Below, one piece after another: positions 1-64,000 of a stretch of 64,000 bases of DNA. Both the position numbers and the translations under genes were made by a program. How positions within the stretch are numbered: position 1 is the stretch's first letter; the number at the start of each line of letters is the position of its first letter. This stretch comes from a phage. The DNA is taken from sequence record PX994957.1. The stretch is one strand, 5' to 3'. The notes under the pieces were generated by a model that did no database searches, was not told where the DNA came from, and worked only from the letters and a program-made list of their open reading frames with translations.

Positions 1-56
1 AGTTTAGTTTTCAAAATTTCACGAATTGCTACTTTTTGTTCAGTCGTCAGTTTCAT
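1..56 (-). CDS. 5' end (about 18 codons, start codon at 56..54) of a second copy of the 102-aa ORF; runs off the left edge
   Basis: bases 1-158 are identical to 500-657, so the ATG at 56..54 and the upstream RBS copy those of ORF 247..555. Confidence 0.5.
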   Translation of the reverse strand, partial: MKLTTEQKVAIREILKTK

Positions 57-130
57 TTATTTACCTATCACAGTTTTAATATGAGTTGTTCCACGTTCTT
101 TAAGAGTGGAAAGCAATTTTTGGCATTTTT

Positions 131-190
131 CTAAATCAGATTTCCAACTATATGGTCTGCACGAATTGGTAGCTGTTGTACTTCAGACAT
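131..190 (-). pseudogene. 31: 5' fragment of gene 31 (GroES-like co-chaperonin): native codons MSEVQQLPIR(A), then out-of-frame junction sequence to a stop
   Basis: ATG at 190..188 with AAGGAA RBS; N-terminus matches recalled T4 gp31; duplication junction at 158/159 falls in codon 11. Confidence 0.6.
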
Positions 191-246
191 CGTTTTTCCT
201 TTTTGTTAACAGATGAATTAATAATAACAAATAATTCTTAAAGCAT

Positions 247-555
247 TTATTTACCAATAAATTGGAGTAAATGCTCAACTTTCATACCATTAACAGAAAT
301 CAATTTGTCAATAGAAAAACCTCGCCATGCACCAAGTTCAACATCAAATACTGGAATCATGTCAGTAGATTCTTTCCGAGTCGATTCAGTCAATTTACCA
401 GTTTGCATGGTTGGCATAAAGTCTGCGTCACGAGTACCTTTCATAGTACGAATAGTACCATCAGACTTTTCAAAAACTACGTTTGAAACACCCATGGACA
501 GTTTAGTTTTCAAAATTTCACGAATTGCTACTTTTTGTTCAGTCGTCAGTTTCAT
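247..555 (-). CDS. hypothetical early protein, 102 aa (T4 31.1 position)
   Basis: ORF track; lies wholly inside the duplicated unit. Confidence 0.6.
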   Translation of the reverse strand: MKLTTEQKVAIREILKTKLSMGVSNVVFEKSDGTIRTMKGTRDADFMPTMQTGKLTESTRKESTDMIPVFDVELGAWRGFSIDKLISVNGMKVEHLLQFIGK

Positions 556-792
556 TTATTTACCTATCACAGTTTTAATATGAGTTGTTCCACGTTCTTT
601 AAGAGTGGAAAGCAATTTTTGGCATTTTTCTAAATCAGATTTCCAACTATATGGTCTATCTATACTAGTCCAATCAGTTTTATAATACTGCTTCCATTTA
701 GAGAAAAAATATTTCTTATACTCTACAGCAAATGAGATGTTCTCATTAGAATAAGAACTAATTGCTGTGAGCTTTACCAAACGAAATTTCAT
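556..792 (-). CDS. hypothetical early protein, 78 aa (T4 31.2 position)
   Basis: ORF track; 3' end lies in the duplicated unit; start overlaps the cd stop. Confidence 0.55.
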   Translation of the reverse strand: MKFRLVKLTAISSYSNENISFAVEYKKYFFSKWKQYYKTDWTSIDRPYSWKSDLEKCQKLLSTLKERGTTHIKTVIGK

Positions 793-1373
793 TATTCACC
801 ACAGAATTCGTTGATATTTTCCCAGTTTAACTTATTCAAGTTTTTCTTAGGAACATTAAACACTTCAACACCTGCATTTCGCAGAATATCATCCCAGCCA
901 GGTTTATTTTTATCGTATGTTTCGCAATAAACCAGTTTTTTAATACCAGATTGAGCTATCGCTTTTGCACAATCTGGACAAGGAGAAAGTGTTACATACA
1001 TAGTAGCACCTTCAATAGAAGAACCATTTCGTGCAGCAAACAAAATTGCATTTAGTTCAGCATGAATTTCATTTTTAGACGACCATTCAGAGTGAGCGCT
1101 CCGGTGTTCTTTTGCCAAGACAAAACGATCAGTTGAACCAAATGATACGCATTCAGGCTTATGGCCTTGAATGATAGTATGTTTAGGCTTATTCAGCAAC
1201 CAACCTTGCTCAGCAGCATAATCACAACAGTTCACACCACCAGCAGGTGAACCATTATATCCGGTAGAAATAATACGTCCATTCTTTTCAATTACTGCTC
1301 CTACCTTCCAGGAGCAACATTTTGATTCCTGCGATACTAAATATGCAATTTGAAGTACTGTACTCGCTTTCAT
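792..1373 (-). CDS. cd: dCMP deaminase
   Basis: 193 aa; HAE and PCxxC zinc-binding deaminase motifs; matches recalled T4 Cd. Confidence 0.93.
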   Translation of the reverse strand: MKASTVLQIAYLVSQESKCCSWKVGAVIEKNGRIISTGYNGSPAGGVNCCDYAAEQGWLLNKPKHTIIQGHKPECVSFGSTDRFVLAKEHRSAHSEWSSKNEIHAELNAILFAARNGSSIEGATMYVTLSPCPDCAKAIAQSGIKKLVYCETYDKNKPGWDDILRNAGVEVFNVPKKNLNKLNWENINEFCGE

Positions 1374-1708
1374 TTCATAATCACCAGATAAGCAGATTTA
1401 GCAGTTTCAACACGATAAATTTCGTGACGAAGTTTAGTTATACTTTTAATAACAGAACTAATTATATTCTGCCCATCTTTAAAGCGGTTTTTCTTATCAA
1501 TAAAAATTGCGCCAACCATCTTTTTGTGAAGCTCAACTGGATACTTCGTCACAATAATAGCATCATATACGGAAGGATGAATACTATTTACTAGAGTGTC
1601 ATTCATTAAAGTTATTCTAATGAACTGTGCTGTTTCAGAGTCAAGCGCTCTATGATCGCCAGTATCATTTTCAAGACAATTATCAATTATATCAGTTAAA
1701 TTCATCAT
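1370..1708 (-). CDS. hypothetical early protein, 112 aa
   Basis: ORF track; overlapping stop/start with neighbours. Confidence 0.55.
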   Translation of the reverse strand: MMNLTDIIDNCLENDTGDHRALDSETAQFIRITLMNDTLVNSIHPSVYDAIIVTKYPVELHKKMVGAIFIDKKNRFKDGQNIISSVIKSITKLRHEIYRVETAKSAYLVIMK

Positions 1709-1944
1709 AGTACGCCATACACCCTTTGTGCTTCAACTAATCCATCAAAATCTAATTTAAGATGCGATATTTGATCGCCATCACCTGGATTCACAATTAC
1801 TAATACTGAACGAGGAGTTTCAGTAATAACACGAACCGATGTTTCAGGAAATCGTTCAGAAACCTTATTTACCAATTCCTGTGCAAATAGCTTAACTTTT
1901 TCTTGGAATTCTTTAACAGTAATCGGTTTTTCACTTAGCAGCAT
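1705..1944 (-). CDS. hypothetical early protein, 79 aa
   Basis: ORF track; early promoter immediately upstream. Confidence 0.55.
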   Translation of the reverse strand: MLLSEKPITVKEFQEKVKLFAQELVNKVSERFPETSVRVITETPRSVLVIVNPGDGDQISHLKLDFDGLVEAQRVYGVL

Positions 1945-1973
1945 TTTGTTTTCCTCATTTGTTTGGTAGAGCT

Positions 1974-2003
1974 ATAATATCACAACTCTACCGTAAAGTA
2001 AAC
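1974..2003 (-). promoter_or_regulatory. sigma70-type early promoter (GTTTAC -35, TATTAT -10) flanked by GTAGAG/CTCTAC palindrome
   Basis: minus strand reads GTTTAC-N18-TATTAT upstream of ORF start 1944. Confidence 0.55.
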
Positions 2004-2005
2004 TA

Positions 2006-2281
2006 TTAAATTGCTTTGAATTCTGCTGTCTGCGATTCAAAACGAATATCGCCTTTGATAACTAACTCAGCATCAAGACCGAATACGACAATGATATGCG
2101 CGGAACCTGGATACAACGTGATGGCAACAGAATCCACCTGGTCTGGAAGCAAAGTGTTCAATACATGAGTCACTTGAGCATGAATTCGAAGCTCGGCTGC
2201 GTTATCAAGCTTTTCAAACATATTATTAGCGATAATTTGACTAAACACTACTTCTACAATTTTAGAATAAGTCGGAAACAT
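2006..2281 (-). CDS. hypothetical early protein, 91 aa (start at internal ATG with GAGG RBS)
   Basis: ORF track frame; ATG 2281..2279 preceded by GAGGTAAAT. Confidence 0.5.
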   Translation of the reverse strand: MFPTYSKIVEVVFSQIIANNMFEKLDNAAELRIHAQVTHVLNTLLPDQVDSVAITLYPGSAHIIVVFGLDAELVIKGDIRFESQTAEFKAI

Positions 2282-2283
2282 AT

Positions 2284-2484
2284 TTACCTCACATAATTTT
2301 CTTCGAGCCAATCAATAACATCCAACGCATTATCAAAAGTTGAACCATCTACTTTGTCTTCTGTTTCATAATCAAGAACATCTAAACCTACTCTTCCATT
2401 AACAATAGGCCATAAACAAAACAGGTATTTCTTTTCTTTTTCAATTTTATCACAAAGATGATAAATTTTTTCTATATTATTCAT
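2284..2484 (-). CDS. hypothetical early protein, 66 aa
   Basis: ORF track. Confidence 0.5.
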   Translation of the reverse strand: MNNIEKIYHLCDKIEKEKKYLFCLWPIVNGRVGLDVLDYETEDKVDGSTFDNALDVIDWLEENYVR

Positions 2485-2673
2485 AAGTTTTCCACGGTAA
2501 AGGCAGTTTAGTTTTCTTTACTGTTAGTTCAACATCAGGATTCTTTTCTCTTAATTTAAGGCATTCCTCCCAAGCTCTGATTTCACTAGTGAATACACAA
2601 AATTGCCCATTACTAGTACCGACTAAACCACTATTTACAATAATAATAGCCCAAATTTCATGATGCAAAGCCA

Positions 2674-2674
<1 letters not shown>
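2477..2674 (-). CDS. hypothetical early protein, 65 aa (start overlaps pseT stop)
   Basis: ORF track frame; internal ATG at 2674 abuts pseT stop. Confidence 0.45.
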
Positions 2675-3573
<899 letters not shown>

Positions 3574-3576
3574 TCA

Positions 3577-3879
3577 TCATTTAATTCCTAAGAAAACTTC
3601 AAGAATACGAATATTATGCTCACGCCGTCCTTTGTACAATTCAGCTGTTGATTGATTCGCTGATTTACTCTGAACATTGGATGAAATAAATTTTATCATG
3701 TGATTTTTAAGCTGATACATATCAAGCCCACGAGCTTTCGCTTCTTTTCGCAGGGCTTTACCAGCATCATCTAAAGCTTTAGCATGTTCAATGTCTTCGC
3801 TAATGCTTGATACATTTTCACGGCATACGTCAATGTAACGGTCTGAGCATTCAATATAACGTTCTAACAGAGTTTTCAT
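3577..3879 (-). CDS. hypothetical early protein, 100 aa
   Basis: ORF track; stop overlaps pseT-region ATG (ATGA). Confidence 0.55.
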   Translation of the reverse strand: MKTLLERYIECSDRYIDVCRENVSSISEDIEHAKALDDAGKALRKEAKARGLDMYQLKNHMIKFISSNVQSKSANQSTAELYKGRREHNIRILEVFLGIK

Positions 3880-4106
3880 TTATTTTTCTCAACCAATGAT
3901 TGAATATAATCATGCAGGTCTTTAGATGCTTTACCCCACTTATTTTGATATTCATTTTTGAGATTAGCGCGTGATTGAGCTAATAAAACATCATTAGTTG
4001 GAGGTAAAGATTCTAATCGTTGAATCTGTCGTCCATAAATCATTGCAGCCATCTCGGATTCATAAATTAATCCTTTTAGATGTTCAAATTGATACCATGA
4101 AATCAT
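3876..4106 (-). CDS. hypothetical early protein, 76 aa
   Basis: ORF track. Confidence 0.5.
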   Translation of the reverse strand: MISWYQFEHLKGLIYESEMAAMIYGRQIQRLESLPPTNDVLLAQSRANLKNEYQNKWGKASKDLHDYIQSLVEKNK

Positions 4107-4402
4107 TTACATTTATCCTCTTTTAGCTCTTGACGATAATAACATATCATAGTTTTCTGGTCATGTACATATCGTTTTACATCATTAAGCCAAATACGAA
4201 ATTCCTGAGAATCTTCAAATGGCATACCTACCCAAGCTTTACCATCAATAACTTTAACTTGCCAAGATAGTTTAGCTTCGTCATATGACTTTATTTGCAC
4301 AGGCCAATTAGGATGAACTGTTTCTTTCTTTACTTCTAGAGGCTTTGTCGAACAACCAACTAGAAGACCAATAGATAATATTACTGCAGATAATTTAATC
4401 AT
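4103..4402 (-). CDS. outer-membrane spanin (o-spanin lipoprotein; T4 pseT.2 equivalent)
   Basis: 99 aa; signal peptide with LVGC lipobox; directly downstream of the i-spanin-like ORF. Confidence 0.65.
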   Translation of the reverse strand: MIKLSAVILSIGLLVGCSTKPLEVKKETVHPNWPVQIKSYDEAKLSWQVKVIDGKAWVGMPFEDSQEFRIWLNDVKRYVHDQKTMICYYRQELKEDKCK

Positions 4403-4752
4403 TTAGAAAGGTCCTGGATGTCTTCTGCGAACTTGTTGAAGGAGTTGTTGATTTGTTTTTCAACCAATCCTGGCTTACGAGCCACCACATCCGCCTTCTT
4501 TGCATCTTTGCGCAGTTTTTCATTTTCACGCTCAATAGCAGCAATCGCCTCACGATTTTTATTATTCATCGCATCAATATAATTATACTGAATTCGCAAA
4601 TTATTTAATGCTAAGGCGTTTTCATTGGCCGTTTTTGTAATTTCTACAACAGACGTTTCTAATCTTTCTACCTTATTTTTTAAAATAATAGATGTTCCGC
4701 CAAATGCTATTACAAGTAATAGCAATCCAGCTGTAAAATTACTTACATGCAT
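4399..4752 (-). CDS. inner-membrane spanin (i-spanin; T4 pseT.3 equivalent)
   Basis: 117 aa; N-terminal TM helix then coiled-coil-like charged region; paired with lipoprotein ORF. Confidence 0.6.
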   Translation of the reverse strand: MHVSNFTAGLLLLVIAFGGTSIILKNKVERLETSVVEITKTANENALALNNLRIQYNYIDAMNNKNREAIAAIERENEKLRKDAKKADVVARKPGLVEKQINNSFNKFAEDIQDLSK

Positions 4753-5246
4753 AAAGTTTTAATAACCTCTATAATATCGTCTTGAGAAAGACCGTTAATT
4801 AAAATATGATGTTCAGCCGGAGATTTAGAAATTTTAAAGCACGCCGCAACATCTTCTGCCATATCCGATGCGCTACGATTTGGATTACTAATTCCAAGAC
4901 GATGCTTTCCTGTCAAAGGATTAACGATGATATAGCATTTGCAGCTATTGATATGAACATTAGGTTGAGTCTGATTAATAAACACTTCACAATCATACTT
5001 AGCGAGTTGATTTTCTAAAAAGACTTTCATCTCCTCAACCGCATCAGGAAGCATATCACGGGCTTGCTCAAGACGACGATTTCGATATTCTTTAATGGTC
5101 GTTTTCCGCTTGACTTGCTTAGCTAAATCTTTCTTAAGATCGGTGATATATCCAACTCGACGATTTCCTTTGAATACAGAAATCCCATCTGTAGTATCAC
5201 CGTATGCTTCAACGACCATTTCAGTAGTAATAAGCTGCAAATCCAT
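4743..5246 (-). CDS. alc: Alc, inhibitor of host transcription on cytosine-containing DNA
   Basis: 167 aa; matches recalled T4 Alc; position between pseT block and rnlA. Confidence 0.85.
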   Translation of the reverse strand: MDLQLITTEMVVEAYGDTTDGISVFKGNRRVGYITDLKKDLAKQVKRKTTIKEYRNRRLEQARDMLPDAVEEMKVFLENQLAKYDCEVFINQTQPNVHINSCKCYIIVNPLTGKHRLGISNPNRSASDMAEDVAACFKISKSPAEHHILINGLSQDDIIEVIKTLCM

Positions 5247-5277
5247 CATAAAGTCCTCATGTTATGTCAGTAAGACT

Positions 5278-5307
5278 ACTATAACACAACACGAGGGACT
5301 TGTAAAC
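5278..5307 (-). promoter_or_regulatory. sigma70-type early promoter upstream of alc
   Basis: minus strand GTTTAC-N17-TTATAGT. Confidence 0.5.
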
Positions 5308-5310
5308 AGC

Positions 5311-6898
<1,588 letters not shown>

Positions 6899-6906
6899 AA
6901 TAAAAT

Positions 6907-6920
6907 GGGCCTTGCGGCCC
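6907..6920 (-). terminator. GNRA-tetraloop stem-loop (GGGCC-GCAA-GGCCC) between nrdB stop and denA start; terminator or translation-initiation structure
   Basis: perfect 5-bp stem plus GCAA loop, followed on minus strand by AUUUUAUU and the denA ATG. Confidence 0.5.
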
Positions 6921-6925
6921 ACTCC

Positions 6926-8104
6926 TTAAAAATATTTTTTAAAACTCATCATAACTTTATCATCAACATCATTATCAATCTGTGCTACAAGGTAAGATGA
7001 CAGTTCTACTTCTTGCGGCGCGGATTGAACATTATCAGAATTAAGGTATTCACGAATCCAAGGATATGGATGTTTAACCGGAGCATCGGTAATTGGGCAT
7101 GGAAGACCACACTGTTTCATACGAGATACAGTTAAGTAATCAATAAAGCTCCACATGCTATTTGTATTTAATCCAGGAACATCGCCATCTTTAAATAAAT
7201 GAACTGCCCAATCTTTTTCTTGGCGGTTAACTTCCATGAAAATATCAACTGCTTCTTGTTCACACTCTTGAGCAATTTTAACCCATTCATCACCATCAGT
7301 GCCAAGTTGGAGCTGACGAATAATATACTGGGTGCCTTTAAGGTGGAGTTGTTCGTCTCGAGCAATGAATTTCATAATCTTCGCATTACCTTCCATGATT
7401 TCCATATTTTTATGGAAGTTGAAAGTACATGCAAAGGATACATAAAAACGAATAGCTTCCAGGGCATTGATAACATGAAGGCAGAGATAAAGCGACTTCA
7501 TCAATGCATATTTACATTCTTCCACATGCATAAGACTATTTGAATATGCATCTAAATCATATTCATTTTCGGAAAAACATTTAAAAATTTCTTTTGCATT
7601 TTCCCATTCGCGCGTCTTAACCAGAACATCATCATAATAACGACCAATAGATTCAGCACGTTTCATGATAGCTTTATCTAATACAATCTCATCAAATACC
7701 TTTGACGGATCAGTATAAAGATTTCGCATAATATGAGTGTATGAACGACTGTGAATAGTTTCACTAAAAGTCCATGTAGCAACCCATGTATCAAGACTTG
7801 GGTCTGAAATTAACGACATAAGTACAGCAGACGGTGCACGACCCTGAATGCTATCTAGAAGTGATTGATACTTCAGGTTATTAGTAAAAATATCTTGCTG
7901 ATATTGAGGAAGCTTGTTAAATTGCGCAGCATCCATCATTAAGTTTACTTCTTCAGGACGCCAGAAAAATGACAACTGCTTTTCGGTTAAATCTTCAAAA
8001 ACTTTATGACGTTGAATATCATAACGCGCAATACCAAGACCTGAACCAAAAAACATAGGTTCTTTTAAAACATCAACTGGATTTGTATTAAAAACTGTGC
8101 TCAT
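6926..8104 (-). CDS. nrdB: ribonucleotide reductase small subunit (aerobic), uninterrupted
   Basis: 392 aa continuous ORF; R2 family; T4 synteny. Confidence 0.92.
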   Translation of the reverse strand: MSTVFNTNPVDVLKEPMFFGSGLGIARYDIQRHKVFEDLTEKQLSFFWRPEEVNLMMDAAQFNKLPQYQQDIFTNNLKYQSLLDSIQGRAPSAVLMSLISDPSLDTWVATWTFSETIHSRSYTHIMRNLYTDPSKVFDEIVLDKAIMKRAESIGRYYDDVLVKTREWENAKEIFKCFSENEYDLDAYSNSLMHVEECKYALMKSLYLCLHVINALEAIRFYVSFACTFNFHKNMEIMEGNAKIMKFIARDEQLHLKGTQYIIRQLQLGTDGDEWVKIAQECEQEAVDIFMEVNRQEKDWAVHLFKDGDVPGLNTNSMWSFIDYLTVSRMKQCGLPCPITDAPVKHPYPWIREYLNSDNVQSAPQEVELSSYLVAQIDNDVDDKVMMSFKKYF

Positions 8105-8155
8105 AAATTTTCCGCTTAGTTAATAGTTGGTGACTCGTCCGTGAGTCAAATTATA

Positions 8156-10420
8156 TCATAATTTACAGGATGAACAATCTTCAGCTTTTGGAGTTTCTAT
8201 TTCATAATCATCAGTACCAGAACCGTCACGGGTATTATGATAATAGAAATTTTTTCCGCCAAAATACCAGAAATACAAAAGGTCATCAATCATTATTGAC
8301 ATTGGAACCTTGCCTTTAGGGAAGATTTGGGGGTCATAGTATGTATTCGCCGAAGCTGATTGACAAACCCATTTCAGCATAATAGCTACCTGCGTAAGAT
8401 AAGGTTTATTACCTTTCTTAGCTAATTTCCATGTATAATCATAAAGGTCTATGTTATGCTCAATATTGGGCACGACTTGATTAAAGGAGCCCTCTTTTGA
8501 TTCTTTAACAGAGACTGGTCCACGTGGAGGCTCGATACCGTTTGTACTGTTAGAAACTTGGGAAGATGACTCACATGGCATAAGTGCTGATAATGTGCTA
8601 TTACGGATGCCAAAGAGCTTAAGGTCTTCCCGCAGCGACGACCAGTCACAAACGTATTTTGGAGCTGCGATTTGGTCAATCTTTTTATTGTACCAGTCGA
8701 TAGGTAATTCGCCTCGAGACCAACGAGTGTCTGAATAATATTCACAAGGTCCTTTTTCTTTGGCGAGTTTAATGGATGCTTTAATGAGTCCATACTGTAA
8801 TCTCTCAAATAGTTCATGTGTTAAATCGTTAGCATCTTCATAAGAAGCAAAGTTACTTGCCAACCAAGCTGCATAGTTAGTAACACCTACACCGAGGTTA
8901 CGACGCTTTTTAGCTTTTTCTGCTTCAGGAACTGGATATCCTTGGTAATCCAAAAGATTATCAAGAGCACGAACCTGGACTTCTGCCAATTCATTAATTT
9001 TATCTTGGTCTTGCCAGTCAAAATTATCCAGCACGAATGCAGAGAGAGTACACAATCCAATTTCAGCATCAGGACTATTCACATCATTTGTTGGAATAGC
9101 AATTTCACAGCACAAGTTACTCTGACGAATAGGTGCCTTTTCACGAATAAACGGAGTATAGTTATTCGTATTATCAATGAACTGTACATAAATCCTTGCT
9201 GTTCCTGAGCGTTCAGTCATGAGCAATTCAAATAGTTCACGAGCTTTAATACGCTTTTTACGAATATTAGGGTCTTTTTCTGCGGCTTCATACAATTCAC
9301 GGAAACGGTCTTGGTCTTTAAAATAAGAATAATAAAGCTCTCCGCCCATTTCATGGGGACTGAACAAAGTAATGTAATCGTTCTTTCCAAAACGTTCCAT
9401 CATCAAATCATTCAGTTGAACACCATAATCCATATGACGAATGCGGTTTTCTTCTACGCCTTTGTTATTTTTCAAAACAAGAAGATTTTCAACTTCCAAA
9501 TGCCAAATAGGATAATAAGCAGTAGCAGCGCCGCCACGAATTCCACCCTGTGAGCATGATTTAACAGCAGTCTGAAAATGTTTCCAAAAAGGAATAACAC
9601 CAGTATGGCGTACTTCACCCATGCCAATCTTAGAACCTTCAGCACGAATCATACCAACGTTAATACCAATTCCAGCGCGTTTAGAGATATATTCAACAAT
9701 TGAAGCGGAAGCCTTATTGATAGACTTTAATGAATCACCTGCCTCAATAACAACGCATGAACTAAACTGCCGGGTTGGAGTACGGCAACCAGCCATAATA
9801 GGAGTTGGCAATGAAATCTGTCGAGTAGATACTGCTTCATAAAAACGGATAACGTGTTTTAATCTATCAACAGGTTCATCTTGATGCAATGCCATTCCAA
9901 TAGTCATAAATGCAAACTGTGGAGTTTCATAAATTTGACCAGTGGTTTTATCTTTAACTAGATATTTTTCTTTTAATTGCATCGCCCCGGAATAAGTAAA
10001 TTCCATATCCCGCTCGTGCTTAATTTTTGATTCTAAAAATGTAATTTCTTCTGCAGAATATTTTGACAACAATTCAGGGTCGTATTTACCTTCATTTACA
10101 CAGTAAGAAATATGGTCAATAAATGAACGTGGTTCATACTGCCCATAAACATGCTTACGAAGAGCAAACATTAAACAGCGTGCAGCTACATATTGATAAT
10201 CAGGTTCTTCAACCGAAATAGAATTCGCAGCGGCCTTAATGACAATAGTCTGAATATCATCAGTTGTCATTCCATCACGGAGATAAGATTTAATATTTTC
10301 ATATAATTCATAAGGATCTACTGATGTTCCTTCAGCTGCCCAAGATAAAACTTTAATAATTTTTTGTGGGTCAAAGCTCTGAGAAACACCACTACTTTTG
10401 ATAACATTAATTAATTGCAT
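8156..10420 (-). CDS. nrdA: ribonucleotide reductase large subunit (aerobic)
   Basis: 754 aa; C-terminal CSSCKL tail; T4 synteny. Confidence 0.93.
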   Translation of the reverse strand: MQLINVIKSSGVSQSFDPQKIIKVLSWAAEGTSVDPYELYENIKSYLRDGMTTDDIQTIVIKAAANSISVEEPDYQYVAARCLMFALRKHVYGQYEPRSFIDHISYCVNEGKYDPELLSKYSAEEITFLESKIKHERDMEFTYSGAMQLKEKYLVKDKTTGQIYETPQFAFMTIGMALHQDEPVDRLKHVIRFYEAVSTRQISLPTPIMAGCRTPTRQFSSCVVIEAGDSLKSINKASASIVEYISKRAGIGINVGMIRAEGSKIGMGEVRHTGVIPFWKHFQTAVKSCSQGGIRGGAATAYYPIWHLEVENLLVLKNNKGVEENRIRHMDYGVQLNDLMMERFGKNDYITLFSPHEMGGELYYSYFKDQDRFRELYEAAEKDPNIRKKRIKARELFELLMTERSGTARIYVQFIDNTNNYTPFIREKAPIRQSNLCCEIAIPTNDVNSPDAEIGLCTLSAFVLDNFDWQDQDKINELAEVQVRALDNLLDYQGYPVPEAEKAKKRRNLGVGVTNYAAWLASNFASYEDANDLTHELFERLQYGLIKASIKLAKEKGPCEYYSDTRWSRGELPIDWYNKKIDQIAAPKYVCDWSSLREDLKLFGIRNSTLSALMPCESSSQVSNSTNGIEPPRGPVSVKESKEGSFNQVVPNIEHNIDLYDYTWKLAKKGNKPYLTQVAIMLKWVCQSASANTYYDPQIFPKGKVPMSIMIDDLLYFWYFGGKNFYYHNTRDGSGTDDYEIETPKAEDCSSCKL

Positions 10421-10737
10421 AAGTCCTCAACTTGAAAATCGTCTTTAAACAATCGGTTAACTATATGAGCTATTATATCACCATGACACGGCTTTGGTTT
10501 ACATGTGCATCCTAGCCTCATTCCACGTAAAGGCTCTAAATGTGCTTTAGTTATTTCTCCGGATTTAATTCGACGTATAAAATCTTTTTTGAATAATTCA
10601 ATGGCAGCCTCCCGGCTGCCAGCATCTTTACCGACGTAATTTCCCCAAAATGTACCACGGTGAATATTAACATCAAAGTCGGATTTATATTTATTCACTA
10701 CTCGGCATATACGGCCTGCGCGGTTGTAAGTGTTCAT
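10411..10737 (-). CDS. hypothetical protein, 108 aa (nrdA.1 position)
   Basis: ORF track. Confidence 0.55.
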
Positions 10738-10966
10738 ATTGTTCTTCCGTTAAAACAGTAATATCGTAGTAACAGTCAGAAGAAGTTTTAACTGTGGAAA
10801 TTTTATTATCAAAATACTCACGAGTCATTTTATGAGTATAATATTTTTTGCCATAAATGATAATAGGCTGATTTGGTCCTGGAACTTCTAACTCACTTGG
10901 ATTAGGAAGTGTAAAAAGAACTACACCAGAAGTATCTTTAAATCGTAAAATCATATATCCTCGCAA
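10691..10966 (-). CDS. hypothetical protein, 91 aa (nrdA.2 position)
   Basis: ORF track. Confidence 0.5.
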
Positions 10967-10974
10967 TAATAAAA

Positions 10975-11835
10975 TTACACCGCCATCTTTCCTTTAATAG
11001 GAGGATGTGATTCATAGTTGTTAAGAACAAAATTATGAGGCTTTGCAAATTGACTCAACCAAAATACCTGCGATTCTGTGTCCCATTCATCAAATTCATC
11101 TGGAAATTTTAATTGTAATTCGCATAAATCCATAGGTTCACGACATAAAATTTCTTTACATTGTTCTACGTGATTCATATAGATATGAGTATTACCACCA
11201 GAAAATATCAAATCTCCCGGAATAAGATTACACATCTTAGCTACAATATGAACTAACGTAGCATATGATGCAATATTAAATGGAAGACCGAGGAAAACAT
11301 CTACCGAACGTTGATACCACTGAAGGTCAAGGTATCCATTACGCACATTAAACTGATAGAACATATGACAAGGCGGTAATGCCATATATTTAAGTTCAGC
11401 TGGATTCCACGCAGAAACAATTTGACGCCTATCATTTGGCAGTTTTTTAATACGATCAATAACTTCTATAATTTGATCTACACCGCCAAAATCACGCCAC
11501 TGTTTTCCATAAATTGGACCAAGTTCACCGCTATGGTATCCTAAATCTTTTGCTTGATTTTCGTAATTTTCATCCCAGACTGTTTTGCCTTGAATTAATG
11601 AATCATGTTGAATTAATCGCAAATCATTTACATTTGTGCTTCCTGATAAAAACCATATTAGCTCAGCAATGCATGCATTCCAGGCGAGCTTTTTAGTTGT
11701 TACTGCAGGAAAACCTTTGGTTAAATCCCAACGCAATTTAGTACCGAACAAAGCAATTGTTCCTGTGCCCGTTCGGTCATCGGTTTCATAGCCATTTTCA
11801 AAAATGTCTTTAATTAAATCTTGGTATTGTTTCAT
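10975..11835 (-). CDS. td: thymidylate synthase, uninterrupted (no group I intron)
   Basis: 286 aa continuous ORF; active-site PCH and conserved TS motifs. Confidence 0.93.
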
Positions 11836-11879
11836 TTAGTACCTTATATAAATTATAATACATTTTATGAAGCTAATAA

Positions 11880-12227
11880 TCAATACGGTTTAGCATCAAA
11901 TTTTCTTTCGATTTCAGGAGTGAAATATAATTCTTTACCACGTTTGGAAAAACGACCAATAATATGATAATTATTCTCATCAAACGTGATATTACCAATA
12001 TCCATAGCTTTCAACCAAATATCGATATTTCTATCTAGTTTTATATCAAAATTCCAATACGGAGAACTATTACCAAAAATACTACAAGCGGATTCAGTGA
12101 AACAACTGCTATAAATCTTGTCTTTAGGAACTACTAATTGATAGACACCTTTAATAAACTGAGGACCCTGCCATTTTGGCTGTTTCTCGTCTTTTTCTAA
12201 CAGAATAGGGTAATAATTAAAATTCAT
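11880..12227 (-). CDS. hypothetical protein, 115 aa, between frd and td
   Basis: ORF track; no recognisable motif. Confidence 0.5.
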   Translation of the reverse strand: MNFNYYPILLEKDEKQPKWQGPQFIKGVYQLVVPKDKIYSSCFTESACSIFGNSSPYWNFDIKLDRNIDIWLKAMDIGNITFDENNYHIIGRFSKRGKELYFTPEIERKFDAKPY

Positions 12228-12246
12228 ATTTCCGCCACGCGTTATT

Positions 12247-13076
<830 letters not shown>

Positions 13077-13087
13077 ATTATCTCCTA

Positions 13088-13420
13088 TTAAAAAGGATCA
13101 GGAACATATCCACTAGCTTTAATCATTTTAACTAATGTTACCATTCCTTTGTTAACTGCTTGTGAGATTTCATCAAAAACTTCATCATTAAAAAGTTCTA
13201 GCACACCCTTCTGAACTTTTAATTTACAGCCAACAATTTCGTCATCGCCTATAGTAAATTCATTACCGCCAATTCCACCGAAAAACTTAATTACCCCAGT
13301 TAACTGTTTTCCACGAGAATATGGGTCATGTGATAAAGTAATATGAGTCACCCCAGGTACAGTTTTAAATTGACAGCGAATATTTACTTGTGAAATTCCA
13401 GTTACATGAATGTCAGACAT
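13088..13420 (-). CDS. hypothetical protein, 110 aa (frd.2 position)
   Basis: ORF track. Confidence 0.55.
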   Translation of the reverse strand: MSDIHVTGISQVNIRCQFKTVPGVTHITLSHDPYSRGKQLTGVIKFFGGIGGNEFTIGDDEIVGCKLKVQKGVLELFNDEVFDEISQAVNKGMVTLVKMIKASGYVPDPF

Positions 13421-13430
13421 AATATTTTCC

Positions 13431-13673
13431 TCAAACAGACTTTTTCACAGTTTTCCAATCAGCTTTAAACTGATCAACATCAGAATGGTAAATCCAGAAT
13501 CCTGCGCTTTCTCCATCTTCATAAAGAGGACATCCATCGCATTCATCTTCCCATCCCATATCACGCAAAAGACGTTCAGCTTTTTCAACAAGTTCAGAAT
13601 CTTTACCGATGATATTAAAATACCATTTACCTCTAACTTCTGAATCTTTGATGCTCTGACGTTGTAATCTCAT
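13431..13673 (-). CDS. hypothetical protein, 80 aa (frd.3 position)
   Basis: ORF track. Confidence 0.55.
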   Translation of the reverse strand: MRLQRQSIKDSEVRGKWYFNIIGKDSELVEKAERLLRDMGWEDECDGCPLYEDGESAGFWIYHSDVDQFKADWKTVKKSV

Positions 13674-13782
13674 TTTATTCTCCTTAGCAAGCTTTAATCA
13701 AAAGATATAAACAGACCAACATAACTGCTGCCATAATATAAGGTGCGAACATTTTCTTTTCTCCATTAGTTTTGATAGGGTA

Positions 13783-13812
13783 ATAGTATCACACTACTAC
13801 CCTTCTGTAAAC
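13783..13812 (-). promoter_or_regulatory. sigma70-type early promoter
   Basis: minus strand GTTTAC-N18-GATACTAT. Confidence 0.5.
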
Positions 13813-14192
13813 TACTTTTTGAAAGTTTTTCGCAAAAGTTCAATGATTTCGTCTACATTGTTTTCATCTACAATGCAGTGAATTTTTGTTACGCCAGAAA
13901 CCGGGTCTTTGACTTCATCTTTTTCAGAAGTCGGTTCTTTATACTCACGAAAACAATGAAATTCGTCTTCGCAAATTTCTAAAAGTCTATCTTTGAGGTA
14001 AAAATGTTTTCCATTTGCGCATTCAATGTGTTTTACTGCTTTATATCCATTAGCGACGGAAACTTCTTTAACTTCAAACCATCCGCCATTCTCTCGAATG
14101 GCTTTAACTATTGATGAATTAGAACGTGGGCTATAATTAATAAATGTATCAATAAGTCTTGGAACAAGTTCATACTTTTTACCGGTATACAT
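13812..14192 (-). CDS. hypothetical protein, 126 aa
   Basis: ORF track. Confidence 0.55.
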   Translation of the reverse strand: MYTGKKYELVPRLIDTFINYSPRSNSSIVKAIRENGGWFEVKEVSVANGYKAVKHIECANGKHFYLKDRLLEICEDEFHCFREYKEPTSEKDEVKDPVSGVTKIHCIVDENNVDEIIELLRKTFKK

Positions 14193-14236
14193 TACGGTTT
14201 CCTCATTTTAACGGGGATGTAATAGCCCCTTGATAA

Positions 14237-14464
14237 TTATTGTTCAATCAATCCCATGTAAAATTCTGCGTCTTCAGAATCCATGCCATCGCAATATTCA
14301 TTAGCCATAAAGCGGGTGAGGTCTTCAAGAGGACCTTCAATAACGATTTGAATACTCCAAAACTTAGAATCTTGCACGCTTGTGATACTAAGTTCAGGAT
14401 AACGATTACGAATAATTTCTTCAATATATTCAAAATCAACGATGTCAATATCAACTTTAGCCAT
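14237..14464 (-). CDS. hypothetical acidic protein, 75 aa (start MAKVDID with AAAGAGGA RBS)
   Basis: ORF track frame; internal ATG at 14464 with strong RBS just downstream of early promoter. Confidence 0.55.
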
Positions 14465-14506
14465 ATTATTTTCCTCTTTAACTATCAGCAGTATTGCCGA
14501 TAGTTG

Positions 14507-14537
14507 TATAGTACCATGGAAGGACAAGGATGTAAAC
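14507..14537 (-). promoter_or_regulatory. sigma70-type early promoter with conserved leader box
   Basis: minus strand GTTTAC-N18-TACTAT; shares leader box with other promoters in the window. Confidence 0.55.
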
Positions 14538-14562
14538 CGTTTTGTGAAAAAATTTTTGAAAT

Positions 14563-14588
14563 AAAAAAAGGGGACCCTAGAGGTCCCC
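14563..14588 (-). terminator. rho-independent terminator downstream of gene 32
   Basis: GGGGACC-CUAGA-GGUCCCC hairpin followed by U7 on minus strand. Confidence 0.8.
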
Positions 14589-14610
14589 AATTAATTAGTA
14601 ATATAATCTA

Positions 14611-15519
14611 TTAAAGGTCATTCAAAAGGTCATCCAGGTCCGTGTCATCAGCACTAGATGAACTGCCAGAGCTTGAGCTCATAAAATCATCTTCAGTTTT
14701 TGTTTTGAAGTCATCAACATTGAATGCATCCAAATCATCAGCAACTTTATCAGCTTTCTTAGCAGCAGTTGCAGCGGCACCGCCCATCACAGCAGTTCCC
14801 ATAACTTGACCGAATTTAGTATTCAGTTCTTCAAACGATTTGAATTTATCTTTAGAAGTCATTTCAGAAAGGTCAACCATCTGTTCGAACAGTTCTTTCT
14901 GGAAAGATTCATCGTCAATGTTTGGAATCGCAGATTGATTCAGGAATTTAGATTCATCGTAGTTACTAAATCCAGAAACCTGTTTAACTTTCAGTACAAA
15001 GTTAGCACCTTCCCACGGACAAGTTACATCAACCGGAGTTTCACCCATTTCAACATCAACCGCAATCATCGCGTTGATTTTATCCCAGATTTTCTTACCG
15101 AAACGGTATTTAAATACTTTACCTTCATTTTCTGGAGCAGCTGGGTCTTTTACAACAAGAATGTTAGCCCAGTAAGAAGTTTTACGTTTAACAAGACTGT
15201 ACTCTTTATTGTCAGTGTTGTACAAATCATTTTTACTGATGTACTGACATACTGGACAAGAATCGTAATCACCGTGGGTAGATGAACAGTTTTCAATATA
15301 CCATTTACCATTTTTCTTGAAACCGTGATTTACAAGAATTGCGAATGGTGCTTGTTCATCATTTTTAGACGGAAGAAAACGAATTACTGCTTGACCGTTA
15401 CCCGCATTGTCGAGTTTCAGTTTCCACTCGCCTTTATCTTCAGAAGAAAAACCACCTTTATTTCCAGCCAGTTTAGCCATTTGTGCAGCGAGTTCAGCAG
15501 TAGATTTACGTTTAAACAT
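14611..15519 (-). CDS. 32: single-stranded DNA-binding protein gp32
   Basis: 302 aa; matches recalled T4 gp32 including acidic C-terminal tail. Confidence 0.95.
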
Positions 15520-15602
15520 TTTTATTTCCTTTTTAATTTAATTAACAGTTGGTGCTATGACGATGTATGACCTCATAGCTGGTCAGTGAGATAATTATAA
15601 TT
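15520..15602 (-). promoter_or_regulatory. gene 32 translational operator (5' pseudoknot plus unstructured A/U-rich leader)
   Basis: minus strand reads ACCAGCUAUGAGGUCAUACAUCGUCAUAGCAC then A/U-rich tract to the ATG; matches recalled T4 gene 32 autoregulatory leader. Confidence 0.6.
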
Positions 15603-15610
15603 TATTTATA
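15603..15610 (-). promoter_or_regulatory. late promoter TATAAATA upstream of gene 32
   Basis: exact TATAAATA on minus strand. Confidence 0.55.
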
Positions 15611-15618
15611 ATAAGCAA

Positions 15619-16272
15619 TTAATACTTACAAGATTTCACAGTTTCAATAAAAACTTTTTTAGCTTCCTGTGAATCGATATTTAAAATTTTTCTATAAGCT
15701 TTTAACTTTATAGAATAATTGTTCCAAACTAAATTATCAGTTTGTTCATCATGTTTATCAATTATATTTAAAAACGAATCAAGCAAGATAAACGTCTCAA
15801 ACGAAATTATGTTCGATTGCAGAAGTTTAAAAATATAACTTGATTGAACTTTTGGATTATATTCAAAAATTTCTTTAAAAGCAGAAACTTCAACTTTTTT
15901 ACTAAAATAATAAATGTTGCGAATATCTTCTTCAAACTTAAATTTAATTTGCTTTAAGCGTCCGATATATTCACGATAAAACACAAGTGCATCAGCGTCA
16001 GAGATGTCACCAATCCAAGCATCTTGGTTAGCAACCAAATTACTTATAAAGATTAAAGCAAGTTCCTTTAATTTATATTTTTCTGATAACTTCTGGAAAA
16101 AATACTTATCCCTTCGCTTTTGATAAGCGGCATCAGACACCCGCATGCACCAATTATACTTAATAACATCATACTTTCCATTCATATGCTGTTTTATCAT
16201 TAAGTATAATTTATAAACTGATTTACCATCAATGTATCTTTCACCACCAGCAGGCATGCGGAGTTTAATCAT
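15619..16272 (-). CDS. 59: helicase loader gp59
   Basis: 217 aa; matches recalled T4 gp59. Confidence 0.93.
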   Translation of the reverse strand: MIKLRMPAGGERYIDGKSVYKLYLMIKQHMNGKYDVIKYNWCMRVSDAAYQKRRDKYFFQKLSEKYKLKELALIFISNLVANQDAWIGDISDADALVFYREYIGRLKQIKFKFEEDIRNIYYFSKKVEVSAFKEIFEYNPKVQSSYIFKLLQSNIISFETFILLDSFLNIIDKHDEQTDNLVWNNYSIKLKAYRKILNIDSQEAKKVFIETVKSCKY

Positions 16273-16607
16273 AGCAGAAAATCTAATGTATTAGTTTTTT
16301 CACAACGAACAACAGAAGGACGTAAAAGATTTTCGTCAATGGCTTCTGACTGAATTTTTTCAATTATACCCGAAGGAATAAATTTAGCAAATTGAGTTTC
16401 AGGAATAGAGTTTTCTTCCAAGAATGCTGTCGTAGCTTCAAGATAACTCATTCCAAACTCTTCTACCATTTTTTCAATGATAAATCCATTTTCTTGACGA
16501 TCAAGAAGCTTTACAATTTCATCCTTTTCTTTCTTAATTGAAAGTTCTTTTTCTGAAAGCCCGGCCTCATCGACCGGGCGAATATCATTTAGAGAAAACT
16601 GTGTCAT
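16269..16607 (-). CDS. 33: late transcription co-activator gp33
   Basis: 112 aa from MTQFSLND; matches recalled T4 gp33. Confidence 0.88.
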   Translation of the reverse strand: MTQFSLNDIRPVDEAGLSEKELSIKKEKDEIVKLLDRQENGFIIEKMVEEFGMSYLEATTAFLEENSIPETQFAKFIPSGIIEKIQSEAIDENLLRPSVVRCEKTNTLDFLL

Positions 16608-16854
16608 AAAGTTCAACTACCTCTTCAGTTTCAGCTTCAAACACATCACGATTATCTTTATGATACAAAGCTAATAGACGATTAAACATCTTACCATCAA
16701 CACCAAGTTCATCTTTGGCACGAATTCGAATATCTTTAATCAATTCATTATAACCGGAAATTTTCAGTTTATGATCAGATGCTTCTTTAATAAATTTAGC
16801 CAAGTCTTCGCCATGGATAGCTTCATCAAATTCAACCATTTCTTTTTTAGCCAT
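16585..16854 (-). CDS. dsbA: dsDNA-binding protein DsbA (late transcription enhancer)
   Basis: 89 aa; T4 synteny between rnh and 33. Confidence 0.85.
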   Translation of the reverse strand: MAKKEMVEFDEAIHGEDLAKFIKEASDHKLKISGYNELIKDIRIRAKDELGVDGKMFNRLLALYHKDNRDVFEAETEEVVELYDTVFSK

Positions 16855-16862
16855 TATTCACC

Positions 16863-17780
16863 TCAAAATTCATTAATGCTATTAGTTAATTTAGAAAGAC
16901 CCGCTTTTACAAAATATGAATAAATTTTGCCACGCGGTGGTAATTTATATGAATTATAGTAATTCACAATGTTTGAAGCAATATTATCAGGAATATAATC
17001 AAAATCAATTAGAACTAAATTTTCTTTATAACGATTATATTCAGATTCTGTGAGAAGCACCTTAGCTTGCTCACGGTCATTAGCAATAGCTTCAACGATT
17101 GAAGTTTTCATTGAAGGAGTTCGTTCACCTTCAACTTTGGTAAACCAAAAGTCAGATCGTACTTTAACTGAAGCAACGTTATCCTTTTTATCGCCTTTAA
17201 GGATTTTAGTCATACAGTCAATTTCAGCAGAACCGCTTTTAATTTTAACCCATTTCTTGTGCATCGGTGACCATTGCTTAACATTTGGATATTTGTGAAG
17301 TTGAGTAAAGTCACCATCAGATGAAATGATTAAAATCTTGTGTCCTTCTAAAGAGAACTTTTTAACAAGAACAGCAATGTGGTCATCTGCTTCATACTTA
17401 TCGATATCCATAACAATGTATGGCATATAAGCTTTCAATTCATCTATAACTTTATGACTGGATTCAAAATAACCTTCCCAGTCCCAAGTAGATTCTTCTC
17501 GTGCTTTTCCACGGTTTTTCTTATAATAATACGCGAAATCACGACGCCAATATCCAGATTTCGCATTATCAATACACAGTACAATTTTAGTGTATCCAAG
17601 AGTTTTTGCTTTTTTGACATTAAACTTAATTGAGTTCAATATCAAATGACGAACCATTGATAAATTAATTTTTTCTTTATCTGGAAAGTTTACCAAAGCA
17701 GTTGAAAGCGCAATTTGACTAAAGTCAATAAAGCAAATTCCTTCTTTGTAATCTTCATCCAGCATCATTTCTAAATCCAT
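16863..17780 (-). CDS. rnh: RNase H (5'-3' exonuclease, FEN-1 family)
   Basis: 305 aa from MDLEMM; matches recalled T4 RNase H. Confidence 0.93.
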   Translation of the reverse strand: MDLEMMLDEDYKEGICFIDFSQIALSTALVNFPDKEKINLSMVRHLILNSIKFNVKKAKTLGYTKIVLCIDNAKSGYWRRDFAYYYKKNRGKAREESTWDWEGYFESSHKVIDELKAYMPYIVMDIDKYEADDHIAVLVKKFSLEGHKILIISSDGDFTQLHKYPNVKQWSPMHKKWVKIKSGSAEIDCMTKILKGDKKDNVASVKVRSDFWFTKVEGERTPSMKTSIVEAIANDREQAKVLLTESEYNRYKENLVLIDFDYIPDNIASNIVNYYNSYKLPPRGKIYSYFVKAGLSKLTNSINEF

Positions 17781-17809
17781 ATGAACCTCGTTCAATTAGT
17801 GAGATTTCT

Positions 17810-17839
17810 ATTATATACCATCCAAATCTTAAAGTAAAC
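17810..17839 (-). promoter_or_regulatory. sigma70-type early promoter for rnh
   Basis: minus strand GTTTAC-N17-TATATAAT. Confidence 0.6.
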
Positions 17840-17842
17840 AAG

Positions 17843-17850
17843 TATAAATA
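17843..17850 (+). promoter_or_regulatory. late promoter TATAAATA for gene 34
   Basis: exact TATAAATA 35 nt upstream of the gene 34 ATG; AGGAG RBS. Confidence 0.75.
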
Positions 17851-17884
17851 CTTATTATTGAAAACACAATAGGAGCCCGGGAGA

Positions 17885-20800
17885 ATGGCCGAGATTAAAA
17901 GAAAGTTCAGAGCAGAAGACGGTCTGGACGCAGGTGGTGATAAAATAATCAACGTAGCTTTAGCTGATCGTACCGTAGGAACTGACGGTGTAAACGTTGA
18001 TTACTTAATTCAAGAAAACACAGTTCAACAATATGATCCAACTCGTGGATATTTAAAAGATTTTGTAATCATTTATGATAACCGCTTTTGGGCTGCTATA
18101 AATGATATTCCAAAACCAGCAGGAGCTTTTAATAGCGTACGATGGAGAGCGTTACGCACTGATGCAAACTGGACAACTGTTTCGTCAGGACCTTATCAAT
18201 TAAAATCAGGCGAATCGATTTCAGTTAACACCGCAGCGGGTAATGACATTACATTTACTTTGCCATCTTCTCCAATTGATGGTGATACTATCGTTCTCCA
18301 AGATATTGGAGGAAAACCTGGAGTTAACCAGGTTTTAATTACAGCTCCGGTACAAAGCATTGTAAACTTTAGAGGTCAACAAGTACGCTCAGTACTAATG
18401 ACTCATCCAAAATCACAGATAGTTTTAATTTTTAGTAATCGTCTGTGGCAAATGTATGTTGCTGATTATAGCAGAGAAGCGGCAGTTGTAACACCAGCAA
18501 GTCTTTATCAAGCGCAATCAAACGATTTTATCGTACGTAGATTTACTTCTGCTTCAGCAATTAATATTAAACTTCCTAGATTTGCTAATCATGGGGATAT
18601 TATTAATTTTGTTGATTTAGATAAATTAAATCCACTTTATCACACAATTGTTACCACGTATGATGAAACAACTTCAGTACAAGAAGTTGGAACTCATTCT
18701 ATTGAAGGCCGTACATCTATTGATGGTTTCTTAATGTTTGATGATAATGAGAAATTGTGGAGATTGTTTGACGGGGATAGTAAAGCACGTTTACGCATTA
18801 TAACGACTAATTCTAATATTCGCCCAAATGAAGAAGTCATGGTATTTGGCGCGAATAATGGAACACCCCAAACAATTGAACTTCAGCTTCCAACTGATAT
18901 TTCTATCGGTGATACTGTTAAGATTTCCATGAATTATATGAGAAAAGGACAAACAGTTAAAATCAAAGCTGCCGGTGAAGATAAAATTGCTTCTTCAGTT
19001 CAATTGCTGCAATTTCCAAAACGTTCAGAATACCCACCTGAAACTAAATGGGTGACTGTTCAAGAATTAGTTTTTAATGGCGAAACCAATTATGTTCCAG
19101 TTTTACAGCTTGCTTATATTGAAGATTCCGATGGAAAATATTGGGTTGTACAGCAAAACGTTCCAACTGTAGAAAGAGTAGACTCTTTAAATAATTCTAC
19201 TAGAGCAAGATTAGGCGTAATTGCTTTAGCTACACAGGCTCAAGCTAATGCTGATCTAGAAAATTCTCCACAAAAAGAACTGGCAATTACTCCAGAAACG
19301 TTAGCTAATCGTACTGCTACAGAAACTCGTAGAGGTATTGCAAGAATAGCAACAACTGCGCAAGTAAACCAGGATACCACATTCTCTTTTGCAGATGATA
19401 TTATCATCACTCCTAAAAAGCTGAATGAAAGAACAGCTACTGAAACTCGTAGGGGTGTCGCTGAAATTGCTACGCAGCAAGAAACAAACACAGGAACAGA
19501 TGATACAACCATCATTACTCCTAAAAAGCTTCAAGCTCGTCAAGGTTCTGAATCATTATCTGGTATTGTAACTTTTGTATCTACTGCAGGTGCTACTCCG
19601 GCTTCTAGCCGTGAATTAAATGGTACAAATGTTTATAATAAAAACACTAATAACTTAGTTGTTTCACCTAAAGCATTGGATCAGTATAAAGCTACTCCAA
19701 CGCAACAAGGTGCAGTAATTTTAGCAGTTGAAAGTGAAGTAATTGCTGGTCAAAGTCAAGAAGGATGGGCAAATGCTGTTGTAACGCCAGAAACGTTACA
19801 TAAAAAGACATCAACTGATGGAAGAATTGGTTTAATTGAAATTGCTACGCAAAGTGAAGTTAATACAGGAACTGATTATACTCGTGCAGTCACTCCTAAA
19901 ACTTTAAATGACCGTAGAGCAACTGAAAGTTTAAGTGGTATAGCTGAAATTGCTACACAAGTTGAATTCGACGCAGGCGTCGACGATACTCGTATCTCTA
20001 CACCATTAAAAATTAAAACTAGATTTAATAGTACTGATCGTACTTCTGTTGTTGCTCTATCTGGATTAGTTGAATCAGGAACTCTCTGGGACCATTATAC
20101 CCTTAATATTCTTGAAGCAAATGAGACACAACGTGGTACACTTCGTGTGGCTACACAAGTTGAAGCTGCTGCTGGAAAATTAGATAATGTTTTAATAACT
20201 CCTAAAAAGCTTTTAGGTACTAAATCTACCGAATCGCAAGAAGGTGTTATTAAAGTTGCAACTCAGTCTGAAACTGTGGCTGGAACGTCAGCAAACACTG
20301 CTGTATCTCCAAAAAATTTAAAATGGATTGTACAGAGTGAACCTACCTGGGCAGCTACTACTGCGATAAGAGGTTTTGTTAAAACTTCATCTGGTTCAAT
20401 TACATTTGTCGGTAATGATACAGTCGGTTCTACCCAAGATTTAGAACTGTATGAGAAAAATAGCTATGCAGTATCACCATATGAATTAAACCGTGTATTA
20501 GCAAATTATTTACCGTTAAAAGCAAAAGCTGCTGATAGTAATTTATTGGATGGTCTAGATTCATCTCAGTTCATTCGTAGGGATATTGCACAGACGGTTA
20601 ATGGTTCACTAACCTTAACCCAACAAACGAATCTGAGTGCCCCTCTTGTATCATCTAGTACTGCTACGTTCGGTGGATCAGTTTCAGCAAATAGTACATT
20701 AACTATTTCTAATACTGGAACAGCAACTCGATTGATTTTTGAGAAAGGACCTCAAACTGGAACAAACCCAGCCCAAACGATGACTGTTAGAGTGTGGGGA

Positions 20801-21754
20801 AATCAATTTAGTGGGGAATTAGATACAACACGTTCTACCGTATTTGAAGTTAGTGATGAAACATCTAGTCATTTTTATTCTCAGCGCAATAAAGCCGGAA
20901 ATATAACATTTAATATCAACGGTACAGTAACACCGATAAATGTTAATGCTTCAGGAACATTGAATGCAAATGGCGTAGCAACATTTGGTAATTCAGTCAC
21001 TGCAACTGGTGAAATTATTTCTCGAAGCGCAAATGCTTTCCGTGCTATTAACGGAAATTACGGTTTCATTGTTCGCAATGATGGATCAGTAACGAATTTT
21101 ATGCTTACTGCATCGGGTGATCAGACTGGTGGATTTAATGGATTACGCCCATTAGCTATTAATAATGCATCTGGCCAAGTAACGATTGGTGAAAGCTTAA
21201 TCATTGCCAAAGGTGCTACTATAAATTCAGGTGGTTTGACTGTTAACTCGAGAATTCGTTCTCAAGGTACTAAAACATCTGACTTATATACACGTGCGCC
21301 AACATCTGATACTGTAGGATTCTGGTCAATTGATATTAACGATTCAGCTACTTATAACCAGTTCCCAGGTTATTTTAAAATGGTTGAAAAAACTAATGAA
21401 GTGACTGGTCTTCCATATTTAGAACGTGGCGAAGAAGTTAAATCTCCTGGTACACTGACTCAGTTTGGTAACACACTTGATTCGCTTTACCAAGATTGGA
21501 TTACTTATCCAACAACGCCAGAAGCGCGTACCACTCGCTGGACACGCACATGGCAGAAAACCAAAAATTCTTGGTCAAGTTTTGTTCAGGTATTTGATGG
21601 AGGTAATCCTCCTCAACCATCTGATATTGGTGCTTTACCATCTGATAATGCTACAATGGGTAATCTTACTATTCGTGATTTCTTACGAATTGGTAATGTT
21701 CGCATTATTCCTGACCCAGTGAATAAAACTGTTAAATTTGAATGGGTTGAATAA
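17885..21754 (+). CDS. 34: long tail fibre proximal subunit gp34
   Basis: 1289 aa; internal fibre repeats; T4 synteny. Confidence 0.93.
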   Translation: MAEIKRKFRAEDGLDAGGDKIINVALADRTVGTDGVNVDYLIQENTVQQYDPTRGYLKDFVIIYDNRFWAAINDIPKPAGAFNSVRWRALRTDANWTTVSSGPYQLKSGESISVNTAAGNDITFTLPSSPIDGDTIVLQDIGGKPGVNQVLITAPVQSIVNFRGQQVRSVLMTHPKSQIVLIFSNRLWQMYVADYSREAAVVTPASLYQAQSNDFIVRRFTSASAINIKLPRFANHGDIINFVDLDKLNPLYHTIVTTYDETTSVQEVGTHSIEGRTSIDGFLMFDDNEKLWRLFDGDSKARLRIITTNSNIRPNEEVMVFGANNGTPQTIELQLPTDISIGDTVKISMNYMRKGQTVKIKAAGEDKIASSVQLLQFPKRSEYPPETKWVTVQELVFNGETNYVPVLQLAYIEDSDGKYWVVQQNVPTVERVDSLNNSTRARLGVIALATQAQANADLENSPQKELAITPETLANRTATETRRGIARIATTAQVNQDTTFSFADDIIITPKKLNERTATETRRGVAEIATQQETNTGTDDTTIITPKKLQARQGSESLSGIVTFVSTAGATPASSRELNGTNVYNKNTNNLVVSPKALDQYKATPTQQGAVILAVESEVIAGQSQEGWANAVVTPETLHKKTSTDGRIGLIEIATQSEVNTGTDYTRAVTPKTLNDRRATESLSGIAEIATQVEFDAGVDDTRISTPLKIKTRFNSTDRTSVVALSGLVESGTLWDHYTLNILEANETQRGTLRVATQVEAAAGKLDNVLITPKKLLGTKSTESQEGVIKVATQSETVAGTSANTAVSPKNLKWIVQSEPTWAATTAIRGFVKTSSGSITFVGNDTVGSTQDLELYEKNSYAVSPYELNRVLANYLPLKAKAADSNLLDGLDSSQFIRRDIAQTVNGSLTLTQQTNLSAPLVSSSTATFGGSVSANSTLTISNTGTATRLIFEKGPQTGTNPAQTMTVRVWGNQFSGELDTTRSTVFEVSDETSSHFYSQRNKAGNITFNINGTVTPINVNASGTLNANGVATFGNSVTATGEIISRSANAFRAINGNYGFIVRNDGSVTNFMLTASGDQTGGFNGLRPLAINNASGQVTIGESLIIAKGATINSGGLTVNSRIRSQGTKTSDLYTRAPTSDTVGFWSIDINDSATYNQFPGYFKMVEKTNEVTGLPYLERGEEVKSPGTLTQFGNTLDSLYQDWITYPTTPEARTTRWTRTWQKTKNSWSSFVQVFDGGNPPQPSDIGALPSDNATMGNLTIRDFLRIGNVRIIPDPVNKTVKFEWVE

Positions 21755-21762
21755 GAGGTATT

Positions 21763-22878
21763 ATGGAAAAATTTATGGCAGAGTTTGGACAAGGATATGT
21801 CCAAACGCCATTTTTATCGGAAAGCAATTCAGTAAGATATAAAATAAGTATAGCGGGTTCTTGCCCGCTTTCTACCGCAGGACCATACGTTAAATTTCAA
21901 GATAATCCTGTAGGAAGTCAAACATTTAGTGCAGGTCTTCATTTAAGAGTTTTTGACCCTTCTACAGGAGCATTGGTTGATAGTAAGTCATATGTTTTTT
22001 CTACTTCAAATGATACAACATCTGCTGCTTTTGTTAGTTTCATGAATTCTTTTTCAAGCAATAGACTTGTTGCTATATTAACTAGCGGAAAGGTTAATTT
22101 TCCTCCTGAAGTAGTATCTTGGTTAAGAACGGCAGGAACATCTGCTTTTCCATCTGATTCTTTATTGTCAAGATTTGACGTATCATATGCTGCCTTTTAC
22201 ACTTCTTCTAAAAGAGCTATCGCACTAGAGCATGTTAAACTGAGTAACAGAAAAAGCACAGATGACTATCAAACTATATTAGATGTAGTATTTGATAGTT
22301 TAGAAGATGTTGGAGCGACAGGATTTCCTAAAAGAACATATGAAAGCGTTGAGCAATTTATGTCAGCTGTTGGTGGAACTAATAACGAAATTGCACGTCT
22401 ACCTACAGCATCTGCAATAAGTAAACTTTCTGACTATAATTTAATTCCTGGAGATGTTCTTTATCTTAAAGCACAACTATATGCTGACGCTGATTTATTA
22501 GCGTCGGGAACTACTAATATTTCAATTCGTTTTTATAATGCGTCAAATGGATATATTTCCTCGACACAAGCTGAGTTTACTGGACAGGCTGGGTCTTGGG
22601 AATTAAAGGAAGACTATGTAGTTGTTCCAGAAAATGCAGTTGGATTTACGATATATGCACAGAGAACTGCACAAGCGGGTCAAGGCGGTATGAGAAATTT
22701 AAGCTTTTCTGAAGTGTCAAGAAATGGTGGCATTTCAAAACCTGCTGAGTTTGGCGTCAATGGTATTCGAGTTAATTATATCTGTGAATCTGCTTCACCT
22801 CCTGATATAATGGTACTTCCTACACAAGCATCGTCTAAAACTGGTAAAGTGTTTGGGCAAGAATTTAGAGAAGTTTAA
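21763..22878 (+). CDS. 35: long tail fibre hinge (knee) protein gp35
   Basis: 371 aa; T4 synteny. Confidence 0.88.
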   Translation: MEKFMAEFGQGYVQTPFLSESNSVRYKISIAGSCPLSTAGPYVKFQDNPVGSQTFSAGLHLRVFDPSTGALVDSKSYVFSTSNDTTSAAFVSFMNSFSSNRLVAILTSGKVNFPPEVVSWLRTAGTSAFPSDSLLSRFDVSYAAFYTSSKRAIALEHVKLSNRKSTDDYQTILDVVFDSLEDVGATGFPKRTYESVEQFMSAVGGTNNEIARLPTASAISKLSDYNLIPGDVLYLKAQLYADADLLASGTTNISIRFYNASNGYISSTQAEFTGQAGSWELKEDYVVVPENAVGFTIYAQRTAQAGQGGMRNLSFSEVSRNGGISKPAEFGVNGIRVNYICESASPPDIMVLPTQASSKTGKVFGQEFREV

Positions 22879-22883
22879 ACTGA

Positions 22884-22910
22884 GGGAGCCTTCGGGTTCC
22901 CTTTTTCTTT
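22884..22910 (+). terminator. stem-loop terminator after gene 35 (UUCG tetraloop hairpin plus U-run)
   Basis: GGGAGCC-UUCG-GGUUCCC followed by UUUUUCUUU. Confidence 0.65.
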
Positions 22911-22917
22911 ATAAATA
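22910..22917 (+). promoter_or_regulatory. late promoter TATAAATACTATT for genes 36-37-38-t
   Basis: exact extended late consensus 23 nt upstream of the gene 36 ATG. Confidence 0.8.
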
Positions 22918-22940
22918 CTATTAAAATAAAGGGGCATACA

Positions 22941-23597
22941 ATGGCTGATTTAAAAGTAGGTTCAACAACTGGAGGCTCTGTCATTTGGCATCAAGGAAAT
23001 TTTCCATTGAATCCAGCCGGTGACGATGTACTCTACAAATCATTTAAAATATATTCAGAATATAATAAACCACAAGCAACTGATAACGATTTCGTTTCTA
23101 AAGCTAATGGTGGTACTTATTTAAATAAAGTAATTTTTAATAAAGGAATGACTGTTCCTGGTGCTGGGTCAGGTGACAACGGTATTTTTGCCGGTCCTGG
23201 TGATAATGCCACATATGATACTACAAATATGGATATTGTCTCATGGTATGGTATCGGCTTTAAATCATCACAAGGGGCAGCAGGTAGAACTGTAGTAATT
23301 AACACACGAAACGGAGATATTAGCTCAAAGGGTGTAATTGAAGCATCACAAATACGCGCAACTTCGTTATCACCAGTAAATAATTATGACCTTACGAGAA
23401 AAGATTATGTTGATGGGGCAATAAATATTGTTACAACAAATGCAAACTCTAGAGTATTACGCTCTGGAGACACTATGACAGGAAATTTAACTGCGCCAAA
23501 CCTTTTTTCACAGAATCCTGCATCTCAACCCTCGCATGTTCCGCGATTTGACCAAATCGTAATTAAGGATTCTGTTCAAGATTTCGGCTATTATTAA
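22941..23597 (+). CDS. 36: long tail fibre distal connector gp36
   Basis: 218 aa; T4 synteny. Confidence 0.88.
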   Translation: MADLKVGSTTGGSVIWHQGNFPLNPAGDDVLYKSFKIYSEYNKPQATDNDFVSKANGGTYLNKVIFNKGMTVPGAGSGDNGIFAGPGDNATYDTTNMDIVSWYGIGFKSSQGAAGRTVVINTRNGDISSKGVIEASQIRATSLSPVNNYDLTRKDYVDGAINIVTTNANSRVLRSGDTMTGNLTAPNLFSQNPASQPSHVPRFDQIVIKDSVQDFGYY

Positions 23598-23605
23598 GAG
23601 GACTT

Positions 23606-26600
23606 ATGGCTACTTTAAAACAAATACAATTTAAAAGAAGCAAAACGGCAGGTCAACGTCCAGCTGCTTCAGTATTAGCCGAAGGTGAATTGGCTATAAA
23701 CTTAAAAGATCGTGTACTTTTTACTAAAGATGATCAAGGAAATATTATTGACTTAGGTTTTGCTAAAGGCGGTAGTATTGACGGGAATGTTATTCATAAA
23801 GGTAATTATAACCAAACTGGTGATTATACTTTAAACGGTACATTCACCCAGACTGGTAATTTTAATTTAACTGGTATTGCTCGAGTAACTCGTGATATTA
23901 TTGCTGCTGGGCAGATTATGACTGAAGGCGGAGAACTTATTACAAAAAGTTCAGGTACATCACATGTTCGTTTTCATGATTCAGCTGACCGTGAACGTGG
24001 AATCATTTTTTCTCCTGCTAATGATGGATTAACTACACAAGTAATTAACATCAGAGTTCAAGATTACAAAGCTGGTTCAGAAAGCACTTTCGTTTTTAAT
24101 GGAAATGGTTTGTTTTCTTCACCAGAAGTTTTTGGGTGGAAATCTGTATCAACTCCGGTAATTTATACCAATAAAGTTATCACCAATAAAAAAGTTAAAG
24201 ATGATTATGACATCTATTCGATGGCAGATAATGTTCCATTATCTGAAAGCACTACTGCTATTAATCATCTTCGTGTTATGCGTAATGCAGTTGGTTCTGG
24301 TATTTTCCATGAAGTTAAAGATAATGATGGAATAACATGGTATAGTGGAGATGGATTAGACGCTTATCTTTGGTCATTTACTTGGAGCGGCGGAATTAAA
24401 TCAAGTCACTCAATTTCCATCGGTTTAACACCCGGACCTAAGGATTACTCAATATTAGGACCGTCTAGTATCGCTTTAGGAGATAATGATACTGGATTTA
24501 AATGGCATCAAGACGGATATTATTTCAGTGTTAATAATGGCACAAAAACGTTTTTATTTAGCCCTAGCGAAACAACTAGCCTAAGAAAATTTGTAGCTGG
24601 ATATTCTACTAATGGAACCGATTTAACTACTCCTCCGACTGAAAACTATGCTCTTGCTACTGTCGTGACATATCATGACAATAACGCGTTTGGAGATGGT
24701 CAGACTCTTTTGGGGTATTATCAAGGCGGTAGATATCACCATTACTTTCGCGGAAGAGGAACAACTAATATTAATACTGCTGGAGGGTTATTAGTTACTC
24801 CTGGTAATATTGATGTTATTGGCGGTTCTGTTAATATCGATGGTAGAAATAATGCTTCTACAGCTCTGTTTAAAGGTAACACAACAGGTAGTAGTTCTGT
24901 GGATAACATGACAATTTCTGTGTGGGGTAATACATTTACTAATCCTAGCGAAGGTAATCGCAAAAATGTCATGGAAATTTCCGATGCAACTAGCTGGATG
25001 AGCTATATTCAAAGACTTACTACTGGTGAAGTAGAAATGAACGTTAACGGTTCATTTGAATCATCTGGTGTTACTGCTGGAAATAGAGGAGTTCACACAA
25101 CAGGCGAAATTTCATCTGGAGCAGTGAATGCTCTTCGCATTTGGAATGCAGATTATGGAGCCATTTTTAGACGTTCAGAAGGTAGTCTTCATATTATTCC
25201 AACTGCTTACGGTGAAGGCAAAAATGGTGATATCGGTCCACTTCGTCCATTTAGTATTGCTTTGGATACTGGTAAGGTTGTTATTCCAGATTTAGAATCA
25301 AGTTATAACACGTTTGCTGCAAATGGCTACATTAAATTTGCTGGTCACGGCGCGGGTGCAGGTGGTTATGATATTCAGTATTCACAAGCTGCTCCTATTT
25401 TCCAAGAAATCGATGATGCTGCTGTAAGCAAATATTATCCTATTGTTAAACAGAAGTTTTTAAACGGTAAAGCTGTCTGGTCTTTAGGTACTGAAATTAA
25501 TTCAGGTACATTTGTTTTACATCATCTAAAAGAAGATGGTTCACAAGGCCATACATCAAGATTTAATGCTGATGGTACAGTTAATTTCCCCGATAATGTT
25601 CAAGTCGGCGGCGGTGAAGCTACTATTGCTCGTAATGGTAATATCTTCTCTGATATTTGGAAAACATTTACTTCTGCCGGAGATACTACAAATATTCGCG
25701 ATGCGATAGCTACTCGTGTTGCCAAAGAAGGCGATACGATGACTGGCAAATTAATCGTTAGAAGAGGCTCTGACGCTATTAACATTGCTGCCGATGAAAA
25801 TGATTCTTGCTATTTACTTGGAACATCGGGTGGAGCGAATTCATGGTACATCGGTAAAGGAGGAGCAGATGACACTGCTTCATTTTATAATTTCAAAACT
25901 ACCGCAGGAATTACTCTTAATAGTGTTGGTGATATTGATTTTAACGTCAAAAATCAAGCTACTGCAGCTTCATTAAATTTTTATCGTTTATATTTAAATG
26001 GAAGACAATGGACAGCTACACAAGGTCACGGCTATAATAATCAATGGCAAACAGAAGCCCCATTCTTCGTTGACTTTGGTGAATCTGTTCCGAAAGATAG
26101 TTATATGCCTATAATTAAAGGAAGAAGCCAAATCATTAACGAAGGATATGCCACAAAGGCAGATTTTGGTATTATTCGATTGGGTGGAAATGCTACTTGG
26201 GGAAATGCAGTAATTCGTGTTGGTTCTGCGGAAAGCGGAGATAGCAGCCATCCTAATGCAATATTTGTGTTTCAGGCTAATGGTGATTTTAAAGCTCCGG
26301 CTGGCCTTCGTGCTGGTGTTAACTTGGGCGTCGGCACAATTCCAGTATGGGGTGGAGCATCTATCGCCATCGGGGATGATGATACCGGTTTAGTTCATGG
26401 CGGCGATGGTCGAATTAATATGTATGCTAACGCGCAGCATATAGCATCATGGGGCACGATGTATCAATCTCATCCAGGCCTTTGGGATTCAAATGGAGCT
26501 TTTTGGACAGAAGTTGGCAAAGCAATTATTTCTCATGGCCATTTAGTTCAGGCGAATGACAGCTATTCAACGTATGTCCGCGATGTTTATGTCCGCTCTG

Positions 26601-26932
26601 ATATTCGTGTTAAAAAGGACCTAGTTAAATTTGAAAATGCTTCTGAGAAGCTTTCAAAAATTAATGGTTACACTTATATGCAGAAGCGAGGCCTAGATGA
26701 AGAAGGTAATCAGAAATGGGAACCAAACGCTGGGTTAATTGCTCAAGAAGTTCAAGCTATTTTACCTGAATTGGTTGAAGGCGATCAGGATAGTGAAGCT
26801 TTACTTCGTTTGAACTATAACGGTGTAATTGGTTTAAATACAGCTGCAATCAATGAGCATACTGCAGAAATTGCAGAACTTAAGTCAGAGATTGAAGAGC
26901 TTAAAAAATTAGTTAAATCATTGTTAAAATAA
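23606..26932 (+). CDS. 37: long tail fibre distal subunit gp37 with C-terminal intramolecular chaperone (autoproteolytic) domain
   Basis: 1108 aa; C-terminal RSDIRVKKD ... LNYNGVIGL ... coiled-coil resembles S74-type self-cleaving chaperone domains. Confidence 0.9.
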
Positions 26933-26936
26933 AATG

Positions 26937-26950
26937 AGGGGCTTCGGCCC
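26937..26950 (+). promoter_or_regulatory. UUCG-tetraloop hairpin between gene 37 stop and gene 38 RBS
   Basis: GGGGC-UUCG-GCCCC immediately 5' of GGAGG and the gene 38 ATG. Confidence 0.5.
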
Positions 26951-26963
26951 CTTGGAGGTTTAT

Positions 26964-27758
26964 ATGGCAGTTGAAGGACCGTGGGTAGGATGGTCTGCGA
27001 GGGTACAAACTGGAGACCCTTGGATGGGTGGTGCCGCGCAGAGATTGAGAATGGGAATTCCGTTTTGGATGAGTAATATGATAGGTCGATCTGTTGAAGT
27101 AATTCACACCCTTGGAGCGGACCATAACTTTAATGGTCAATGGTTCCGAGATAGATGTTTTGAGGCAGGTAGTGCACCTATAGTGTTTAATATTACCGGA
27201 AATTTGGTATCATATTCTAGAGACGTTCCTTTATTCTTCATGTACGGAGATACACCTAATGAATATGTTCAGTTGAATATTGGTGGCGGCGTCCATATGT
27301 GGGGTAGAGGTGGACAAGGTGGATGGACTCATTCCGGCGGAGATGGTAATGGTCAACAAGGTGGTCATTGTATTCAAAATGACATCGGTGGACGATTAAG
27401 AATTAATAACGGTGGAGTAATTTGTGGTGGAGGTGGAGGTGGAGGTGGTATCGCTTATCGTCCTCACTCTGGTGCAAATTGGCAAGATATTGGTGGTGGT
27501 GGAGGAAGACCATTTGGCCCAGGAGGAGGCGGAGGTTATTCCGGCGGCGCAGCTTCTTATGATGGCCCAGGAGGTGGTTATAATTATGGTAATGCTCACT
27601 CTGGCCAGGGTGGTGATGCTGGCGCAAATGGACAAAATGCCTGGTATGATGGCGGTAAAGTTCTAAAAGTTGGAGCTGGTGGCGCTGCCGGATATGCTGT
27701 TATAGGATCAGCTCCAACATGGCAAAATGTTGGAGTAATATATGGTCCAAGGGTATAA
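26964..27758 (+). CDS. 38: tail fibre adhesin gp38 (T2-type, glycine-rich)
   Basis: 264 aa from [10 protein letters not shown] with GGAGG RBS; several poly-Gly blocks. Confidence 0.85.
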
Positions 27759-27789
27759 TTTTGAATAAATATCCTTAAAAGGAGGGTCT

Positions 27790-28446
27790 ATGGCAGCACC
27801 TAGAATATCATTTTCGCCCTCTGATATTCTATTTGGTGTTCTAGATCGCTTGTTCAAAGATAACGCTACCGGGAAAGTTCTTGCTTCCCGGGTAGCTGTC
27901 GTAATTCTTTTGTTTATGATGGCGATTGTTTGGTATAGGGGAGATAGTTTCTTTGAGTACTATAAGCAATCAAAGTATGAAACATACAGTGAAATTATTG
28001 AAAAGGAAAGAAATGCACGCTTTGAATCTGTCGTCCTGGAACAACTCCAGATAGTTCACATATCATCTGAGGCAGACTTTAGTGCGGTGTATTCTTTCCG
28101 CCCTAAAAACTTAAACTATTTTGTTGATATTATAGCATATGAAGGAAAATTACCTTCAACAATAAGTGAAAAATCACTTGGAGGATATCCTGTTGATAAA
28201 ACTATGGATGAATATGCAGTTCATTTAAATGGACGTCATTATTATTCCAACTCAAAATTTGCTTTTTTACCAACTAAAAAGCCTACTCCCGAAATAAACT
28301 ACATGTACAGTTGTCCATATTTTAATTTGGATAATATCTATGCTGGAACAATAACCATGTACTGGTATAGAAATGATCATATAAGTAATGACCGCCTTGA
28401 ATCAATATGTGCCCAGGCGGCCAGAATATTAGGAAGGACTAAATAA
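27790..28446 (+). CDS. t: holin T
   Basis: 218 aa; N-terminal TM segment; matches recalled T4 T. Confidence 0.93.
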   Translation: MAAPRISFSPSDILFGVLDRLFKDNATGKVLASRVAVVILLFMMAIVWYRGDSFFEYYKQSKYETYSEIIEKERNARFESVVLEQLQIVHISSEADFSAVYSFRPKNLNYFVDIIAYEGKLPSTISEKSLGGYPVDKTMDEYAVHLNGRHYYSNSKFAFLPTKKPTPEINYMYSCPYFNLDNIYAGTITMYWYRNDHISNDRLESICAQAARILGRTK

Positions 28447-28719
28447 TTATTTGTTCGTATACATCTCTAGATATCGATATACACCCTCAAAACCCTCGTT
28501 GAATTCGTCGATGAGGGTTTTCTTATCTTCTTGAGTTAATTCAGAAACAATTTTACGGAATGAATTCTGATTTAATTTTCTACCTTCATGCATTACTCCA
28601 ATCTCATTCAGAAATGCAATAAAATTAGCACGATTCTCAACAATATCTTCTCTGGAAAATTTAATCAAAATAGACGCAACAGTAATAATTTCACGAACTG
28701 TATCAATATTTTTATTCAT
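28447..28719 (-). CDS. asiA: anti-sigma70 factor AsiA
   Basis: 90 aa; matches recalled T4 AsiA. Confidence 0.92.
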   Translation of the reverse strand: MNKNIDTVREIITVASILIKFSREDIVENRANFIAFLNEIGVMHEGRKLNQNSFRKIVSELTQEDKKTLIDEFNEGFEGVYRYLEMYTNK

Positions 28720-28731
28720 TAACTATACCAC

Positions 28732-28884
28732 TCAATTAGTTGACTTTGTTATAATATCATCAGACGTTTGTTTTGTAAACTGGTCTGTGTTATTTTCTTG
28801 AAAAATTTTTTCTACGAATTCCTTGAACGACTCACGTTCCTGAGCTACATTATGCTCGATTACTTTTTCAAGATTATGACTCAT
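28732..28884 (-). CDS. hypothetical small protein, 50 aa
   Basis: own translation; ATG overlaps the arn stop (ATGA). Confidence 0.4.
   Translation of the reverse strand: MSHNLEKVIEHNVAQERESFKEFVEKIFQENNTDQFTKQTSDDIITKSTN
28750..28780 (-). promoter_or_regulatory. sigma70-type early promoter upstream of asiA
   Basis: minus strand GTTTAC-N18-TATTATAAC. Confidence 0.5.
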
Positions 28885-29159
28885 TCGAAATAATCTTCAA
28901 TTTCATAATCATGGACATAAATCATTATAGTTTTTAATACATCATCAATACTTTTTCCTGGAGCTGGAATTACGTAAAAATATCCTGCTTTTGAGAGGTC
29001 TTTATAAGTTCCAATCAAGAAATCATTATTCTCGAGATGTAGTTCTTCAACTAATTCATTAACAATTGAGTGGTATAAATTTGGTAGAAACTTATACAGC
29101 TTTTCTAGAATATCAATTTTGATTGTGTATTGAACCACAGACTGAGAATCAATAATCAT
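28881..29159 (-). CDS. arn: anti-restriction nuclease Arn (McrBC inhibitor)
   Basis: 92 aa acidic protein; size and position as T4 arn. Confidence 0.75.
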   Translation of the reverse strand: MIIDSQSVVQYTIKIDILEKLYKFLPNLYHSIVNELVEELHLENNDFLIGTYKDLSKAGYFYVIPAPGKSIDDVLKTIMIYVHDYEIEDYFE

Positions 29160-29242
29160 AGACCTTCCCCTTATGTTTCTGTTTGCGATTAGATTCTTTA
29201 AACGCTTTCTTCTTATCCTTATGAACAGAAGCTTTATTAAAA

Positions 29243-29461
29243 TTATGTTTTGCGACTAAATTGTTCATAATGCTGAATTACCTCTCTTAAACATTTGCAT
29301 GTGAATGAGAACTTTTTAGCTACACCACATTCAAATATATGTTCTCTTAAATCACGTATATCAGTATATCCCATCTCAACAATAAAATGCCTTATTAGAT
29401 TTTTATCTTTATCATTGAGAGAATTAAAATAATCAGATTTTGAATTAATTTCCCTGGCCAA
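29243..29461 (-). CDS. hypothetical protein, 72 aa
   Basis: ORF track. Confidence 0.5.
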   Translation of the reverse strand: MAREINSKSDYFNSLNDKDKNLIRHFIVEMGYTDIRDLREHIFECGVAKKFSFTCKCLREVIQHYEQFSRKT

Positions 29462-29741
29462 ATTGAATCACCTTCAGTTGACGTTTTAATTCTTTTATCA
29501 TTTCTTCGTTCATCGCAATATAAAGATCGCGTAAAGCAGGTTTTAGCATTCCATTTACCGGAGAACTAAATGGGCATACATAATCTTTTCCTACAAGCTT
29601 TTTGGTAAATTCCATATCACAAAATTTAAATGCTGGCTCATTCGCATAAATTCCCCAATTAGTTGACATCATTTTATTGGCATATTCCAATGCCTGAATT
29701 TGATTCATAATTCCATCGATTTGAAACTTTTTAATATTCAT
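29445..29741 (-). CDS. hypothetical protein, 98 aa
   Basis: ORF track. Confidence 0.5.
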   Translation of the reverse strand: MNIKKFQIDGIMNQIQALEYANKMMSTNWGIYANEPAFKFCDMEFTKKLVGKDYVCPFSSPVNGMLKPALRDLYIAMNEEMIKELKRQLKVIQFGQGN

Positions 29742-30202
29742 TAGTAAAGGTCCTCAGAGTAAAGTTCTTTTTCACTACCACCACGTTCAATACGTACTTG
29801 TCCAGCGTAAGTTGCAATAATCATTGCTTCTTCACGTGTCCAATAATTACTATATTGGTCAATAAACCCTTGGTCATCATCACAAACTTGTTGAGTAACT
29901 AATTGAGGTTTAACTACATCTAAAACTTCGGCCATATCTTTAGAATAATGACGAGCACCTGGAATAATAAGAGTTCGTCCATCTTTTAATTTAAAACGGT
30001 TGGCTGCGCAGACAATTCGTCGTTGATACTTTTGGTTTTCATCCCAATATGCAGTCTGCCAACATATTTCAGGAACTTCTTTTAGAATATCTTCTTCTGT
30101 GCATTTATAACCATGCGCTTTAAATTTTTCAGCAAGACTTTCTGGAGTTTCACGAGATAAAGGAACATTCAGCATTTTTAAACGATTGATAAATGGGTTC
30201 AT
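29741..30202 (-). CDS. hypothetical protein, 153 aa
   Basis: ORF track. Confidence 0.55.
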
Positions 30203-30528
30203 TTAAACCATCCTTTAATACGTTGCCACAAAGTTTTCTGTTGAGCTTTGTTAACACCAATTGAGCGAATAACTGGTTGAGATTCCTGGAATTCTTTATA
30301 ATCAGCAAGGTAAATTTCGTAAGCTGCATCTGTAAAGGAACTTATCGCTGCCATGAAATTATTGCGAATACCTACTGGAGCATCTTTACTTTCACGAATA
30401 ATCATGTATTTACCAGTCTTAATCTTTACAATAGTTCCAAGATAAGCTCCATGGTACCAAATATCCCAACCCTCTTGAGTAGGTTCTGCACAACGACGAA
30501 GTTCATTGACAATTTCTAACTTGTTCAT
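30199..30528 (-). CDS. hypothetical protein, 109 aa
   Basis: ORF track. Confidence 0.55.
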
Positions 30529-30538
30529 TATTTATTCC

Positions 30539-31174
30539 TCACAGTTCAGATGCTACAGTGATTACAGCTTCAATGTTTTCTGCCGAGCGTTTAATGTCAA
30601 GATACACATTACCGTTTTTAGCGATTTTACATGACATTCCGATATCAGTAAATTTCTGAATATGATGTTCCATCATTTTGTATCCAAAAATTCGCATATT
30701 TCCATTGTTGTTAATTTCAAAATTACGAATTCCGTGAGTACGTTTTTCTAAAATAGCGAGATAGTTACTACGATAAGTTTCAACCTTTTTAAGAACAAAT
30801 CCATTTTCATCTAAAAGTTTTAACATGAGGTCTTTATCTTCTTCCATATCAGAAGTAATTTCGCGAGCTTTACGAGTTGCTCGTTTTTTCAGTAGTTCCG
30901 GAGCATTTTCCTGTGCGTATAAAGTTGCTGCATTTGAAATAATATCCTGAGCTTCACCAGTAATGATTAATCCATCACCTGATTTCTCCACCAGGCCTTT
31001 TTTAATCAACACCCCAATATTACTATTAACTACTGCGTTACCTAAATCTGGATGCACCTCACGAACTTCTGCAGCTGTAATGAAATCTTTCTTAGCAATA
31101 GTAATTAAAATCGCAGCAGTTTTTTCATTCAGAACATCGTTAGAAGCTTTGATGATGTAAGTTACTTTAGACAT
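30539..31174 (-). CDS. motA: middle-transcription activator MotA (intact)
   Basis: 211 aa; matches recalled T4 MotA. Confidence 0.93.
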   Translation of the reverse strand: MSKVTYIIKASNDVLNEKTAAILITIAKKDFITAAEVREVHPDLGNAVVNSNIGVLIKKGLVEKSGDGLIITGEAQDIISNAATLYAQENAPELLKKRATRKAREITSDMEEDKDLMLKLLDENGFVLKKVETYRSNYLAILEKRTHGIRNFEINNNGNMRIFGYKMMEHHIQKFTDIGMSCKIAKNGNVYLDIKRSAENIEAVITVASEL

Positions 31175-31215
31175 TTTCTAATCTCCGTAATTCTGTATCA
31201 GTAGTTGATAGTTGT

Positions 31216-31245
31216 ATAGTACCACAGTATGCTTTGGTTGTAAAC
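31216..31245 (-). promoter_or_regulatory. sigma70-type early promoter for motA with conserved leader box
   Basis: minus strand GTTTAC-N18-TACTAT; leader box gtagttgatagttgtatagtacca. Confidence 0.6.
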
Positions 31246-31271
31246 CGTTTTGTGAAAAAAAAAATTAAAAT

Positions 31272-31297
31272 AAAAAAGGGAGAGCCTCGGCTCTCCC
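31272..31297 (-). terminator. rho-independent terminator (copy A)
   Basis: GGGAGAGCC-GAG-GCUCUCCC followed by U6 on minus strand. Confidence 0.7.
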
Positions 31298-31302
31298 TAA
31301 AA

Positions 31303-31452
31303 TTACTGCATGACTGTGATAACTGTCATGATAACACGTTGAATTCCGAACGCAAGAAGACCTCCTGCTACGGCTGGAACAACACCTAAACCCGCCAGTA
31401 AAATGCTACCGGATACTAATGCAGCGCTTGTAATACCTATGAATGGACTCAT
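31303..31452 (-). CDS. small hydrophobic membrane protein, 49 aa (copy A)
   Basis: own translation MSPFIGITSAALVSG...; ATG overlaps upstream stop (ATGA). Confidence 0.5.
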   Translation of the reverse strand: MSPFIGITSAALVSGSILLAGLGVVPAVAGGLLAFGIQRVIMTVITVMQ

Positions 31453-32174
31453 TTGATTTCCTCTAAATCTTTAGTGTATTCGGTAACTACATTAGTAGTT
31501 TTCCAATATTCGTTTTCTTCTTTCTTAGCTTTAGCTTCTTCAGCAAGTTTCTTTGCTTCGTCGGAAGTCATATGAAAAATATTCATTCCAACTAGTTTAT
31601 CAACATAAGAAGAATACATATCGATTTTCGAAAGTTCTTCGGTCAGTTCTTTGCGAGTTTTACCCTGCACAACGATTTCACCTGAAATTACTTTCTTAAT
31701 GAAATGTGCCTTGGCAAAGGCTAAACGAAAAGCTGACTCAGTTTCTTTGATTTTGTTATCAATTCGTTTTTGGACATAAGTTTTACGAACTTCAACAAAG
31801 TCTTTAATTAAATCAAGTTTTAACATGAGGTCTTTATCTTCTTCCATATCAGAAGTAATTTCGCGAGCTTTACGAGTTGCTCGTTTTTTCAGTAGTTCCG
31901 GAGCATTTTCCTGTGCGTATAAAGTTGCTGCATTTGAAATAATATCCTGAGCTTCACCAGTAATGATTAATCCATCACCTGATTTCTCCACCAGGCCTTT
32001 TTTAATCAACACCCCAATATTACTATTAACTACTGCGTTACCTAAATCTGGATGCACCTCACGAACTTCTGCAGCTGTAATGAAATCTTTCTTAGCAATA
32101 GTAATTAAAATCGCAGCAGTTTTTTCATTCAGAACATCGTTAGAAGCTTTGATGATGTAAGTTACTTTAGACAT
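31449..32174 (-). CDS. chimeric ORF: MotA residues 1-120 fused in frame to gp52 residues 322-442
   Basis: 241-aa ORF; N-terminal half identical to motA, C-terminal half identical to the gene 52 3' end; lies on the duplication junction 31816/31817. Confidence 0.8.
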   Translation of the reverse strand: MSKVTYIIKASNDVLNEKTAAILITIAKKDFITAAEVREVHPDLGNAVVNSNIGVLIKKGLVEKSGDGLIITGEAQDIISNAATLYAQENAPELLKKRATRKAREITSDMEEDKDLMLKLDLIKDFVEVRKTYVQKRIDNKIKETESAFRLAFAKAHFIKKVISGEIVVQGKTRKELTEELSKIDMYSSYVDKLVGMNIFHMTSDEAKKLAEEAKAKKEENEYWKTTNVVTEYTKDLEEIK

Positions 32175-32215
32175 TTTCTAATCTCCGTAATTCTGTATCA
32201 GTAGTTGATAGTTGT

Positions 32216-32245
32216 ATAGTACCACAGTATGCTTTGGTTGTAAAC
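32216..32245 (-). promoter_or_regulatory. duplicate copy of the motA early promoter, now upstream of the chimeric ORF
   Basis: identical to 31216-31245. Confidence 0.6.
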
Positions 32246-32271
32246 CGTTTTGTGAAAAAAAAAATTAAAAT

Positions 32272-32297
32272 AAAAAAGGGAGAGCCTCGGCTCTCCC
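32272..32297 (-). terminator. rho-independent terminator (copy B)
   Basis: identical to 31272-31297. Confidence 0.7.
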
Positions 32298-32302
32298 TAA
32301 AA

Positions 32303-32452
32303 TTACTGCATGACTGTGATAACTGTCATGATAACACGTTGAATTCCGAACGCAAGAAGACCTCCTGCTACGGCTGGAACAACACCTAAACCCGCCAGTA
32401 AAATGCTACCGGATACTAATGCAGCGCTTGTAATACCTATGAATGGACTCAT
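32303..32452 (-). CDS. small hydrophobic membrane protein, 49 aa (copy B)
   Basis: identical to 31303-31452. Confidence 0.5.
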   Translation of the reverse strand: MSPFIGITSAALVSGSILLAGLGVVPAVAGGLLAFGIQRVIMTVITVMQ

Positions 32453-33777
32453 TTGATTTCCTCTAAATCTTTAGTGTATTCGGTAACTACATTAGTAGTT
32501 TTCCAATATTCGTTTTCTTCTTTCTTAGCTTTAGCTTCTTCAGCAAGTTTCTTTGCTTCGTCGGAAGTCATATGAAAAATATTCATTCCAACTAGTTTAT
32601 CAACATAAGAAGAATACATATCGATTTTCGAAAGTTCTTCGGTCAGTTCTTTGCGAGTTTTACCCTGCACAACGATTTCACCTGAAATTACTTTCTTAAT
32701 GAAATGTGCCTTGGCAAAGGCTAAACGAAAAGCTGACTCAGTTTCTTTGATTTTGTTATCAATTCGTTTTTGGACATAAGTTTTACGAACTTCAACAAAG
32801 TCTTTAATTAAATCAACTACGTTATCGTAAACTTGTAGTTTTCCTTTCTCATTAATAACCGTAATATTCTGAGAACGACGCTCAATCAACCCGAAGTCTT
32901 TCATAATTTTTGCATGGCGTTCTTCTTCGTTATCGCTCAAAGAATATTCTTTACGGAATTTAACTTTGAATCCAAAACCATGCTCACCACAAGCATCATC
33001 CCATGTAATGAAGCCTTTATCTTCAAGTGGGTCTAAGATTTTACTCACATAAGTTTCACGATCATACTTATACGGAATCTCAGTGATATGCATTTGAGTT
33101 CGTGAAGTAAACTTATATGTTCCACGAATTTCATATTGGCCATCAATCTCAACGACTTCACCACGAAATTCTGGGAATTCTACCTTCGGTTTAGTTACTT
33201 TCTTTCCTTGAAGAGCTTGTAATACAGCTTTCTTAACAGAAGAAACACTATGAGGAAGAATGTAAGTTGCATAACCAGTTGCAATACCGGAAACACCATT
33301 AAGAAGAACAGTAGGAATAATAGGCAAATAGAAAGCAGGCGGAATGTGTTCTTTATCTTGATGTACCGGAGCATATTCAGTATCTTTATATACGTTATAG
33401 AAATTTTTACTTACACGAGCAAAAATATAACGACTTGCTGCTGCTTTTTGGACGGTACGAGAACCAAAGTTTCCTTGACCATCTAACAGAGGAAAATTAT
33501 TATTCCAAGTGTTAGCCATCAAAGCACCTGCGTCTTGCGCAGAGTTTTCACCATGATGATATCCAAGGTCCGCTACACCACCTGCAATAGAAGCGAGTTT
33601 GTGAAACTTATCTTTATTTCCTCGTGCCAAATCAAGAGCTCGAGCAATAACAAATCGTTGAACTGGCTTAAATCCGTCAATCATATTTGGAATGGCACGA
33701 TTTTCAACCGTGTACATAGCATAAGCCAATGCTTCATTATCAATGATACTTTTTAAATCGCGATTATTCAGTTGCAT
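32449..33777 (-). CDS. 52: DNA topoisomerase II medium subunit gp52 (GyrA-like, intact)
   Basis: 442 aa; catalytic-Tyr region AASRYI; T4 synteny. Confidence 0.93.
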   Translation of the reverse strand: MQLNNRDLKSIIDNEALAYAMYTVENRAIPNMIDGFKPVQRFVIARALDLARGNKDKFHKLASIAGGVADLGYHHGENSAQDAGALMANTWNNNFPLLDGQGNFGSRTVQKAAASRYIFARVSKNFYNVYKDTEYAPVHQDKEHIPPAFYLPIIPTVLLNGVSGIATGYATYILPHSVSSVKKAVLQALQGKKVTKPKVEFPEFRGEVVEIDGQYEIRGTYKFTSRTQMHITEIPYKYDRETYVSKILDPLEDKGFITWDDACGEHGFGFKVKFRKEYSLSDNEEERHAKIMKDFGLIERRSQNITVINEKGKLQVYDNVVDLIKDFVEVRKTYVQKRIDNKIKETESAFRLAFAKAHFIKKVISGEIVVQGKTRKELTEELSKIDMYSSYVDKLVGMNIFHMTSDEAKKLAEEAKAKKEENEYWKTTNVVTEYTKDLEEIK

Positions 33778-33781
33778 AAAT

Positions 33782-33928
33782 TTACCATACTAGTGAATGT
33801 AGTGCCATAATAACATCAGAAATGAAAAGCACGACTTGAATTAATCCGAACATTACTCCATAATATAGTGCTACTAATAAAGTAGCAAGGGCTAATGAAT
33901 AGCCCAAGATTTTCTTAATCATTTTCAT
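33782..33928 (-). CDS. small hydrophobic membrane protein, 48 aa
   Basis: own translation MKMIKKILGYSLALATLLVAL... Confidence 0.4.
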   Translation of the reverse strand: MKMIKKILGYSLALATLLVALYYGVMFGLIQVVLFISDVIMALHSLVW

Positions 33929-34067
33929 TTAATAGCCAAAACAATGATAAAATTGCTAATACGCCTTGAGCTGTTGCTTGTAAAAATACTGAAGTTTCTC
34001 CAGTTATTACTGTTCCGGCGAATAAAAAGGACCAGCAGAAAAAGGCTATACCATAAACAAATTTCAT
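33915..34067 (-). CDS. ac: small hydrophobic membrane protein, 50 aa (position and size like T4 ac)
   Basis: own translation MKFVYGIAFFCWSFLFAG...; immediately downstream of stp. Confidence 0.4.
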   Translation of the reverse strand: MKFVYGIAFFCWSFLFAGTVITGETSVFLQATAQGVLAILSLFWLLNEND

Positions 34068-34074
34068 ATTTTCC

Positions 34075-34155
34075 TCACTGGCGTCCGAAGACGCCTTTAG
34101 TTTTAAAATTATTACGATAGAACTGCATCACATGTTCGTTATGGAAATTACTCAT
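34075..34155 (-). CDS. stp: Stp peptide (26 aa)
   Basis: own translation [26 protein letters not shown] matches recalled T4 Stp; ATG overlaps the ndd stop. Confidence 0.7.
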
Positions 34156-34613
34156 TAATATGCCTGCAAAACGAATTTAAAGTTATCAGCCAACATACGG
34201 TTCATTTCTTCAAGTGTTTGATACTCAGAATGATGATTACGAGTAAACGCTAAAGCTAACTGTCCTTTTCCAAATCCCGTCGTCAGAGGTTTCATCTTAG
34301 AAGCAGGCAGATAAAACACTGTGTATGGAACATTGTTATTTGCAATAGTACGTGCAAGCTGAGACCGACGTTGACGAATATGACTTAGAACTGCACTGAA
34401 TCCTTGCTTAGAACGCTGATTACCTACATAAAATCGTGCTGACACACATGGATTACTAAATGGACGACCATCTAATTTACTTACTAAAAAGTAAAATCCA
34501 GGTTTAGATAAAATATCTTTATGCGGAGTTCCCAAAAACCACTCACCGCCCTTGATTGTACCAATAACAGTAGCACCTGCATCATTCAGATCAGTAACAG
34601 TCATATATTTCAT
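34155..34613 (-). CDS. ndd: nucleoid disruption protein Ndd
   Basis: 152 aa from MKYMTVTDL; matches recalled T4 Ndd. Confidence 0.88.
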
Positions 34614-34673
34614 ATTAATTTCCTCTAAATTATTTTCTACTCCAAGGCCGCATGAATACACACGGCCATTAAA

Positions 34674-34889
34674 TTAATCGTCGCAGTCGACGCTCAATTC
34701 CCAAAACTCTTCTACGGTATAAGTTTCAGTATCATTTTCAATACAGAAACGTTCATTACTGTTATTTGCTAAAGTAGCGTTAACTGTCGGTTTCTCGCTA
34801 GTGCTCTTAAGAGGTGAAATACGAATTAACTGATCACCGTTATCTAAACAGAAAATTTCACCAACTTTTACATCTTTAAAACTTTTCAT
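34674..34889 (-). CDS. hypothetical protein, 71 aa
   Basis: ORF track. Confidence 0.5.
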   Translation of the reverse strand: MKSFKDVKVGEIFCLDNGDQLIRISPLKSTSEKPTVNATLANNSNERFCIENDTETYTVEEFWELSVDCDD

Positions 34890-35004
34890 AATTCACCTCA
34901 AGGAGTATAAAATCCAAATGCAGTTGTTGACCATCCCATCCAATATGGAAAATTTGCACCAATGTAAAACATAAGAATATAAAACCAACCGCTCAACAAA
35001 TTCA

Positions 35005-35223
35005 TCATTTTACACCATTCCAAATTGTTTCAACTACTGATTTTAAACCATTTTGATAAATATCCATTCCGACTACTGCCATCAAATAGATTCCAACTAC
35101 AACTGAACCTAAGGCGAAAATCAGCATAAAAATAAATAAAGTCGGAAAAATATTATCGAAAAACCATTCAATAAATGTAAAAGCACCGCGTTTACGCTTC
35201 ATATTTTCCTCACATAAATCCAA
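35005..35223 (-). CDS. small membrane protein, 72 aa
   Basis: ORF track; hydrophobic. Confidence 0.5.
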   Translation of the reverse strand: MDLCEENMKRKRGAFTFIEWFFDNIFPTLFIFMLIFALGSVVVGIYLMAVVGMDIYQNGLKSVVETIWNGVK

Positions 35224-35323
35224 AATAAGCGTTTAACATATCAATCATTAAAACGATTGGGAATATACTCAAAACTATTAGTATTATAACTACATTCCAT
35301 ATAGCTTTAACAATCTTTTTCAT
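35210..35323 (-). CDS. small membrane protein, 37 aa (MKKIVKAIWNVVIILIVL...)
   Basis: internal ATG with GGAGGAA RBS directly downstream of early promoter. Confidence 0.45.
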   Translation of the reverse strand: MKKIVKAIWNVVIILIVLSIFPIVLMIDMLNAYFGFM

Positions 35324-35350
35324 TTTGTGTTCCTCCGTAGTTGATAGTTG

Positions 35351-35381
35351 TATAGTACCACAGAGGAACAGTCTTGTAAAC
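35351..35381 (-). promoter_or_regulatory. sigma70-type early promoter with conserved leader box
   Basis: minus strand GTTTAC-N18-TACTAT. Confidence 0.55.
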
Positions 35382-35598
35382 AACTTTTTTAAAAATATTC
35401 GTAATAAATGTGAATACCAACTACTACCGCTGAAACCTGTGCAACCCACCACGCGCAAGCAATAAGTACAGAATTAAAAATTTTCATAATAACCTCATCA
35501 CAAAAGTAAATGTTAAACAAATTAATGGAATACTAATTAACCAAACAAAACACCACCATAATGAACTCATAGTTCAATCTCAACGATTTTCATTTTAC

Positions 35599-35817
35599 TC
35601 AATAATCCGCTAAAAGATCGACGATTGCATCACGAAGACACTTATTCGCAATACGTTTAAGAGCAATTTCAGTTTCTGGAGCATTTTGAATAATCATTGA
35701 ATTCAATTCAGCCTCAGCAAACTGAAGTTCTTTAACTAATTCAGCTTTATATTTTCCTTGCCCTTTCTTAGCTTTTGCTCGTTTTAATTCAGCTGTAGTA
35801 AACATTTTATTCTCCAA
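35599..35817 (-). CDS. hypothetical basic protein, about 69-72 aa
   Basis: ORF track. Confidence 0.5.
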   Translation of the reverse strand: MENKMFTTAELKRAKAKKGQGKYKAELVKELQFAEAELNSMIIQNAPETEIALKRIANKCLRDAIVDLLADY

Positions 35818-35838
35818 ATCCGTATCAGTTGATAGTTG

Positions 35839-35869
35839 TATATTACCACAGTCCTTGTGGTATGTAAAC
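35839..35869 (-). promoter_or_regulatory. sigma70-type early promoter with CCACA-N5-TGTGG palindrome between -35 and -10
   Basis: minus strand GTTTAC ... CCACAAGGACTGTGG TAATAT. Confidence 0.55.
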
Positions 35870-35884
35870 CGTTTGTGAAAATTT

Positions 35885-36442
35885 TTAAATGGAAAGATAC
35901 CATCCGTTGTAGTTGCTTTTTCTTACAACCTTACGAAGGTCTTCTCTGTCACCGATGAACTTCGGAGTGTACTGGATGACACCTGGATGAATTTCTTTAG
36001 TGTTGAATATAATTATACAGTCAGCGACTTGATGATTTAGAATGGGCCCTAAATTTATTCCAGAACCATATGGATACTCTCCGCTGCATCCCGTTGTTAC
36101 CGAAATCCAACGCGAGTCAGTTTGATGTGTTTTGACTTCTACACGAAGCCCGCAATATTTTGGATGCGCTAAAACATCCCATGCATACGTGTACGGGTCA
36201 TTAACGTCCTCTTGGCCTTTGTTAACATACCCGCTTAGCCAATCTGCTACAAAAAACTCTGCGTACACCGCGATACGGCATCTTTCGATAACTTCTGCTT
36301 TATCCTGGTTCGGGTTTTGTTTTAAAGAGTATCTTGCTGTATCAGCAATTTTGACCTTCATTTCACTAGTCAAATCACTGTTCGATAGGGTAAATGTCGG
36401 AATCTGAAATAGTCTCTGTAAACCCGGATTCGTTTTCTGCAT
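35885..36442 (-). CDS. denB: endonuclease IV
   Basis: 185 aa; size and position as T4 denB. Confidence 0.8.
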   Translation of the reverse strand: MQKTNPGLQRLFQIPTFTLSNSDLTSEMKVKIADTARYSLKQNPNQDKAEVIERCRIAVYAEFFVADWLSGYVNKGQEDVNDPYTYAWDVLAHPKYCGLRVEVKTHQTDSRWISVTTGCSGEYPYGSGINLGPILNHQVADCIIIFNTKEIHPGVIQYTPKFIGDREDLRKVVRKSNYNGWYLSI

Positions 36443-36704
36443 TTAGACTTTCCTTTTTACCGCTGAGATAAGCGTTATATACTTTAAGAGTGCCGTAATA
36501 AATTCGGTCATTTTCATCTAAAGACTCACGGTCAAGTTCATCGAGTTCCTTTTTATCCATGACTATAACATCATTGCAATAAAGAAACCCAAGTTTTTTG
36601 TGTCCAAACTCAAATTTATTACAGTACACAATATTAGCGTGATGATTACCATGTAGAGAAATTTCTTTTATGTCGGAATCACCGATATTCATACAATAAA
36701 TCAT
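36375..36704 (-). CDS. hypothetical protein, about 105-109 aa; 3' end overlaps the denB start by 68 nt
   Basis: ORF track. Confidence 0.45.
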   Translation of the reverse strand: MIYCMNIGDSDIKEISLHGNHHANIVYCNKFEFGHKKLGFLYCNDVIVMDKKELDELDRESLDENDRIYYGTLKVYNAYLSGKKESLNAENESGFTETISDSDIYPIEQ

Positions 36705-36723
36705 AATTCACCTTAAAACAAAA

Positions 36724-36735
36724 GGGCCGAAGCCC
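36724..36735 (-). terminator. stem-loop GGGC-CGAA-GCCC flanked by U-runs (possibly bidirectional)
   Basis: perfect hairpin read in sequence. Confidence 0.5.
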
Positions 36736-36740
36736 TTATT

Positions 36741-36935
36741 TTATTTGAATTGTGCAATTCTTTTCTCTAGACACTCAGCATAAGATTTCATTGAGATGAA
36801 CTGTGAAAGCAGCAGTTCTTGCTCAACTGCACTAACCGTTAGAAACTTTGTGCTTTCTAAAAATTTGCTCAGTGCATTAATTTTGAGCATTAATTGATCG
36901 TATTCTTCTTTTACTCGTGCTTGATAACCTAACAT
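36741..36935 (-). CDS. hypothetical protein, 64 aa
   Basis: ORF track. Confidence 0.5.
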   Translation of the reverse strand: MLGYQARVKEEYDQLMLKINALSKFLESTKFLTVSAVEQELLLSQFISMKSYAECLEKRIAQFK

Positions 36936-36963
36936 AATTTTCCTTAGTTAAGGGCCGAAGCCC

Positions 36964-37902
36964 TTATTTAAATTGTTCAGTAACGTCTTCAATTACTTCG
37001 TATTGGCAGGTACGCATTTTAGCGTCGTTGTAATCAATCGGAATTGATACTACATCACGAGGATGAACTTTAACTTTTACAACTCGGCTGGTTGAACCAC
37101 CGAAGTGACGAATATAAGATTTAGAACACACATGCAGACCACGAGAACAAGTTTGTGTATCATCGTCATTCACACGAGTACGCGGCATTTTAACTACTTT
37201 ACCAGGACTGTTATCAAAGGTATTTGAGTGACAGTCAAAGTAATTGCTGCGAACTACTTTCCAAGCATAGAAGTAACCATCTTCTGTAATTTCAATATCG
37301 TTTGCTACCAAGAAATCAAAAAGTCGAGATACCGCTTTCTGGCTTGGGTTTTCCAGCAGATTTTCCAAGAACGGAAAATAAACTTCAAAGTTTTCGCCTT
37401 TTTCCATCGAATCAAGAATACGATCAACCAAACCAGACCGCAATTCAATATTTTGATAGAATAAGCTTCCACCTTCAATTCGAACATCGCCGGAAATATA
37501 TTTTTCAACAGCGCGACGAACATTAATTTTTTGTGCCGCTTCTTCCAGCTTATCCGCTACAAGCAGATTGAGAATTTCCTGGAAGTTTGAATGAGTATTA
37601 GGTGTTGCATTATAAGTTACACCATCGACAGTAATCGAAATGAATTTTTTAGATGCATTCCAAATAATGTCAGATTTAGTAACTGGAGCAATAACTGCAT
37701 CGCTATTAACTTTAACTGTAATATCACCGCTAATAGTAACTTTAGAGCGTTTAGCTTCTTCAGCATTTTTCAAAACACGACGGATTGTATCAACCGATAC
37801 ACCTTGCCAATCAGCCAATTCCTGCTGAGTATAATTACCGCTTGAATACAGTTTAACAATTTCAGCTTGTTCGTTTTTGGTCAGGCATTTAATATTGTAC
37901 AT
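36964..37902 (-). CDS. rIIB: rapid-lysis protein rIIB
   Basis: 312 aa; N-terminus MYNIKCLTKNEQAEIV matches recalled T4 rIIB. Confidence 0.93.
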   Translation of the reverse strand: MYNIKCLTKNEQAEIVKLYSSGNYTQQELADWQGVSVDTIRRVLKNAEEAKRSKVTISGDITVKVNSDAVIAPVTKSDIIWNASKKFISITVDGVTYNATPNTHSNFQEILNLLVADKLEEAAQKINVRRAVEKYISGDVRIEGGSLFYQNIELRSGLVDRILDSMEKGENFEVYFPFLENLLENPSQKAVSRLFDFLVANDIEITEDGYFYAWKVVRSNYFDCHSNTFDNSPGKVVKMPRTRVNDDDTQTCSRGLHVCSKSYIRHFGGSTSRVVKVKVHPRDVVSIPIDYNDAKMRTCQYEVIEDVTEQFK

Positions 37903-37913
37903 AATTTTCCTTA

Positions 37914-40091
37914 TTAGGCCGCAAGGGCCTTCATAGTTTTAGCGATTTGGGAAACTTCATCATCACTTAAAGAGTTGCGATATCCGATGAAGTCGGAAAC
38001 AATACGGAATTTCTTGGTAAACTCAGCAACCATTTTATCACTGTTTTTTGAAGCATTATTTGATAATACATCAAAAAGATTAGTTACTGTCCAGATATCA
38101 TGACCGATGGTATCTTTTCCACCATTAAAATATACACCGCGCAATGAACTAACTATATTAGCGAGTCGTGTATATTCTTCAGAAACTTCATCTGTACTGA
38201 AGTACTTCATCATAAAATCTAGCTCAGGATACTTGATAATTTTATCAATATATCGTTGAGCTGAACTTGAATAACCTACATACTTATCATAATCTACATC
38301 ATCAAAAGCATCTACATATAAATCACGCAAAGCTTCAAAAATACATTGGCACTGACCGAGTTCTTTTACCTTTTTCTGTAAAAGCGGACGAATAACATAA
38401 AATTCATTAATGCCAATAAGATTAGCCATACGAATCAAAATATTCATAGATGGATGACAAAGTGATGTAGTACCATCCATAGAGAAAATATCAGAACGAT
38501 GCATATACGCTACATAACCAGTAATTTCATCTGCTTCTGACGTAAGTGTAAATAGTTCCTCTTTTTCCCAGCGCCCATCTTTAATTTCAAATTTAAATGC
38601 TGTAGCAGCTTTAGGACGAGGAGCTTTACTTTTAACTACCTTTGGAATATAACTTTTAACCAAAGCTTCAATTTCTGACAAATAGTGAATGTTAACTTCA
38701 TCACTTTCAAACATCGCCATAATATCAGGGAGTAAATCAATCTGCGATTCTACTTCCGGATTAATAAACAGAAGACGCTCATTGTGATGAATATTCAAAG
38801 TGTTATTAAATTCACTATCATCTAACGCGTGTGCTAATCCACGGACAATATTAACACGATTTTTAATATTATCAATAACGATATTAATTTTTGTTGTATT
38901 AATACCAAACAGACGATAACTTGATGCAACGGCTGAAGTTTCATGACTTTGCTTAATGCGTTTCAGTCGAGGGTCAAGATTTACTTCATACACCACGCCT
39001 GCATTACATAACTTACTGTCAGGTTCAAACATGCTCTGCATCTTCTTATATGACAGATTTTTAGTCGTGAATTTGACTGAATTACTAATCATATAATCTC
39101 GAGCAGAATAGCCCATTTTCATTAACTCGCGATACGTATGGCGAGGAGATGTAGATTCTTTAAATCGTTTTACATCTTCATTAAATGCTTTCTCACTAAG
39201 CTCTTTAACTCGTTCAATAATATTTTTACGAGTACGATCATCCAATGAAAGAGCTTCACGTGATGGAGCAATATCAAGTGAACCCATTGGAAACTTAATG
39301 TAATTCACTTCATTGCGAATGCTTAGCCAGTTACGGTCTCTAATAACACCATCGATAGGATAAACAATACCGCCATAGATAGCATATAATCCACCACGAT
39401 CAGGCCAGTATCTTTCTGGATTTACACCGTAATAATCATCAAAATCCGGAAAATAATCAATTTCACGGTCAAGACCATTAATAATAGCCAAATCTTTGAA
39501 CGGTCGCATGATATAAGAAACTTCATAAGCAAAGTTTCTAAAGTCTTTTTCTTCAACTGGAACTACGATTTCAATACCAGTTTTATCATCTGGACCCATT
39601 TCTTTTACGAATGTAGGTTTAATCTGTGGGCCATCACCATCCATGTAAGCTACATAACCACGAATTTCACCTTTATGATACGAAGTAATACTAAACGTAT
39701 CAGTATAACTAAACGGAGATTTAGAACCTAAACCAAATCCGCCAATGAAATCGTTAGATTCAGCCTTAGATGAACTGAAGTATGAATTATACAAACCAGG
39801 AGAATTATCATCACCCTGAATATCAAAATCACTCATACCCGGACCAAAATCTCGGCAAACAAATCGTGGATCTAAACGTCCAGGAACTTGAATGATAAAT
39901 TTTTCAGGATTTCCATTGAGAGCATGGGCATCAATCATGTTGGTAATCAATTCACGAACAACTGCGCGAATCTTATTTGTATACAAATCAGATGATAAGA
40001 TTTTAAATACTTTAGGAGATGCTGTGATGCTAAATGCTTTTGATTTAGAACCATTACCAAGAATTGTTTCTTTTTCAGTGGTGATAATCAT
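37914..40091 (-). CDS. rIIA: rapid-lysis protein rIIA
   Basis: 725 aa; GHKL-ATPase-like N-terminal motif; T4 synteny. Confidence 0.93.
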
Positions 40092-40101
40092 AATTTCCTC
40101 A

Positions 40102-40305
40102 TTAATTCATATTACGCTTAATAACTTCAGCAACTTCTAGTAGTTCGTCTTTAGTTGCGGTGTCGGATTGAATTTTATCTCTAATATCTTTAAAGCGGTT
40201 TTTAAATTCTTCGGCTTCTCCCATATCGAAAAAGCGTTGAATGATTCTATATTCTCGATGAACTGCTTTATCAAAAAGTTCTAAATTTACTTTATATGAT
40301 TTCAT
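40102..40305 (-). CDS. hypothetical protein, 67 aa (rIIA.1 position)
   Basis: ORF track. Confidence 0.6.
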
Positions 40306-40330
40306 TCCAATATCCTCATTTGCCCAATTA

Positions 40331-40360
40331 ATTATACCACATCCTTGTGGTAAAGTAAAC
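40331..40360 (-). promoter_or_regulatory. sigma70-type early promoter with extended -10 (TGTGGTATAAT) and CCACA-N4-TGTGG palindrome
   Basis: minus strand GTTTAC-N17-TATAAT. Confidence 0.65.
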
Positions 40361-42180
40361 TACTGGCTCATCCATTCTTTACGAAGGTCAGCATTATCTC
40401 CCATGAGCATTTCAAAAAGCTCTTTCCAGTTCTCAGGAAGTTTAACAACATCATATACTGGATTTTGAATCATCTCACGATATTCAGATTTTTCCAAAGA
40501 GCCAAGTCCCTTAATATAACGGATGCTATGTTTAGGTAGAGCATCTTTAGCACTCTCATATTCAGCGACTGTATAAAACCATTCTTGTTTTTTACCGACC
40601 TGAGCGATGATTACAGGAGTTTTGACAAAGCGAATTCGTCCTTGCTCAAACAATTCTGGCCAATTACTAAAAAATCCGAGCAGAGAAGGATAAATGCTTC
40701 CTAGACCATCATGGTCAGCATCGGTCATAATAGCAATATTATGATAATTCAAGTTTTCAGCTTTTTCACCAAGAACTAATCCAGTGATTGCGCAAATATC
40801 AAACAGTTCTTTGTTTTTAAGCATATCAGCATATGACATACCCCAACTGTTGAGAACTTTACCACGCAATGGATAACCACCGTGAAGTTCTTTATCACGA
40901 ACATCAATAAGATATCCGATAGCAGAATCACCCTCAGTCAAGAAAAGAGTAGTGTCAGCATCTTTACCACAAAGATTCGCTTTGATATGTTTATGAACCT
41001 TAGCTTTAGAAGCCTTTTTAGCTGCTTTAGTTTCTGCCGCTTTTTCTGCTGCCAATTTACGGGCCAAGGCAGCTTCAATAATTGGCATCAAAATAGCTTC
41101 ATTATTTAGAATAGCGCGTGAAATCTTTTTAGCATCAAGTTGAATATGACTACGAATTTCGCCAAATGGAGAAGTCAAACGCTCTTTAGTCTGAGAATCA
41201 AATCGCATGTTTTTCATATCACGAACAAACATAACGATAGTCAAACATTCTTTAACACGTGCTTTAGTCACATCAATTTTGAACTTACGTTTGATTTGTG
41301 GAATAAGGTCTTCACAAATATCATCCATAACACAGTCAATGTGATGGCCACCATTCTTAGTGTGAATGTTATTCACATAAGTTAATTGACGAAATCCATC
41401 CGGTGAACGACCAACAGCAATAGAACAATTTTCTTGTTCTTGAACAATAGCATGCTCATCATATTGGCGTGCATATTTCTTAAAATTACCCTGAACCTTT
41501 TTACCATTAAAGGTAAATTGAATATCAGGATAAACGACAGCAAGTGTCTGGAGACGATCCAGTGTAATGTCAAGATAAACCTGAGACAGCTCATTAGTTT
41601 CAAATGACATAAAATCAGGAATGAAAGTAACACGAGTTCCTTTCCATTTTCCAGGAATAGTTTCCCAGGATTTATTTTCCATACCATTTGAACAACGAAC
41701 TACAATATTATTTTGACCATCGCCAGTTTCACCGACAAACATCACAGAAAAAATGTTTGTCAAACTAGAACCAACACCATTCATACCACCGGTGACGCGT
41801 TCTTTATCATCACCGAAGTTACCACCTGCTTTTGGAATAGTCCAGGCAGCAACAGGACCAGGAATTTCTTCACCGGTAGGTGTTTTAACCATCGCTTGTG
41901 GAATACCGCGACCGTTATCTTCAACTGTTACCTGATTATTTTTAATGGTAACATTAATTTTATTCGCGAATTTAAACTTAGTACGAATACCTTCATCTAC
42001 TGAGTTATCGATAATTTCATCAATAAGCTTAACAAGACCAGGTACATACTGAACACTTTCCCATTTACCAAACAGAAAGCGCTCATGCATTTCATTAGCA
42101 GAAGAGCCAATATACATGCCGCTACGCTTTTTGATATGTTCAATATCGCTCAGAATTTTAATTTCATTCTTAATCATCAC
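40360..42180 (-). CDS. 39: DNA topoisomerase II large subunit (GyrB-like ATPase plus Toprim), single uninterrupted gene
   Basis: 606 aa continuous; covers what T4 splits into genes 39 and 60. Confidence 0.93.
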   Translation of the reverse strand: MMIKNEIKILSDIEHIKKRSGMYIGSSANEMHERFLFGKWESVQYVPGLVKLIDEIIDNSVDEGIRTKFKFANKINVTIKNNQVTVEDNGRGIPQAMVKTPTGEEIPGPVAAWTIPKAGGNFGDDKERVTGGMNGVGSSLTNIFSVMFVGETGDGQNNIVVRCSNGMENKSWETIPGKWKGTRVTFIPDFMSFETNELSQVYLDITLDRLQTLAVVYPDIQFTFNGKKVQGNFKKYARQYDEHAIVQEQENCSIAVGRSPDGFRQLTYVNNIHTKNGGHHIDCVMDDICEDLIPQIKRKFKIDVTKARVKECLTIVMFVRDMKNMRFDSQTKERLTSPFGEIRSHIQLDAKKISRAILNNEAILMPIIEAALARKLAAEKAAETKAAKKASKAKVHKHIKANLCGKDADTTLFLTEGDSAIGYLIDVRDKELHGGYPLRGKVLNSWGMSYADMLKNKELFDICAITGLVLGEKAENLNYHNIAIMTDADHDGLGSIYPSLLGFFSNWPELFEQGRIRFVKTPVIIAQVGKKQEWFYTVAEYESAKDALPKHSIRYIKGLGSLEKSEYREMIQNPVYDVVKLPENWKELFEMLMGDNADLRKEWMSQ

Positions 42181-42231
42181 TTATCCTCGTTTGGTTTCGG
42201 GAATATTATACTCCGGCAATCATAAAGCTAA

Positions 42232-42243
42232 AGGCCCGAAGGC
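42232..42243 (-). terminator. stem-loop GGCC-CGAA-GGCC with flanking U-runs
   Basis: hairpin read in sequence. Confidence 0.45.
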
Positions 42244-42246
42244 CTT

Positions 42247-42516
42247 TTATTTAAAACGAATAGTTGAATCCTTAAAGAACAACCCAGAACATACTGTTCC
42301 TTCTACTTTCTGCCCAGTAGGTCCAATAGCACGAAATCCAGTATGTTGGAAATCATTTTCAGAGCAACCGAACCAATTATATCCAGTGATTTCAATATTC
42401 GTAAAACCACTCGATGATAAAATTTTAGTTGCATTATCAGCATCAGTACATCCTACTAAAGATACTGCTAATACTAATGCTGCAATAGAACGATTAATAT
42501 ATTTCATAGTTTTCAC
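42247..42516 (-). CDS. predicted lipoprotein, 89 aa
   Basis: signal peptide with LVGC lipobox. Confidence 0.55.
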   Translation of the reverse strand: MKTMKYINRSIAALVLAVSLVGCTDADNATKILSSSGFTNIEITGYNWFGCSENDFQHTGFRAIGPTGQKVEGTVCSGLFFKDSTIRFK

Positions 42517-42893
42517 TTAAATTTAATGGCTTGAAGGAGACTAATAATTCTCAAACGGCTTCTTTCATCTTTAACTGTAAAAGAAAGAGGGTCGCCAGAT
42601 TTCATAGTGATAGTGCATTCAAAATCAAAATCTTCAGGAACTTCTTCGAAGAAGTCAAATTCTTCATCATAAATTAGAACTTCACTCCGCAGACTGTGAA
42701 GAATTTTTCCAGCATTTCTGCTAGTTGCTGTACTAATCATTGTAACATTATGACCTTTCATATCTTCAACGATAAATTCGCTTGTAGATATTACGGCATT
42801 AATAGAACCATTCCTATTACTAGCAGAAAGTAGATATTTCTTTTCTTCACCTTCGCGAACACGATATTTCTTACCGATTTTAAACATAATCAC
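42513..42893 (-). CDS. hypothetical protein, 126 aa (GTG or nearby ATG start)
   Basis: ORF track. Confidence 0.5.
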   Translation of the reverse strand: MIMFKIGKKYRVREGEEKKYLLSASNRNGSINAVISTSEFIVEDMKGHNVTMISTATSRNAGKILHSLRSEVLIYDEEFDFFEEVPEDFDFECTITMKSGDPLSFTVKDERSRLRIISLLQAIKFK

Positions 42894-43066
42894 CCTTTAA
42901 GTAAATCGTAAAAACCGCCATTCACATGCTTAGGAGCAGAAGGCCGACGAGTAGACAAACGATGACATTTAGGGCAAACATCATTTTCTCGTTCAGAAAT
43001 CTTTTTAATTTTTTCATATTCATGCCCGCAATCTTCGGATTGGCATTTATAATCATACATTGGCAT
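42890..43066 (-). CDS. zinc-ribbon mini-protein, 58 aa (CxxC ... CxxC)
   Basis: own translation MPMYDYKCQSEDCGHEYEKIKKISERENDVCPKCHRL... Confidence 0.5.
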   Translation of the reverse strand: MPMYDYKCQSEDCGHEYEKIKKISERENDVCPKCHRLSTRRPSAPKHVNGGFYDLLKG

Positions 43067-43068
43067 AA

Positions 43069-43494
43069 TTATTCCTTAAAGTGTGCTTTCAACATCTGAT
43101 ACAAAGACCATGCCTGTTCATTATTTTCAATAGTAACTTTCATGACCGGGAATTCTGTGAAATCTTCTATTTGTTCTTGCTCTTTCTCTTCCTGCTCTTG
43201 CTCTTCAGCTGCCTGGTATGGATTTTCCACTTCATCAAAGAACACAGCTTCACTCGTTGAAAGCCAGATAAAATCTTCATCCAAAATATCTTTACCAGAA
43301 GATAACGCCAATTTTCCACTAGATGTCACAAGTTTAGTAGGACGACCAAGATAGTCAATATCTGTAACTCTAAAAGGTTCCATACCAAGACGTCGTGCAT
43401 AAATTCCGTTTTCAGTATGGTCCTTGATAAAATCTTCTTGAGCTTGTTTATTTTTAAATTGATACCATTTATTAACTTCAAATTTAATAGCCAT
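43069..43494 (-). CDS. hypothetical acidic protein, 141 aa (size and position compatible with T4 goF)
   Basis: ORF track frame with start at MAIKFEV. Confidence 0.5.
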
Positions 43495-43709
43495 TAATAA
43501 GTTTCCTTCCAATAAGTTGTACCATCTTCAGTAATTTCGCGAAACACACCATAAATTGGTTGTTTATCACCAACTTTTTCGTACACATAAACCGAAGTCA
43601 AGTGAGTAAACTTATTAGTATGTTCCTTTTGAACTACTACAAGATTTGGATCAAATAATACATCTTCAAATTCGTCATTAGTGCAATTCTGAACAATTTT
43701 ACGTTTCAT
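43494..43709 (-). CDS. hypothetical protein, 71 aa
   Basis: ORF track. Confidence 0.5.
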
Positions 43710-43722
43710 TACAATTTCCTCA

Positions 43723-44004
43723 TTAATTGAACAGTGGAGCGATGCGTTTCAGAAGAGTAGCAGCACCTTTAGCGAATTTTACATCATGAAAAACAGTTTC
43801 TTCTTCCGTTACAACACGAGCTTTAATGTTTTCACAATCCCAATTTTTGCGAACAATCTTCAAAAGCTGCAGTAAATCTTTACATTCAGCAATATCGATA
43901 ACACATCCACGAGAATCTTCCATTATTGCACGATAACCGTAAGCCATACCATAATCGTTGAAAGATTGCTCGATGATAATTAAGTTTTCCATTTTATTCT
44001 CCAA
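43723..44004 (-). CDS. hypothetical protein, 93 aa
   Basis: ORF track; promoter-like leader box upstream. Confidence 0.55.
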   Translation of the reverse strand: MENKMENLIIIEQSFNDYGMAYGYRAIMEDSRGCVIDIAECKDLLQLLKIVRKNWDCENIKARVVTEEETVFHDVKFAKGAATLLKRIAPLFN

Positions 44005-44088
44005 GTTATTTTCTGTATCAGTAGTTGATATTGATATAGTACCATAATCAACTACTGATGTATATAGTTTTATGAAAAAATTTAAACT

Positions 44089-44586
44089 TTATGCACAGCG
44101 AGCTTTGCTATAGTGTTTAATCCAGCTTTCAGGAATGACTTTGTATGTTCCTAAAAATACCGCGTTGTACAGCTTAACACCGTCTTCTACCCACTGATCG
44201 GTAATGTATGCGCACATAGCACGAGTACGGTGTTTTTGAACAACCCCTTCCTCATCTTCAGTAAATTCGAATTCATAAGGAGCAACGAACTTAATAGCCT
44301 GACCGAGTTTCCACTTAAAGTATACACCTACATGCGAAGTATCAATCGTTTCAATTCCTTTAGCAGGAACAGCTTTCAAAAACGCAGATTCAAGAAATTT
44401 CGCACGAACATAGCCAAACTGAGGTTTAGACTTTCCATCTTTAGGAATGATACGCACTTTTACTTCAGAATCTTCATCTTTAACGCCGTGTTTAAGCTGA
44501 ATGCTTACAATTTCGACCAATTTTCCTGCTGCTTTAGAACGGGATTTATCAGATACACGAGCAATTTCACCAATATTAATAATCAT
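44089..44586 (-). CDS. hypothetical protein, 165 aa; shares a C-terminal module with ORF 44663..45202
   Basis: ORF track; shared motif ITDQWVEDGVKLYNAVF. Confidence 0.6.
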   Translation of the reverse strand: MIINIGEIARVSDKSRSKAAGKLVEIVSIQLKHGVKDEDSEVKVRIIPKDGKSKPQFGYVRAKFLESAFLKAVPAKGIETIDTSHVGVYFKWKLGQAIKFVAPYEFEFTEDEEGVVQKHRTRAMCAYITDQWVEDGVKLYNAVFLGTYKVIPESWIKHYSKARCA

Positions 44587-44630
44587 AGTTATCTCTCACT
44601 TGTTAAAAAGATTTTATACTCCACAGGACC

Positions 44631-44660
44631 ATTATACTCTGGTCCCAAGAGTTTGTAAAC
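44631..44660 (-). promoter_or_regulatory. sigma70-type early promoter with GGACC palindrome around -10
   Basis: minus strand GTTTAC-N18-TATAAT. Confidence 0.55.
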
Positions 44661-44662
44661 TA

Positions 44663-45202
44663 TTAATTCAAAATAGCTACCACTGCACTACGAGGTACTA
44701 CGCTAAAATCACCTGCATGAACAACGTTCAGAAGTTCAACACCATCTTCAATCCATTGGTCTGTTACCCAACCACAGACCGAAATAAATGGAGTCTTGAT
44801 AGCTACCGCACGAGTTAAAAGGTCAGTAGGATCGCATTCTTGAAAGAGGATGAACTCTGCTTCAAAGACTATAGTTTTAATTACTTCATCATTATCTAAG
44901 CGATGTGCTCGAATCACGTAAGCTTTATTTTTATCATACCAGTTACTTTTTGAAAAGCTTTTAACCACAAACTCACCTTCACCAAAAACACTAGTCAATG
45001 CTTTATAACCCAAATTTAGTTCAGTTGTTTTAATTTCAGTTTCAACTAGTTTGTAGGTTTTGCCGATTTCAATAGCGGTAGTCATAGTAGGTTCCTTAAT
45101 TTCCAGTGGTTTAACAGGGCATACATAAGTGCTTACAACATCAAAATCAATCAGTTTAGCTACCGGATTTGGTATGTATTCAGGATTATAATTAAATTTC
45201 AT
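44663..45202 (-). CDS. hypothetical protein, 179 aa; paralogue of ORF 44089..44586 in the C-terminal region
   Basis: ORF track; shared motif VTDQWIEDGVELLNVV. Confidence 0.6.
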   Translation of the reverse strand: MKFNYNPEYIPNPVAKLIDFDVVSTYVCPVKPLEIKEPTMTTAIEIGKTYKLVETEIKTTELNLGYKALTSVFGEGEFVVKSFSKSNWYDKNKAYVIRAHRLDNDEVIKTIVFEAEFILFQECDPTDLLTRAVAIKTPFISVCGWVTDQWIEDGVELLNVVHAGDFSVVPRSAVVAILN

Positions 45203-45204
45203 AA

Positions 45205-45705
45205 TTATCTCATTTCAATAAAATCTACAAGTTCAGCATGGGATTTACGGAACATTACTTGATGCCCACCAATAATAACTTGGTCATCTGGTACTTCGTA
45301 TACAGCAAGATAAAATCCTTTCGAAGATAATTCTTCACGCTCTTCTCGTGTGAACCATCTCATCATATCATATTCGCTAGCAAAAGCAAAATGATAAAGA
45401 GCTATAAACCATCCGGGAATATGATATTCTACTCCAACATAATCTTTCTTGAACTTAGTATTAATTACGATATTAGCATTTTTAACTAATAGTTTATCTT
45501 CGTGTGGTAAAGGAATTCTTTTATTATTATCGCTATGATGCATAAAATTAGGTCTGTCATAACCTACGTGTAATAGCCACTCTTCGCTCCATGAATCTAT
45601 TATACTCCTGTACGGCGTTATTTGAACACAAAGATTTCGACGTATTGTTATAGCATCTTCATAATCAAGAATACTAAACGATGATTCAACACGATAAATT
45701 TTCAT
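45205..45705 (-). CDS. hypothetical protein, about 166 aa (start MKIYRVESS with GAGGA RBS)
   Basis: ORF track frame; the upstream ATG would lie 5' of the promoter-predicted transcript start. Confidence 0.5.
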   Translation of the reverse strand: MKIYRVESSFSILDYEDAITIRRNLCVQITPYRSIIDSWSEEWLLHVGYDRPNFMHHSDNNKRIPLPHEDKLLVKNANIVINTKFKKDYVGVEYHIPGWFIALYHFAFASEYDMMRWFTREEREELSSKGFYLAVYEVPDDQVIIGGHQVMFRKSHAELVDFIEMR

Positions 45706-45730
45706 TTTATTATCCTCAGTAGCTATGGTG

Positions 45731-45762
45731 TTATAATACCACAACTAACCGAGGAAGTAAAC
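45731..45762 (-). promoter_or_regulatory. sigma70-type early promoter
   Basis: minus strand GTTTAC-N18-TATTATAAC. Confidence 0.5.
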
Positions 45763-45768
45763 AACTTT

Positions 45769-46452
45769 TTATCGTTTTGTTGGAAGAGATAGAGGATCGC
45801 ATTCTTCCTCTGATGGAGCGTCTTCAAGACCCATAGCATACCGCAAAGCATACTTCATCATCAGGATGTCTTTCGCACAGTCATGAATAGAATCATGTGC
45901 AACGAATCCATCTAAAGTTCCCTTTGGAAGAGGACAAGTGGTCATATCACGAACAAGTAGAAGTGCTTCAATTCTGGTACGAATATCACGCTGATTCCAG
46001 AATTTACACGGTTCTAACTTAAATGTATCAAGCTCATTCTCGGAAACGCCATTAAGACGTTGAATATCACGAATGAGATCGACTAAAATTGGAAAATCAA
46101 ACGACATTCCACGGCACCAACCCTGAGATTTCCAAGGATCGATATTATGCGCATTGATGTAATCATTGAATTTTGCAATACCATCAATAGTGCTTACATC
46201 TTCATCTGACGGTGCAATATTTTTTCGAGCTTCAGGGGATTGATTCTTCCACCATTCGATAGTGCTTTTAGTAAAAAGACGATGTCCTTTTTGGCTTTTT
46301 AAATCAAATTTGATTTTAATGCCACGTGAAACTAATTCATCGAATGTTTCAACGACTTCTGGATTAGGGTCAAAAGCAATTACAGCTAAATCAATAACAG
46401 CTGCCTTTTCGCCGCTTCCCATTGTTTCAAAATCTATAATAAAATCAAACAT
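45769..46452 (-). CDS. dexA: exonuclease A (DEDDh 3'-5' exonuclease)
   Basis: 227 aa; N-terminal DFETMG exonuclease motif. Confidence 0.85.
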   Translation of the reverse strand: MFDFIIDFETMGSGEKAAVIDLAVIAFDPNPEVVETFDELVSRGIKIKFDLKSQKGHRLFTKSTIEWWKNQSPEARKNIAPSDEDVSTIDGIAKFNDYINAHNIDPWKSQGWCRGMSFDFPILVDLIRDIQRLNGVSENELDTFKLEPCKFWNQRDIRTRIEALLLVRDMTTCPLPKGTLDGFVAHDSIHDCAKDILMMKYALRYAMGLEDAPSEEECDPLSLPTKR

Positions 46453-46694
46453 TAAATTTTCCTTGCTAAATCGCGAATTTGACCTACAGTATAGTCTTGA
46501 ATATAAACTTTATTAATAGGCTCATCAATAAATTTTGCAATAGATTCAATGTCTTTTTGTATCTCTTCAAGACTGTATACTATCTTTGAAGCTTTTTCGC
46601 GAATAGTAATATTTTCAGGACCCGGATTTTCTTCAATGACAGCTTTAACATTTGTCATAAGAGATTTAAACTGACACCAACTTAATTCAATCAT
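46452..46694 (-). CDS. hypothetical protein, 80 aa
   Basis: ORF track. Confidence 0.5.
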   Translation of the reverse strand: MIELSWCQFKSLMTNVKAVIEENPGPENITIREKASKIVYSLEEIQKDIESIAKFIDEPINKVYIQDYTVGQIRDLARKI

Positions 46695-46947
46695 TAATAA
46701 TCGCCTTATAAAGATAGCTAATTTCGCCTAAAATATAATCATTGATTGTAACAGTTTTCACTTCACCACAAAAGAATTCTAACGCAATTAAATCTCGTTC
46801 AATTTCTTCTAATTGAAGCCTCAACTTACTAGATTCTATTTTTACAGTTTCACGATTTTTGCTATAAGCAATTTCATAAATTTCGCTTACTTTATCTTGA
46901 AGAAGATAAAACTGATCTTTAGTTATTTCCACGAATAGCTTCCTCAA
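46687..46947 (-). CDS. hypothetical protein, 86 aa
   Basis: ORF track. Confidence 0.5.
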   Translation of the reverse strand: MRKLFVEITKDQFYLLQDKVSEIYEIAYSKNRETVKIESSKLRLQLEEIERDLIALEFFCGEVKTVTINDYILGEISYLYKAIIND

Positions 46948-47179
46948 ATTTAATTAGTAATTTACAGACACTTTCATCTAGTGTAATTACCGTATCTGTA
47001 TTACTGTGATATGATTGTTTTTCAATTCGTTTAATTGCTAATATAGTATCACTTATAAGATAAAGCTTATGAAGGAGCTCAGCTCCTGTTACCATAACAT
47101 TAAGATTATCTTGCTTATTAGTATGCTTCCTTATACCATCTATTAGACGATTTAAATATTTTGAATTGATGTTAATCAT
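46919..47179 (-). CDS. hypothetical protein, 86 aa
   Basis: ORF track. Confidence 0.5.
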   Translation of the reverse strand: MININSKYLNRLIDGIRKHTNKQDNLNVMVTGAELLHKLYLISDTILAIKRIEKQSYHSNTDTVITLDESVCKLLIKFEEAIRGNN

Positions 47180-47185
47180 ATATCC

Positions 47186-48505
47186 TCACACATAAAATAC
47201 GTCATAACGACCACGGGTAACACCAACATAAAGAAGCTGCTGAGCTAGTTCAGCATCTGCATAATGAATACAAGGCGTATAAATGAAAGCACGGTCTACA
47301 GACATACCCTGAGCTTTATGGAATGTTGATGCAGGAAGCGCTTTCACTTTACTAAACTGTGATTTAGCATCCCAAAAATCACTCCACGGAGCTTTTCCGC
47401 CTTTATTCCAATTTTTATAAGTTTCTGCCGTTTTACCTAAAAACAGGTTAAACTTATATAGCTCTTCATCAGATGAAATTATTTTAATCTTTTCACGATA
47501 ATATTCATCATCGCCGTAAGTTTCTACTGTTAAATCCCAATGACGAATTAAGTATTCTCCAGGAACACCACGAGCTTTAACAAACGTTGATGTATACTCT
47601 GCTTCTATAATACGAACTAATTGTCCATTATTAAAAATAATTTCTGATACAGGCTTTCCATCAATTTTATATGTTTTAATTAATGGTTCCTGCATTACAA
47701 TAATTTCACCGACAATAAAATCTTTATCAGTTTCAAAAATCTTTTTACGAATAATGCTATTTAACTTATCAACAGATTTATTCGTAAATGCCATTACGCG
47801 ATTTTCAAACAAATCATCTAAAGATTTGACGATTGAAAAATAATTTACCATAAAATCGCGTAAAGCGGTATCACCAGTAAATCCACGTACTCCATGCCCG
47901 TCAACAACTTTATCATAAATCCACTTACCGTTACGAACATCAGTAGCTACATCAATAATAGGAGCATTACTGCGTTTAACTTCAGTAAGTTCACATTGAT
48001 AAAAATCTTTGTGTGTAAAGAATGGACTGATATAAGCAGTATTTTCTCCTGGATCAACAGGTCTAATTTGCTTATTATCACCTATTCCAATTATTGTGCA
48101 CCACGGCGGAATAGTTGAAAGCAGAATTTTAAATAGCTTTCTATCATACATTGACACTTCGTCGCAGATTAATACCCTGCATTTAGCTAAATCTGGTACT
48201 TCCTTCTGTTCAAAAAGAACGTTTTCTTCATACGTAACTGGGTTAATTTTAAGAATACTGTGAATAGTACTCGCTTCTTTCCCCGACAGTTTTGAAAGAA
48301 TCTTTTTAGCTGCATGAGTAGGAGCTGCCAAAATGATACCAGTTTCACCCGTAGATATTAAAGCTTCAATGATGAACTTAGTAAGAGTAGTCTTACCAGT
48401 ACCAGCAGGTCCATTAATAGTTACATGATGTTTCTTTTCTTTAATAGCCCTCATAACGATGTTAAAGGCATTTTTCTGGCCTTCTGTCAAATCATCAAAT
48501 GTCAT
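47186..48505 (-). CDS. dda: Dda DNA helicase (SF1B)
   Basis: 439 aa; Walker A GPAGTGKT; T4 synteny. Confidence 0.93.
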   Translation of the reverse strand: MTFDDLTEGQKNAFNIVMRAIKEKKHHVTINGPAGTGKTTLTKFIIEALISTGETGIILAAPTHAAKKILSKLSGKEASTIHSILKINPVTYEENVLFEQKEVPDLAKCRVLICDEVSMYDRKLFKILLSTIPPWCTIIGIGDNKQIRPVDPGENTAYISPFFTHKDFYQCELTEVKRSNAPIIDVATDVRNGKWIYDKVVDGHGVRGFTGDTALRDFMVNYFSIVKSLDDLFENRVMAFTNKSVDKLNSIIRKKIFETDKDFIVGEIIVMQEPLIKTYKIDGKPVSEIIFNNGQLVRIIEAEYTSTFVKARGVPGEYLIRHWDLTVETYGDDEYYREKIKIISSDEELYKFNLFLGKTAETYKNWNKGGKAPWSDFWDAKSQFSKVKALPASTFHKAQGMSVDRAFIYTPCIHYADAELAQQLLYVGVTRGRYDVFYV

Positions 48506-48813
48506 CGGAAAGTCCCTGCAATTGGAATACTAACAATACGCCCAGTATCTAGAATTCGTTGATATAATCTTTGTGTATCTACATCAGGCTTAACATGTTT
48601 AACTTCTATTTTATTAAACCAAAACTTGCGTGGAGTCTCAACTAGTCTTGGAATTCCCATACCTAAAGCTAGTTTATATTGGTCTTTGAGAGTAGTAAAA
48701 ACTCTATCAGCAATCTCTCTTTCAAAAAATACAGCAGGACGATGTTCATCAAGTGGAACTGGCGCCGTAAATCCGTCTTTGTCTCGGTAAACTATCGCAT
48801 ATACATAAACCAT
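48502..48813 (-). CDS. hypothetical protein, 103 aa (dda.1 position)
   Basis: ORF track. Confidence 0.55.
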   Translation of the reverse strand: MVYVYAIVYRDKDGFTAPVPLDEHRPAVFFEREIADRVFTTLKDQYKLALGMGIPRLVETPRKFWFNKIEVKHVKPDVDTQRLYQRILDTGRIVSIPIAGTFR

Positions 48814-48814
48814 A

Positions 48815-49561
48815 TTATCCTCGGATAAGTTTAAAAATTGAACAATTTAGTGGGTATCCTCTTTTCAGTTTAAGTTTATCAATAAAAGACAAGTTTTGAT
48901 ACCGCTCTACACCTTGAATAATTTTATCACACATATCATATTGCATTTCTGCTTCTGACAACTTTTTCACAATTTTCCAATCCGAGCCTTTAAGAAGAAC
49001 GTTCAGTTTAACAACTTCAGCGCCTTCTGCTATGCGAGAACCATCAATACGAGCTTTAAGTGCTATAATCCTTAGCTTAATGTCAGAGGTCTGTTTTGAT
49101 TTAGAAAGCTGAGAAATGTGTTCAATTCGATTTTCACGCTTTTTCTGTATAGCTTTAATTTGATTATAAGTCTTTTTGATTTTAGCCCATTTCTTTTCAT
49201 CTAAATTTAGTTTATGAACTTTTTTCGCAGATGAACGACCAATTCGCAAAGCAAATAAATCCCGTTTTTCAATCAACTCTTCTAAAGTATAATCAGAACG
49301 AAATGTATTATACTTTTTCTTTACTGCAATAACGTTCCCTTTAATGTATCCAATGTTATTATCAAAACGTTCTAATGATAATTTCTCTCCTTCAATACGA
49401 TTATCAAAAGGTTCTCCTGAATAGGCACAAACTTTTTGATCTAAAATGTTCTTAATGTAATTGAAGTCTAAGTTAAAATCTTTAGAACGTCTTTTTGCAG
49501 ATGCCTGAGTATGCTCTAAACGACGTTTAATTTTACGAATTTGGTTATTAGACAGTTTCAT
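48815..49561 (-). CDS. srd: basic 248-aa protein at the T4 srd position (Srd-like); assignment is positional
   Basis: size and synteny between dda.1 and modA; early promoter upstream. Confidence 0.45.
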   Translation of the reverse strand: MKLSNNQIRKIKRRLEHTQASAKRRSKDFNLDFNYIKNILDQKVCAYSGEPFDNRIEGEKLSLERFDNNIGYIKGNVIAVKKKYNTFRSDYTLEELIEKRDLFALRIGRSSAKKVHKLNLDEKKWAKIKKTYNQIKAIQKKRENRIEHISQLSKSKQTSDIKLRIIALKARIDGSRIAEGAEVVKLNVLLKGSDWKIVKKLSEAEMQYDMCDKIIQGVERYQNLSFIDKLKLKRGYPLNCSIFKLIRG

Positions 49562-49590
49562 ATTTTTCTCACGGACGGTTAACTTACTTA

Positions 49591-49621
49591 TACTATATCA
49601 TTTTTACTTCAGCTTGTAAAC
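49591..49621 (-). promoter_or_regulatory. sigma70-type early promoter
   Basis: minus strand GTTTAC-N18-TATAGT. Confidence 0.5.
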
Positions 49622-49677
49622 AACTTTATGTAAAATGCTTTAAAACTTTCGTGGTATAATGAATCTAAGTCCTTCCA

Positions 49678-50280
49678 TTATAGATTAAATCCTTCAAAAT
49701 CAAGAGTATAGATAGTGTATGTTGAATACTTTTTATACTCATATCTATCTGCAATTCTAAATACACTTCCAGCTGGTATCATTACTTCTTGTTCATCTGA
49801 AACTAATTCCATATTACGATAACGATGGCTATCCGGAAACTTAAAGTTTGGATTGTATTCTTTACAGCGTAGAGCTTTTATAGCATACTCCTGGAAATTG
49901 AATACCATAGGAGCTTTGAATTCAAAAATAACCTGTGTGTTATACTCTAAACCGGAAGCAAAATGTAGAGCTATATTTTTATCATATGAAGCTGATACTA
50001 CTTTATCAAATGTAATAATATCAATTCCTTGATTTAACACTTGCTTAGTCTCGACTGGAACACCTCTCCAAAGAGGTTTATCGTTTGGTTCCAAACGAGA
50101 TTTGATTATTTCATTTAACCAAGTATGGTCATCTGGTTTGTTGGTAATACAATGAATTAAAAGTTCAATTTCAGATAAATTAAACCCTTCAGAAAGTAAT
50201 TCTTCACGAATAGAAGCACGCACCGATGCATCCATTGATTTTATTTTAAAATCTTTTAGTTGCATTACTGAGTATTTCAT
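49678..50280 (-). CDS. modA: ADP-ribosyltransferase ModA
   Basis: 200 aa; T4 synteny; paralogue of the adjacent ModB. Confidence 0.8.
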   Translation of the reverse strand: MKYSVMQLKDFKIKSMDASVRASIREELLSEGFNLSEIELLIHCITNKPDDHTWLNEIIKSRLEPNDKPLWRGVPVETKQVLNQGIDIITFDKVVSASYDKNIALHFASGLEYNTQVIFEFKAPMVFNFQEYAIKALRCKEYNPNFKFPDSHRYRNMELVSDEQEVMIPAGSVFRIADRYEYKKYSTYTIYTLDFEGFNL

Positions 50281-50900
50281 TCAACTACCTCAATATCATA
50301 AACTTTAAATGTTCCAAATGAATCGTGTAATTTTTCTTTTGAAATAGAAGTTATTTTATACTTTCCAATTGGAATCATCCATTCTTGTTCACGCACAATC
50401 ATCATTAAGTTATCAGTTCTTTCTGAATCTAACCCGTCAGTATCTTCATACGTGTACTTAAACTCAGTATTAGGAGAAGAAAGTATAATATCGCTGATAT
50501 GGTCAGAATAATTAAAAGCTTTATCAGTTTTTAAGCGAAAAATTATTTCAGTGAAATATTCAGCATAAGAAAAAGAACACGCTGTATGCAAACTAGTAGT
50601 AAATGAATCTACCCTGTTCGTTGAAAACACTTCTCCAACTTGTAAATCTTTAATGAGTTCTTTTGTCGATTTTGATATACCACGATATAATTGATAAGGC
50701 GATTTAATTAAATGCTTTTTAATGATTTTATTCAACTGTCTGTGAAGAGCTTCATTCTTTTTGGCTTCCATACATTGCCAAAGAACAGACTGCTCAAAGT
50801 CAGTAAATTTTTCACAGACCTTTTTATACATATCATATTGAAAATCAACGCTTTCAGCTTTTATAGATAACTGTTCAACATCTGCAAGATTAATAATCAT
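50277..50900 (-). CDS. modB: ADP-ribosyltransferase ModB
   Basis: 207 aa; T4 synteny. Confidence 0.8.
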   Translation of the reverse strand: MIINLADVEQLSIKAESVDFQYDMYKKVCEKFTDFEQSVLWQCMEAKKNEALHRQLNKIIKKHLIKSPYQLYRGISKSTKELIKDLQVGEVFSTNRVDSFTTSLHTACSFSYAEYFTEIIFRLKTDKAFNYSDHISDIILSSPNTEFKYTYEDTDGLDSERTDNLMMIVREQEWMIPIGKYKITSISKEKLHDSFGTFKVYDIEVVE

Positions 50901-50927
50901 GATAGCCTCCGTATACTTCAGAAGCTA

Positions 50928-50956
50928 TCATATCATCGTTAGAAAGGAAAGTAAAC
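50928..50956 (-). promoter_or_regulatory. sigma70-type early promoter upstream of modB
   Basis: minus strand GTTTAC-N18-TATGAT. Confidence 0.5.
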
Positions 50957-50967
50957 AACTTTTTGAA

Positions 50968-51150
50968 TTATTTTGCCCAGGGAGCCCAAGGCGGAGGGTC
51001 AAGATGGTATGAAGCTAGTTCTTCTAGAAGAGCATCTGGAGCTTCAATTCCATAATTCTGTAATACTATACGGTATTCTTTCTTATAATCACTAGAATCA
51101 TTCTGGTTATTCGTAGAATGATTATCTTCTAACATCTCAAATAAATCCAT
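50968..51150 (-). CDS. hypothetical protein, 60 aa
   Basis: ORF track. Confidence 0.45.
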   Translation of the reverse strand: MDLFEMLEDNHSTNNQNDSSDYKKEYRIVLQNYGIEAPDALLEELASYHLDPPPWAPWAK

Positions 51151-51158
51151 ATTAATTC

Positions 51159-51629
51159 CTAGCGATAAAAACCAAATTGACGATTAGCTTCAACAATCTT
51201 TCTTTCTTCTTCAGACATTCTCCAGCGTAGTCCAACGTCAAAATGAGCCCAGACCATCTTAACAAATGCATTTATATCTTTAATATCTTCAATAATGAAT
51301 GTTTTACTTTTCGAAGGTTGACTCGCTAATTTAACTTTATCATCTTCAAACAGGTCAAAAAGACCATATTCATGAGCTCTTTTATAGCCTTTAATAGTTA
51401 AAGCTTCAGAAGAAGAAAACGGTGAATCAGTATTCTGCAAAATATCTTCAGTATGCTTTATAATTAGAATAACATTTTCTGGATATTTTCTTTCTTTTAT
51501 ATCTTTAATTAAAAAATCCGGATTTTCTGCTAAAGGAATAATTAACGAGCATTTTTTACCAAGAGTATTTACTGATTTACCTTCTTTAGACATAAATTCT
51601 ATTGAATAATGTTTTGCTACTTCAATCAT
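51159..51629 (-). CDS. hypothetical protein, 156 aa (mrh region)
   Basis: ORF track. Confidence 0.55.
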
Positions 51630-51782
51630 GTGATTTCCTTTTGCCTACTAATGGACCGTCGGGAATTTTGTTTTCCTGGATATATTTCTCATTTTCTTCC
51701 ATCATTTTACTACCGATTTTAAGAAGCAAATCCATTGCTTCATTTGCTTTAGCTTTAGCCTCTTCTAACGTCATATCTTTGT

Positions 51783-51986
51783 TCATGATTTATCACCATA
51801 GATGTCTCTCATCAATTTAAGCGCTGAGCGTTCTAATTTCTTTTCTTTCTCAGCACTAATCATTGATTTCATCCATTCTTCCGATTCGTTCTGCATTTCT
51901 TTATTTGCTTGTTCAACCCAGCCATCATCAATATACATTGAGTTTGGTCGATTAAACCATTCAAATATTTTCTTTAGGACTTTCAT
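51783..51986 (-). CDS. hypothetical protein, 67 aa
   Basis: ORF track. Confidence 0.5.
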
Positions 51987-52467
51987 TCATTTTACCTAAA
52001 ACAATAGTAGGAGCATCGTCAAATTTATGAATTTTTAGCAAATTTGGAGTTAATTTATTCCATAAAGAAGTAATAAAATATGATAGCGCAATTTCTTCCG
52101 CAATTATGAATTTATTTCCCTTATCTCCCTTATCTATTTTCCAGTCATGTACTGAATCATATGAATAGAAGGACAGCGGTTTATTGTTATAAAATGCTTC
52201 ACCAACATCAATATAGTTAGATTTAGTAAATGCTTGAATTGACGTAAATGGAGAATTTTGTACAGTTTCAATAATTCCGATCTTTTTAAGTTTTATTTCA
52301 ACATCTTCTGGAACTGGCATTGAAATAAAATCTTCTACTAGATACATGCTATTGTCATATCTTTTGTCAATCATTACTGCTACAGTAATTGGAACATCCT
52401 TGACAAACGCCATACTAATACTATTAATAAACATTTCAAACAAAATTGCTTCCATAATTTTCCTCAA
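51961..52467 (-). CDS. hypothetical protein, 168 aa
   Basis: ORF track. Confidence 0.55.
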
Positions 52468-52796
52468 TCACAAGATGTAGATGAACAACTAGAATCACAA
52501 GAACTTCCGCATGAATCACTTGCCCATACGTGAACAGGAACATTTGTATCATATGAAGAATTAGAACTTTTAACTTCGTTAGAAGATGTAGGTACTGACC
52601 ATCGCCAAGGATTTTTATAATATTCTTGGGCTTCTTCATAAGTCATAGTAACTGCTTCTACTGTTCCATCTCCCATATAAACATACTCAACTACAGTTAA
52701 AGGAAGGTAGTCATTTGAAATAGGAACTACACCTTCCCCAGGAGTCGTAGAGAAAAAATCCGTAAAGAAACTTTTAAACCAATTAAAGATAAACAC
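52464..52796 (-). CDS. hypothetical protein, 110 aa, with Cys/Ser-rich C-terminal tail
   Basis: ORF track; tail [18 protein letters not shown]. Confidence 0.5.
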
Positions 52797-53002
52797 TACA
52801 AAAAACCTCTCTTGAATTCAACTTGCTTCTCGCCATAATCATATCGAATCTCTGCATTAAATTCGACAGAACCATCTGCGTACATCATAAATGAATGCAC
52901 AACAACTTCTGTGGACCATGGCTGCAGTTCATATTTCTTCATTACATGTCGTGAAATGATAATATCTAAATCTTCATTTGGTTTAATCCAACGATTTAAC
53001 AT
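52796..53002 (-). CDS. hypothetical protein, 68 aa
   Basis: ORF track; early promoter upstream. Confidence 0.5.
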   Translation of the reverse strand: MLNRWIKPNEDLDIIISRHVMKKYELQPWSTEVVVHSFMMYADGSVEFNAEIRYDYGEKQVEFKRGFL

Positions 53003-53028
53003 AGTGCTCTCCTCTATAAGATAATTTT

Positions 53029-53057
53029 ATTATACCATACTCATTTTGGAAAGTAAA
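53029..53057 (-). promoter_or_regulatory. sigma70-type early promoter (TGGTATAAT extended -10)
   Basis: minus strand GTTTAC-N18-TATAAT. Confidence 0.55.
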
Positions 53058-53068
53058 CCGGTAAAATG

Positions 53069-53092
53069 AAAAAGGACTCCCTAGGGAGTCCT
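53069..53092 (-). terminator. rho-independent terminator downstream of soc
   Basis: perfect palindrome AGGACUCCC-UA-GGGAGUCCU followed by U-run on minus strand. Confidence 0.75.
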
Positions 53093-53099
53093 TGAATTA

Positions 53100-53336
53100 T
53101 TAACCACCTATTTCTGTAGGCGTAAACATTGCAGCATTCTTAGTTTTCCAAGTTGCTGCATCGGAAACTACATCAGAATAAGCTGCTTTTTCTGACGGAA
53201 AGATTTGATAATGAGAATCTGCAATACGGTGTTCATTTGAATATACATCAAATGCTACAGAAACTTCCATACCTTTAACTTCTTTGCCTTCACCTGCTGG
53301 ATGAGTAAAGGTCTTGATGTTAACGAAACCACCCAT
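53100..53336 (-). CDS. soc: small outer capsid protein Soc
   Basis: 78 aa; VNIKTF ... SVAF ... HYQ.FPSEKAAYS pattern matches recalled T4 Soc. Confidence 0.85.
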   Translation of the reverse strand: MGGFVNIKTFTHPAGEGKEVKGMEVSVAFDVYSNEHRIADSHYQIFPSEKAAYSDVVSDAATWKTKNAAMFTPTEIGG

Positions 53337-53367
53337 AATAAACTCCTTTATTGTTTAATTACAGGTG

Positions 53368-53375
53368 TATTTATA
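53368..53375 (-). promoter_or_regulatory. late promoter TATAAATA upstream of soc
   Basis: exact TATAAATA on minus strand 32 nt upstream of the soc ATG. Confidence 0.65.
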
Positions 53376-53517
53376 ACTTACAATTTAGCGGCTTTCCAGA
53401 GTTGTTCAATAATCTCTTGGTCTATTTCTTTAGTTATTTCATTACGTAATAAAGCAGTAAGGGCTTTCGCCCTTTTCTTATTCAACTTTTTGAGTTGACG
53501 TTTATTTAAACAAGCCA

Positions 53518-54036
53518 TTAATAACCTCGGTCTTGACGTGCGAAATTTTCAGCATTTTTCAGGTAATAAAGTTTAAAGATTTCTTCTGCTGTAAGACCAA
53601 GACCTTGGAACATGTTCAGAACGAAATGGAGAATATCAATCATTTCAAACTTAATTTCCAGTTGGTCTTGTGGAGACAAATCAGTAATCAGAGTTTCACG
53701 GCGTTCACCATGCTGCGACTTCCAAGGCTTCCATACAGCAGATGCATCTTTTTCACCATTGCTCATACCACCAAGAGAAGTCAGAAGTTCACGGAATTCA
53801 TCATCAATATAATCTTTCTGATTACGCAACCAATCAACAACTTCACCGGCAGTAGCCAAGTCATCAGGATGACGATTATATTCAGGTTTATCTTTAGCTA
53901 AACGAATTTGCAGAGATTTCTGCATGTCAAGCATTACCTGCAGCGGGTCTTTTTCATCACCGAGAATATCCCAATATTCATTTTGAGCTTTATCAGCGCC
54001 TTCGATCAGTTGACTACATTCGTTGAAATGTGGCAT
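53518..54036 (-). CDS. 56: dCTPase/dUTPase gp56 (MazG-like pyrophosphatase)
   Basis: 172 aa; T4 synteny. Confidence 0.88.
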   Translation of the reverse strand: MPHFNECSQLIEGADKAQNEYWDILGDEKDPLQVMLDMQKSLQIRLAKDKPEYNRHPDDLATAGEVVDWLRNQKDYIDDEFRELLTSLGGMSNGEKDASAVWKPWKSQHGERRETLITDLSPQDQLEIKFEMIDILHFVLNMFQGLGLTAEEIFKLYYLKNAENFARQDRGY

Positions 54037-54109
54037 GTTATTTTTCCTTTCAATTCATGGGTTAGTAGATTAATTATACAATAAATATATAAAGCAATAA
54101 GGAGGACAT

Positions 54110-54310
54110 ATGGTACAAAAATTAATGGCACTTGTTAATGCCATAAAAGGTAATAAAAAACGTATAGCTTTTACTATTTCTGCTATGGTAGGAATTTTAC
54201 TCTGGAACTTTATTCTATCACCTGTTGCAATTGCGCATGGTATTAATATTCCAGTAGTTACTCTTGATACATTTGTAGATTTAGCATTTGCTTTAGTTGG
54301 GTTAATTTAA
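54110..54310 (+). CDS. small predicted membrane protein, 66 aa, on the opposite strand between genes 56 and 61
   Basis: ATG preceded by AAGGAGGA RBS; two hydrophobic segments; fills the gap exactly. Confidence 0.5.
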   Translation: MVQKLMALVNAIKGNKKRIAFTISAMVGILLWNFILSPVAIAHGINIPVVTLDTFVDLAFALVGLI

Positions 54311-55335
54311 ATCTTAGCATATTTAGATAGCCGCATTTTAGCCATCAACCCCTGGGCAATATTATTTTTCATATATTCCATAATTTGTTCAGGGGTTGCA
54401 CCTTCCTTTCTAATCATATCATTAACATCTTTTGATTTCCAGGGAGATTTATCCCAAAACATAACCCTTTCTCCTGCATCAACTAATTTAGTCATTCGCT
54501 TAATAGTGTCAGGATGACGAGGTTCATTATCTAAGACCCACACACGCCTATCTTTAAATGGAACAACTTCTAGGTCTAATTGACCACCCGTAATAGCTAT
54601 ACCATTTTCAATAAAAAGTGAATCTATAGGTCCTTCTAGAACATATACATCGCCATCTTTAACTCGTTCAACACCGTAAATTTTTGTTGCCTCAGGATAA
54701 GCTTTAATGGTGATATATTTTTGAGGAGCATCTTTCTTTAATGCACGTCCTTGAAAAGACTCAGCTTTTCCATTAGCATTATAAATTGGAATAACAAGAC
54801 GAGGCTCAGAAATTTCCTTTTTGTATGTTCCCGGTGCTATGCTATTAACTAATTTAGGCCATTCGGTTGTAAACCAAAGATATTTCCATTTATCCTTTGG
54901 AATACAACGAGCTTTTACATATTTTATAATTGGATGGTCTTCCGCCAGTTTATCTAATCTAACACACGACGGAAGAGATTTAATTATTTTCTTCTCAGGT
55001 TGTTTAGGAAGTTCTTTAGGTTTTTCTACTGGACGACTTTTACCTTTTTCTTTTCTTATTTCAAAGATATACTCACGATATAAATCGGGTTCAAACTCCT
55101 TTAAATATATTCCGATTGGTGCATGATAGTTACAGTTATAACAATGAATATTTCCTTCATTATTATCACCATAATACCATCCACGAGCTTTATTCTGATC
55201 GGTTTTTGAATCTCCACAAACAGGGCATCTAAACCGCAATTTAAAAGTTGAACTATTATTTACTTGTGTGAATTTAGGTAAATGAGCTAATGCACGATAC
55301 GCAAACTCATTATCAATCCAAGGTATTGATGACAT
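54307..55335 (-). CDS. 61: DNA primase gp61
   Basis: 342 aa; zinc-ribbon CPVCGDSK ... CYNC; Toprim region. Confidence 0.93.
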   Translation of the reverse strand: MSSIPWIDNEFAYRALAHLPKFTQVNNSSTFKLRFRCPVCGDSKTDQNKARGWYYGDNNEGNIHCYNCNYHAPIGIYLKEFEPDLYREYIFEIRKEKGKSRPVEKPKELPKQPEKKIIKSLPSCVRLDKLAEDHPIIKYVKARCIPKDKWKYLWFTTEWPKLVNSIAPGTYKKEISEPRLVIPIYNANGKAESFQGRALKKDAPQKYITIKAYPEATKIYGVERVKDGDVYVLEGPIDSLFIENGIAITGGQLDLEVVPFKDRRVWVLDNEPRHPDTIKRMTKLVDAGERVMFWDKSPWKSKDVNDMIRKEGATPEQIMEYMKNNIAQGLMAKMRLSKYAKI

Positions 55336-55503
55336 TTTTACTCTTCTTTTTCTTTAGATTCCTCTTTCTTCTTTTTAGGAATCTGTTCAGGACCTTTATT
55401 TACTACAGCGCCCGACGTTGTTCCAGTAGAGATATTTTCAGGATTACCACCTGAATCTCCAGCGACCATATCTTCTTTGATAAATTCTTTATATGTTTTC
55501 ATA

Positions 55504-55860
55504 TTAACCTCTATTCATAAAAGCATTAAAAATTTGGTCATCAATAGATGGAATAGCAACCTTTTCGGCATCATTTAGCAAATCATTAATTTCATCAGAT
55601 AGCATAACACATGTGCCTTTATTTCCTGTAATTGTTACTGCGCAATTACGAACGTTTTCTTTATCAAATTTTAGGTTAATATTTTCGTAGTGAAAATCCT
55701 TTAATGCCGAATATATCTTTAAAATGAAATTGTCTTTTACTACAATAAACCCAACCTCACTATTAAAACGTGGTTCATGGAAACTGTAATAAACCTTTTC
55801 ATCTATAAAATCGTATGAAATTTTTTCCATTTTTAAATATGAAAATTCAGAACTATACAT
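55504..55860 (-). CDS. hypothetical protein, 118 aa (61.1 position); shares a C-terminal tail with the next ORF
   Basis: ORF track; tail SIDDQIFNAFMNRG. Confidence 0.55.
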   Translation of the reverse strand: MYSSEFSYLKMEKISYDFIDEKVYYSFHEPRFNSEVGFIVVKDNFILKIYSALKDFHYENINLKFDKENVRNCAVTITGNKGTCVMLSDEINDLLNDAEKVAIPSIDDQIFNAFMNRG

Positions 55861-55861
55861 A

Positions 55862-56503
55862 TTAACCTTTATTCATAAAAGCATTAAAAATTTGATCATC
55901 AATAGAAACATTTACTTTAGACTGTTTTTCTGATGGTAATTCATATCCACATATTACAATTTTGTGATCAATATCAAAATACACAGAAGCAATATGATTA
56001 ATGATGTTTTCAGTAAAGTCTAAATCAACATCAATATCTTTTTGACCACAGCCCAAAGGATAAATAATGCGAGTAATTCGATTATCTTTAACAAATATTC
56101 CACCGACATACTCTGTGCTGCGTTTAAAGTTTACACGTTTCCTAAATGAAAAATATTCAGGTTCTTTATGAGCCCGACTCATAGGACACAATGAGTAGCT
56201 AGAATAAGAGATGTCAAATCCTACACCTTCAATATGAGCCAACGCGTCATGATTAAACCAATTATAATCATATGCCAAATCCATTATATTGTAATATGTG
56301 AAAGGCACCGGATTAACATCATGTGTTGTACCTTTAAAATCTGCCCAGGCAACGATTTCGTTATCTTTAACAATTACAAAAATTGTGTCAATAAGATATC
56401 CACGGTTATTTTCATCAGGCGTTATATTATAACATTGTGCATCAGGAAATTTACCGTATTTAAACGGTGGATTTTTGTGCATATAATAAATCATATTATT
56501 CAC
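55862..56503 (-). CDS. hypothetical protein, 213 aa (61.2 position)
   Basis: ORF track; tail SIDDQIFNAFMNKG. Confidence 0.55.
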   Translation of the reverse strand: MNNMIYYMHKNPPFKYGKFPDAQCYNITPDENNRGYLIDTIFVIVKDNEIVAWADFKGTTHDVNPVPFTYYNIMDLAYDYNWFNHDALAHIEGVGFDISYSSYSLCPMSRAHKEPEYFSFRKRVNFKRSTEYVGGIFVKDNRITRIIYPLGCGQKDIDVDLDFTENIINHIASVYFDIDHKIVICGYELPSEKQSKVNVSIDDQIFNAFMNKG

Positions 56504-56789
56504 CTGTGATTTCGGTTACGATATTTTTGTTATTAAAGTTTTTATCGCAATACAGAACATAATTATACTGCATTACACCACCAAACTTAAGTTGTTTTTG
56601 CACTTCAGCTTTCATTTTAGGACGATCGCGCTCAACAATATTCATAATATCCGCTTCAATTTGAGTTTCAACTTCAGTCTGATCTGCAGTCATAGACCAT
56701 TCACACAAGTCTTTATCATATCCTGCCATAGCAGGCTGAGCAGCACAAGAAGCCAAAGTAAAAATTGTAGCAAAAATAAATTTTTTCAT
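56496..56789 (-). CDS. sp: secreted/periplasmic 97-aa protein, probably spackle (61.3)
   Basis: 97 aa with cleavable signal peptide; size and position as T4 sp. Confidence 0.55.
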   Translation of the reverse strand: MKKFIFATIFTLASCAAQPAMAGYDKDLCEWSMTADQTEVETQIEADIMNIVERDRPKMKAEVQKQLKFGGVMQYNYVLYCDKNFNNKNIVTEITGE

Positions 56790-56849
56790 GATAATCTCCT
56801 CAGTAGTTTATGTTTATATAATATCTCAATTTCCAACAAAAGTAAACAG

Positions 56850-57107
56850 CTATTTTAAAACTTCTGCATAATCACATGTTACAAACTGTTTCTCTAGCTT
56901 AACGATCTTACGAAAGTATCTTTTGCATTGACGAATCTGCCGTTTCGTAGGACGTACAGCAAACTTAATAAATTCCACTCGACCAAATGGAGGGCTTTCT
57001 TCTGCCGGAATATCTAACACCAATTCCCACGTATCCGCAATAAGTGCTTTGAATTGAGTATTTTTCCTGACGTTATACGGAGTAGGTTTAAATAAAACAA
57101 TATGCAT
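56850..57107 (-). CDS. hypothetical basic protein, 85 aa (61.4 position)
   Basis: ORF track. Confidence 0.5.
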   Translation of the reverse strand: MHIVLFKPTPYNVRKNTQFKALIADTWELVLDIPAEESPPFGRVEFIKFAVRPTKRQIRQCKRYFRKIVKLEKQFVTCDYAEVLK

Positions 57108-57108
57108 A

Positions 57109-57291
57109 TTATCCTCGGCAATCTACTTCACATACTTTCTTGTCATCAATGAAAGCTTTAACTAATGCTTTATTAACTTCAGCATATTGAGTAGTAGCCC
57201 ATTGAACGTCATCTTTCATCATTGTGGTTTCTTTAGTAAACATGCTTTCATTCTTAAACCACCCCATAAAAACTACCTTTACCAATTCCAT
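57109..57291 (-). CDS. dmd: Dmd antitoxin (discrimination of mRNA degradation, 61.5)
   Basis: 60 aa; size and position immediately before gene 41 as T4 dmd; sequence fits recollection. Confidence 0.6.
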   Translation of the reverse strand: MELVKVVFMGWFKNESMFTKETTMMKDDVQWATTQYAEVNKALVKAFIDDKKVCEVDCRG

Positions 57292-57321
57292 AACAATCTC
57301 CTCATTTAACCAACAAGACTA

Positions 57322-57350
57322 CTATACCATAGTCTTGTCAGTTTGTAAAC
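57322..57350 (-). promoter_or_regulatory. sigma70-type early promoter with CAAGACTA/TAGTCTTG palindrome over the -10
   Basis: minus strand GTTTAC-N18-TATAGT. Confidence 0.55.
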
Positions 57351-58777
57351 TAAAATTTTAATTCATTTGCCAAAGCATCTAACTGAGCTCGAGTGGATTC
57401 ATTTCTTTGATAGCGATTCTGTTCAGCCTGAATCTGTTGTGAACCTGCTACTTCACTCACTTCAGTTGGAGTAGAATCTTGTTCAATTTCTACCCATTTT
57501 TGATTTCCTTTTTGAACACCCATCAAAAACTTATTCCACTTATTCTTATCACCATATCGTGATTTGATTTGCTTAATAAGTTGTTGTTCAGCAGCTGCTA
57601 GCTCCTCGGTTTCAATGACCGCAAGCATAAAATCAGCTGTTGCTGGAAGACCAGCAGATTCTGCAATATCGCTCATGTTAACATCGGAAGAGTCCCAAGC
57701 TTGTTTACCGACCTGTGCTGCAGTCCAAAGAACAGTTTCGGTTTCAACAGCCAGAGCACGCAATTCCTCTGCGATAGCTTTAACAGTTGTGTAACTATTT
57801 TCTGAATAAACTCTAATGCGGCAAGATTTACAAATACCTAGATAGTCGACAATAATGATTGTTGGAACAAAATTCTTCTTGAGCTTCAATTCATTCAAGA
57901 GAGACCTGAATGTGTTAGCATCTGCCCCACCAGTGGGATACTGTTTAACGATTAAACGACCAAGAGTAGATTTCTCACGCCATTTTTCCATTTTTCCTTT
58001 ATACTCAGCGTAAGAAATATGCCCATCATCAATGTCATCAAGAGAAACATCAAGCATATTAGCATCAATACGCTTAGCACAGACTTCTTCTGCCATTTCC
58101 ATGGAAATGTAAAGAACATTATGTCCGAGCTGCAAATAATCTGCTGCCAATGAACAAAGTCCTAATGATTTACCAACGTTAACGCCAGCCATTAAAACGT
58201 TCAGTGTCCCAGTCTCAGCTCCGCCTTTAGTAATTTTGTTTAGAATTCTGAGTTTAAATGGAACCTTACGAGCTTTATTCATATAAGATAGCCAACGTGC
58301 TTCGTAGTCATCCATCCAATCATGACCAACGTAACTATCAAATGAAATTGATAATGCTTGGCGCATGATGTCAGGAATAGCACCAACGTCCGGCATTTTC
58401 TTATTTCGTTTTTCCGGAGGAAGCTCAGCATTAGTTTGAATTTCGATTATTTTAGACGTAGCATTAAACATCGCCCTTTGCTGAACATATTTTTCTGTTT
58501 CTTTTACTAACCAGCTGTGGTCTTCCGGAGAATCAGCTAGTTTTGAAATAAGTGTTTTTACACCAGAATATTCTGTTTCAGTAAATGAACTATTTTCTAA
58601 TGCAACATTTAACGCATTAATAGATGGAACGCTATGGTACTCGTTAACATGAGATTTAATTAATTTGAACGTATTTTTAGCTGGACCACTTTCAAAATAT
58701 TCTGAATCCATATATGGCCAAACTTTTGAAAAATAAGCTTGATCAAATATGAGATGAGAAAGAATAATTTCTACCAC
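57350..58777 (-). CDS. 41: replicative DNA helicase gp41 (DnaB-like)
   Basis: 475 aa; Walker A GVNVGKS; T4 synteny. Confidence 0.93.
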   Translation of the reverse strand: MVEIILSHLIFDQAYFSKVWPYMDSEYFESGPAKNTFKLIKSHVNEYHSVPSINALNVALENSSFTETEYSGVKTLISKLADSPEDHSWLVKETEKYVQQRAMFNATSKIIEIQTNAELPPEKRNKKMPDVGAIPDIMRQALSISFDSYVGHDWMDDYEARWLSYMNKARKVPFKLRILNKITKGGAETGTLNVLMAGVNVGKSLGLCSLAADYLQLGHNVLYISMEMAEEVCAKRIDANMLDVSLDDIDDGHISYAEYKGKMEKWREKSTLGRLIVKQYPTGGADANTFRSLLNELKLKKNFVPTIIIVDYLGICKSCRIRVYSENSYTTVKAIAEELRALAVETETVLWTAAQVGKQAWDSSDVNMSDIAESAGLPATADFMLAVIETEELAAAEQQLIKQIKSRYGDKNKWNKFLMGVQKGNQKWVEIEQDSTPTEVSEVAGSQQIQAEQNRYQRNESTRAQLDALANELKF

Positions 58778-58786
58778 ACTTACTCC

Positions 58787-59149
58787 TTAAAAGAATTTAA
58801 ACTTTTTCTTTGACCTTTTATTAAATGCATCTTGTAGTTGCATTGTAATACATTTTTCTACATGAGGAGCTAACTCAGCTTTTCTTTTTTGGTCAAGAAC
58901 AGCAAAGTCCATTACGACTTTTCCATCAACCCAATCTAATTTTGTCACATACACAATATGTGTAGAACCATCTTCTAGTTTAATGACAATCTCCTGGATA
59001 ACATTTTCCATGGCAGATTTAATTATCTTAAGAGATTCATTAAAAAGACGTTCTTTTCTTTCTTCTTCCCCCTCCGAAGAGGGGGATTCATCGATAATTT
59101 CTAGATCTAAATCTAAATCATCTTTATTCATTAAATTCTTCCATATCAC
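58787..59149 (-). CDS. 40: head vertex assembly chaperone gp40
   Basis: 120 aa; T4 synteny between 41 and uvsX. Confidence 0.7.
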   Translation of the reverse strand: MIWKNLMNKDDLDLDLEIIDESPSSEGEEERKERLFNESLKIIKSAMENVIQEIVIKLEDGSTHIVYVTKLDWVDGKVVMDFAVLDQKRKAELAPHVEKCITMQLQDAFNKRSKKKFKFF

Positions 59150-60305
59150 TTAACTGCTCGAGGTCAGTTTCTAAATCAGCTGCTGATTTACTTTTACTTT
59201 CTGGAGATTTAAATTTTTCAACCTTTGAGTTAATCAATTCATCAACTTCAGCTTCAACAATTTCATTACTATCAATAGCACCTAACTGATAAGCACGTTT
59301 AATAGCATCTCGGAATGGTTGATGCTTAAATAAAGGACCCCAGAATGTAGTGCAGTTGGTATCTTTTGCACGCCAAGATTTTTCTTCGCGAATCATCTCG
59401 CCGGTTTCTTCGTCAAGAAATTCACGAGCATACCAACCATTCTTAGGTTTTACTACAAATCCTAATTCTAGAGCCATATCTAACAATCCAGAATAAGGAT
59501 CGATACCACCGTCAAATTTAACATCAATAAAGAATTTACTTTTTTCTTTAACGGTACGAGATTTTTCTACATTTAGAACAAATTGATACCCCTGAAGATC
59601 AGAACCATCTTTAATCTGACGCTTACCGATAATGAATACAGTATCAGCCGAATACATTACGCCTGTACCACCTGTCATCACGGTTTTACTAAACATTTCA
59701 ATTGTTTCAATTGTATGGTTAACCGCAACACATGGAATATTTTTAATGCTAAAATAAGGAGTAACAATACGAAATAATGACTTCAGTGATTTAGCACGAG
59801 TCATATCTGCCACAGATTTTTCATTCAAGGCGTCTTCCGTTTCTTTCTTAGAAGCCATATTACCGATTGAGTCGATGAATACAATAACCTTTTCACCACG
59901 CTCAATAGCTTCAAGTTGATTCACCATATCAATTTTCAGCTGTTCAACTGACTGAATTGGCGTATGAATTACTCGTTCCGGGTCAACTCCCATGGATCGC
60001 AAATAAGCTGGAGTAATACCAAATTCGCTATCATAGAATAGACAAACCGCGTCAGGATATTTGTTCAAATATGCCGCAACCATAGTCAAAGACATATTTG
60101 ATTTAAAGTGTTTAGAAGGCCCTGCGAAAATAGTTAAACCAGACTGCATACCGCCATCAATCGCACCAGAAATAGCAATATTCAGCATTGGAATTTTTGT
60201 ACGGATTACATCCTTTTCATTAAAGAATTTAGATGTAGTCAGTTCAGCAGTCATTTTAGAAGTGGAAGCTTTAATCAAACGGGATTTTAAATCTGCAATA
60301 GACAT
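59124..60305 (-). CDS. uvsX: RecA-like recombinase UvsX
   Basis: 393 aa; Walker A GPSKHFKS; matches recalled T4 UvsX. Confidence 0.93.
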   Translation of the reverse strand: MSIADLKSRLIKASTSKMTAELTTSKFFNEKDVIRTKIPMLNIAISGAIDGGMQSGLTIFAGPSKHFKSNMSLTMVAAYLNKYPDAVCLFYDSEFGITPAYLRSMGVDPERVIHTPIQSVEQLKIDMVNQLEAIERGEKVIVFIDSIGNMASKKETEDALNEKSVADMTRAKSLKSLFRIVTPYFSIKNIPCVAVNHTIETIEMFSKTVMTGGTGVMYSADTVFIIGKRQIKDGSDLQGYQFVLNVEKSRTVKEKSKFFIDVKFDGGIDPYSGLLDMALELGFVVKPKNGWYAREFLDEETGEMIREEKSWRAKDTNCTTFWGPLFKHQPFRDAIKRAYQLGAIDSNEIVEAEVDELINSKVEKFKSPESKSKSAADLETDLEQLSDMEEFNE

Positions 60306-60384
60306 TCATTTTTTTTCCATAGGCATCATTATATTTTCCTCACTGGTTAAAGATAGAGTAATTATAACACAATAAATTTAGGCA

Positions 60385-61233
60385 TTAATCAACTGCTATT
60401 GGATGAATAGCATTAAACTTATGAAATGCTTCTGATTTTTCTTTACGTGAAACGCACATGCGAAGAACCTTTAATGGCTCGTCTTCTTCACCCAACGATT
60501 TTCGTTTTTCAATATTCGACGTTTTCCAACGAGCTTGCTCTGGAAACTCTCTATTGATTTGCTCAAGCGCTCTATTATGTTTAGAATTACTACGAATTGA
60601 ACTGCACCCGCCAGGAGCTTGTGCTTTTCCAGATACAACCAGATATTTGAACAAGGCCAAATGCGGATAACCTTGATTAATTAAATTGAGAAATGCATAC
60701 ATATCTTCGCACAAATCAATTTTTCCATACCCAATTTGTTCTGTCGTAAGTTTTCCAAGGTCATACCATGTATTCGTGAATCCATATGAATTTTCACGAT
60801 AATTACCCCAAGATGAAGTAATTTTAAAAATAGGTAGACGAGCATGACCATGATAATACCCGCAATCCATGGCATCTTCGACGTATTGAATCAATTCATA
60901 GAACTGTTCATGAGTCAATTGATTAACTTTATCCACACAACGACGGTCATCTCTTTTTCGCATTGAACTCATACGAATAGTAGTATCATCGTCAATCATC
61001 CAGATTCGTTGACCTGCATACATATCAGTAATTGCTTTACGAGTACCGGCAATTCCGTTTACATCATCAGGAATAGTTATAATTTTAGCTCTAGACCCAT
61101 AGGCATCATAATAAGCTTTTTCTTCATGTTCACGCACTACAATATGGGGTTCATAATCAGTCGGAAACATATCAAGGGCAGAAACTGCCCCGACACGCTG
61201 ATAACTTGGAATTACGAATTGAATCATTTCCAC
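60385..61233 (-). CDS. putative hmC-DNA glycosyltransferase (DxD motif) in the slot occupied by beta-gt in T4
   Basis: 282 aa; WMIDDDTTI DxD-like motif; not the T4 beta-gt sequence; lies between uvsX and 42. Confidence 0.45.
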   Translation of the reverse strand: MEMIQFVIPSYQRVGAVSALDMFPTDYEPHIVVREHEEKAYYDAYGSRAKIITIPDDVNGIAGTRKAITDMYAGQRIWMIDDDTTIRMSSMRKRDDRRCVDKVNQLTHEQFYELIQYVEDAMDCGYYHGHARLPIFKITSSWGNYRENSYGFTNTWYDLGKLTTEQIGYGKIDLCEDMYAFLNLINQGYPHLALFKYLVVSGKAQAPGGCSSIRSNSKHNRALEQINREFPEQARWKTSNIEKRKSLGEEDEPLKVLRMCVSRKEKSEAFHKFNAIHPIAVD

Positions 61234-61964
61234 TCACCTTTATAGTCTTTTTTCACAATATGAGTTTCGCCAGTATTCCACCAATGATCAACCAAGTAAA
61301 AATGACGAGAATATACATGAAGACTTCCGACATTCCATATAATAGAACCTGCTTTATACTGACGAGTTGAATCGCCGGCATTCAAATCAGATACTAATTT
61401 ATCTAATACGTATTTTTGCCATGCATAATCATTACGGAATCCGAAGACTACGTCATTTGAGCGCATGCTTACTACTGCATTGACTTTCTTATCACGAATC
61501 AGGTACTGTACTGTATTAGTACACATGAAATCTGACATGCCATCTTTATTGTAGTCAAATTGCATGGATGGACGAGTATAAATCATGATACCACGTCGAG
61601 AATCAGGATTTTGACCAAGTTCAGCTAAACACATATCATACTGAGCATAGTTATCTTCTGACCAAATAGCCCAACCATAATTCGAGTTAATTTCGCCTTT
61701 AGAAGATGCTACCTGCTGCCAAATCTTTGGTGTTTCACCTGGAATATCTTTAACAAACAAGCTCTTAGATTTATACCATTCAAGTTCGCGCTGAATGTAT
61801 TCATCATTAAGAGCGCCAAAAATAAACGGTTCATCTGCTACAAATGATGCGCCAATAATTTCAATAGTTTTAACACCAGTTTTATCAACTACGAAATCTT
61901 TTTCCTTTAATGCAGTTCCCAAATAAAAACGGATTTCTTCAACTGTCATAGAGTCATTAATCAT
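61224..61964 (-). CDS. 42: dCMP hydroxymethylase gp42
   Basis: 246 aa; near-identical to recalled T4 gp42. Confidence 0.93.
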   Translation of the reverse strand: MINDSMTVEEIRFYLGTALKEKDFVVDKTGVKTIEIIGASFVADEPFIFGALNDEYIQRELEWYKSKSLFVKDIPGETPKIWQQVASSKGEINSNYGWAIWSEDNYAQYDMCLAELGQNPDSRRGIMIYTRPSMQFDYNKDGMSDFMCTNTVQYLIRDKKVNAVVSMRSNDVVFGFRNDYAWQKYVLDKLVSDLNAGDSTRQYKAGSIIWNVGSLHVYSRHFYLVDHWWNTGETHIVKKDYKGEWK

Positions 61965-61971
61965 TTAAACC

Positions 61972-62121
61972 TCAATTGATGCATTCATATTTAAATTGTA
62001 ACAGTAATAAACCCCACCCTATGATAAGAGTTGGAATCATAGCAGGAACTGTTACGCTATAGTATATACTTATTATAACCATCAAGATTAAAAGCAACAC
62101 TGTTATAATTTTGCTTTTCAT
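61972..62121 (-). CDS. small hydrophobic membrane protein, 49 aa
   Basis: own translation MKSKIITVLLLILMVIISIYY...; ATG overlaps the imm stop. Confidence 0.45.
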   Translation of the reverse strand: MKSKIITVLLLILMVIISIYYSVTVPAMIPTLIIGWGLLLLQFKYECIN

Positions 62122-62369
62122 TCCTTCTCTCTGATGATAATTACTTGATTTGGTTGTGCGGATTTTTTAGTTTCACCCGCAATTGACCAAATAAATGTAA
62201 TAAACCAACCAATAATTGACCAGTTAAACAGTAAAGATGTGAAAAAGATTCCTACTGTTGATTTTGACCCACGCATCAAGGCGATGAACCATGGAAGCAT
62301 GTATATAATAATAGCCAACACACCTGAAACTAAAACCATAAAAATTGAACCTGCTACTAAAGTTTCCAT
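62118..62369 (-). CDS. imm: superinfection immunity protein Imm
   Basis: 83 aa; two TM helices; T4 synteny. Confidence 0.85.
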   Translation of the reverse strand: METLVAGSIFMVLVSGVLAIIIYMLPWFIALMRGSKSTVGIFFTSLLFNWSIIGWFITFIWSIAGETKKSAQPNQVIIIREKE

Positions 62370-62376
62370 GCTTTCC

Positions 62377-62757
62377 TCACTTAGTCAAATTTTTTACACA
62401 TGAATTATAAGAATTCACTACATACTCCATCGGAGCATTTTTACCAGTACGCCATTGGTAATTATTAGCCCAATTAGCCCAAAGTTCGGCGCAGTAGTTT
62501 TCAATTTTTTCTTCGCGTGTAATTACATCTGAATTACGATATGCTTGAGCAGATTCATCTGGACGAATAGCTTCGTCAAAATTTGCCTGCATTTGTTCTA
62601 CTGTTTGCTTTGGAGCTTCTTTATAACACTTGACATTAGGATTATAAAACTTGCTTGAACAGTTTACAATTTTTCCTACATCAGACTGATTTACTACCGG
62701 TCCTTGAGCCACACAACCAGTAAGACCTAATGCAATAACCAAAATAGCGATTTTCAT
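62377..62757 (-). CDS. predicted lipoprotein, 126 aa
   Basis: signal peptide with LTGC lipobox. Confidence 0.55.
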   Translation of the reverse strand: MKIAILVIALGLTGCVAQGPVVNQSDVGKIVNCSSKFYNPNVKCYKEAPKQTVEQMQANFDEAIRPDESAQAYRNSDVITREEKIENYCAELWANWANNYQWRTGKNAPMEYVVNSYNSCVKNLTK

Positions 62758-62767
62758 AATAATTTCC

Positions 62768-63004
62768 TCAAATGCAAGTAGTAATTACTCCAGTAGTGCT
62801 TATGCAGGTATTACCAATTTGCACACCTAAAGATCCATTTGTATTCACATGAAGATTATCATCAATTTTAACTGATATTTTACCATTAGTGTGAATAACG
62901 GTGCTAGATTCAATCACAGGTTGAGTATCATTTTCAACACTAACAAATGGAACTGCTGCTAATGCAACTAAACAAACTGCTAAGCATCCCATAACAATTT
63001 TCAT
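62768..63004 (-). CDS. secreted/membrane protein, about 78 aa (start MKIVMG with GGAG RBS)
   Basis: ORF track frame; signal-peptide-like N-terminus; early promoter upstream. Confidence 0.5.
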   Translation of the reverse strand: MKIVMGCLAVCLVALAAVPFVSVENDTQPVIESSTVIHTNGKISVKIDDNLHVNTNGSLGVQIGNTCISTTGVITTCI

Positions 63005-63040
63005 TTTATTCTCCAAATCCGTATCAGTAGTTGATAGTTG

Positions 63041-63071
63041 TATAGTACCATGGAAGAACATTCTTGTAAAC
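63041..63071 (-). promoter_or_regulatory. sigma70-type early promoter with conserved leader box
   Basis: minus strand GTTTAC-N18-TACTAT. Confidence 0.55.
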
Positions 63072-63158
63072 AGTTTTGTGAAAATTTTTTAGGGAATTTT
63101 AAATGTCCAGAATCATCTGTTTTTCATAAGTATAGATTTATATTACTTGTATGAAAAA

Positions 63159-63174
63159 GGGACCCGGAGGTCCC
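63159..63174 (-). terminator. rho-independent terminator downstream of gene 43
   Basis: GGGACC-UCCG-GGUCCC followed by U5 on minus strand. Confidence 0.7.
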
Positions 63175-63187
63175 TAGATTTATTCTA

Positions 63188-64000
63188 TCAGCCAAACAGG
63201 AAGTCTAACGAAGCTTTTTCTTCATAGTCCATACCAGCCGATTCACACATGCCCGCAAGCGGTTTAACAAACGATTTTTGGAACAAAGTTGAGTAGTCAA
63301 TCCAAAACAGTACGTCAGAACGAATTTCTTTTGGAAGTTCTGTACCCGACGGCCAAGCAATGCATTTGTCACCAAATGGATTTCCTTCACGCAATGGAAG
63401 AACCATTACTTTATTTCCATCCAAAATTGGAGCTACACCTAAACCGCTAACAGCTCGACGATAAGTTAGCACACCACGAATATGGAACGGACATTTAAAT
63501 CCTGGCCAACCTTTATCATCATATTTCGCTATATCGTTCGCAGTTTTTACTTCAGCAATAACTTTATAATCAAGTTGACGATATTCTTTCTCAAAGTTCT
63601 TGTAGTATTCTTGGACAGACTCTTCACCTTCTTGAAGAATACGACGAATACTTTCTTCGAGAGCTTCTTGGACCGCTTTAGGCGTTGAACTCTGCTGAGT
63701 TTCCATACCCATGATTTTTAGATGTGGTTCAGCAAAACGCTTATCTTCCATATCATAAACGTTCAGAGCATAACGCTTTTTCGCTTTCCAAAATCCACCA
63801 ACACCCTTTGAACCAAGCGGAGGGCAAGAAATAGCTTCACGGTCCATATGCATCAGATGCTCGCGGTTATTCATATAATCACATAACTCACGATATGCAA
63901 CATCAATCATAGGTTCCATCTTTTTCTTACCAAACTGATTCATGAATTCAACTAAATCATTTTGTTCTTTAAAGCGGTCAAGACCTACTTTTTCAATTAC
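63188..64000 (-). CDS. 43: DNA polymerase gp43, C-terminal part (gene continues beyond the right edge)
   Basis: frame open to 64000; C-terminal clamp-binding tail ...KASLDFLFG. Confidence 0.9.
   Translation of the reverse strand, partial: VIEKVGLDRFKEQNDLVEFMNQFGKKKMEPMIDVAYRELCDYMNNREHLMHMDREAISCPPLGSKGVGGFWKAKKRYALNVYDMEDKRFAEPHLKIMGMETQQSSTPKAVQEALEESIRRILQEGEESVQEYYKNFEKEYRQLDYKVIAEVKTANDIAKYDDKGWPGFKCPFHIRGVLTYRRAVSGLGVAPILDGNKVMVLPLREGNPFGDKCIAWPSGTELPKEIRSDVLFWIDYSTLFQKSFVKPLAGMCESAGMDYEEKASLDFLFG

Follow-up and report, generated by a model that had tools for sequence, protein, structure and literature searches.

Tandem duplications and amplifications are frequent and well documented in bacteriophage T4 (PMC9391042). 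For example, the 'accordion' at dmd-tifA is a microhomology-mediated tandem segmental amplification (Srikant, Guegler and Laub 2022, PMC9391042), and duplications at rII (Kumagai 1993) as well as Hp17 amplifications of genes 16-18 (Wu 1991) are cited in the same paper. The sequenced junctions of T4 duplications and amplifications coincide with short homologies, typically of 6-10 bp, and the passages of that paper on the older cases give junction homologies of 2-10 bp; the terminal redundancy of T4 is ~3.3 kb (PMC9391042). The locus described here lies at the left edge of the window, i.e. the whole stretch of 64 kb of phage DNA that was analysed. It is like the dmd-tifA, rII and Hp17 amplifications in several ways: a segment of a T4-type genome, between a few hundred and a few thousand bp long, is copied perfectly and head to tail, each repeat brings one novel junction, every gene is kept in an intact copy, and headful packaging limits the extra DNA. 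It differs from them in three respects: their junctions lie at homologies of typically 6-10 bp, compared with 0 bp here (and 2 bp at a sibling repeat in the same window); they were selected, and were confirmed by coverage and divergent-primer PCR, whereas the present case is known from sequence alone and no selection is evident; and they are usually accompanied by compensating deletions, the view here being 64 kb of a ~167-kb genome.

Another point of comparison is provided by the false tandem duplications that can arise when circular or circularly permuted genomes are assembled, from untrimmed overlaps at joins or upon circularisation, or from loops through minority or chimeric junctions. The locus resembles such false duplications in its 100% identical copies, in its arbitrary, homology-free junction, in its absence from independent near-identical assemblies, and in the presence of more than one duplication in the assembly, one of them with a round period (1000 bp). 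It is unlike them in that an untrimmed circularisation overlap yields one duplication per genome, not two, in that the assembly is otherwise clean, and in that no particular program can be tied to the cause.

Layout and gene content of the 499-bp repeat

The window represents a T4-like phage (Tequatrovirus), and 540 phage records match its first 3 kb. The best of these, OK331996.1 (vB_EcoM-G157lw), is 100% identical over positions 1-3000 and 98-99% identical overall. With a fingerprint taken from the variable stretch at 10.5-15.5 kb, identity reached 96% at most; a fingerprint 43-mer matched a single IMG/VR contig, which is 94% identical, and a search of E. coli genomes gave no match. Self-comparison of the window bore out the repeat that had been predicted for its left edge: positions 1-158 equal positions 500-657 at every base (158/158), at a start-to-start spacing of 499, and an exact match of 158 nt cannot be chance. 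In the whole 64-kb window, only two offsets yielded long exact direct repeats, 499 and 1000. The copies of the 499-bp repeat are direct and head-to-tail with a single novel junction, 158 nt of the left copy being in view, and the sequence is otherwise collinear with wild type. The simplest reading is a perfect head-to-tail duplication L-U-U-R in the cd-31.2-31.1-31 region, with U = 159-657, of whose left copy the first 341 nt would precede the window; this layout is strengthened by the complete two-copy tandem duplication of 1000 bp that is present in the same window. From L-U-U-R we infer that the DNA to the left of the window would hold a complete second 31.1 and an intact gene 31, as the original prediction had proposed, and both would be expected there whether the duplication is an artefact or genuine. 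The features are listed in Table 1.

Table 1. Coordinates of the repeats, junctions and genes discussed in the text (window positions).
Feature	Position	Strand	Basis
Left copy of the 499-bp unit, partial: last 158 nt, truncated by the window edge	1..158	.	100% identity, offset 499
Second 31.1 copy, first 18 codons MKLTTEQKVAIREILKTK, then left edge of the window	1..56	-	Translation from the start at 56
Orphan 3' fragment of 31.2 in the left copy: last 33 codons and stop	57..158	-	Identity to 556-657
Gene 31 remnant ORF, 19 codons and stop	131..190	-	Translation of 190..131
Novel junction 158/159 (unit end to unit start), 0 bp microhomology	157..160	.	Flank comparison
Right copy of the 499-bp unit, complete: gene 31 codon 11 to mid gene 31.2	159..657	.	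Collinearity with OK331996.1, L007 and L009 from 159 rightwards
MotA-box middle-promoter-like site (TGCTTTA, 12 nt, TATTAT) upstream of the gene 31 start	221..245	-	Consensus match only
Gene 31.1, 102 aa, WYL_2 / SH3-like beta-barrel, complete copy	247..555	-	Pfam PF10902, E = 1.1e-20
Gene 31.2, 78 aa, intact; crosses the right boundary of the unit (657/658)	556..792	-	PF26895 Phage_T4_Y13C on the identical-length neighbour in relatives
cd (dCMP deaminase)	792-1373	-	PF00383, 4e-26
pseT	~2674-3576	-	
Complete two-copy perfect tandem duplication, period exactly 1000 bp	30815..32816	.	30815-31814 = 31815-32814, plus 2-nt 'AA' overlap
In-frame 241-aa ORF made by the 1000-bp junction: MotA residues 1-120 and C-terminal 121 residues of gp52	31449-32174	-	

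All genes at the left edge lie on the minus strand, and their order, pseT, cd.x ORFs, cd, 31.2, 31.1 and 31, is the one familiar from T4-type phages. The original prediction had placed the whole 102-aa ORF in the duplicated unit, which is correct, since gene 31.1 (247-555) is contained in 159-657. It had also described the junction as joining the start of gene 31 to the out-of-frame 3' end of the 78-aa ORF, and this is what was found: at the junction (...ATATGGTCT/GCACGAATTGG..., with the slash between positions 158 and 159) gene 31 is interrupted behind the second base of its codon 11, so that 32 nt (10 codons and 2 nt) derive from gene 31, the Ala codon is completed by a 31.2 base, and the remainder of the ORF is an out-of-frame 3' part of 31.2. 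Its stop codon at 131-133, the counterpart of 630-632, is not in the reading frame of the 78-aa ORF at 556-792. Translation of the minus strand gave MSEVQQLPIRADHIVGNLI followed by a stop codon, in agreement with the 19-codon gene 31 remnant starting MSEVQQLPIRA that had been predicted at 131..190; these first 11 residues are identical to those of the intact gp31 of OK331996.1 (111 aa), which starts MSEVQQLPIRAVGEYV.

The gp31 protein of T4 is a GroES-like co-chaperonin that is needed, together with GroEL, for folding of the major capsid protein gp23. The intact gp31 of OK331996.1 matches PF00166 (Cpn10 family), whose domain requires ~95-110 residues, compared with the 19 codons and 11 gp31 residues of the ORF at 131-190. 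Like T4 gene 31, the remnant has the RBS, the start codon and the first 11 residues of this gene, with a MotA-box-like promoter upstream; unlike T4 gene 31, it holds 11 of the 111 residues and is without the Cpn10 fold, and it therefore cannot act as a co-chaperonin. The MotA-box-like pattern was found 11 times in the window by pattern search (2.35 matches expected), and the site at 221-245 lies inside the unit and would thus be duplicated along with it. Because the unit carries both the RBS of gene 31 and this MotA-box-like site (245-221), the 19-aa stub would probably be expressed in a real phage, as a meaningless by-product.

The wild-type boundaries of the 499-bp unit read ...CACCGACA/GCACGAATT... 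on the left (GCACG following the slash) and ...TATGGTCT/ATCTATAC... on the right (ATGGTCT/ATCTA around the slash). The bases common to both boundaries at the breakpoint amount to 0 bp, and to 2 bp ('AA') for the 1000-bp unit; the 499-bp repeat thus lies outside the range of T4-type junction homologies (2-10 bp, typically 6-10 bp). A similarity of 16/20 between 160-179 and 519-538 was considered as a recombination substrate and rejected, since it implies a period of 359 bp, not 499 bp, and is located away from the junction. No relevant account of a duplication at gene 31 or motA in a T4-like phage emerged from literature searches, and the regions of raised coverage in PMC4893331 were rejected as a parallel, since they concern cyanophages.

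The locus in related genomes

The gene order in OK331996.1 is the ordinary one (rIII, intact gene 31, 31.1, 31.2, cd); window position 159 falls within codon 11 of gene 31 in this genome, onto whose 31.1/31.2 positions 1-158 map a second time. Even closer matches were two assemblies, L007 (from SRR21357778) and L009 (from SRR21357578), with 0 mismatches over window positions 159-5283 and 159-1990, respectively; both cross the two boundaries of the unit uninterrupted, with a single 31.1 and an intact gp31 of 111 aa. Inspection of more than 40 related loci showed the ordinary single-copy order of cd, 31.2, 31.1 and an intact gene 31. Searches for exact matches to the cd, 31.1, gp52 and gp38 proteins yielded single-copy relatives only; the identical cd protein was single-copy in 7/7 places, the identical 31.1 protein in 10/10 places listed, and the identical gp52 protein in 10/10 places. 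Similarly, relatives of 31.1 in IMG/VR were single-copy at all 14 loci (14/14).

A 40-mer centred on the 158/159 junction had no match among 50,697 phage records; each of its halves is shorter than the search word, so that a match was possible only in a record with the junction itself. A 30-mer of this junction was absent from IMG/VR, from GTDB genome contigs (185,579 species) and from JGI metagenome contigs, and neither the more than 500 Tequatrovirus records nor the 14 IMG/VR loci contained the 499-bp duplication. Retained paralogues are expected to have diverged and to be common to related genomes; here, the copies are 100% identical and no relative has the duplication. Two features expected of a false duplication are present: every base is identical in both repeats, and the junction is absent from independent near-identical assemblies.

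Two IMG/VR contigs from one metagenome, L041 (IMGVR_UViG_3300010279_000008) and L045 (IMGVR_UViG_3300010279_000005), of 49.5 kb and 116.6 kb, make up approximately one T4-like genome; both end inside gene 31.1, with an overlap of ~120 nt (window equivalents 329-451). Among further differences from OK331996.1, the window at 15582-15621 is without ~590 bp that are found at 35158-35785 of that genome, between gene 59 and gene 32 (hypothetical ORF); this gap is one of several mosaic indels between the two phages.

A second tandem duplication and the frameshift in pseT

The original prediction was accurate in its description of the left edge; it missed a tandem duplication of 1000 bp and a frameshift in pseT, both of which bear on the interpretation. 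In the duplication, 30815-31816 equals 31815-32816 exactly (1002/1002 bases). Its unit comprises the 3' third of gene 52 (for the medium subunit of topoisomerase II), gene 52.1 and the first 120 codons of motA, and the fusion ORF created at its junction (31449-32174) includes the complete MotA activation domain (PF09114, 1e-60). No record of the exact MotA-gp52 fusion protein was found in public assemblies, and a 40-mer on the junction of the 1000-bp duplication had no match in phage records. Furthermore, no comparable perfect near-tandem repeat was found in 401 kb of related sequence and 14 further loci. With one 1000-bp copy removed, the window is collinear with its relatives again (99.5% over 3 kb).

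An intergenic repeat family of ~74 nt was also observed, with members at 14499-14572, 31207-31280, 32207-32280, 35343-35416, 44027-44100 and 63033-63106. The repeats are 62-78% identical to the copy at 14499-14572 and have the core GATAGTTGTATAGTACC...TGTAAAC; their minus-strand sequence resembles that of T4 early promoters (GTTTACA, spacer, TACTATAC). In relatives, several k-mer assemblies (L025, L030, L031, L033-L035) break exactly at the repeat near window positions 31200-31250.

The pseT gene is frameshifted at codon 4 by one extra A in the homopolymer at 3569-3574 (minus strand), the run being ATGATGAAAAAAG in the window and ATGATGAAAAAG in L005 and L007 (A6 versus A5, codons 3-4); a TTG-started ORF at 2674-3561 could encode pseT residues 7-301. 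This extra A and the duplication are the only differences from L007 over 5.1 kb. When frames were compared with those of OK331996.1, pseT was the only broken real gene found in the 64-kb window, and the other 1-nt indels were all located in intergenic homopolymers. A noisy long-read assembly was rejected as the source, on account of this single coding indel in 64 kb and the confinement of the others to intergenic homopolymers.

Origin and significance of the duplications

We favour, with moderate confidence, the explanation that the 499-bp duplication was created in the assembly or construction of the sequence, not in the phage. The copies are 100% identical in both repeats, the junction is unique even in comparison with the 0-mismatch assemblies L007 and L009, and the junction microhomologies of 0 and 2 bp fall short of the 6-10 bp typical of T4 (PMC9391042), all of which argues for an artefact. 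Two perfect duplications in 64 kb, compared with none in 401 kb and 14 loci, suggest one systematic cause, and the round period of the sibling, exactly 1000 bp, points to software or construction. Perfect tandem repeats of 0.5-1 kb are quickly lost through the very active homologous recombination of T4 unless they are selected, so that the joint fixation of two such repeats is a priori unlikely. Possible routes would be an assembler or polisher that crossed a spurious or minority junction, an untrimmed joining of overlapping pieces, or another in-silico step, and the gene 31 stub, the orphan 31.2 tail and the second 31.1 would then be passive by-products of the junction without function. With pieces that break at 31.1, as L041 and L045 do, an untrimmed joining would produce a false duplication at this very locus. 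A join of the record's end to its start with an untrimmed overlap, an idea that drew on the junction being 158 nt from the window edge, was rejected as sole cause, since it cannot account for the 1000-bp duplication in mid-window. A generally sloppy assembly is disfavoured, because the rest of the window is clean, with only pseT broken in comparison with a 98-99% identical genome. Several points count against an artefact: short-read assemblers mostly collapse tandem duplications rather than invent them, 499 is not a round period, the terminal redundancy of T4 leaves room for the extra DNA, and junctions without homology do occur in illegitimate recombination.

A genuine and very recent tandem duplication in the phage stock, by illegitimate recombination (homology-independent or topoisomerase-type) or by template switching during replication, is possible, if rather doubtful. 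Gene 31 would then be intact to the left, 31.1 and the promoter and RBS of gene 31 would be doubled, a 19-aa junk peptide would be made, and the duplication may be neutral and transient, or selected for the dosage of 31.1. Such events are indeed frequent and well documented in T4 (PMC9391042), and the layout keeps one intact copy of every gene, including the essential gene 31. The extra 0.5 + 1.0 kb (~1.5 kb in all) is accommodated by a headful terminal redundancy of ~3.3 kb, so that a real double duplication is physically possible; the remaining assembly is of high quality, and over 5.1 kb the window otherwise departs from L007 only by a homopolymer +1 in the dispensable pseT, which is typical of a spontaneous mutation. 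However, a genuine duplication has to be reconciled with 0 bp of microhomology in place of the usual 6-10 bp, with a junction that has no counterpart in more than 500 Tequatrovirus genomes or in near-identical strains, with the fixation, in the same stock, of another independent perfect duplication whose period is exactly 1000 bp, and with the instability of perfect repeats in T4. That both duplications are real and were also selected, in a T4-like phage of the wild or the laboratory, appears improbable; they would form a double 'accordion' that raises the dosage of the small genes 31.1 (for a WYL_2/SH3-like protein) and 52.1 and also fuses the MotA activation domain in frame to the C-terminus of gp52, by a homology-independent route that differs from the microhomology route described for T4, perhaps as a step of counter-defence or host adaptation. 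Improbable, too, is a start of the window at the end of a contig or record, with 1-158 as a chimeric end fragment and without a complete second unit, second 31.1 or intact gene 31 beyond it: the junction is just 158 nt inside the window, chimeric sequence is common at contig ends, and the T4-like genome of another metagenome is split into two contigs that end inside 31.1 (L041, L045), but the sibling, which has both copies complete and lies well within the window, shows that this source contains full duplications, and position 1 bears no sequence mark of a physical end. That 31.1 has been retained in evolution as a paralogous duplicate, or that the repeat provides gene 31 with a functional leader peptide or an upstream regulatory element, is hardly conceivable, since the RBS and start codon of the 19-codon ORF speak for it and nothing else, while the copies are 100% identical, no relative examined has the duplication, and the tail of the remnant is out-of-frame 31.2 sequence; a duplication that is old or has a function is in practice excluded.

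As for the original prediction, its gene names, junction, peptide and unit content stand; the significance that it implied does not, in view of the unique junction, the ordinary order in near-identical strains, the lack of microhomology, and the 1000-bp sibling, which together suggest a non-biological origin or, at most, a trivial event of recent date. Under the favoured explanation of an origin in assembly or construction, the repeat would be a false duplication of a familiar type and would matter as quality control only: the genome length would be overstated by at least 1.5 kb, and the second 31.1, the 19-aa gene 31 stub and the MotA-gp52 fusion would be spurious genes. Neither an artefact nor a genuine duplication would surprise a specialist or open a new question. 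If real, the duplication would work like the classical T4 tandem duplications (rII, Hp17, dmd-tifA), but would not share their microhomology; it would be one more case of the well-known tendency of T4-type phages to tandem duplication, with modest added interest only if the dosage of 31.1 or 52.1 proved to be selected.

Follow-up and report, generated by a model that had tools for sequence, protein, structure and literature searches.

A Candidate Hairpin-Bridged Translation Initiation Region for denA at the nrdB-denA Junction of a Tequatrovirus

Introduction

In the phage genome deposited as PX994957.1, the gene for the ribonucleotide reductase small subunit (nrdB) is followed on the minus strand by the gene for endonuclease II (denA), and a GC-rich hairpin with a GNRA tetraloop separates the only Shine-Dalgarno (SD) sequence of denA from its start codon. 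The question raised by this locus is how ribosomes find the denA start and what the hairpin contributes. A sequence-only reading of the same DNA had left two functions side by side: a transcription terminator, or a structure that brings the SD close to the ATG. The stretch analyzed here, termed the window, comprises 64,000 nucleotides of a Tequatrovirus, and T4 itself carries an identical nrdB-denA junction.

Hairpin-bridged ribosome binding sites are textbook curiosities, and very few genes are known to have them. T4 genes 38 and 25 contain split initiation regions that have been shown experimentally to need a hairpin (review PMC3014915, which cites Nivinskas et al. 1999 for gene 38). With the hairpin folded, the SD and AUG come to lie 5 nt apart in gene 38 (22 nt in the linear sequence) and 11 nt apart in gene 25 (27 nt in the linear sequence), and mutations that destabilize the hairpin lower the translation of both genes (PMC3014915). 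Judged from its sequence and by analogy with these two sites, the nrdB-denA junction is probably a split, hairpin-bridged translation initiation region for denA of the same kind, a reading held here with moderate confidence.

Organization of the nrdB-denA Junction

At the junction, the minus-strand mRNA reads ...AAAUAUUUU UAA GGAGU GGGCC GCAA GGCCC AUUUUAUU AUG AAA GAA..., and the last nrdB codons and stop are ...AAA AAA UAU UUU UAA (Table 1). The sequence-only reading had given this string and its coordinates correctly, including the AAGGAG that overlaps the nrdB stop, the hairpin that follows it, and the denA ATG beyond. The loop that it had classed as GNRA is a true GNRA at 6915-6912, and a sixth stem pair, U6921-A6906, is possible.

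The gene names nrdB and denA, also proposed by that reading, are upheld by the Pfam families PF00268 and PF01541 and by PDB 2WSH (T4 endonuclease II), whose sequence consists of a tag followed by MKEIATEY... The nrdB annotation in related phages agrees with the window ORF 8104..6926, and the gene after denA encodes RNA ligase 1 (rnlA). Across the junction region, identity to hundreds of Tequatrovirus genomes is 97-99%, and in these the genes are annotated nrdB, denA, and rnlA. DenA protein has been detected by T4 proteomics (PMC9697503 supplement); since it is made in T4 infection, the junction region must support initiation.

Unlike in T4, nrdB in the window (6926-8104) has no group I intron or I-TevIII. 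The nrdA-nrdB gap is 51 nt long (8105-8155), and mobE and nrdB.1, present in T4, are absent there.

Table 1. Features of the nrdB-denA junction and of selected hairpins elsewhere in the window.
Feature	Coordinates	Strand	Description
nrdB	6926..8104	(-)	Ribonucleotide reductase small subunit, 392 aa, without intron; ORF list and Pfam PF00268 (E = 3e-36)
nrdB stop UAA	6928-6926	(-)	Read from the sequence
Shine-Dalgarno AAGGAG	6922..6927	(-)	Overlaps nrdB stop; linear distance to denA AUG 23 nt
In-frame GUG	6920..6922	(-)	denA start of the 144-aa form in T4 RefSeq; not regarded as the true start
Core hairpin GGGCC-GCAA-GGCCC	6907..6920	(-)	5' arm 6920-6916, loop 6915-6912, 3' arm 6911-6907
Tail AUUUUAUU	6899..6906	(-)	U-rich segment from hairpin to AUG, without SD; terminator-like U-tract in the Tequatrovirus lineage
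denA	6488..6898	(-)	Endonuclease II, GIY-YIG, 136 aa; AUG 6898-6896; Pfam PF01541
C(UUCG)G-type hairpin after stop	26937-26952	(+)	Normal SD and next gene start downstream
C(UUCG)G-type hairpin after stop	34095-34080	(-)	Normal SD and next gene start downstream
C(UUCG)G-type hairpin after stop	36737-36722	(-)	Normal SD and next gene start downstream
C(UUCG)G-type hairpin after stop	36966-36949	(-)	Normal SD and next gene start downstream
C(UUCG)G-type hairpin after stop	42247-42230	(-)	Gene 39 start about 50 nt downstream

Shine-Dalgarno Spacing and Hairpin Stability

The best anti-SD duplex at the window junction is UAAGGAGU (-8.5 kcal/mol), and the best proximal duplex, at the canonical distance from the denA AUG, reaches merely -3.0 kcal/mol. 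A split site was defined as one with a linear SD-start distance of more than about 15 nt and a hairpin that cuts this spacing to a functional 5-11 nt. The denA junction combines a distant SD, no alternative SD, and an intervening stable hairpin; removal of the hairpin leaves a spacing of 9 nt if its 14-nt form is taken and 7 nt if its 16-nt form is taken.

The fold of a 71-nt segment around the junction has a free energy of -16.8 kcal/mol (z = -3.2), and one of 200 shuffled sequences was equally stable. The hairpin itself contributes -10.0 kcal/mol in its 14-nt form and -11.6 kcal/mol in the 16-nt form with the flanking U-A pair, and within 111 nt of surrounding sequence the ensemble pairing probability of its core is about 1. 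Rfam 15 gave no match at gathering score across the whole window, and a search of the junction region at E <= 10 gave merely sub-threshold chance matches.

In the proposed mechanism, the sole SD of denA, which overlaps the nrdB stop, would be too far from the AUG in the linear sequence to work. The GC-rich GNRA hairpin, 14-16 nt in length, would fold as a compact unit, so that the 30S subunit would see the SD about 7-9 nt from the AUG. Based on sequence, conservation, and analogy, we infer that the hairpin enhances denA initiation.

Hairpins of this class (stem of at least 5 bp, at least four G-C pairs, 4-nt loop) occur 19 times in the window, compared with about 1.6 expected from shuffles, an excess that marks GC-rich tetraloop hairpins as a class under selection in this genome. 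In T4, stable C(UUCG)G and GNRA hairpins between cistrons were reportedly described by Tuerk and colleagues in 1988. The denA hairpin is of the same extra-stable tetraloop kind, but it lies between SD and AUG, whereas the intercistronic class members inspected in the window precede the SD of the next gene. It is the sole one of the 19 with an SD on its 5' side; at the other inspected intergenic hairpins that precede a gene start in the window, the order is hairpin, SD, AUG. The denA hairpin is probably a generic T4-type post-gene tetraloop hairpin, a form of mRNA punctuation or of 3' protection for the upstream cistron, around which the denA ribosome binding site would have been built.

Many members of the class are C(UUCG)G hairpins located just 3' of stop codons, and most of those after genes in the window have no U-tract. 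The hairpin at 42247-42230 was considered as a second instance of the order SD, hairpin, AUG and rejected, as the ATG that follows opens no long ORF and gene 39 begins about 50 nt further on.

Conservation Across Tevenvirinae

The junction set included Tequatrovirus Lutter, Mosigvirus APCEc01, Jiaodavirus KpnM6E1, and Moonvirus Moon from GenBank, together with 39 IMG/VR loci that encode DenA relatives at 57-99% identity; in total, it held 27 distinct nrdB-denA junctions. The verified genera in this set are Tequatrovirus, Mosigvirus, Jiaodavirus, and Moonvirus, and further lineages came from IMG/VR. With one exception (26 of 27), the stop and SD are followed by a GC-rich stem of 4-7 bp with a tetraloop (in one case a 5-nt loop), a tail of 6-10 nt, and the AUG.

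The spacing of these elements is narrow. SD-like purine runs (UAAGGAG, UAAGGA, UAAAGGA, UAGGAG) overlap or abut the nrdB stop, UAAGG(A) is kept in nearly all related junctions, and the gap from SD to stem is 0-2 nt, or up to 4 nt in one IMG/VR junction (L015), depending on how its stem is read. Two distant variants, L034 and L035, have a weak upstream SD (UAAGAG) that lies partly within the stem. In all hairpin-bearing junctions, both the best and the second-best duplex with the 16S 3' end lie upstream of, abut, or run into the 5' arm, and by the same two matches no junction variant has an SD in its tail. The tail measures mostly 7-8 nt across the 26 variants; their best anti-SD duplex ends 17-23 nt before the AUG, the linear SD-AUG distance is about 20-25 nt, and the effective distance, with the hairpin looped out, is 6-10 nt.

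The loop is usually UUCG, with GCAA or GUAA in Tequatrovirus and UUUG and UUAG found once each. UUCG, GCAA, and GUAA are extra-stable solely on the mRNA strand, which points to a hairpin that acts as sense-strand RNA.

In a gap-free, loop-centered alignment of 22 distinct sequences, the inner seven stem pairs are 90% paired. Four stem pairs carry double-sided changes, for example from G-C to C-G or A-U, in 23 cells. The observed pairing and covariation were matched by none of 500 column shuffles, and the covariation signal collapses when the 3' partner is slid by 1-3 columns. In related phages, the junction hairpin is thus maintained by compensatory change, as expected of a split initiation region. 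The nrdB stop and denA are not linked by a conserved in-frame read-through fusion; this possibility was rejected because spacer length is not constant across genera; it is, for instance, 27 nt in the window and 26 nt in Mosigvirus.

Among the sampled Tevenvirinae-type genomes, the arrangement is found whenever denA comes immediately after nrdB. Synteny of nrdB and denA is absent from Krischvirus, Tulanevirus, Cinqassovirus, and Slopekvirus, in which other genes precede denA. The denA gene of Krischvirus follows a GAAA hairpin and then an ordinary SD 5 nt before the AUG, and no hairpin is found upstream of denA in Tulanevirus, Cinqassovirus, or Slopekvirus. A degenerate-loop pattern search of IMG/VR recovered solely five Tequatrovirus contigs that were already in the set.

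The one junction that departs from the pattern, L033 (IMGVR_UViG_2974786931_000001, at about 1490-1503), has lost the whole module of SD, hairpin, and tail; its nrdB stop and denA start overlap as ATGA, with no SD. It is a natural deletion experiment. In its close relative L028, the module is present and carries the unusual 5-nt loop CUUGA.

Similarity to T4 Genes 38 and 25

The layout of the denA junction is equivalent to that of the two known split sites. The T4 gene 38 site reads GCA UAA GGAG AGGGGC UUCG GCCCUU CUAAAU AUG (T4 sequence UAAGGAGAGGGGCUUCGGCCCUUCUAAAUAUG); as at denA, an upstream UAA overlaps AAGGAG, a GC-rich tetraloop hairpin follows immediately, and a short, SD-free tail leads to the AUG. 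The linear spacing is 22 nt for gene 38 and 23 nt for denA. The two sites differ in setting, as genes 37 and 38 are late tail-fiber genes whereas nrdB and denA are prereplicative genes. They also differ in the loop, which is UUCG in gene 38 and GCAA in the window, although UUCG occurs at the denA junctions of other genera. The gene 38 tail, CUAAAU, is not U-rich and has no terminator-like character, unlike the U-rich denA tail. Finally, the gene 38 site has mutational support, whereas the denA site is predicted from sequence.

Gene 25 resembles denA in having its SD upstream of a hairpin that shortens the spacing and in having an upstream cistron that ends at the site. Its stem is AU-rich and weaker, its SD is GAGG, and the stop of gene 26 overlaps the gene 25 AUG itself. 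The gene 25 arrangement is conserved in, and limited to, close T-even phages (PMC3014915), whereas that of denA spans several Tevenvirinae genera.

An annotation-free scan of both strands of the T4 genome (169 kb) used author-chosen thresholds: an SD of at most -5.5 kcal/mol located 0-3 nt 5' of a hairpin of at most -4 kcal/mol; after a 3-11 nt tail, an ATG or GTG that opens an ORF of at least 50 aa; and no proximal SD. It returned five matches, namely the starts of gene 25, gene 38, and denA and in-frame internal ATGs in uvsX and gene 37. The only real gene starts among them are therefore those of the published genes 25 and 38 plus denA, and of their three hairpins, that of denA has the lowest free energy (-11.6 kcal/mol, compared with -8.5 for gene 38 and -6.4 for gene 25).

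Internal ATGs with an SD and a weak hairpin were found at 59477 (-) in the window and at 22739 (-) and 157598 (+) in T4, within uvsX and T4 gene 37, and are probably false positives. T4 uses internal starts in other genes.

The denA junction of one IMG/VR contig, L024 (IMGVR_UViG_650627040_000001; UAAGGAGAGGGCCUUCGGGCCCUUCUGUUAUG), is nearly identical to the T4 gene 37-38 junction (T4 159617-159651). This likeness could reflect convergence under equal constraints or the transfer of a small module.

Gene 38 of the window itself (26934-27758, +) encodes a T2-type glycine-rich adhesin and not the T4-type chaperone. Its start region runs from AGGGGC-UUCG-GCCCCU through UGGAGG to the AUG, which is the ordinary order, and the protein likely begins MAVEGPW. 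Its SD is a normal one located after the hairpin; this genome therefore lacks the classic gene 38 split site, and the window offers no internal comparator for denA.

Alternative Functions of the Hairpin

The hairpin and its U-tract could primarily form a Rho-independent terminator or attenuator that ends most nrdA-nrdB transcripts and keeps denA low, but this is unlikely. In the window and T4, a 6-bp GC stem (UGGGCC-GCAA-GGCCCA) is followed by UUUUAUU, and its d'Aubenton-Carafa-type score (d) of +24.7 ranks second of the 13 window hairpins scored, behind only the strong terminator hairpin at 31298-31277. In several GenBank records, a terminator is annotated exactly at the junction hairpin. The denA hairpin thus shares a GC-rich stem, a 4-nt loop, a short U-tract, and a positive score with intrinsic terminators such as the weak internal one documented nearby in T4 mobE, from which it differs in its short stem (5-6 bp, compared with 9 bp in mobE; PMC2790892). 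T4 RNA kinetics place nrdB among the early and denA among the middle transcripts (PMC9697503), which also speaks for the terminator reading.

While the GC stem and U-tract of a terminator are both present in the window, the signature is not conserved across the variants. A U-tract with a score above zero is found in only 11 of 26 junction variants, which indicates that termination is not the conserved function. The score falls to -43 in Mosigvirus and to -38 in L034 and L035 (tails GUAAAGCU and AUAAAGCU), all of which keep the hairpin, SD, and spacing. The terminator reading also leaves the placement of the SD 5' of the hairpin unexplained. A terminator scan of the window did not call the junction hairpin, probably because a G.U extension of the stem consumes the U-tract. 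Unlike at typical intrinsic terminators, only 8 nt separate the hairpin from a start codon that transcripts reach by read-through, and the U-tract is not conserved across genera. These 8 nt leave no room for a denA promoter; all denA mRNA therefore reads through the hairpin, and any termination is partial. If it occurs, it is a partial, lineage-specific addition in Tequatrovirus, where the U-rich tail may contribute weak transcription termination. No T4 3'-end map at the nrdB-denA junction was found in the literature searched.

The denA-rnlA spacer (6488-6436, -) contains a MotA-box-like ATGCUUCCA (6488-6480), a 12-nt spacer, and TACTAT (6467-6462), as well as a small hairpin, CCACA-UGGAG-UGUGG (6482-6468, -), with GGAG in its loop. 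These elements could represent an rnlA promoter and a RegB-type site. Such a promoter would permit independent rnlA expression, a point in favor of the terminator reading, and would confine the effect of a partial terminator mainly to denA.

The two functions offered by the sequence-only reading therefore fare differently. A structure that brings the SD close to the ATG is favored by the comparative evidence, specifically the SD 5' of the stem, the covariation, the 6-10 nt spacing, the gene 38 layout, and the T4 scan. A terminator is plausible only for the Tequatrovirus variant.

A second possibility, also doubtful, is that the hairpin is a generic intercistronic stabilizer or processing barrier for the nrdB 3' end, that denA is translated by termination-reinitiation, and that AAGGAG merely retains the ribosome. 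The abundance of GC-rich UUCG and GNRA hairpins after window genes, most of them without U-tracts, is consistent with such a role. The nrdB stop lies only 27 nt upstream of the denA AUG, from which reinitiation or coupling could supply denA translation without a bridged SD, and the L033 lineage has replaced the entire module with the ATGA overlap. The AUG and tail in the window sequence are predicted to pair with the last nrdB codons, and this pairing would be opened by ribosomes translating nrdB, which may thereby help to open the denA site. It also counts against the split-site reading that the hairpin may be merely tolerated instead of raising denA translation. So do the weak, partly stem-bound SD of L034 and L035 and the predicted pairing of the SD and AUG in naked RNA.

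However, coupling alone needs neither the 6-10 nt tail nor the tight adjacency of SD and stem, and only at denA, among the hairpin junctions inspected before gene starts, is there no normal SD after the hairpin. Moreover, the near-identical gene 38 site has been shown to be hairpin-dependent (PMC3014915). By analogy, genes 38 and 25 show that bridging and coupling can coexist. The deleted spacer and ATGA overlap of L033 suggest that the hairpin is dispensable where coupling is available to replace it.

A combined reading, in which the Tequatrovirus junction serves both as a split ribosome binding site and as an attenuator that responds to translation, is quite improbable. With merely 5 nt between the nrdB stop and the 5' arm, a ribosome that completes nrdB just after RNA polymerase has passed would cover this arm, block the hairpin, and let transcription continue into denA. 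In transcripts that are untranslated or uncoupled, the hairpin would form and termination would occur at the U-tract, while released read-through mRNA would refold the hairpin and bridge the SD to the AUG. If this were true, one 14-nt hairpin would control how much denA mRNA is made and how it is translated, and the output of a host-DNA-degrading nuclease would be tied to active nrdB translation.

It is less probable still that the hairpin represses translation. In the RNAfold prediction, GGAGU pairs with AUUUU and the stem reaches 10 bp; an extended stem of this kind could sequester the SD and keep endonuclease II low. The SD is paired with the U-rich tail in the minimum free energy structure, and in the ensemble of the naked RNA both the SD and the AUG are mostly paired, with SD bases unpaired at probabilities of 0.04-0.36. 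Freeing the SD costs 4.6 kcal/mol, which is less than the 8.5 kcal/mol gained from the SD:anti-SD duplex. The three or four outer pairs added in this way are exclusively G.U or A-U. They lack compensatory change, and 23-45% of variants leave them unpaired; sequestration was thus rejected as a conserved feature. Pairing between a purine-rich SD and a U-rich tail is expected from composition alone, and we take the outer pairs to be a by-product of it.

A strong RegB site at the junction is unlikely, as the consensus GG*AGRAYARAA does not match; GGAG is present, but the A-rich 3' context is replaced by the stem UGGGCCG, and secondary structure protects against RegB (PMC3014915).

The weakest alternative, that denA starts at GUG 6922-6920 as a 144-aa protein with the hairpin inside its coding sequence, has hardly any likelihood: the ORF is open from this GUG and NC_000866.4 annotates denA at 137517..137951, but this codon shares its first base with the final G of the SD (GGA-GUG), at zero spacing, and lies in the hairpin stem, the eight extra codons and their frame are not conserved across genera (the Mosigvirus spacer differs in length and has no GUG), the N-terminus MK(E/D)IA is conserved from the AUG across genera, other GenBank records annotate a 136-aa denA, and the crystallized protein (2WSH) is the 136-aa form, all of which makes an annotation error in T4 RefSeq probable.

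Implications of Probable Hairpin Bridging at denA

A split initiation region at denA would be a third T4 example of a known trick and not a new mechanism, and it leaves the understanding of T4 biology unchanged. No description linking denA to a split SD was found in the literature searched, and an earlier mention in older T4 papers is possible. As a third T4 case, denA would contribute a covarying stem conserved in several Tevenvirinae genera, natural exchanges of GNRA and UUCG loops, and one lineage with a natural deletion. The denA junctions form a comparative series on how large a structure the 30S platform accommodates between the SD and the start codon. For annotators, they are a warning that a terminator called by software 8 nt upstream of a start codon may belong to an initiation region.

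Tandem Duplication in the Window

Elsewhere, the window contains an exact 1000-nt tandem duplication (30815-32814), with one copy at 30815-31814 and the other at 31815-32814. The repeated segment takes in the 5' part of motA, the strong terminator hairpin at 31277-31298 (copy at 32277-32298), and the 3' part of gene 52. The duplication creates a hybrid ORF, 31449..32174 (-), in which the N-terminus of MotA is joined to the C-terminus of gp52. The T4 genome has no such 1000-nt duplication, and so round a length suggests that the repeat arose as an artefact of assembly or was engineered or planted.

Follow-up and report, generated by a model that had tools for sequence, protein, structure and literature searches.

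In phage T4, both td and nrdB are interrupted by group I introns with endonuclease ORFs: the T4 record gives each gene as two joined pieces, with I-TevI inside the 1017-nt td intron and I-TevIII, a truncated and defective ORF of 97 aa, inside the 598-nt nrdB intron. T4 is an outlier with 15 endonucleases, few being found in most of its relatives (PMC2988022), and reports that T-even phages vary in whether they carry the td and nrdB introns date back to 1987-1989 (Pedersen-Lane & Belfort; Quirk et al., as cited in PMC2988022). The homing site of I-TevI spans 38 bp, is cleaved at −23/−25 and requires a CXXXG motif (PMC2988022), and the nick site of MobE has been mapped to nt 122-126 of T2 nrdB (PMC2790892).

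Here, we analyzed the same block of genes in a stretch of 64,000 nt from the phage sequence record PX994957.1, hereafter the window. This stretch almost certainly carries intron- and endonuclease-free alleles of the T-even frd-td-nrdA-nrdB-denA block, in which the T4 intron sites of both td and nrdB are empty.

The td and nrdB genes at the T4 insertion sites

An initial annotation, made from the letters and the ORF list of the window, had described td and nrdB as continuous genes of 286 and 392 aa and had contrasted them with the intron-bearing genes of T4. The features concerned are as follows.

10975..11835, minus strand: td, thymidylate synthase, uninterrupted (ORF call, 286 aa)
11286..11287, minus strand: empty T4 td intron site, td nt 549/550, ...CCTCGGT/CTTCCATT... 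(alignment to T4)
11276..11313, minus strand: equivalent of the 38-bp I-TevI homing site, −27 to +11 (T4 alignment)
11038..11145, minus strand: hypervariable patch of Td, aa ~231-266 (protein and nucleotide comparison)
6926..8104, minus strand: nrdB, class Ia ribonucleotide reductase small subunit, uninterrupted (ORF call, 392 aa)
7428..7429, minus strand: empty T4 nrdB intron site, nrdB nt 676/677, ...TTTGCAT/GTACTTTC... (alignment to T4)
7945..8014, minus strand: nrdB nt 91-160, with the equivalent of the MobE nick site (sequence comparison)
7505..7594, minus strand: hypervariable patch of NrdB, aa ~171-200, 4 aa longer than in T4 (alignment)

The td product matched the Pfam thymidylate synthase family over the full profile (PF00303 Thymidylat_synt, positions 1-266 of 266, 3.9e-94, 315.2 bits, cut-off 24.3), and 257 of its 286 residues (90%) are identical to spliced T4 Td. 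It contains the catalytic-Cys motif ALPPCH, with the conserved PPCH, and residues 151-162 are the same as in T4 Td. Similarly, NrdB matched PF00268 (Ribonuc_red_sm, 3e-36, 125.7 bits, cut-off 33.6) and is identical to spliced T4 NrdB at 357 of 388 aa (92%). The sequences SETIHSRSY (aa 114) and RDEQLH (aa 249), which are also the same as in T4 NrdB, we take to be the di-iron ligand and tyrosyl-radical motifs (E-x-x-H ... Y and E-x-x-H), with residues assigned from E. coli R2.

Mapping against T4 by blastn paired td nt 1-549 with T4 td 1-549 and nt 550-861 with T4 td 1567-1878; the exon 1 match stops at window position 11287 and the exon 2 match starts at 11286, with zero bases between them. Likewise, nrdB nt 1-676 matched T4 nrdB 1-664 and nt 677-1179 matched T4 nrdB 1263-1765, again with zero bases between the exon matches at the insertion site (nt 664/665 in T4 numbering), so that the T4 junction falls between window positions 7429 and 7428. 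Since the exon matches adjoin directly, the window is continuous over both T4 exon-exon junctions. Read directly from the structure, this continuity is no statistical pattern and calls for no chance model. The continuity proposed initially was thus borne out by the ORF calls, the full-length Pfam match of td and the abutting exon matches, and its description of T4 agrees with the T4 record. Both genes should be annotated here as single-exon genes, and beyond correct annotation the finding is of little importance.

An intron-less state could also be produced by an assembly or sequence-editing artefact. Two tandem duplications with perfectly identical copies, of 1000 bp and 499 bp, lie in the window (at 30815-32814 and at its start), the former not found in any database phage, and such exact copies make some assembly or editing problem conceivable. 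However, hundreds of independent phage genomes, T2, KIT03 and RB51 among them, share the junctions seen here, the reading frames of td and nrdB are perfect, and the td of RB51 is 99.9% identical in nucleotides to that of the window, which leaves an artefact at td and nrdB with a negligible chance.

Introns and endonucleases across the window

When the DNA of the T4 td, nrdB and nrdD introns was compared with the whole 64-kb window by blastn, only chance matches of ≤35 nt were returned. Using Rfam, the group I core (RF00028) gave no match at E≤10 in positions 6000-13000, and at the gathering threshold the whole window gave 0 matches. At E≤10 the core of the T4 td intron was recovered, with 40.3 bits and therefore below the cut-off of 50, while the T4 nrdB intron was missed; the gathering threshold was also blank for the intron-bearing loci of T4 and ECP52. 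A null result at the gathering threshold was therefore dropped as a sufficient intron test, being blind to the introns of T4 and ECP52 themselves, and because Rfam misses T4's own introns at that threshold and recovers only the td core at E≤10, the absence of an intron rests on the alignment and on the blastn comparison with the T4 introns.

Endonuclease genes were searched by tblastn with the 15 T4 endonucleases (seg, mob and I-Tev) and the HNH genes of Sf23 and REP2, and nothing in the window fell below E=0.05 except denA. No GIY-YIG (I-TevI) or HNH (I-TevIII) ORF was found inside td or nrdB, and none of the window ORFs lacking a T4 homologue has a nuclease domain in Pfam or PHROG. Hence the I-Tev, seg and mob search that had been suggested yielded no gene in the 64-kb window, and neither an endonuclease ORF nor a group I core, either of which would have spoken against intron-less genes, was present inside td or nrdB. 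The seven T4 endonuclease loci across this span (I-TevIII, mobE, I-TevI, segG, mobA, segF and segA) are all empty; the span represents 64 kb of a genome of ~167 kb (~38%), and the third T4 intron locus (nrdD, with I-TevII) and eight other T4 endonuclease loci, among them segB, segC, segD, segE, mobB, mobC and mobD, fall outside it.

The neighbouring genes of the block are listed below.

6488..6922, minus strand: denA, endonuclease II, 144 aa (97-98% aa identity to T4 DenA)
8105..8155, minus strand: nrdA-nrdB spacer, 51 bp (ORF positions, comparison with T4 and T2)
8156..10420, minus strand: nrdA, uninterrupted, 754 aa (ORF; 98.5% aa identity to T4)
10411..10966, minus strand: homologues of nrdA.1 (DUF4326) and nrdA.2 (DUF5496) (homology, Pfam)
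11880..12227, minus strand: 115-aa ORF between frd and td (ORF; phrog_1928)

Two of these were considered as possible endonucleases or their remnants. The ORF at 6488-6922 beside nrdB has a GIY-YIG match (Pfam, 5.7e-6) and an 'endonuclease' PHROG match (9.8e-65), and it was ruled out as a homing endonuclease by its 97-98% identity to T4 DenA: it is denA, an ordinary T4 gene with a GIY-YIG fold. The 115-aa ORF has neither a Pfam domain nor a nuclease domain, its PHROG match is a family of unknown function, and it is found in T2 (with one residue different), KIT03, REP2, ECP52 and Sf23; given these features and its conservation as an undamaged ORF in T2 and numerous further phages, it was rejected as an endonuclease remnant. 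T4 lacks this ORF, and its frd and td overlap. The nrdA-nrdB spacer is empty in both the window and T2, whereas mobE and nrdB.1 occupy this locus in T4.

Empty homing sites and their flanks

Three relatives, ECP52, Sf23 and REP2, share the backbone of the window at 96-98% identity, and each has exactly one mobile insertion absent from it: the td intron with I-TevI in ECP52, a 243-aa mobE-like HNH gene between nrdA and nrdB in Sf23, and a 236-aa HNH gene that splits nrdA in REP2. The flanks of the ECP52 intron are mixed, T4-like on the 5′ side (td nt 501-546) and window-like on the 3′ side, which is the footprint expected of homing into a window-type allele.

In the window, the T4 positions of the td intron (I-TevI), the nrdB intron (defective I-TevIII) and mobE would represent unoccupied homing sites, and the td and nrdB products are made from contiguous genes without RNA splicing. 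Upon co-infection with an intron-bearing relative, the elements would probably be gained through gene conversion initiated by a double-strand break or a nick. We infer from sequence comparison that the empty sites are probably still invadable, because the I-TevI cleavage motif CAACG is intact and correctly spaced (window 11309-11313, minus strand), and because the MobE target does not differ from the substrate mapped in T2: nrdB nt 91-160 (70 nt) are 100% identical to T2 and diverged from T4.

The 38-bp I-TevI site has six synonymous differences from T4, at −22, −19, −6, −4, +3 and +6, and six synonymous substitutions relative to T4 lie within ~40 bp of the nrdB insertion site. These two sets of changes form a counterpoint to the inferred homing susceptibility.

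Around the td site, nt 481-570 are only 85% identical to T4, compared with 97-100% on either side, and all the changes are silent. Silent changes over the I-TevI site might make td resistant to cleavage, so that target-site immunity and not a lack of exposure would keep the intron out, perhaps at nrdB too, which we consider quite improbable: the CAACG motif and its spacing are retained, and the contacts of I-TevI are sequence-tolerant according to Bryk et al. 1993, as cited in PMC2988022. Moreover, several positions of the T2 site likewise depart from T4, and still T2 acts as the recipient when I-TevI mediates recombination in crosses of T4 with T2 (PMC2790892); in ECP52 the intron lies within a backbone of the window type, with bases of that type in the 3′ flank as well; and the MobE target of the window is that of the sensitive T2 allele. 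Donor flanks hitch-hiking with the intron account equally well for the local divergence of td. That the synonymous cluster at td nt 501-567 and the equivalent changes beside the nrdB site could form a selected 'immunity' allele, which would have kept introns out of the lineage despite frequent co-infection with intron-bearing phages, seems very improbable; the seven empty T4 endonuclease loci within 64 kb would fit such a lineage resistant to colonisation.

Regarding history, an ancestor may once have had the td and/or nrdB intron, which was then removed precisely, for instance when the gene recombined with that of an intron-less relative or with a spliced cDNA. Intron presence is patchy among genomes >95% identical, which means that introns must be both gained and lost often, and REP2, which is intron-less, is nevertheless T4-like at td nt 501-513 beside window-like nt 528-546, a mosaic compatible with a past conversion tract. 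However, within 50 nt upstream of the td insertion site the window has 11 synonymous differences from the intron-bearing flanks, and a flank that never received the intron-linked sequence is a simpler reading than loss. Secondary loss would be expected to leave no scar and none was seen, and the sequence tells neither history from the other; overall, loss appears unlikely. With the block read as intron- and endonuclease-free alleles with empty homing sites, a phage in which all endonuclease loci of the visible span are empty would suit as a natural recipient in homing or marker-exclusion crosses.

Comparison with T4, T2 and other relatives

Over the window, 53.7 of the 64 kb (84%) align to T4 at 94.7% identity. 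The ICTV criterion places phages in one species when their genome-wide nucleotide identity is 95% or more. The value of 94.7% over 53.7 kb, with ~38% of the genome compared, points to a species other than Tequatrovirus T4, and membership of the genus Tequatrovirus is clear; over a 25-kb stretch, identity to any phage record did not exceed about 97.6%. The phage and T4 have orthologous td and nrdB genes with identical protein termini and the same neighbouring genes; unlike T4, the phage lacks both introns, and it has a T2-type gp38 adhesin, a beta-glucosyl-HMC-alpha-glucosyltransferase where T4 has b-gt, a gene 39/60 that is not split, and no dam. The alignment and the last four of these differences support the earlier placement of the phage outside T4 proper. 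Intron absence alone is no taxonomic marker, because ECP52, 97.9% identical over the block, has the td intron.

Among the 602 matching phage records, td is contiguous in 407, and a contiguous nrdB junction was found in at least 317 records; the T4 td intron occurs in 197 records and the T4 nrdB intron in 118. Within positions 6400-12900, KIT03, RB51, wV7 and NBEco003 align at 96-97.5% as one collinear piece without an intron or endonuclease. The gene layout of KIT03 is identical to that of the window, and its nrdB is only 89.8% identical because of a T2-like variable patch. The hypervariable patch of Td is common to the window, KIT03, REP2 and Sf23 and unlike those of T4 and T2, while that of NrdB is a third allele type, common to REP2.

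The T2 frd-td-nrdA-nrdB-denA block (AP018813.1, 133.3-139.7 kb) has the same gene order and lengths as the window, with a td of 861 nt, an nrdB of 1179 nt, a 51-bp nrdA/nrdB spacer and a 348-nt frd-td ORF, and with no introns and no mobE. It differs in that nucleotide identity is only 88% for td and 91% for nrdB, the C-terminal patch of Td is T4-type and the variable patch of NrdB is different. Intron-free td and nrdB are thus confirmed here as an ordinary state, already known to be common among T4 relatives, and the layout of the block is shared with T2 and most sequenced Tequatrovirus genomes.

Intron insertion sites in td and nrdB

Between positions 5300 and 13000 every gene lies on the minus strand, and the block is listed below in transcription order.

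Genes of the block (position, strand, gene)
12247-12858, minus, frd
11880-12227, minus, 115-aa ORF
10975-11835, minus, td, 286 aa (Pfam Thymidylat_synt, 3.9e-94, whole profile)
10411-10966, minus, nrdA.2 and nrdA.1
8156-10420, minus, nrdA, 754 aa
6926-8104, minus, nrdB, 392 aa (Pfam Ribonuc_red_sm, 3e-36)
6488-6922, minus, denA
5311-6471, minus, rnlA

Both td and nrdB are single ORFs, with exactly the coordinates and lengths reported in the initial annotation. Td is identical to spliced T4 Td at 257 of 286 residues and keeps the PPCH catalytic motif, and NrdB matches spliced T4 NrdB at 357 of 388 residues, with the SETIHSRSY and RDEQLH metal/radical motifs kept. NrdB and Td are both >95% conserved except within a single short hypervariable patch (NrdB aa ~171-200, 7505-7594; Td aa ~231-266, 11038-11145). 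The NrdB patch occurs in at least three allele types (T4/Sf23, T2/KIT03 and window/REP2) and the Td patch in two (T4/T2 versus window/KIT03/REP2/Sf23), which sort independently of intron status.

T4 had been said to carry introns with endonuclease ORFs in both genes, and the annotation of the T4 reference (NC_000866) agrees: td and nrdB are each given as two joined pieces, enclosing I-TevI and a defective I-TevIII, respectively, and mobE and nrdB.1 lie between nrdA and nrdB. When aligned to T4, both insertion sites were empty in the window. Nucleotides 1-549 of td correspond to T4 td 1-549 and 550-861 to 1567-1878, the 1017-nt intron being missing between 11287 and 11286; nucleotides 1-676 of nrdB correspond to T4 1-664 (with 12 extra nt in the variable patch) and 677-1179 to 1263-1765, the 598-nt intron being missing between 7429 and 7428. 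The nrdA-nrdB spacer measures 51 bp and therefore holds neither mobE nor nrdB.1.

Search for intron and endonuclease sequences

Rfam at the gathering score gave no match in the window, which is not a valid test because the T4 and ECP52 introns were missed too; at E<=10, region 6000-13000 again gave no match, while the T4 td intron core was detected as a control (RF00028, 40.3 bits). T4 td, nrdB and nrdD intron DNA produced only chance blastn matches of <=35 nt. By tblastn, neither the full set of 15 T4 homing endonucleases nor the HNH genes of Sf23 and REP2 gave anything below E=0.05 in any frame of the window, with denA as positive control (6e-95). In T4 coordinates the window starts at 131.5 kb, passes the end of the record and continues to 28 kb, a span that in T4 holds I-TevIII, mobE, I-TevI, segG, mobA, segF and segA, and all seven loci are empty in the 64-kb window.

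Empty free-standing endonuclease loci
8105-8155, mobE
15520-15618, segG (between genes 32 and 59)
40696-40759, mobA
53337-53517, segF (between soc and 56)
60306-60384, segA (after uvsX)

No nuclease domain was found in Pfam or PHROGs for window ORFs lacking a T4 homologue, and no intergenic gap exceeds 250 bp. The intron-less reading of td and nrdB thus held: alignment, blastn and tblastn found no endonuclease ORF or intron core inside either gene, and the search for I-Tev, seg and mob genes gave no match within the window.

Insertions in relatives and state of the empty sites

The block behaves as a hot spot for insertions, since near relatives sharing the same backbone each differ from the window by one mobile insertion: a td intron with I-TevI in ECP52, a 243-aa mobE-like HNH gene between nrdA and nrdB in Sf23, and, in REP2, a 236-aa mobE/mobB-like HNH endonuclease gene splitting nrdA into two ORFs (locus L007, 2057-5225). 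In ECP52, td nt 501-546, which adjoin the insertion site on its upstream, I-TevI-cleaved side, are T4-like, and nt 552-567 are window-like, as would be expected of a co-conversion tract from homing into a window-type allele. Carriage of the intron-linked flank along with the intron would also explain why window-versus-T4 identity falls to 85% at td nt 481-570, with all changes silent.

I-TevI depends on CNNNG lying 23-27 nt upstream of where the intron inserts; at other positions of the 38-bp site it accepts many substitutions (PMC2988022). The window's site carries six silent differences from T4, and such changes could have made the allele immune to intron invasion; with CAACG at the required distance (11309-11313), a resistance allele is possible but unlikely. 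MobE nicks T2 nrdB at nt 122-126 and so mobilises, in trans, both mobE itself and the intron of nrdB (PMC2790892); window nrdB is identical to T2 at nt 91-160. The cuts made by I-TevIII fall 14 and 16 bp upstream of the point where the nrdB intron inserts (PMC1865063), in a stretch conserved in the window. Judged from these three retained sequences, we regard td and nrdB as carrying empty homing sites that are probably still open to invasion.

Placement relative to T4 and other phages

This Tequatrovirus is not T4 proper, as initially proposed, and intron absence alone would not show this. Only 53.7 of 64 kb align to T4, at 94.7% identity, and the best database matches reach 96-97.6%. Gp38 (26934-27758, plus) is a T2-type adhesin (Pfam GP38, 1.4e-68), gp37 shares only 35% identity with its T4 counterpart, and the place of b-gt is taken by a 282-aa beta-glucosyl-HMC-alpha-glucosyltransferase (60385-61233, minus; phrog_842, 2e-89; Pfam TAGT). 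The topoisomerase large subunit, gene 39, is one unsplit 606-aa ORF (40360-42180, minus); T4 2794-3910 (~1.1 kb: gene 60 bypass region, 60.1 and mobA) is replaced by 64 bp, so that the window lacks the 39/60 split and the 50-nt translational bypass element. The dam gene (T4 16846-17625) is absent between genes 56 and 61 (54037-54098), a junction shared with Sf23, G157lw, EO1 and others, while G50 and G4498 have a homing endonuclease there. Four small ORFs occur in T2 or KIT03 and are absent from T4, and the T4 frd/td overlap therefore looks derived.

Small ORFs in T2 or KIT03, not T4
3577-3879, minus, phrog_2364
11880-12227, minus, phrog_1928
12831-13076, minus, phrog_3183
13088-13420, minus, DUF7247/phrog_3566

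Outside the td/nrdB question, the most unusual feature seen was two perfectly identical tandem duplications. One, of 1000 bp (30815-31814 and 31815-32814, 100% identical), has a 2-nt AA microhomology at its junction, leaves motA (30539-31174) and gene 52 (32449-33777) intact, and creates a chimeric 241-aa ORF (31449-32174, minus) in which the activation domain of MotA is joined to the C-terminal portion of topoisomerase subunit gp52. Its junction, as one piece, was present in none of 500 matching phage records; the duplication could be very recent, an assembly artefact or an edit, and its round length is suspicious. The other, of 499 bp relative to T4, makes 1-158 identical to 500-657; its unit (159-657, T4 131485-131983) runs from the 5′ end of gene 31 across 31.1 into the beginning of 31.2, and the window start cuts off the first copy.

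Block 6400-12900 matched ~550 records at >=80% identity, as a single collinear piece in most of the best 40. The 861-nt td query, whose pieces the search tool cannot join across a 1017-nt intron, matched contiguously in 407 of the 602 records it hit, and a 150-nt probe with the nrdB insertion site at its centre did so in at least 317. At >=80% coverage, 197 records contained the T4 td intron and 118 the nrdB intron. The literature agrees with this commonness, variable intron occurrence having been reported in 1987-1989 (references cited in PMC2988022), and the biology of intron-free td and nrdB is already known. The layout of the window recurs unchanged in T2 (AP018813) and KIT03, down to the 115-aa ORF absent from T4.

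Follow-up and report, generated by a model that had tools for sequence, protein, structure and literature searches.

A natural gp38 chimera and a predicted self-cleaving gp37 in a probable T2/S16-type receptor-recognition module of a Tequatrovirus

Introduction

The long tail fibres of T2-type phages differ from that of T4, in which gp38 is a chaperone and gp37 carries the tip (PMC12892980, PMC6851490, PMC12032242); in S16, T2, T6 and PP01, gp38 is located at the fibre tip of the virion and sets the receptor (PMC6851490, PMC3157838, PMC12892980). In S16, tryptophans of gp38 serve as prongs in pockets of gp37 (PMC6851490), and the docking surface for gp38 opens only once the chaperone domain at the end of gp37 has been released, the cleavage site lying within LNVS/SDRRIKK (PMC7917993). 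For S16, autoproteolytic release after trimerisation is reported (PMC7917993, citing Dunne 2018). Phage RB32 requires OmpA together with LPS, and its 400-bp HVS block carries specificity over to a recipient (PMC3157838), while AV119 is likewise OmpA-dependent (PMC12032242). Among T2-type gp38 adhesins, single HVS changes have been reported to shift receptor choice (PMC3157838, PMC12032242).

In this study, we focus on the locus of genes 37 and 38 in a stretch of phage DNA of 64,000 nucleotides (sequence record PX994957.1; the whole stretch is called the window). The locus is very probably a receptor-recognition module of the T2/S16 type, and not the T4 type, in a Tequatrovirus long tail fibre, with a gp37 that cleaves itself, a docked chimeric gp38 and OmpA as the receptor. 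Published work already covers this architecture, along with the autocleaving chaperone, the polyglycine fold of the adhesin and modular shuffling, and the exact sequence of 26560–27758, identically annotated, is already in GenBank. What is added here is a clean map of a natural chimera, the prediction of an OmpA receptor, unlike what the PP01-like flank would suggest, and two polymorphic positions in the loops that may help to tune host range. Since such a module decides which bacteria a phage adsorbs to, it has practical weight in phage typing, in biocontrol and in engineering directed at Shiga-toxin-producing E. coli.

Organization of the Long Tail Fibre Locus

Gene 38 sits directly 3' of gene 37 and 5' of holin t (Table 1), and the order gp35-gp36-gp37-gp38-t is that of T2, RB32, Sf23 and others. 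Positions 26560–27758 are 100% identical to Escherichia phage vB_EcoM-Sa45lw, in which gp37 is labelled 'large distal long tail fiber subunit' and gp38 'tail fiber adhesin'; outside this interval, SNPs occur at 21500–24000, and the two sequences diverge from ~31700. The start of gene 38 was assigned to the ATG at 26964, which follows GGAGG by ~6 nt, is the point at which all homologues begin with MAV or MAI, and is annotated as the start in Sa45lw as well. The gp38 length of 264 aa given in the initial annotation is thus correct. A 274-aa ORF from the ATG at 26934 was rejected, as this ATG falls within the hairpin region and has no Shine-Dalgarno sequence.

Table 1. Features of the receptor-recognition locus in window coordinates.
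Feature	Position	Strand	Basis
Gene 37, distal long tail fibre subunit, 1108 aa	23606..26932	+	ORF; Sa45lw annotation; Pfam; PDB
Mature distal gp37 tip, aa 915-997, ending ...DVYVR997; predicted gp38 docking platform	26348..26596	+	Aligned to residues 23-92 of S16 gp37, 6F45
Predicted intramolecular chaperone / S74 autoprotease domain, aa 998-1108, 111 aa	26597..26929	+	Pfam, S16 alignment, profile, heptads
Hairpin GAGGGGC-UUCG-GCCCCUU between gene 37 and gene 38	26935..26954	+	8-bp stem, UUCG loop
Gene 38, tail-fibre adhesin, 264 aa	26964..27758	+	Pfam Gp38_N + GP38; PDB 9V85, 6F45_D; Sa45lw annotation
gp38 N-terminal attachment domain and linker, aa 1-49, Sf23/PP01 type	26964..27110	+	100% identical to Sf23, 53% to RB32
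Crossover zone, gp38 codons ~50-77, where window, Sf23 and RB32 are identical	27111..27193	+	Mismatch-free runs
RB32-type beta-helix and polyglycine specificity domain of gp38	27194..27755	+	gp38 alignment, loop mapping, entropy
Holin t	27790-28446		Phage_holin_T 7e-116

The intercistronic hairpin is located just 5' of the gp38 Shine-Dalgarno sequence GGAGG (26953–26957), and folds with a minimum free energy of -18.5 kcal/mol in a 61-nt context (z = -2.7). GC hairpins with differing stems are present at the same place in all nine T2-type loci compared, and are evident by eye as well as in single-sequence folds. For the intergenic regions aligned with MAFFT, RNAalifold yielded a weak consensus of -1.6 kcal/mol, as the stems fall out of register in the alignment. 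A role as a terminator on the + strand was dismissed, since no T-run follows the hairpin, and the scan flagged a minus-strand reading only, which is not meaningful here.

Domains, Glycine Blocks and Variable Loops of gp38

The Pfam families GP38 (PF05268, E = 1.3e-68) and Gp38_N (PF21721, E = 1.4e-19, aa 1–40) both match gp38, as do the PDB sequences of the PP01 RBD (9V85, E = 4e-73) and S16 gp38 (6F45_D, E = 1e-48). Its membership in the T2/S16 adhesin family, which the initial annotation had proposed in place of a T4-type chaperone, is settled by this identity to solved structures, and the alignment agrees. The beta-helix and polyglycine-II sandwich fold was judged by sequence only, from the same two matches, which cover the full domain. 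By homology to S16, T2, T6 and PP01, gp38 is probably the fibre-tip protein of the virion and the determinant of the receptor.

The attachment domain contains the tryptophans W7, W20 and W35, the first two of which are nearly invariant in the gp38 alignment. Glycine accounts for 26.9% of gp38 and for 36% of aa 111–264, with runs at 107–109, 155–162 (G8), 177–181, 187–191 and 203–205, and the glycine-rich blocks are WGRGGQGG at 113–120, G8 at 155–162, the segment 177–191, GGG at 203–205, GQGG at 214–217 and GAGGAAG at 237–243. Invariant alignment columns include G114–G117, G155–G162 and G177–G181/R182/P183. The conserved glycine-rich motifs, the GGGGGGGG helix among them, alternate with hypervariable segments, and the segments of high per-column entropy between the glycine blocks coincide with loops A–E of PP01, which map to residues ~120–128, 165–174, 189–192, 207–211 and 227–233. 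As the initial annotation had described, the poly-Gly blocks, G8 included, flank the variable segments, here five loops.

Mosaic Structure of gp38

The gp38 protein is a natural chimera, with an attachment end of the Sf23/PP01 type and a specificity domain of the RB32 type. Positions 26573–27193 are identical to Shigella phage Sf23 without a single mismatch, while positions 27111–27799 are those of RB32 save for 2 nt, the two runs overlapping in the crossover zone. Both nucleotide differences from RB32 change amino acids in predicted receptor loops, and beyond aa 47 the two proteins differ by N172K and Y228H only. The Sf23/PP01-type attachment end matches the gp37 tip. Such gp38 hybrids can be viable, as an engineered T2(1-113)/PP01 gp38 chimera is functional (PMC12892980). 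Neither the chimeric nature of gp38 nor its RB32 (OmpA) type specificity domain had been noticed in the initial annotation. The interval given in the initial annotation starts at 26560, almost exactly on a recombination junction and 37 nt before the S998 codon, where cleavage is predicted.

Among ten phages with RB32-type adhesins, positions 172 (N/K/R) and 228 (Y/H/S) occur in six combinations. It is possible, although on balance rather doubtful, that the stretch 26573–27193, comprising the chaperone domain, the hairpin and the attachment domain, travels as one cassette that recombines with foreign specificity domains inside the conserved gp38 beta-helix and outside the glycine motifs, and that residues 172 and 228 constitute a two-site switch. 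Such a switch would adjust recognition among OmpA variants or hosts (O157, O45, Shigella, Salmonella).

Predicted Receptor

Because RB32 and AV119 use OmpA, and the specificity domain of gp38 is of the RB32 type, the predicted receptor is OmpA with dependence on the LPS core, rather than the OmpC of PP01. The domain is near-identical to those of the OmpA-dependent 'type 1' adhesins (the RB32 / AV119 group), and aa 110–264 share 96% identity with AV119. As N172 and Y228 lie in predicted loops, and single HVS changes can shift the receptor, the assignment to OmpA falls short of certainty. The module might be organised as described and yet recognise OmpC, as PP01 and S16 do, or else Tsx, OmpF or FadL. 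In keeping with this reading, the phage group infects O157:H7, as does PP01; the gp37 chaperone domain and gp38 residues 1–77 are those of Sf23, whose gp38 is nearly that of the OmpC-binding PP01 adhesin; and N172 and Y228 depart from RB32 within loops B and E, loop E being the one that sets specificity in PP01 (PMC12892980). However, the receptor-binding domain is just 54% identical to that of PP01, as against 99% for RB32 and 96% for AV119, both dependent on OmpA (PMC3157838, PMC12032242), and N172 with Y228, like further combinations, is freely present in the clade, a pattern suggestive of fine adjustment to a single class of receptor. We therefore regard a receptor other than OmpA as improbable, and retain OmpA as the prediction.

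The literature searched gave no receptor for wV7, KIT03 or Sa45lw. O157:H7, O45, Shigella and Salmonella have all served as isolation hosts for relatives with this adhesin, and effective host range depends also on the O-antigen and other factors.

The gp37 Tip and Its S74 Chaperone Domain

The initial annotation had likened the gp37 C-terminus to intramolecular chaperone/autoprotease modules, and the searches agree: Peptidase_S74 (PF13884) matches aa 998–1057 of 1108 (E = 1.2e-12, 48.4 bits, cut-off 22), a match well outside chance, and aa 915–1108 match S16 gp37 (6F45_A) in a PDB sequence search with E = 9e-45 / 2.7e-44. Pfam also places Gp34_trimer at aa 449–551. A profile built from the C-termini of eight T2-type gp37 proteins, searched against the PDB, reached MYRF ICA (7DC3, 3.6e-12), 8JOV (5.6e-7) and the GA-1 neck-appendage chaperone (3GUD, 1e-3), a released domain whose chain starts exactly at the aligned Ser. 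As a single sequence, the chaperone domain found S16 gp37 only, plus MYRF weakly. K1F endosialidase and T5 pb1 also carry C-terminal intramolecular chaperones of the Peptidase S74 type, and neither was matched in PDB searches with this domain, either as a single sequence or as the 8-homologue profile.

The Ser998-Lys1003 pair lies within SDIRVK (an SDxRxK motif); the domain begins with this Ser, and the Lys follows five residues downstream. RSDIRVKKD corresponds to aa 997–1005 (nt 26594–26620, the S998 codon being 26597–26599), and LNYNGVIGL to aa 1069–1077 (nt 26810–26836). S998, D999, R1001 and K1003 are invariant in all eight T2-type gp37 proteins, T2 included. Since the motif, in VYVR/SDIRVKK, is aligned with the published S16 cleavage site, gp37 is predicted from its homologues to cut itself between R997 and S998. 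The last ~30 residues carry I, L or V at seven of nine a/d heptad positions (I1082, I1089, L1092, I1096, L1099, V1103, L1106) and are 34% charged, a pattern that fits an amphipathic helix and the terminal coiled coil suggested earlier.

It could be argued that the S74-like domain does not cleave and is kept in the mature fibre, with gp38 binding at another place, as cleavage here is deduced from relatives, and some deposited tail-fibre chains keep the domain in their sequence (8JOV). This is highly improbable, given that the Ser and Lys of the catalytic pair are intact and do not vary among the eight gp37 proteins, that the site is aligned with that of S16, and that in S16 gp38 finds its docking surface exposed only post-release (PMC7917993). 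The idea that the locus follows the T4 plan, with gp38 as an assembly chaperone that has no place in the virion and the gp37 C-terminus as the receptor-binding tip, is barely tenable, since the label 'distal long tail fiber assembly catalyst' given to near-identical gp38 proteins in the wV7 and HY03 records is T4 nomenclature transferred by name, gp38 matches an adhesin family and adhesin crystal structures, and gp37 ends in an S74 chaperone domain, with no PDB match to the solved T4 gp37 tip either at full length (E ≤ 0.01) or over its last 208 aa (E ≤ 1). The departure from the T4 arrangement claimed in the initial annotation is thereby upheld, in line with the literature cited above.

Possible Course of Fibre Assembly

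The following order of events would be expected from the homologous systems. gp37 would be synthesised as a precursor of 1108 aa, in which residues 998–1108 act as an intramolecular chaperone that trimerises via its terminal helical bundle, and thus nucleates folding of the trimeric beta-helical gp37 tip. With the tip folded, Ser998 and Lys1003 would cut the R997-S998 bond, and the departing chaperone would leave the gp37 trimer with its blunt end exposed. A single gp38 monomer may then dock on this end with the three helices of its N-terminal attachment domain (W7, W20, W35), while its glycine-rich motifs would form the polyglycine-II sandwich, from which five projecting variable loops would bind the outer-membrane protein.

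Comparison with Known Systems

The S16 gp37-gp38 tip (PDB 6F45; Dunne et al. 2018) has the same gene order, and likewise combines a gp37 tip and a C-terminal autocleaving chaperone domain with a gp38 composed of a three-tryptophan attachment domain, a beta-helix, a G8 run and a polyglycine sandwich. It differs in that its gp38 is ~50% identical and has other variable loops, S16 binding Salmonella OmpC, and the gp37 tip described here has an insertion of ~12 residues relative to that of S16. The gp38 of RB32 / RB33 (an OmpA + LPS adhesin; Trojet et al. 2011) shares residues 47–264 save the two loop substitutions, whereas the first 49 residues, i.e., the attachment domain, are 53% identical, and the gp37 chaperone domains are of different subtypes, one of the two reading SDRRLKINVEDY... 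Sf23 is 100% identical at the DNA level from the gp37 chaperone domain through the intergenic hairpin to the end of gp38 residues 1–77. The overall fold class is shared with the gp38 of PP01 / Sf23 (an OmpC adhesin; 9V85), but the specificity domain (aa 111–264) is ~54% identical, with other loops A–E, and a different receptor is therefore predicted.

T2 shares the architecture of gp37 and gp38, with the SDxRxK and glycine-rich motifs invariant, although its gp38 is 46% identical overall, its gp37 is longer, its chaperone domain has no last helix extension, and its receptors are FadL/OmpF. In 1986, Drexler, Riede and Henning reportedly showed that T2 gp37 loses ~120 C-terminal residues, which also speaks against a retained S74 domain. 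The S74 chaperones GA-1 3GUD and MYRF ICA 7DC3 are distant relatives, with E = 1e-3 to 1e-12 obtained by profile only. Like gp37, they open the domain with the Ser-Lys pair, and have the conserved G-[LIV]-IAQE helix and the C-terminal helical bundle. Unlike in those systems, release of the chaperone here would serve to uncover the docking site for a second protein.

Tail-fibre locus and nearest relatives

The region belongs to a cluster of late tail-fibre genes in a T-even phage, and the features discussed here are collected in the table. Escherichia phage vB_EcoM-Sa45lw (MK977694.1, Tequatrovirus) is 100% identical to window 26000-27800, while O157 typing phage 7, wV7 and KIT03 show 99.1-99.7% identity over the same interval. 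At the matching coordinates, the Sa45lw record names gp37 'large distal long tail fiber subunit' and gp38 'tail fiber adhesin'. Across 20000-33800, Sa45lw differs by scattered SNPs at 21500-24000 (gp35, gp36 and the gp37 N-terminus) and loses colinearity from ~31700; thus, the window derives from a close relative, not necessarily an Sa45lw isolate. No record in the phage collection reached at least 99% over the full length of 20000-40000.

Features of the gp37-gp38 region and its neighbours
Feature	Window position	Description
gp35	21763-22878	ORF
gp36	22941-23597	ORF, Pfam Phage_T4_gp36
gp37	23606-26932	ORF, 1108 aa
Hairpin GAGGGGC-UUCG-GCCCCUU	26935-26954	8 bp, UUCG tetraloop, stable
gp38	26964-27758	264 aa
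gp38 codon 172	27477-27479	N172
gp38 codon 228	27645-27647	Y228
holin t	27790-28446	Phage_holin_T E=7e-116

Several further observations concern this locus. The G+C content rises to 0.43-0.49 in 26000-27750, with a GC skew of up to +0.36, against flanks of ~0.35-0.38; the GGN glycine codons of gp38 account for much of this rise, which begins ~900 nt upstream of gp38, within the gp37 tip. Residues 58-127 of gp35 match Pfam ILEI (PF15711, 'Interleukin-like EMT inducer') above the gathering score (E=3.5e-7), an unexpected family name for the proximal hinge connector of a phage fibre. Between the gp38 stop and the start of holin t, positions 27764-27771 read AATAAATA, which departs from the T4 late-promoter consensus TATAAATA at a single position; the record of Salmonella phage SEA1 has a late promoter annotated at the corresponding site.

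The C-terminal chaperone domain of gp37

The initial annotation had described the gp37 C-terminus as an intramolecular chaperone/autoprotease-type module, and the database searches bear this out: the C-terminus matches Pfam Peptidase_S74 (E=1.2e-12), and the stretch from residue 915 to 1108 aligns with the gp37 chain of the S16 gp37-gp38 crystal structure (6F45_A, E=9e-45). Both motifs quoted for it are present (RSDIRVKKD at residues 997-1005, LNYNGVIGL at 1069-1077), and the final ~30 residues, with I, L or V in 7/9 a/d heptad positions, fit the terminal coiled coil. A profile of eight aligned T2-type gp37 C-termini (window, Sf23, ACG-C40, QL01, RB5, T2, slur11 and SEA1) matches further S74 chaperone domains, namely MYRF ICA 7DC3 (3.6e-12), that of the tail fibre 8JOV (5.6e-7) and, at 1e-3, GA-1 3GUD, a released neck-appendage chaperone with a chain that starts at the aligned Ser. 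In all eight sequences S998, D999, R1001 and K1003 are invariant, despite at least three domain subtypes. The classic paper on T2 gp37 processing is reportedly that of Drexler, Riede and Henning in 1986.

The window sequence VYVR/SDIRVKK aligns with LNVS/SDRRIKK of S16 gp37, at which, as stated in a passage of PMC7917993 citing Dunne et al. 2018, S16 gp37 sheds its last 113 residues by autocleavage after trimerisation. On the basis of this homology and the S74 matches, cleavage of the window gp37 is predicted between R997 and S998 (Ser codon 26597-26599), which would free a 111-residue fragment.

An internal part of gp37 (residues 418-561, window 24857-25288) resembles Gp34_trimer (Pfam, 5e-8; PDB 4UXE/5NXF, ~1e-12), so that the proximal (gp34) and distal (gp37) half-fibres share a domain akin to the gp34 C-terminal trimerisation domain.

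Intercistronic hairpin

The hairpin separates the gp37 stop codon from the gp38 Shine-Dalgarno. A GC-rich hairpin occupies the equivalent spot in all nine T2-type loci examined, with varying stem and loop sequences (T2 AGAGGGCUUCGGCCCUCU, SEA1 AAGAGCCUCCGGGCUCUU, RB32 GGGGCUUUGCCCC). The window hairpin probably serves mRNA stabilisation or translation control, as do the C(UUCG)G hairpins known from intercistronic regions of T4.

The gp38 adhesin

A mechanical ORF of 274 aa beginning at ATG 26934 was rejected in favour of ATG 26964, the true start, which GGAGG precedes; the length of 264 aa given initially thus holds. Pfam Gp38_N (E=1.4e-19) and GP38 (E=1.3e-68) match the protein and, together with Peptidase_S74 in gp37, these profiles exclude chance. 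Over its full length gp38 also matches the receptor-binding domain of PP01 gp38 (9V85, E=4e-73) as well as S16 gp38 (6F45_D, E=1e-48).

Glycine makes up 27% of the protein and 36% of residues 111-264, with runs at 107-109, 155-162, 177-181, 187-191 and 203-205. In an alignment of 11 gp38 sequences, the blocks G114-G117, G155-G162 and G177-G181 are invariant, along with R182 and P183; W7 and W20 are conserved at the N-terminus, where window gp38 also has W35. The receptor loops A-E of PP01, taken as defined in PMC12892980, fall at ~120-128, 165-174, 189-192, 207-211 and 227-233, the same places as the highest-entropy columns. This mapping delimits five hypervariable segments, as the initial annotation had proposed to do, and the picture given there of poly-Gly blocks with variable segments stands.

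Natural chimera of gp38

In a four-way DNA alignment, the window and Shigella phage Sf23 show no mismatch over 26573-27193, a 621-nt block that spans the intergenic hairpin and, on either side of it, the gp37 chaperone domain and gp38 codons 1-77, which include the attachment domain. Within 27111-27799 the only mismatches with RB32 are those at 27479 and 27645. Both matches cover the 83 nt of 27111-27193 (gp38 codons ~50-77), and this stretch is the crossover zone; it sits in a conserved beta-helix segment, outside the glycine-rich motifs. Upstream of ~26560 the similarity to Sf23 breaks down, with 13-32 mismatches in each 50 nt, which marks a second recombination junction at 26555-26572, with which the module start annotated initially, 26560, therefore coincides. 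At the protein level, residues 1-49 are 100% identical to Sf23 and 53% to RB32, and in residues 47-264 the non-synonymous N172K (loop B) and Y228H (loop E) are the sole differences from RB32. Judged from these alignments, window gp38 is a natural chimera of an Sf23-type attachment end and an RB32-type specificity domain, a detail that is new. An engineered T2(1-113)/PP01 gp38 hybrid works only with an N-terminus matching gp37 (PMC12892980), which explains the retention in the chimera of the attachment end belonging to its gp37 tip.

Receptor prediction and loop variation

RB32 requires OmpA and shows LPS core sensitivity, and its hypervariable segment block moves OmpA/LPS specificity to RB5 (PMC3157838). 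AV119, whose specificity domain is 96% identical to that of the window, is OmpA-dependent, 'type 1' (PMC12032242), whereas the OmpC-binding PP01/Sf23-type domain is only 54% identical. OmpA is therefore the predicted receptor, with moderate-to-good confidence.

Among ten phages with the RB32-type domain, residues 172 (N/K/R) and 228 (Y/H/S) account for most amino-acid variation, in six different combinations, with a few further substitutions elsewhere in AV119, HY03 and ESh30; both residues are candidate host-range tuning sites. The RB33 record (KM607001.1 156213-156680) carries a 1-nt deletion in this domain relative to RB32 and the window, truncating the annotated CDS. Because RB33 gp38 is reported identical to that of RB32 (PMC3157838), the deletion probably reflects faulty sequencing of a poly-G codon run.

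Comparison with known systems

In the gp38 family, a monomeric adhesin caps the gp37 trimer, glycine-rich motifs build a polyglycine-II sandwich and hypervariable loops bind porins, unlike T4 gp38, which is a chaperone (PMC6851490, PMC12032242, PMC12892980, PMC3157838). Full-length gp37 did not match the solved T4 gp37 tip, which excludes a T4-type arrangement at the sequence level and agrees with the difference from T4 proposed initially. In the public records of wV7, HY03, ESh30 and UFV phages the adhesin bears the label 'distal long tail fiber assembly catalyst' (so in wV7 and HY03) or 'tail protein and peptidase'. These are misleading T4-derived or automated names, the former transferring T4 gp38 function via the gene name to T2-type phages.

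With all sequence-testable defining features of both families found, the module can be assigned to two well-defined families, the intramolecular chaperone domains of S74 type and the gp38 adhesins of T2/S16 type, its cleavage, virion presence and receptor being predicted. The gp37-gp38 finding is already known, since the exact sequence is deposited and correctly annotated, and the mechanism, fold and modular evolution of such modules have been published.

Follow-up and report, generated by a model that had tools for sequence, protein, structure and literature searches.

The T-even phages have a well-established record of tandem segmental duplication and amplification; the known cases involve rII, genes 16-18 and dmd-tifA in T4 and tRNA-Tyr/segB in T6 (PMC9391042, PMC13096335), the last with a 718-bp unit and a truncated SegB (PMC13096335). 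They are head-to-tail repeats of 0.5 to several kb with one novel junction and intact flanking genes, and may include a truncated or fused open reading frame (ORF), a description that also covers the repeat reported here. The junctions of T4 amplifications obtained in experiments typically show 6-10 bp of microhomology, 2-10 bp being reported, and the amplifications are selected for dosage, often exceed two copies and carry compensating deletions (PMC9391042). In contrast, the two duplications that we found in the window (the whole 64-kb stretch of phage DNA analysed) are known from sequence alone, and they show two copies, one period of exactly 1000, no selective driver, and junction homologies of 2 bp (chance level) at the 1000-bp event and 0 bp at a 499-nt event, which fall short of the T4-type junction. 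We consider it probable that the 1000-bp duplication is an artefact of sequence construction and not a feature of a living phage, while a genuine duplication of the T4 type, which would be of a known kind, appears rather doubtful.

The 1000-bp repeat and the genes around it

The repeat lies between motA, whose product is the activator of T4 middle promoters, and gene 52. The features of the locus are as follows.

30539..31174, minus strand: motA, intact, 211 aa; Pfam MotA_activ 2-96 and MotCF 106-208, both full length; PDB 6K4Y chain M
30815..31814, no strand: 1000-bp unit, copy 1; exact match to 31815-32814
31216..31244, minus strand: motA early promoter, copy A; TTTACA-17-TG-TACTAT
31277..31298, minus strand: terminator-like hairpin and T-run 3' of motA.1, copy A; 9-bp stem with 6 GC pairs, TTTTTATTTT
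31303..31452, minus strand: motA.1, copy A, a hydrophobic ORF of 49 aa that here follows the chimeric ORF; from the ORF list
31449..32174, minus strand: chimeric ORF MotA(1-120)::gp52(322-442), 241 aa; exact residue match to both parents
31815..31816, no strand: novel junction with an AA overlap; the same AA at 30815-30816 and 32815-32816
31815..32814, no strand: 1000-bp unit, copy 2; exact match to 30815-31814
32216..32244, minus strand: motA early promoter, copy B, upstream of the chimeric ORF; TTTACA-17-TG-TACTAT
32277..32298, minus strand: terminator-like hairpin and T-run, copy B; duplicate of copy A
32303..32452, minus strand: motA.1, copy B, in its native place after gene 52; from the ORF list
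32449..33777, minus strand: gene 52, intact, topoisomerase II medium subunit, 442 aa; Pfam DNA_topoisoIV 27-429; PDB 8YO3/8YLU

Positions 30815-31816 are identical to 31815-32816 over 1002 nt, with no mismatches and a period of exactly 1000, and this pair is the only period-1000 run of at least 15 nt in the window. Such a repeat is far beyond chance, since with both duplications collapsed the longest exact direct repeat in the window measures just 30 nt, as against 46 nt for the 68 kb of phage CAM-21 that are collinear with it. Copy 1 starts at about codon 120 of motA, takes in the motA 5' end, the early promoter, the terminator and motA.1, and extends over the final 121 codons of gene 52. The event is thus a head-to-tail direct repeat with a single novel junction, at which gene-52 DNA lies on the left and motA-interior DNA on the right (spanning sequence CTTTAATTAAATCAAGTTTTAACATGAGGT), and the flanks are otherwise collinear with relatives. 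The only complete gene inside the unit is motA.1, so named in CAM-21, whose homologues in relatives belong to PF26886 (Phage_T4_Y16H). The motA early promoter is a member of an early-promoter family that is repeated in the window (repeat families D2/D3), and the gp52 of the window is identical to that on 21 public contigs.

An earlier, sequence-only reading of this DNA had described an exact 1000-bp duplication running from the interior of gene 52 through a 49-aa ORF, a terminator and the early promoter into motA, with both genes kept intact. Recomputation of the identity and period agreed with it, the extent proved right in every detail, ORF coordinates and Pfam domains bore out the two intact genes, and one promoter and one terminator were found inside each copy, as it had claimed. 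It had also pointed to a 2-bp AA microhomology at the junction; the two bases are present, but they are not significant, as at least two extra matching bases occur in 18% (P=0.18) of blunt 1000-bp copies placed randomly in this sequence.

The chimeric ORF between motA and gene 52

The 241-aa ORF has exactly the composition and frame given in that reading. We found that it contains a complete MotA activation domain (PF09114, residues 2-96, full profile, 202 bits), and its residues 1-96 match the solved MotA N-terminal domain over the full length (PDB 1I1S, E=1e-53; also 1BJA). The switch to gp52 comes after residue 120, so that the linker and 15 residues of the MotA DNA-binding domain are kept. 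The C-terminal double-wing domain PF09158, which reads the MotA box, is absent as had been claimed, since only the first 22 of its 103 profile positions are matched, with a score (19.7 bits) that misses the 25-bit cut-off. On the topoisomerase side, the ORF covers only positions 302-418 of 432 of the DNA_topoisoIV profile (gp52 322-442), and the WHD with the catalytic tyrosine and the Tower domain are absent. Type IIA subunits are ordered WHD, Tower and Coiled-coil, and the coiled-coil domain holds the bottom dimer interface (PMC11461880). As compared with the MotA N-terminal domain alone (PDB 1I1S, 1BJA), the chimera would likewise have a complete sigma70-contacting domain, and differs by the linker, the 15 DNA-binding-domain residues and a foreign 121-residue gp52 coiled-coil segment.

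Given the geometry of the duplication, the chimera arises automatically, as do the extra copies of motA.1, the promoter and the terminator. Whenever a head-to-tail copy has its ends inside two co-directional genes, neither gene is lost and a single fusion forms; that the fusion is in frame is unremarkable because one in three such duplications is expected to give an in-frame one. The further proposal that this is a new chimeric gene, maybe interfering with middle transcription, found no backing beyond the ORF, which is absent from about 480 relatives and the collections searched; a search of 153 billion gene positions found no such protein.

It could be argued that a genuine duplication was kept by selection, either for earlier or higher expression of motA.1 or for the chimera itself, which could rival MotA in binding AsiA-remodelled sigma70 region 4 or associate with gp52 via the coiled-coil dimer interface. 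In accordance with this, motA.1 is the sole complete gene in the unit, with copy A behind a putatively strong early-type promoter; the chimera retains the complete activation domain (Pfam 2-96), which in MotA contacts sigma70 region 4 (PMC6755090, PMC2988021); its gp52 fragment (Pfam profile 302-418) lies within the coiled-coil domain with the bottom dimer interface (PMC11461880); and selected amplification of small accessory genes is known in T4 and T6 (PMC9391042, PMC13096335). However, amplifications under selection tend to exceed two copies and to be accompanied by compensating deletions (PMC9391042), no relative has this or any similar event at the locus, and a MotA fragment unable to bind DNA would be more likely to impair middle transcription than to promote it. 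Every point raised below against a recent spontaneous duplication applies here too, and we regard maintenance by selection as very improbable.

Relatives, sequence collections and a second exact repeat

In the phage collection, the locus query is covered to 80% or more by 478 records, with a single-copy alignment of about 3000 nt in all matches listed. The comparison with related T-even genomes, which had been proposed in the sequence-only reading, thus gave a single-copy motA/gene 52 locus in every match listed, and some 480-500 Tequatrovirus relatives appear to be single-copy at motA/gene 52 and at the part corresponding to window 1-657, as judged from the matches listed. The 200-mer spanning the junction of the 1000-bp event was covered by none of 50,697 phage records, the junction 30-mer had no match in viral, genome or metagenome contigs, and junction scans of E. 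coli genomes gave no match. The positive-control native 30-mer was found in just one contig of IMG/VR, so that the junction scan there has little power and the argument rests on the roughly 500 GenBank relatives. The locus is also single-copy in all eight contigs displayed of the 21 with an identical gp52, and in two further contigs (L009 and L017). The contigs with identical gp52 (L001-L008) reach at most 99.0% identity to the window, and the best of those with an identical gp38 (L009-L013) is L012 at 99.47%; the flanks of the duplication reach at most about 98% identity in the phage collection. The gp37 of the window had no identical protein on record, and a 36-mer specific to the window matched no viral, genome or metagenome contig.

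These comparisons bear on whether the two copies could be old paralogues native to the phage lineage. The mere presence of two copies, and nothing more, favours this; the two copies do not differ at a single one of their 1000 nt, whereas the orthologous DNA of relatives differs by 1-3%, and no relative is two-copy, on which grounds we rejected old paralogy as next to inconceivable.

Three Logan contigs that end about 46 nt upstream of motA were considered as a possible trace of the duplication and rejected. They break off at window position 31220, which lies within an exact early-promoter repeat of 30 nt (31195-31224) that recurs 31826 nt downstream at 63021-63050, suggesting that this repeat, and not the boundaries of the duplication, probably broke the three assemblies.

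The window is otherwise collinear with CAM-21, apart from two duplications and ordinary mosaic indels. Sequence missing from the window relative to CAM-21 corresponds to such indels, one of which was checked and is also absent from phage G157lw, and no inversions, exact insertions or other rearrangements beyond the two duplications were found in the window. The second duplication was not mentioned in the sequence-only reading.

1..657, no strand: second novel exact tandem duplication, period 499; 1-158 equals 500-657, unit 159-657

Its first copy is cut by the start of the window, its junction at 158|159 shows 0 bp of microhomology, and it leaves an out-of-frame stub of gene 31 of 19 codons, whereas the 1000-bp event is in frame. 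Relatives cover window positions 1-1400 in 1242 nt; 497 records match most of the query spanning the 499-nt junction, and in all 15 among the matches listed the match is split into two parts that lie 499 nt apart. Phage G157lw, which matches window 159-1400 with 100% identity, has a single copy.

Origin of the duplication and what it would mean

Several observations argue for an artefact. The copies match perfectly at a period of exactly 1000; we know of no biological reason for a round decimal repeat length, and by a rough estimate a natural duplication would land on exactly 1000 in well under 1 in 1000 cases. A second exact novel tandem duplication, of period 499, lies in the same 64 kb, and the junction microhomologies of 0 and 2 bp, as well as one junction being in frame and the other out of frame, are what blunt, chance placement predicts. 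The collinearity with CAM-21, the limit of 30 nt on other exact repeats, the single-copy relatives and the absence of the junction and the chimeric protein from every collection searched point the same way. Exact 1-kb tandem repeats are quickly lost through the very active homologous recombination of T4 unless selected, and short-read assemblers collapse such repeats instead of reporting them. Together with the penalty that headful packaging places on extra DNA (PMC9391042), these points, which are in part our own reasoning, also speak for an artefact.

We infer a non-biological cause, in which a 1000-bp block would have been written twice during sequence construction. Two overlapping pieces may have been joined with a 1000-bp overlap left unmerged, or an in-silico copy of the block may have been placed immediately behind the original; the letters by themselves cannot select between such routes. 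Like known unmerged-overlap and copy-paste artefacts, the window has perfect copies, a round or arbitrary block length, blunt junctions with homology at chance level, more than one event, and no related genome with the duplication; it differs from them in that the second period is not round, and no specific pipeline can be named. The sequence-only reading had carried the caveat of an assembly or construction artefact, which is now the better-supported view and is strengthened by the second exact blunt duplication. On the other side, T4-type phages do form tandem duplications (PMC9391042), illegitimate recombination in vitro has been attributed to T4 topoisomerase (PMC11461880), and all genes are intact, so that the phage would be viable, although this is true of any tandem duplication. 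A period of 499 is not round, so that no single simple fixed-overlap rule covers both events; a fixed chunk-overlap rule was rejected, as the junction spacing of about 31,657 nt and the periods of 499 and 1000 fit no simple scheme.

The main alternative is that a Tequatrovirus recently underwent a real, spontaneous tandem duplication, which was caught before homologous recombination could eliminate it. Illegitimate recombination (microhomology- or topoisomerase-mediated), or else a template switch from one sister or concatemeric copy to another, would have joined gene 52 at about codon 322 to motA at about codon 120 at an AA dinucleotide, with a neutral or slightly deleterious effect, the duplicated early promoter driving a fusion of the MotA N-terminal domain to the gp52 coiled-coil and a second motA.1. 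The precedents in T4 and T6 (PMC9391042, PMC13096335) are consistent with this, all essential genes are intact, the unit holds a complete promoter, ORFs and terminator from which expression is predicted, the 1.5 kb of extra DNA is less than the T4 terminal redundancy of about 3.3 kb (PMC9391042), and the rest of the window is a natural-looking mosaic genome with conserved proteins. Against it stand the period of exactly 1000 bp, the two independent exact events in 64 kb with 0 and 2 bp of junction homology, their absence from about 500 relatives and every collection searched, and the lack of an evident selective driver for repeats that are unstable in T4. Taken together, these points make a recent duplication unlikely, and we prefer the artefact.

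Should the duplication prove to be an artefact, neither the 241-aa "MotA-topoisomerase fusion" nor the extra copy of motA.1 nor the gene-31 stub would belong in annotations or protein databases, and the rest of the genome would warrant screening for further exact blunt duplications. There is only a slim chance that the duplication is real and maintained, providing an early-expressed modulator made of a MotA domain and the gp52 coiled-coil together with an extra motA.1, and that the 499-bp event marks a lineage with raised illegitimate recombination; the fusion would then titrate AsiA-remodelled sigma70 or pair with the topoisomerase gp52. A real duplication would in itself be one more T-even tandem duplication of an already-known type, opening no new field and of modest interest to specialists in T4 transcription. 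Its unusual by-product would be an early-expressed, DNA-binding-deficient MotA activation domain, which might be useful as a natural means of probing sigma appropriation.

An exact 1000-bp repeat at the motA/gene 52 locus

The window is a segment of a Tequatrovirus (T4-like) genome, whose motA/gene 52 locus shared 99.4% identity with that of Escherichia virus CAM-21 and 97.5% with that of T4 in an alignment of phage records. Bases 30815-31816 and 31815-32816 matched base for base over 1002 nt, the period being exactly 1000, which confirms the repeat that the sequence-only reading had reported; the copies showed zero mismatches, and a check of the whole window found no other such period-1000 run. 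With this duplication and a second one (see next section) each reduced to one copy, no exact direct repeat in the window exceeded 30 nt; the corresponding maximum for CAM-21, over its collinear 68 kb, was 46 nt. Every element of the gene anatomy described in that reading was recovered on the minus strand, as listed here.

Gene order across the duplicated locus
33777..32449, minus: gene 52 (topoisomerase II medium subunit), 442 aa, Pfam DNA_topoisoIV
32452..32303, minus: motA.1 adjoining gene 52, 49 aa
32298..32277, minus: hairpin with T-run, copy near gene 52
32244..32216, minus: early-type promoter TTTACA-17-TG-TACTAT, upstream of the 241-aa ORF
32174..31449, minus: 241-aa chimeric ORF
31452..31303, minus: second motA.1
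31298..31277, minus: second hairpin
31244..31216, minus: second promoter, upstream of intact motA
31174..30539, minus: intact motA, 211 aa, MotA_activ and MotCF domains both present

The presence of intact motA and gene 52 is not evidence for biology, since any tandem duplication has this property. The T4 MotA transcription activator is labelled 'flagellar motor protein' in OP611477.1 (CAM-21) and OL964735.1 (T4), which is a name-collision misannotation with bacterial MotA.

The duplicated motA promoter belongs to the strong early-promoter family of the window (families D2/D3 in the repeat scan), which fits the UP/-35/TGn/-10 architecture reviewed for early promoters (PMC2988021). The repeats are conserved over ~50-75 nt, reading GTTTACA..TG.TACTAT on the minus strand with an A/T-rich upstream part, and their members have exact cores of 27-30 nt in common.

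Early-promoter repeats
14495-14572, 31203-31280, 32203-32280, 35339-35416, minus: motA promoter included
35827-35874, 44023-44100, 63029-63106, minus: further members

L010, L011 and L012, independent SRA-derived Logan contigs of close relatives, all end at window 31220, ~46 nt before the motA start codon (ATG). The duplication was rejected as the cause of these ends, because the breakpoint sits inside a 30-nt exact promoter repeat (31195-31224 = 63021-63050), which probably broke the three assemblies.

Single-copy relatives and a second duplication

Comparison with related T-even genomes, the check proposed in the sequence-only reading, did not bear out the duplicated arrangement. Among 50,697 phage records, 478 covered at least 80% of a 4001-nt locus query, which aligned to a ~3000-nt stretch, corresponding to one copy, in every match listed; a 200-nt junction query was spanned by none of the 50,697. 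An identical gp52 was found on 21 contigs, with the order 52, motA.1, motA single-copy in all eight listed, and contigs L009 and L017 (the latter from IMG/VR) were also single-copy at the locus. The junction 30-mer was not found in viral, genome or metagenome contig collections or in complete E. coli genomes. Since the IMG/VR scan had low power (a native 30-mer used as positive control occurred in only one contig), the GenBank relatives carry the weight of the absence argument. The closest sequence to the window in exact-protein and window-specific k-mer searches was L012, at 99.47% identity. In three contigs of relatives (L004, 7614-7841; L005, 7610-7837; L009, 14505-14732), motA.1 and motA are separated by an additional 75-aa ORF, which has no Pfam hit and is not in the window, CAM-21 or T4; the motA.1-motA intergenic region is therefore a polymorphic insertion site.

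In a whole-window repeat scan, bases 1-158 recurred exactly at 500-657, a period of 499, with the identity continuing past the left window edge. Window 1-1400 corresponds to 1242 nt in relatives, that is, 1400 minus 158. A query across the 158|159 junction was mostly covered in 497 records, and mapped as two pieces 499 nt apart in all 15 listed. The relative G157lw, carrying one copy, is 100% identical to window 159-1400 and differs to the left of 159. On these grounds, 1-657 is a second novel, exact tandem duplication, present in none of ~500 relatives, G157lw included, among the matches listed; its junction was not found in IMG/VR. The 499-bp unit (159-657) holds the start of gene 31, the whole of 31.1 and a portion of 31.2, and the left window edge cuts off copy 1. 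Microhomology at the junction is 0 bp, and the event leaves a gene 31 stub of 19 codons, out of frame.

Outside both duplications, collinearity between the window and CAM-21 is complete, and they differ only by ordinary mosaic indels. CAM-21_123, a 528-nt ORF between cd.2 and cd.3 (CAM-21 record 73571-74098), is missing at window ~1940 and in G157lw, an ordinary presence/absence polymorphism. The long-tail-fibre distal subunit gp37 (1108 aa, 23606-26932) had no exact match in any collection searched. Five contigs carry an adhesin identical to the adjoining gp38 (26934-27758), as is typical of mosaicism at the receptor-binding tip. The two copies of a 49-nt direct repeat (55500-55548 / 55858-55906), 358 nt apart, share 96% identity; the 25-nt exact core is also in CAM-21 at the same spacing, so the repeat is native to this lineage.

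Origin of the duplications

The caveat of the sequence-only reading, that the 1000-bp period might reflect assembly or construction, is the explanation we favour as probable: the block would have been written twice while the sequence was put together, through an unmerged overlap or in-silico copying. Several features point to such an artefact, namely a period that is a decimal round number without biological meaning, two independent exact events in 64 kb of otherwise ordinary genome, copies free of mismatches with neither event in any relative, and one junction in frame and the other out of frame, as chance predicts. The junction homologies of 0 and 2 bp also match blunt random placement and point the same way. 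The AA microhomology noted earlier is present, although its size carries no signal, as simulated placement in this sequence gave chance overlaps of 0 bp in 53% and of at least 2 bp in 18%. General T4 biology points this way as well: short-read assemblies would be expected to collapse 1-kb exact repeats instead of displaying them, and such repeats should be unstable under T4 recombination unless selected.

We do not hold the artefact reading more firmly because the 499 period is not round. A real, unselected tandem duplication is rather unlikely in view of the exact 1000 period, the two exact events, the 0- and 2-bp junctions and the absence from relatives; one maintained by selection seems very improbable. 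T-even phages are known to make tandem duplications: T6 amplified a 718-bp tRNA-Tyr/segB unit (PMC13096335), and in evolution experiments T4 amplified dmd-tifA at unique microhomologies, while headful packaging forced compensating deletions (PMC9391042). The T4 junctions, however, typically have 6-10 bp of microhomology, in contrast to 0 and 2 bp here.

The 241-aa chimeric ORF

The in-frame composition proposed for the ORF was exact, MotA residues 1-120 being followed by gp52 residues 322-442, with matches to PDB 6K4Y/1I1S and 8YO3/8YLU, respectively. The MotA activation domain is whole (Pfam 2-96) and the DNA-binding domain is lost, as had been stated, with only 22/103 profile positions, under the cut-off. 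Its reading as a novel chimeric gene was unsupported, since product and junction were found in none of the collections searched, which for the protein comprised 153 billion gene positions.

Were the duplication genuine, the duplicated promoter would drive a transcript carrying the chimera and the second motA.1, stopping at the duplicated hairpin. The MotA activation domain binds sigma70 region 4 (PMC6755090); because the chimera keeps this domain complete without the DNA-binding domain, it could compete with MotA at the AsiA-remodelled polymerase. It might also self-associate or pair with gp52, as its gp52 segment is part of the coiled-coil domain, where the bottom dimer interface of the topoisomerase lies (PMC11461880). 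The locus would then be one more member of the known class of T-even tandem duplications, with a mildly interesting fusion product.
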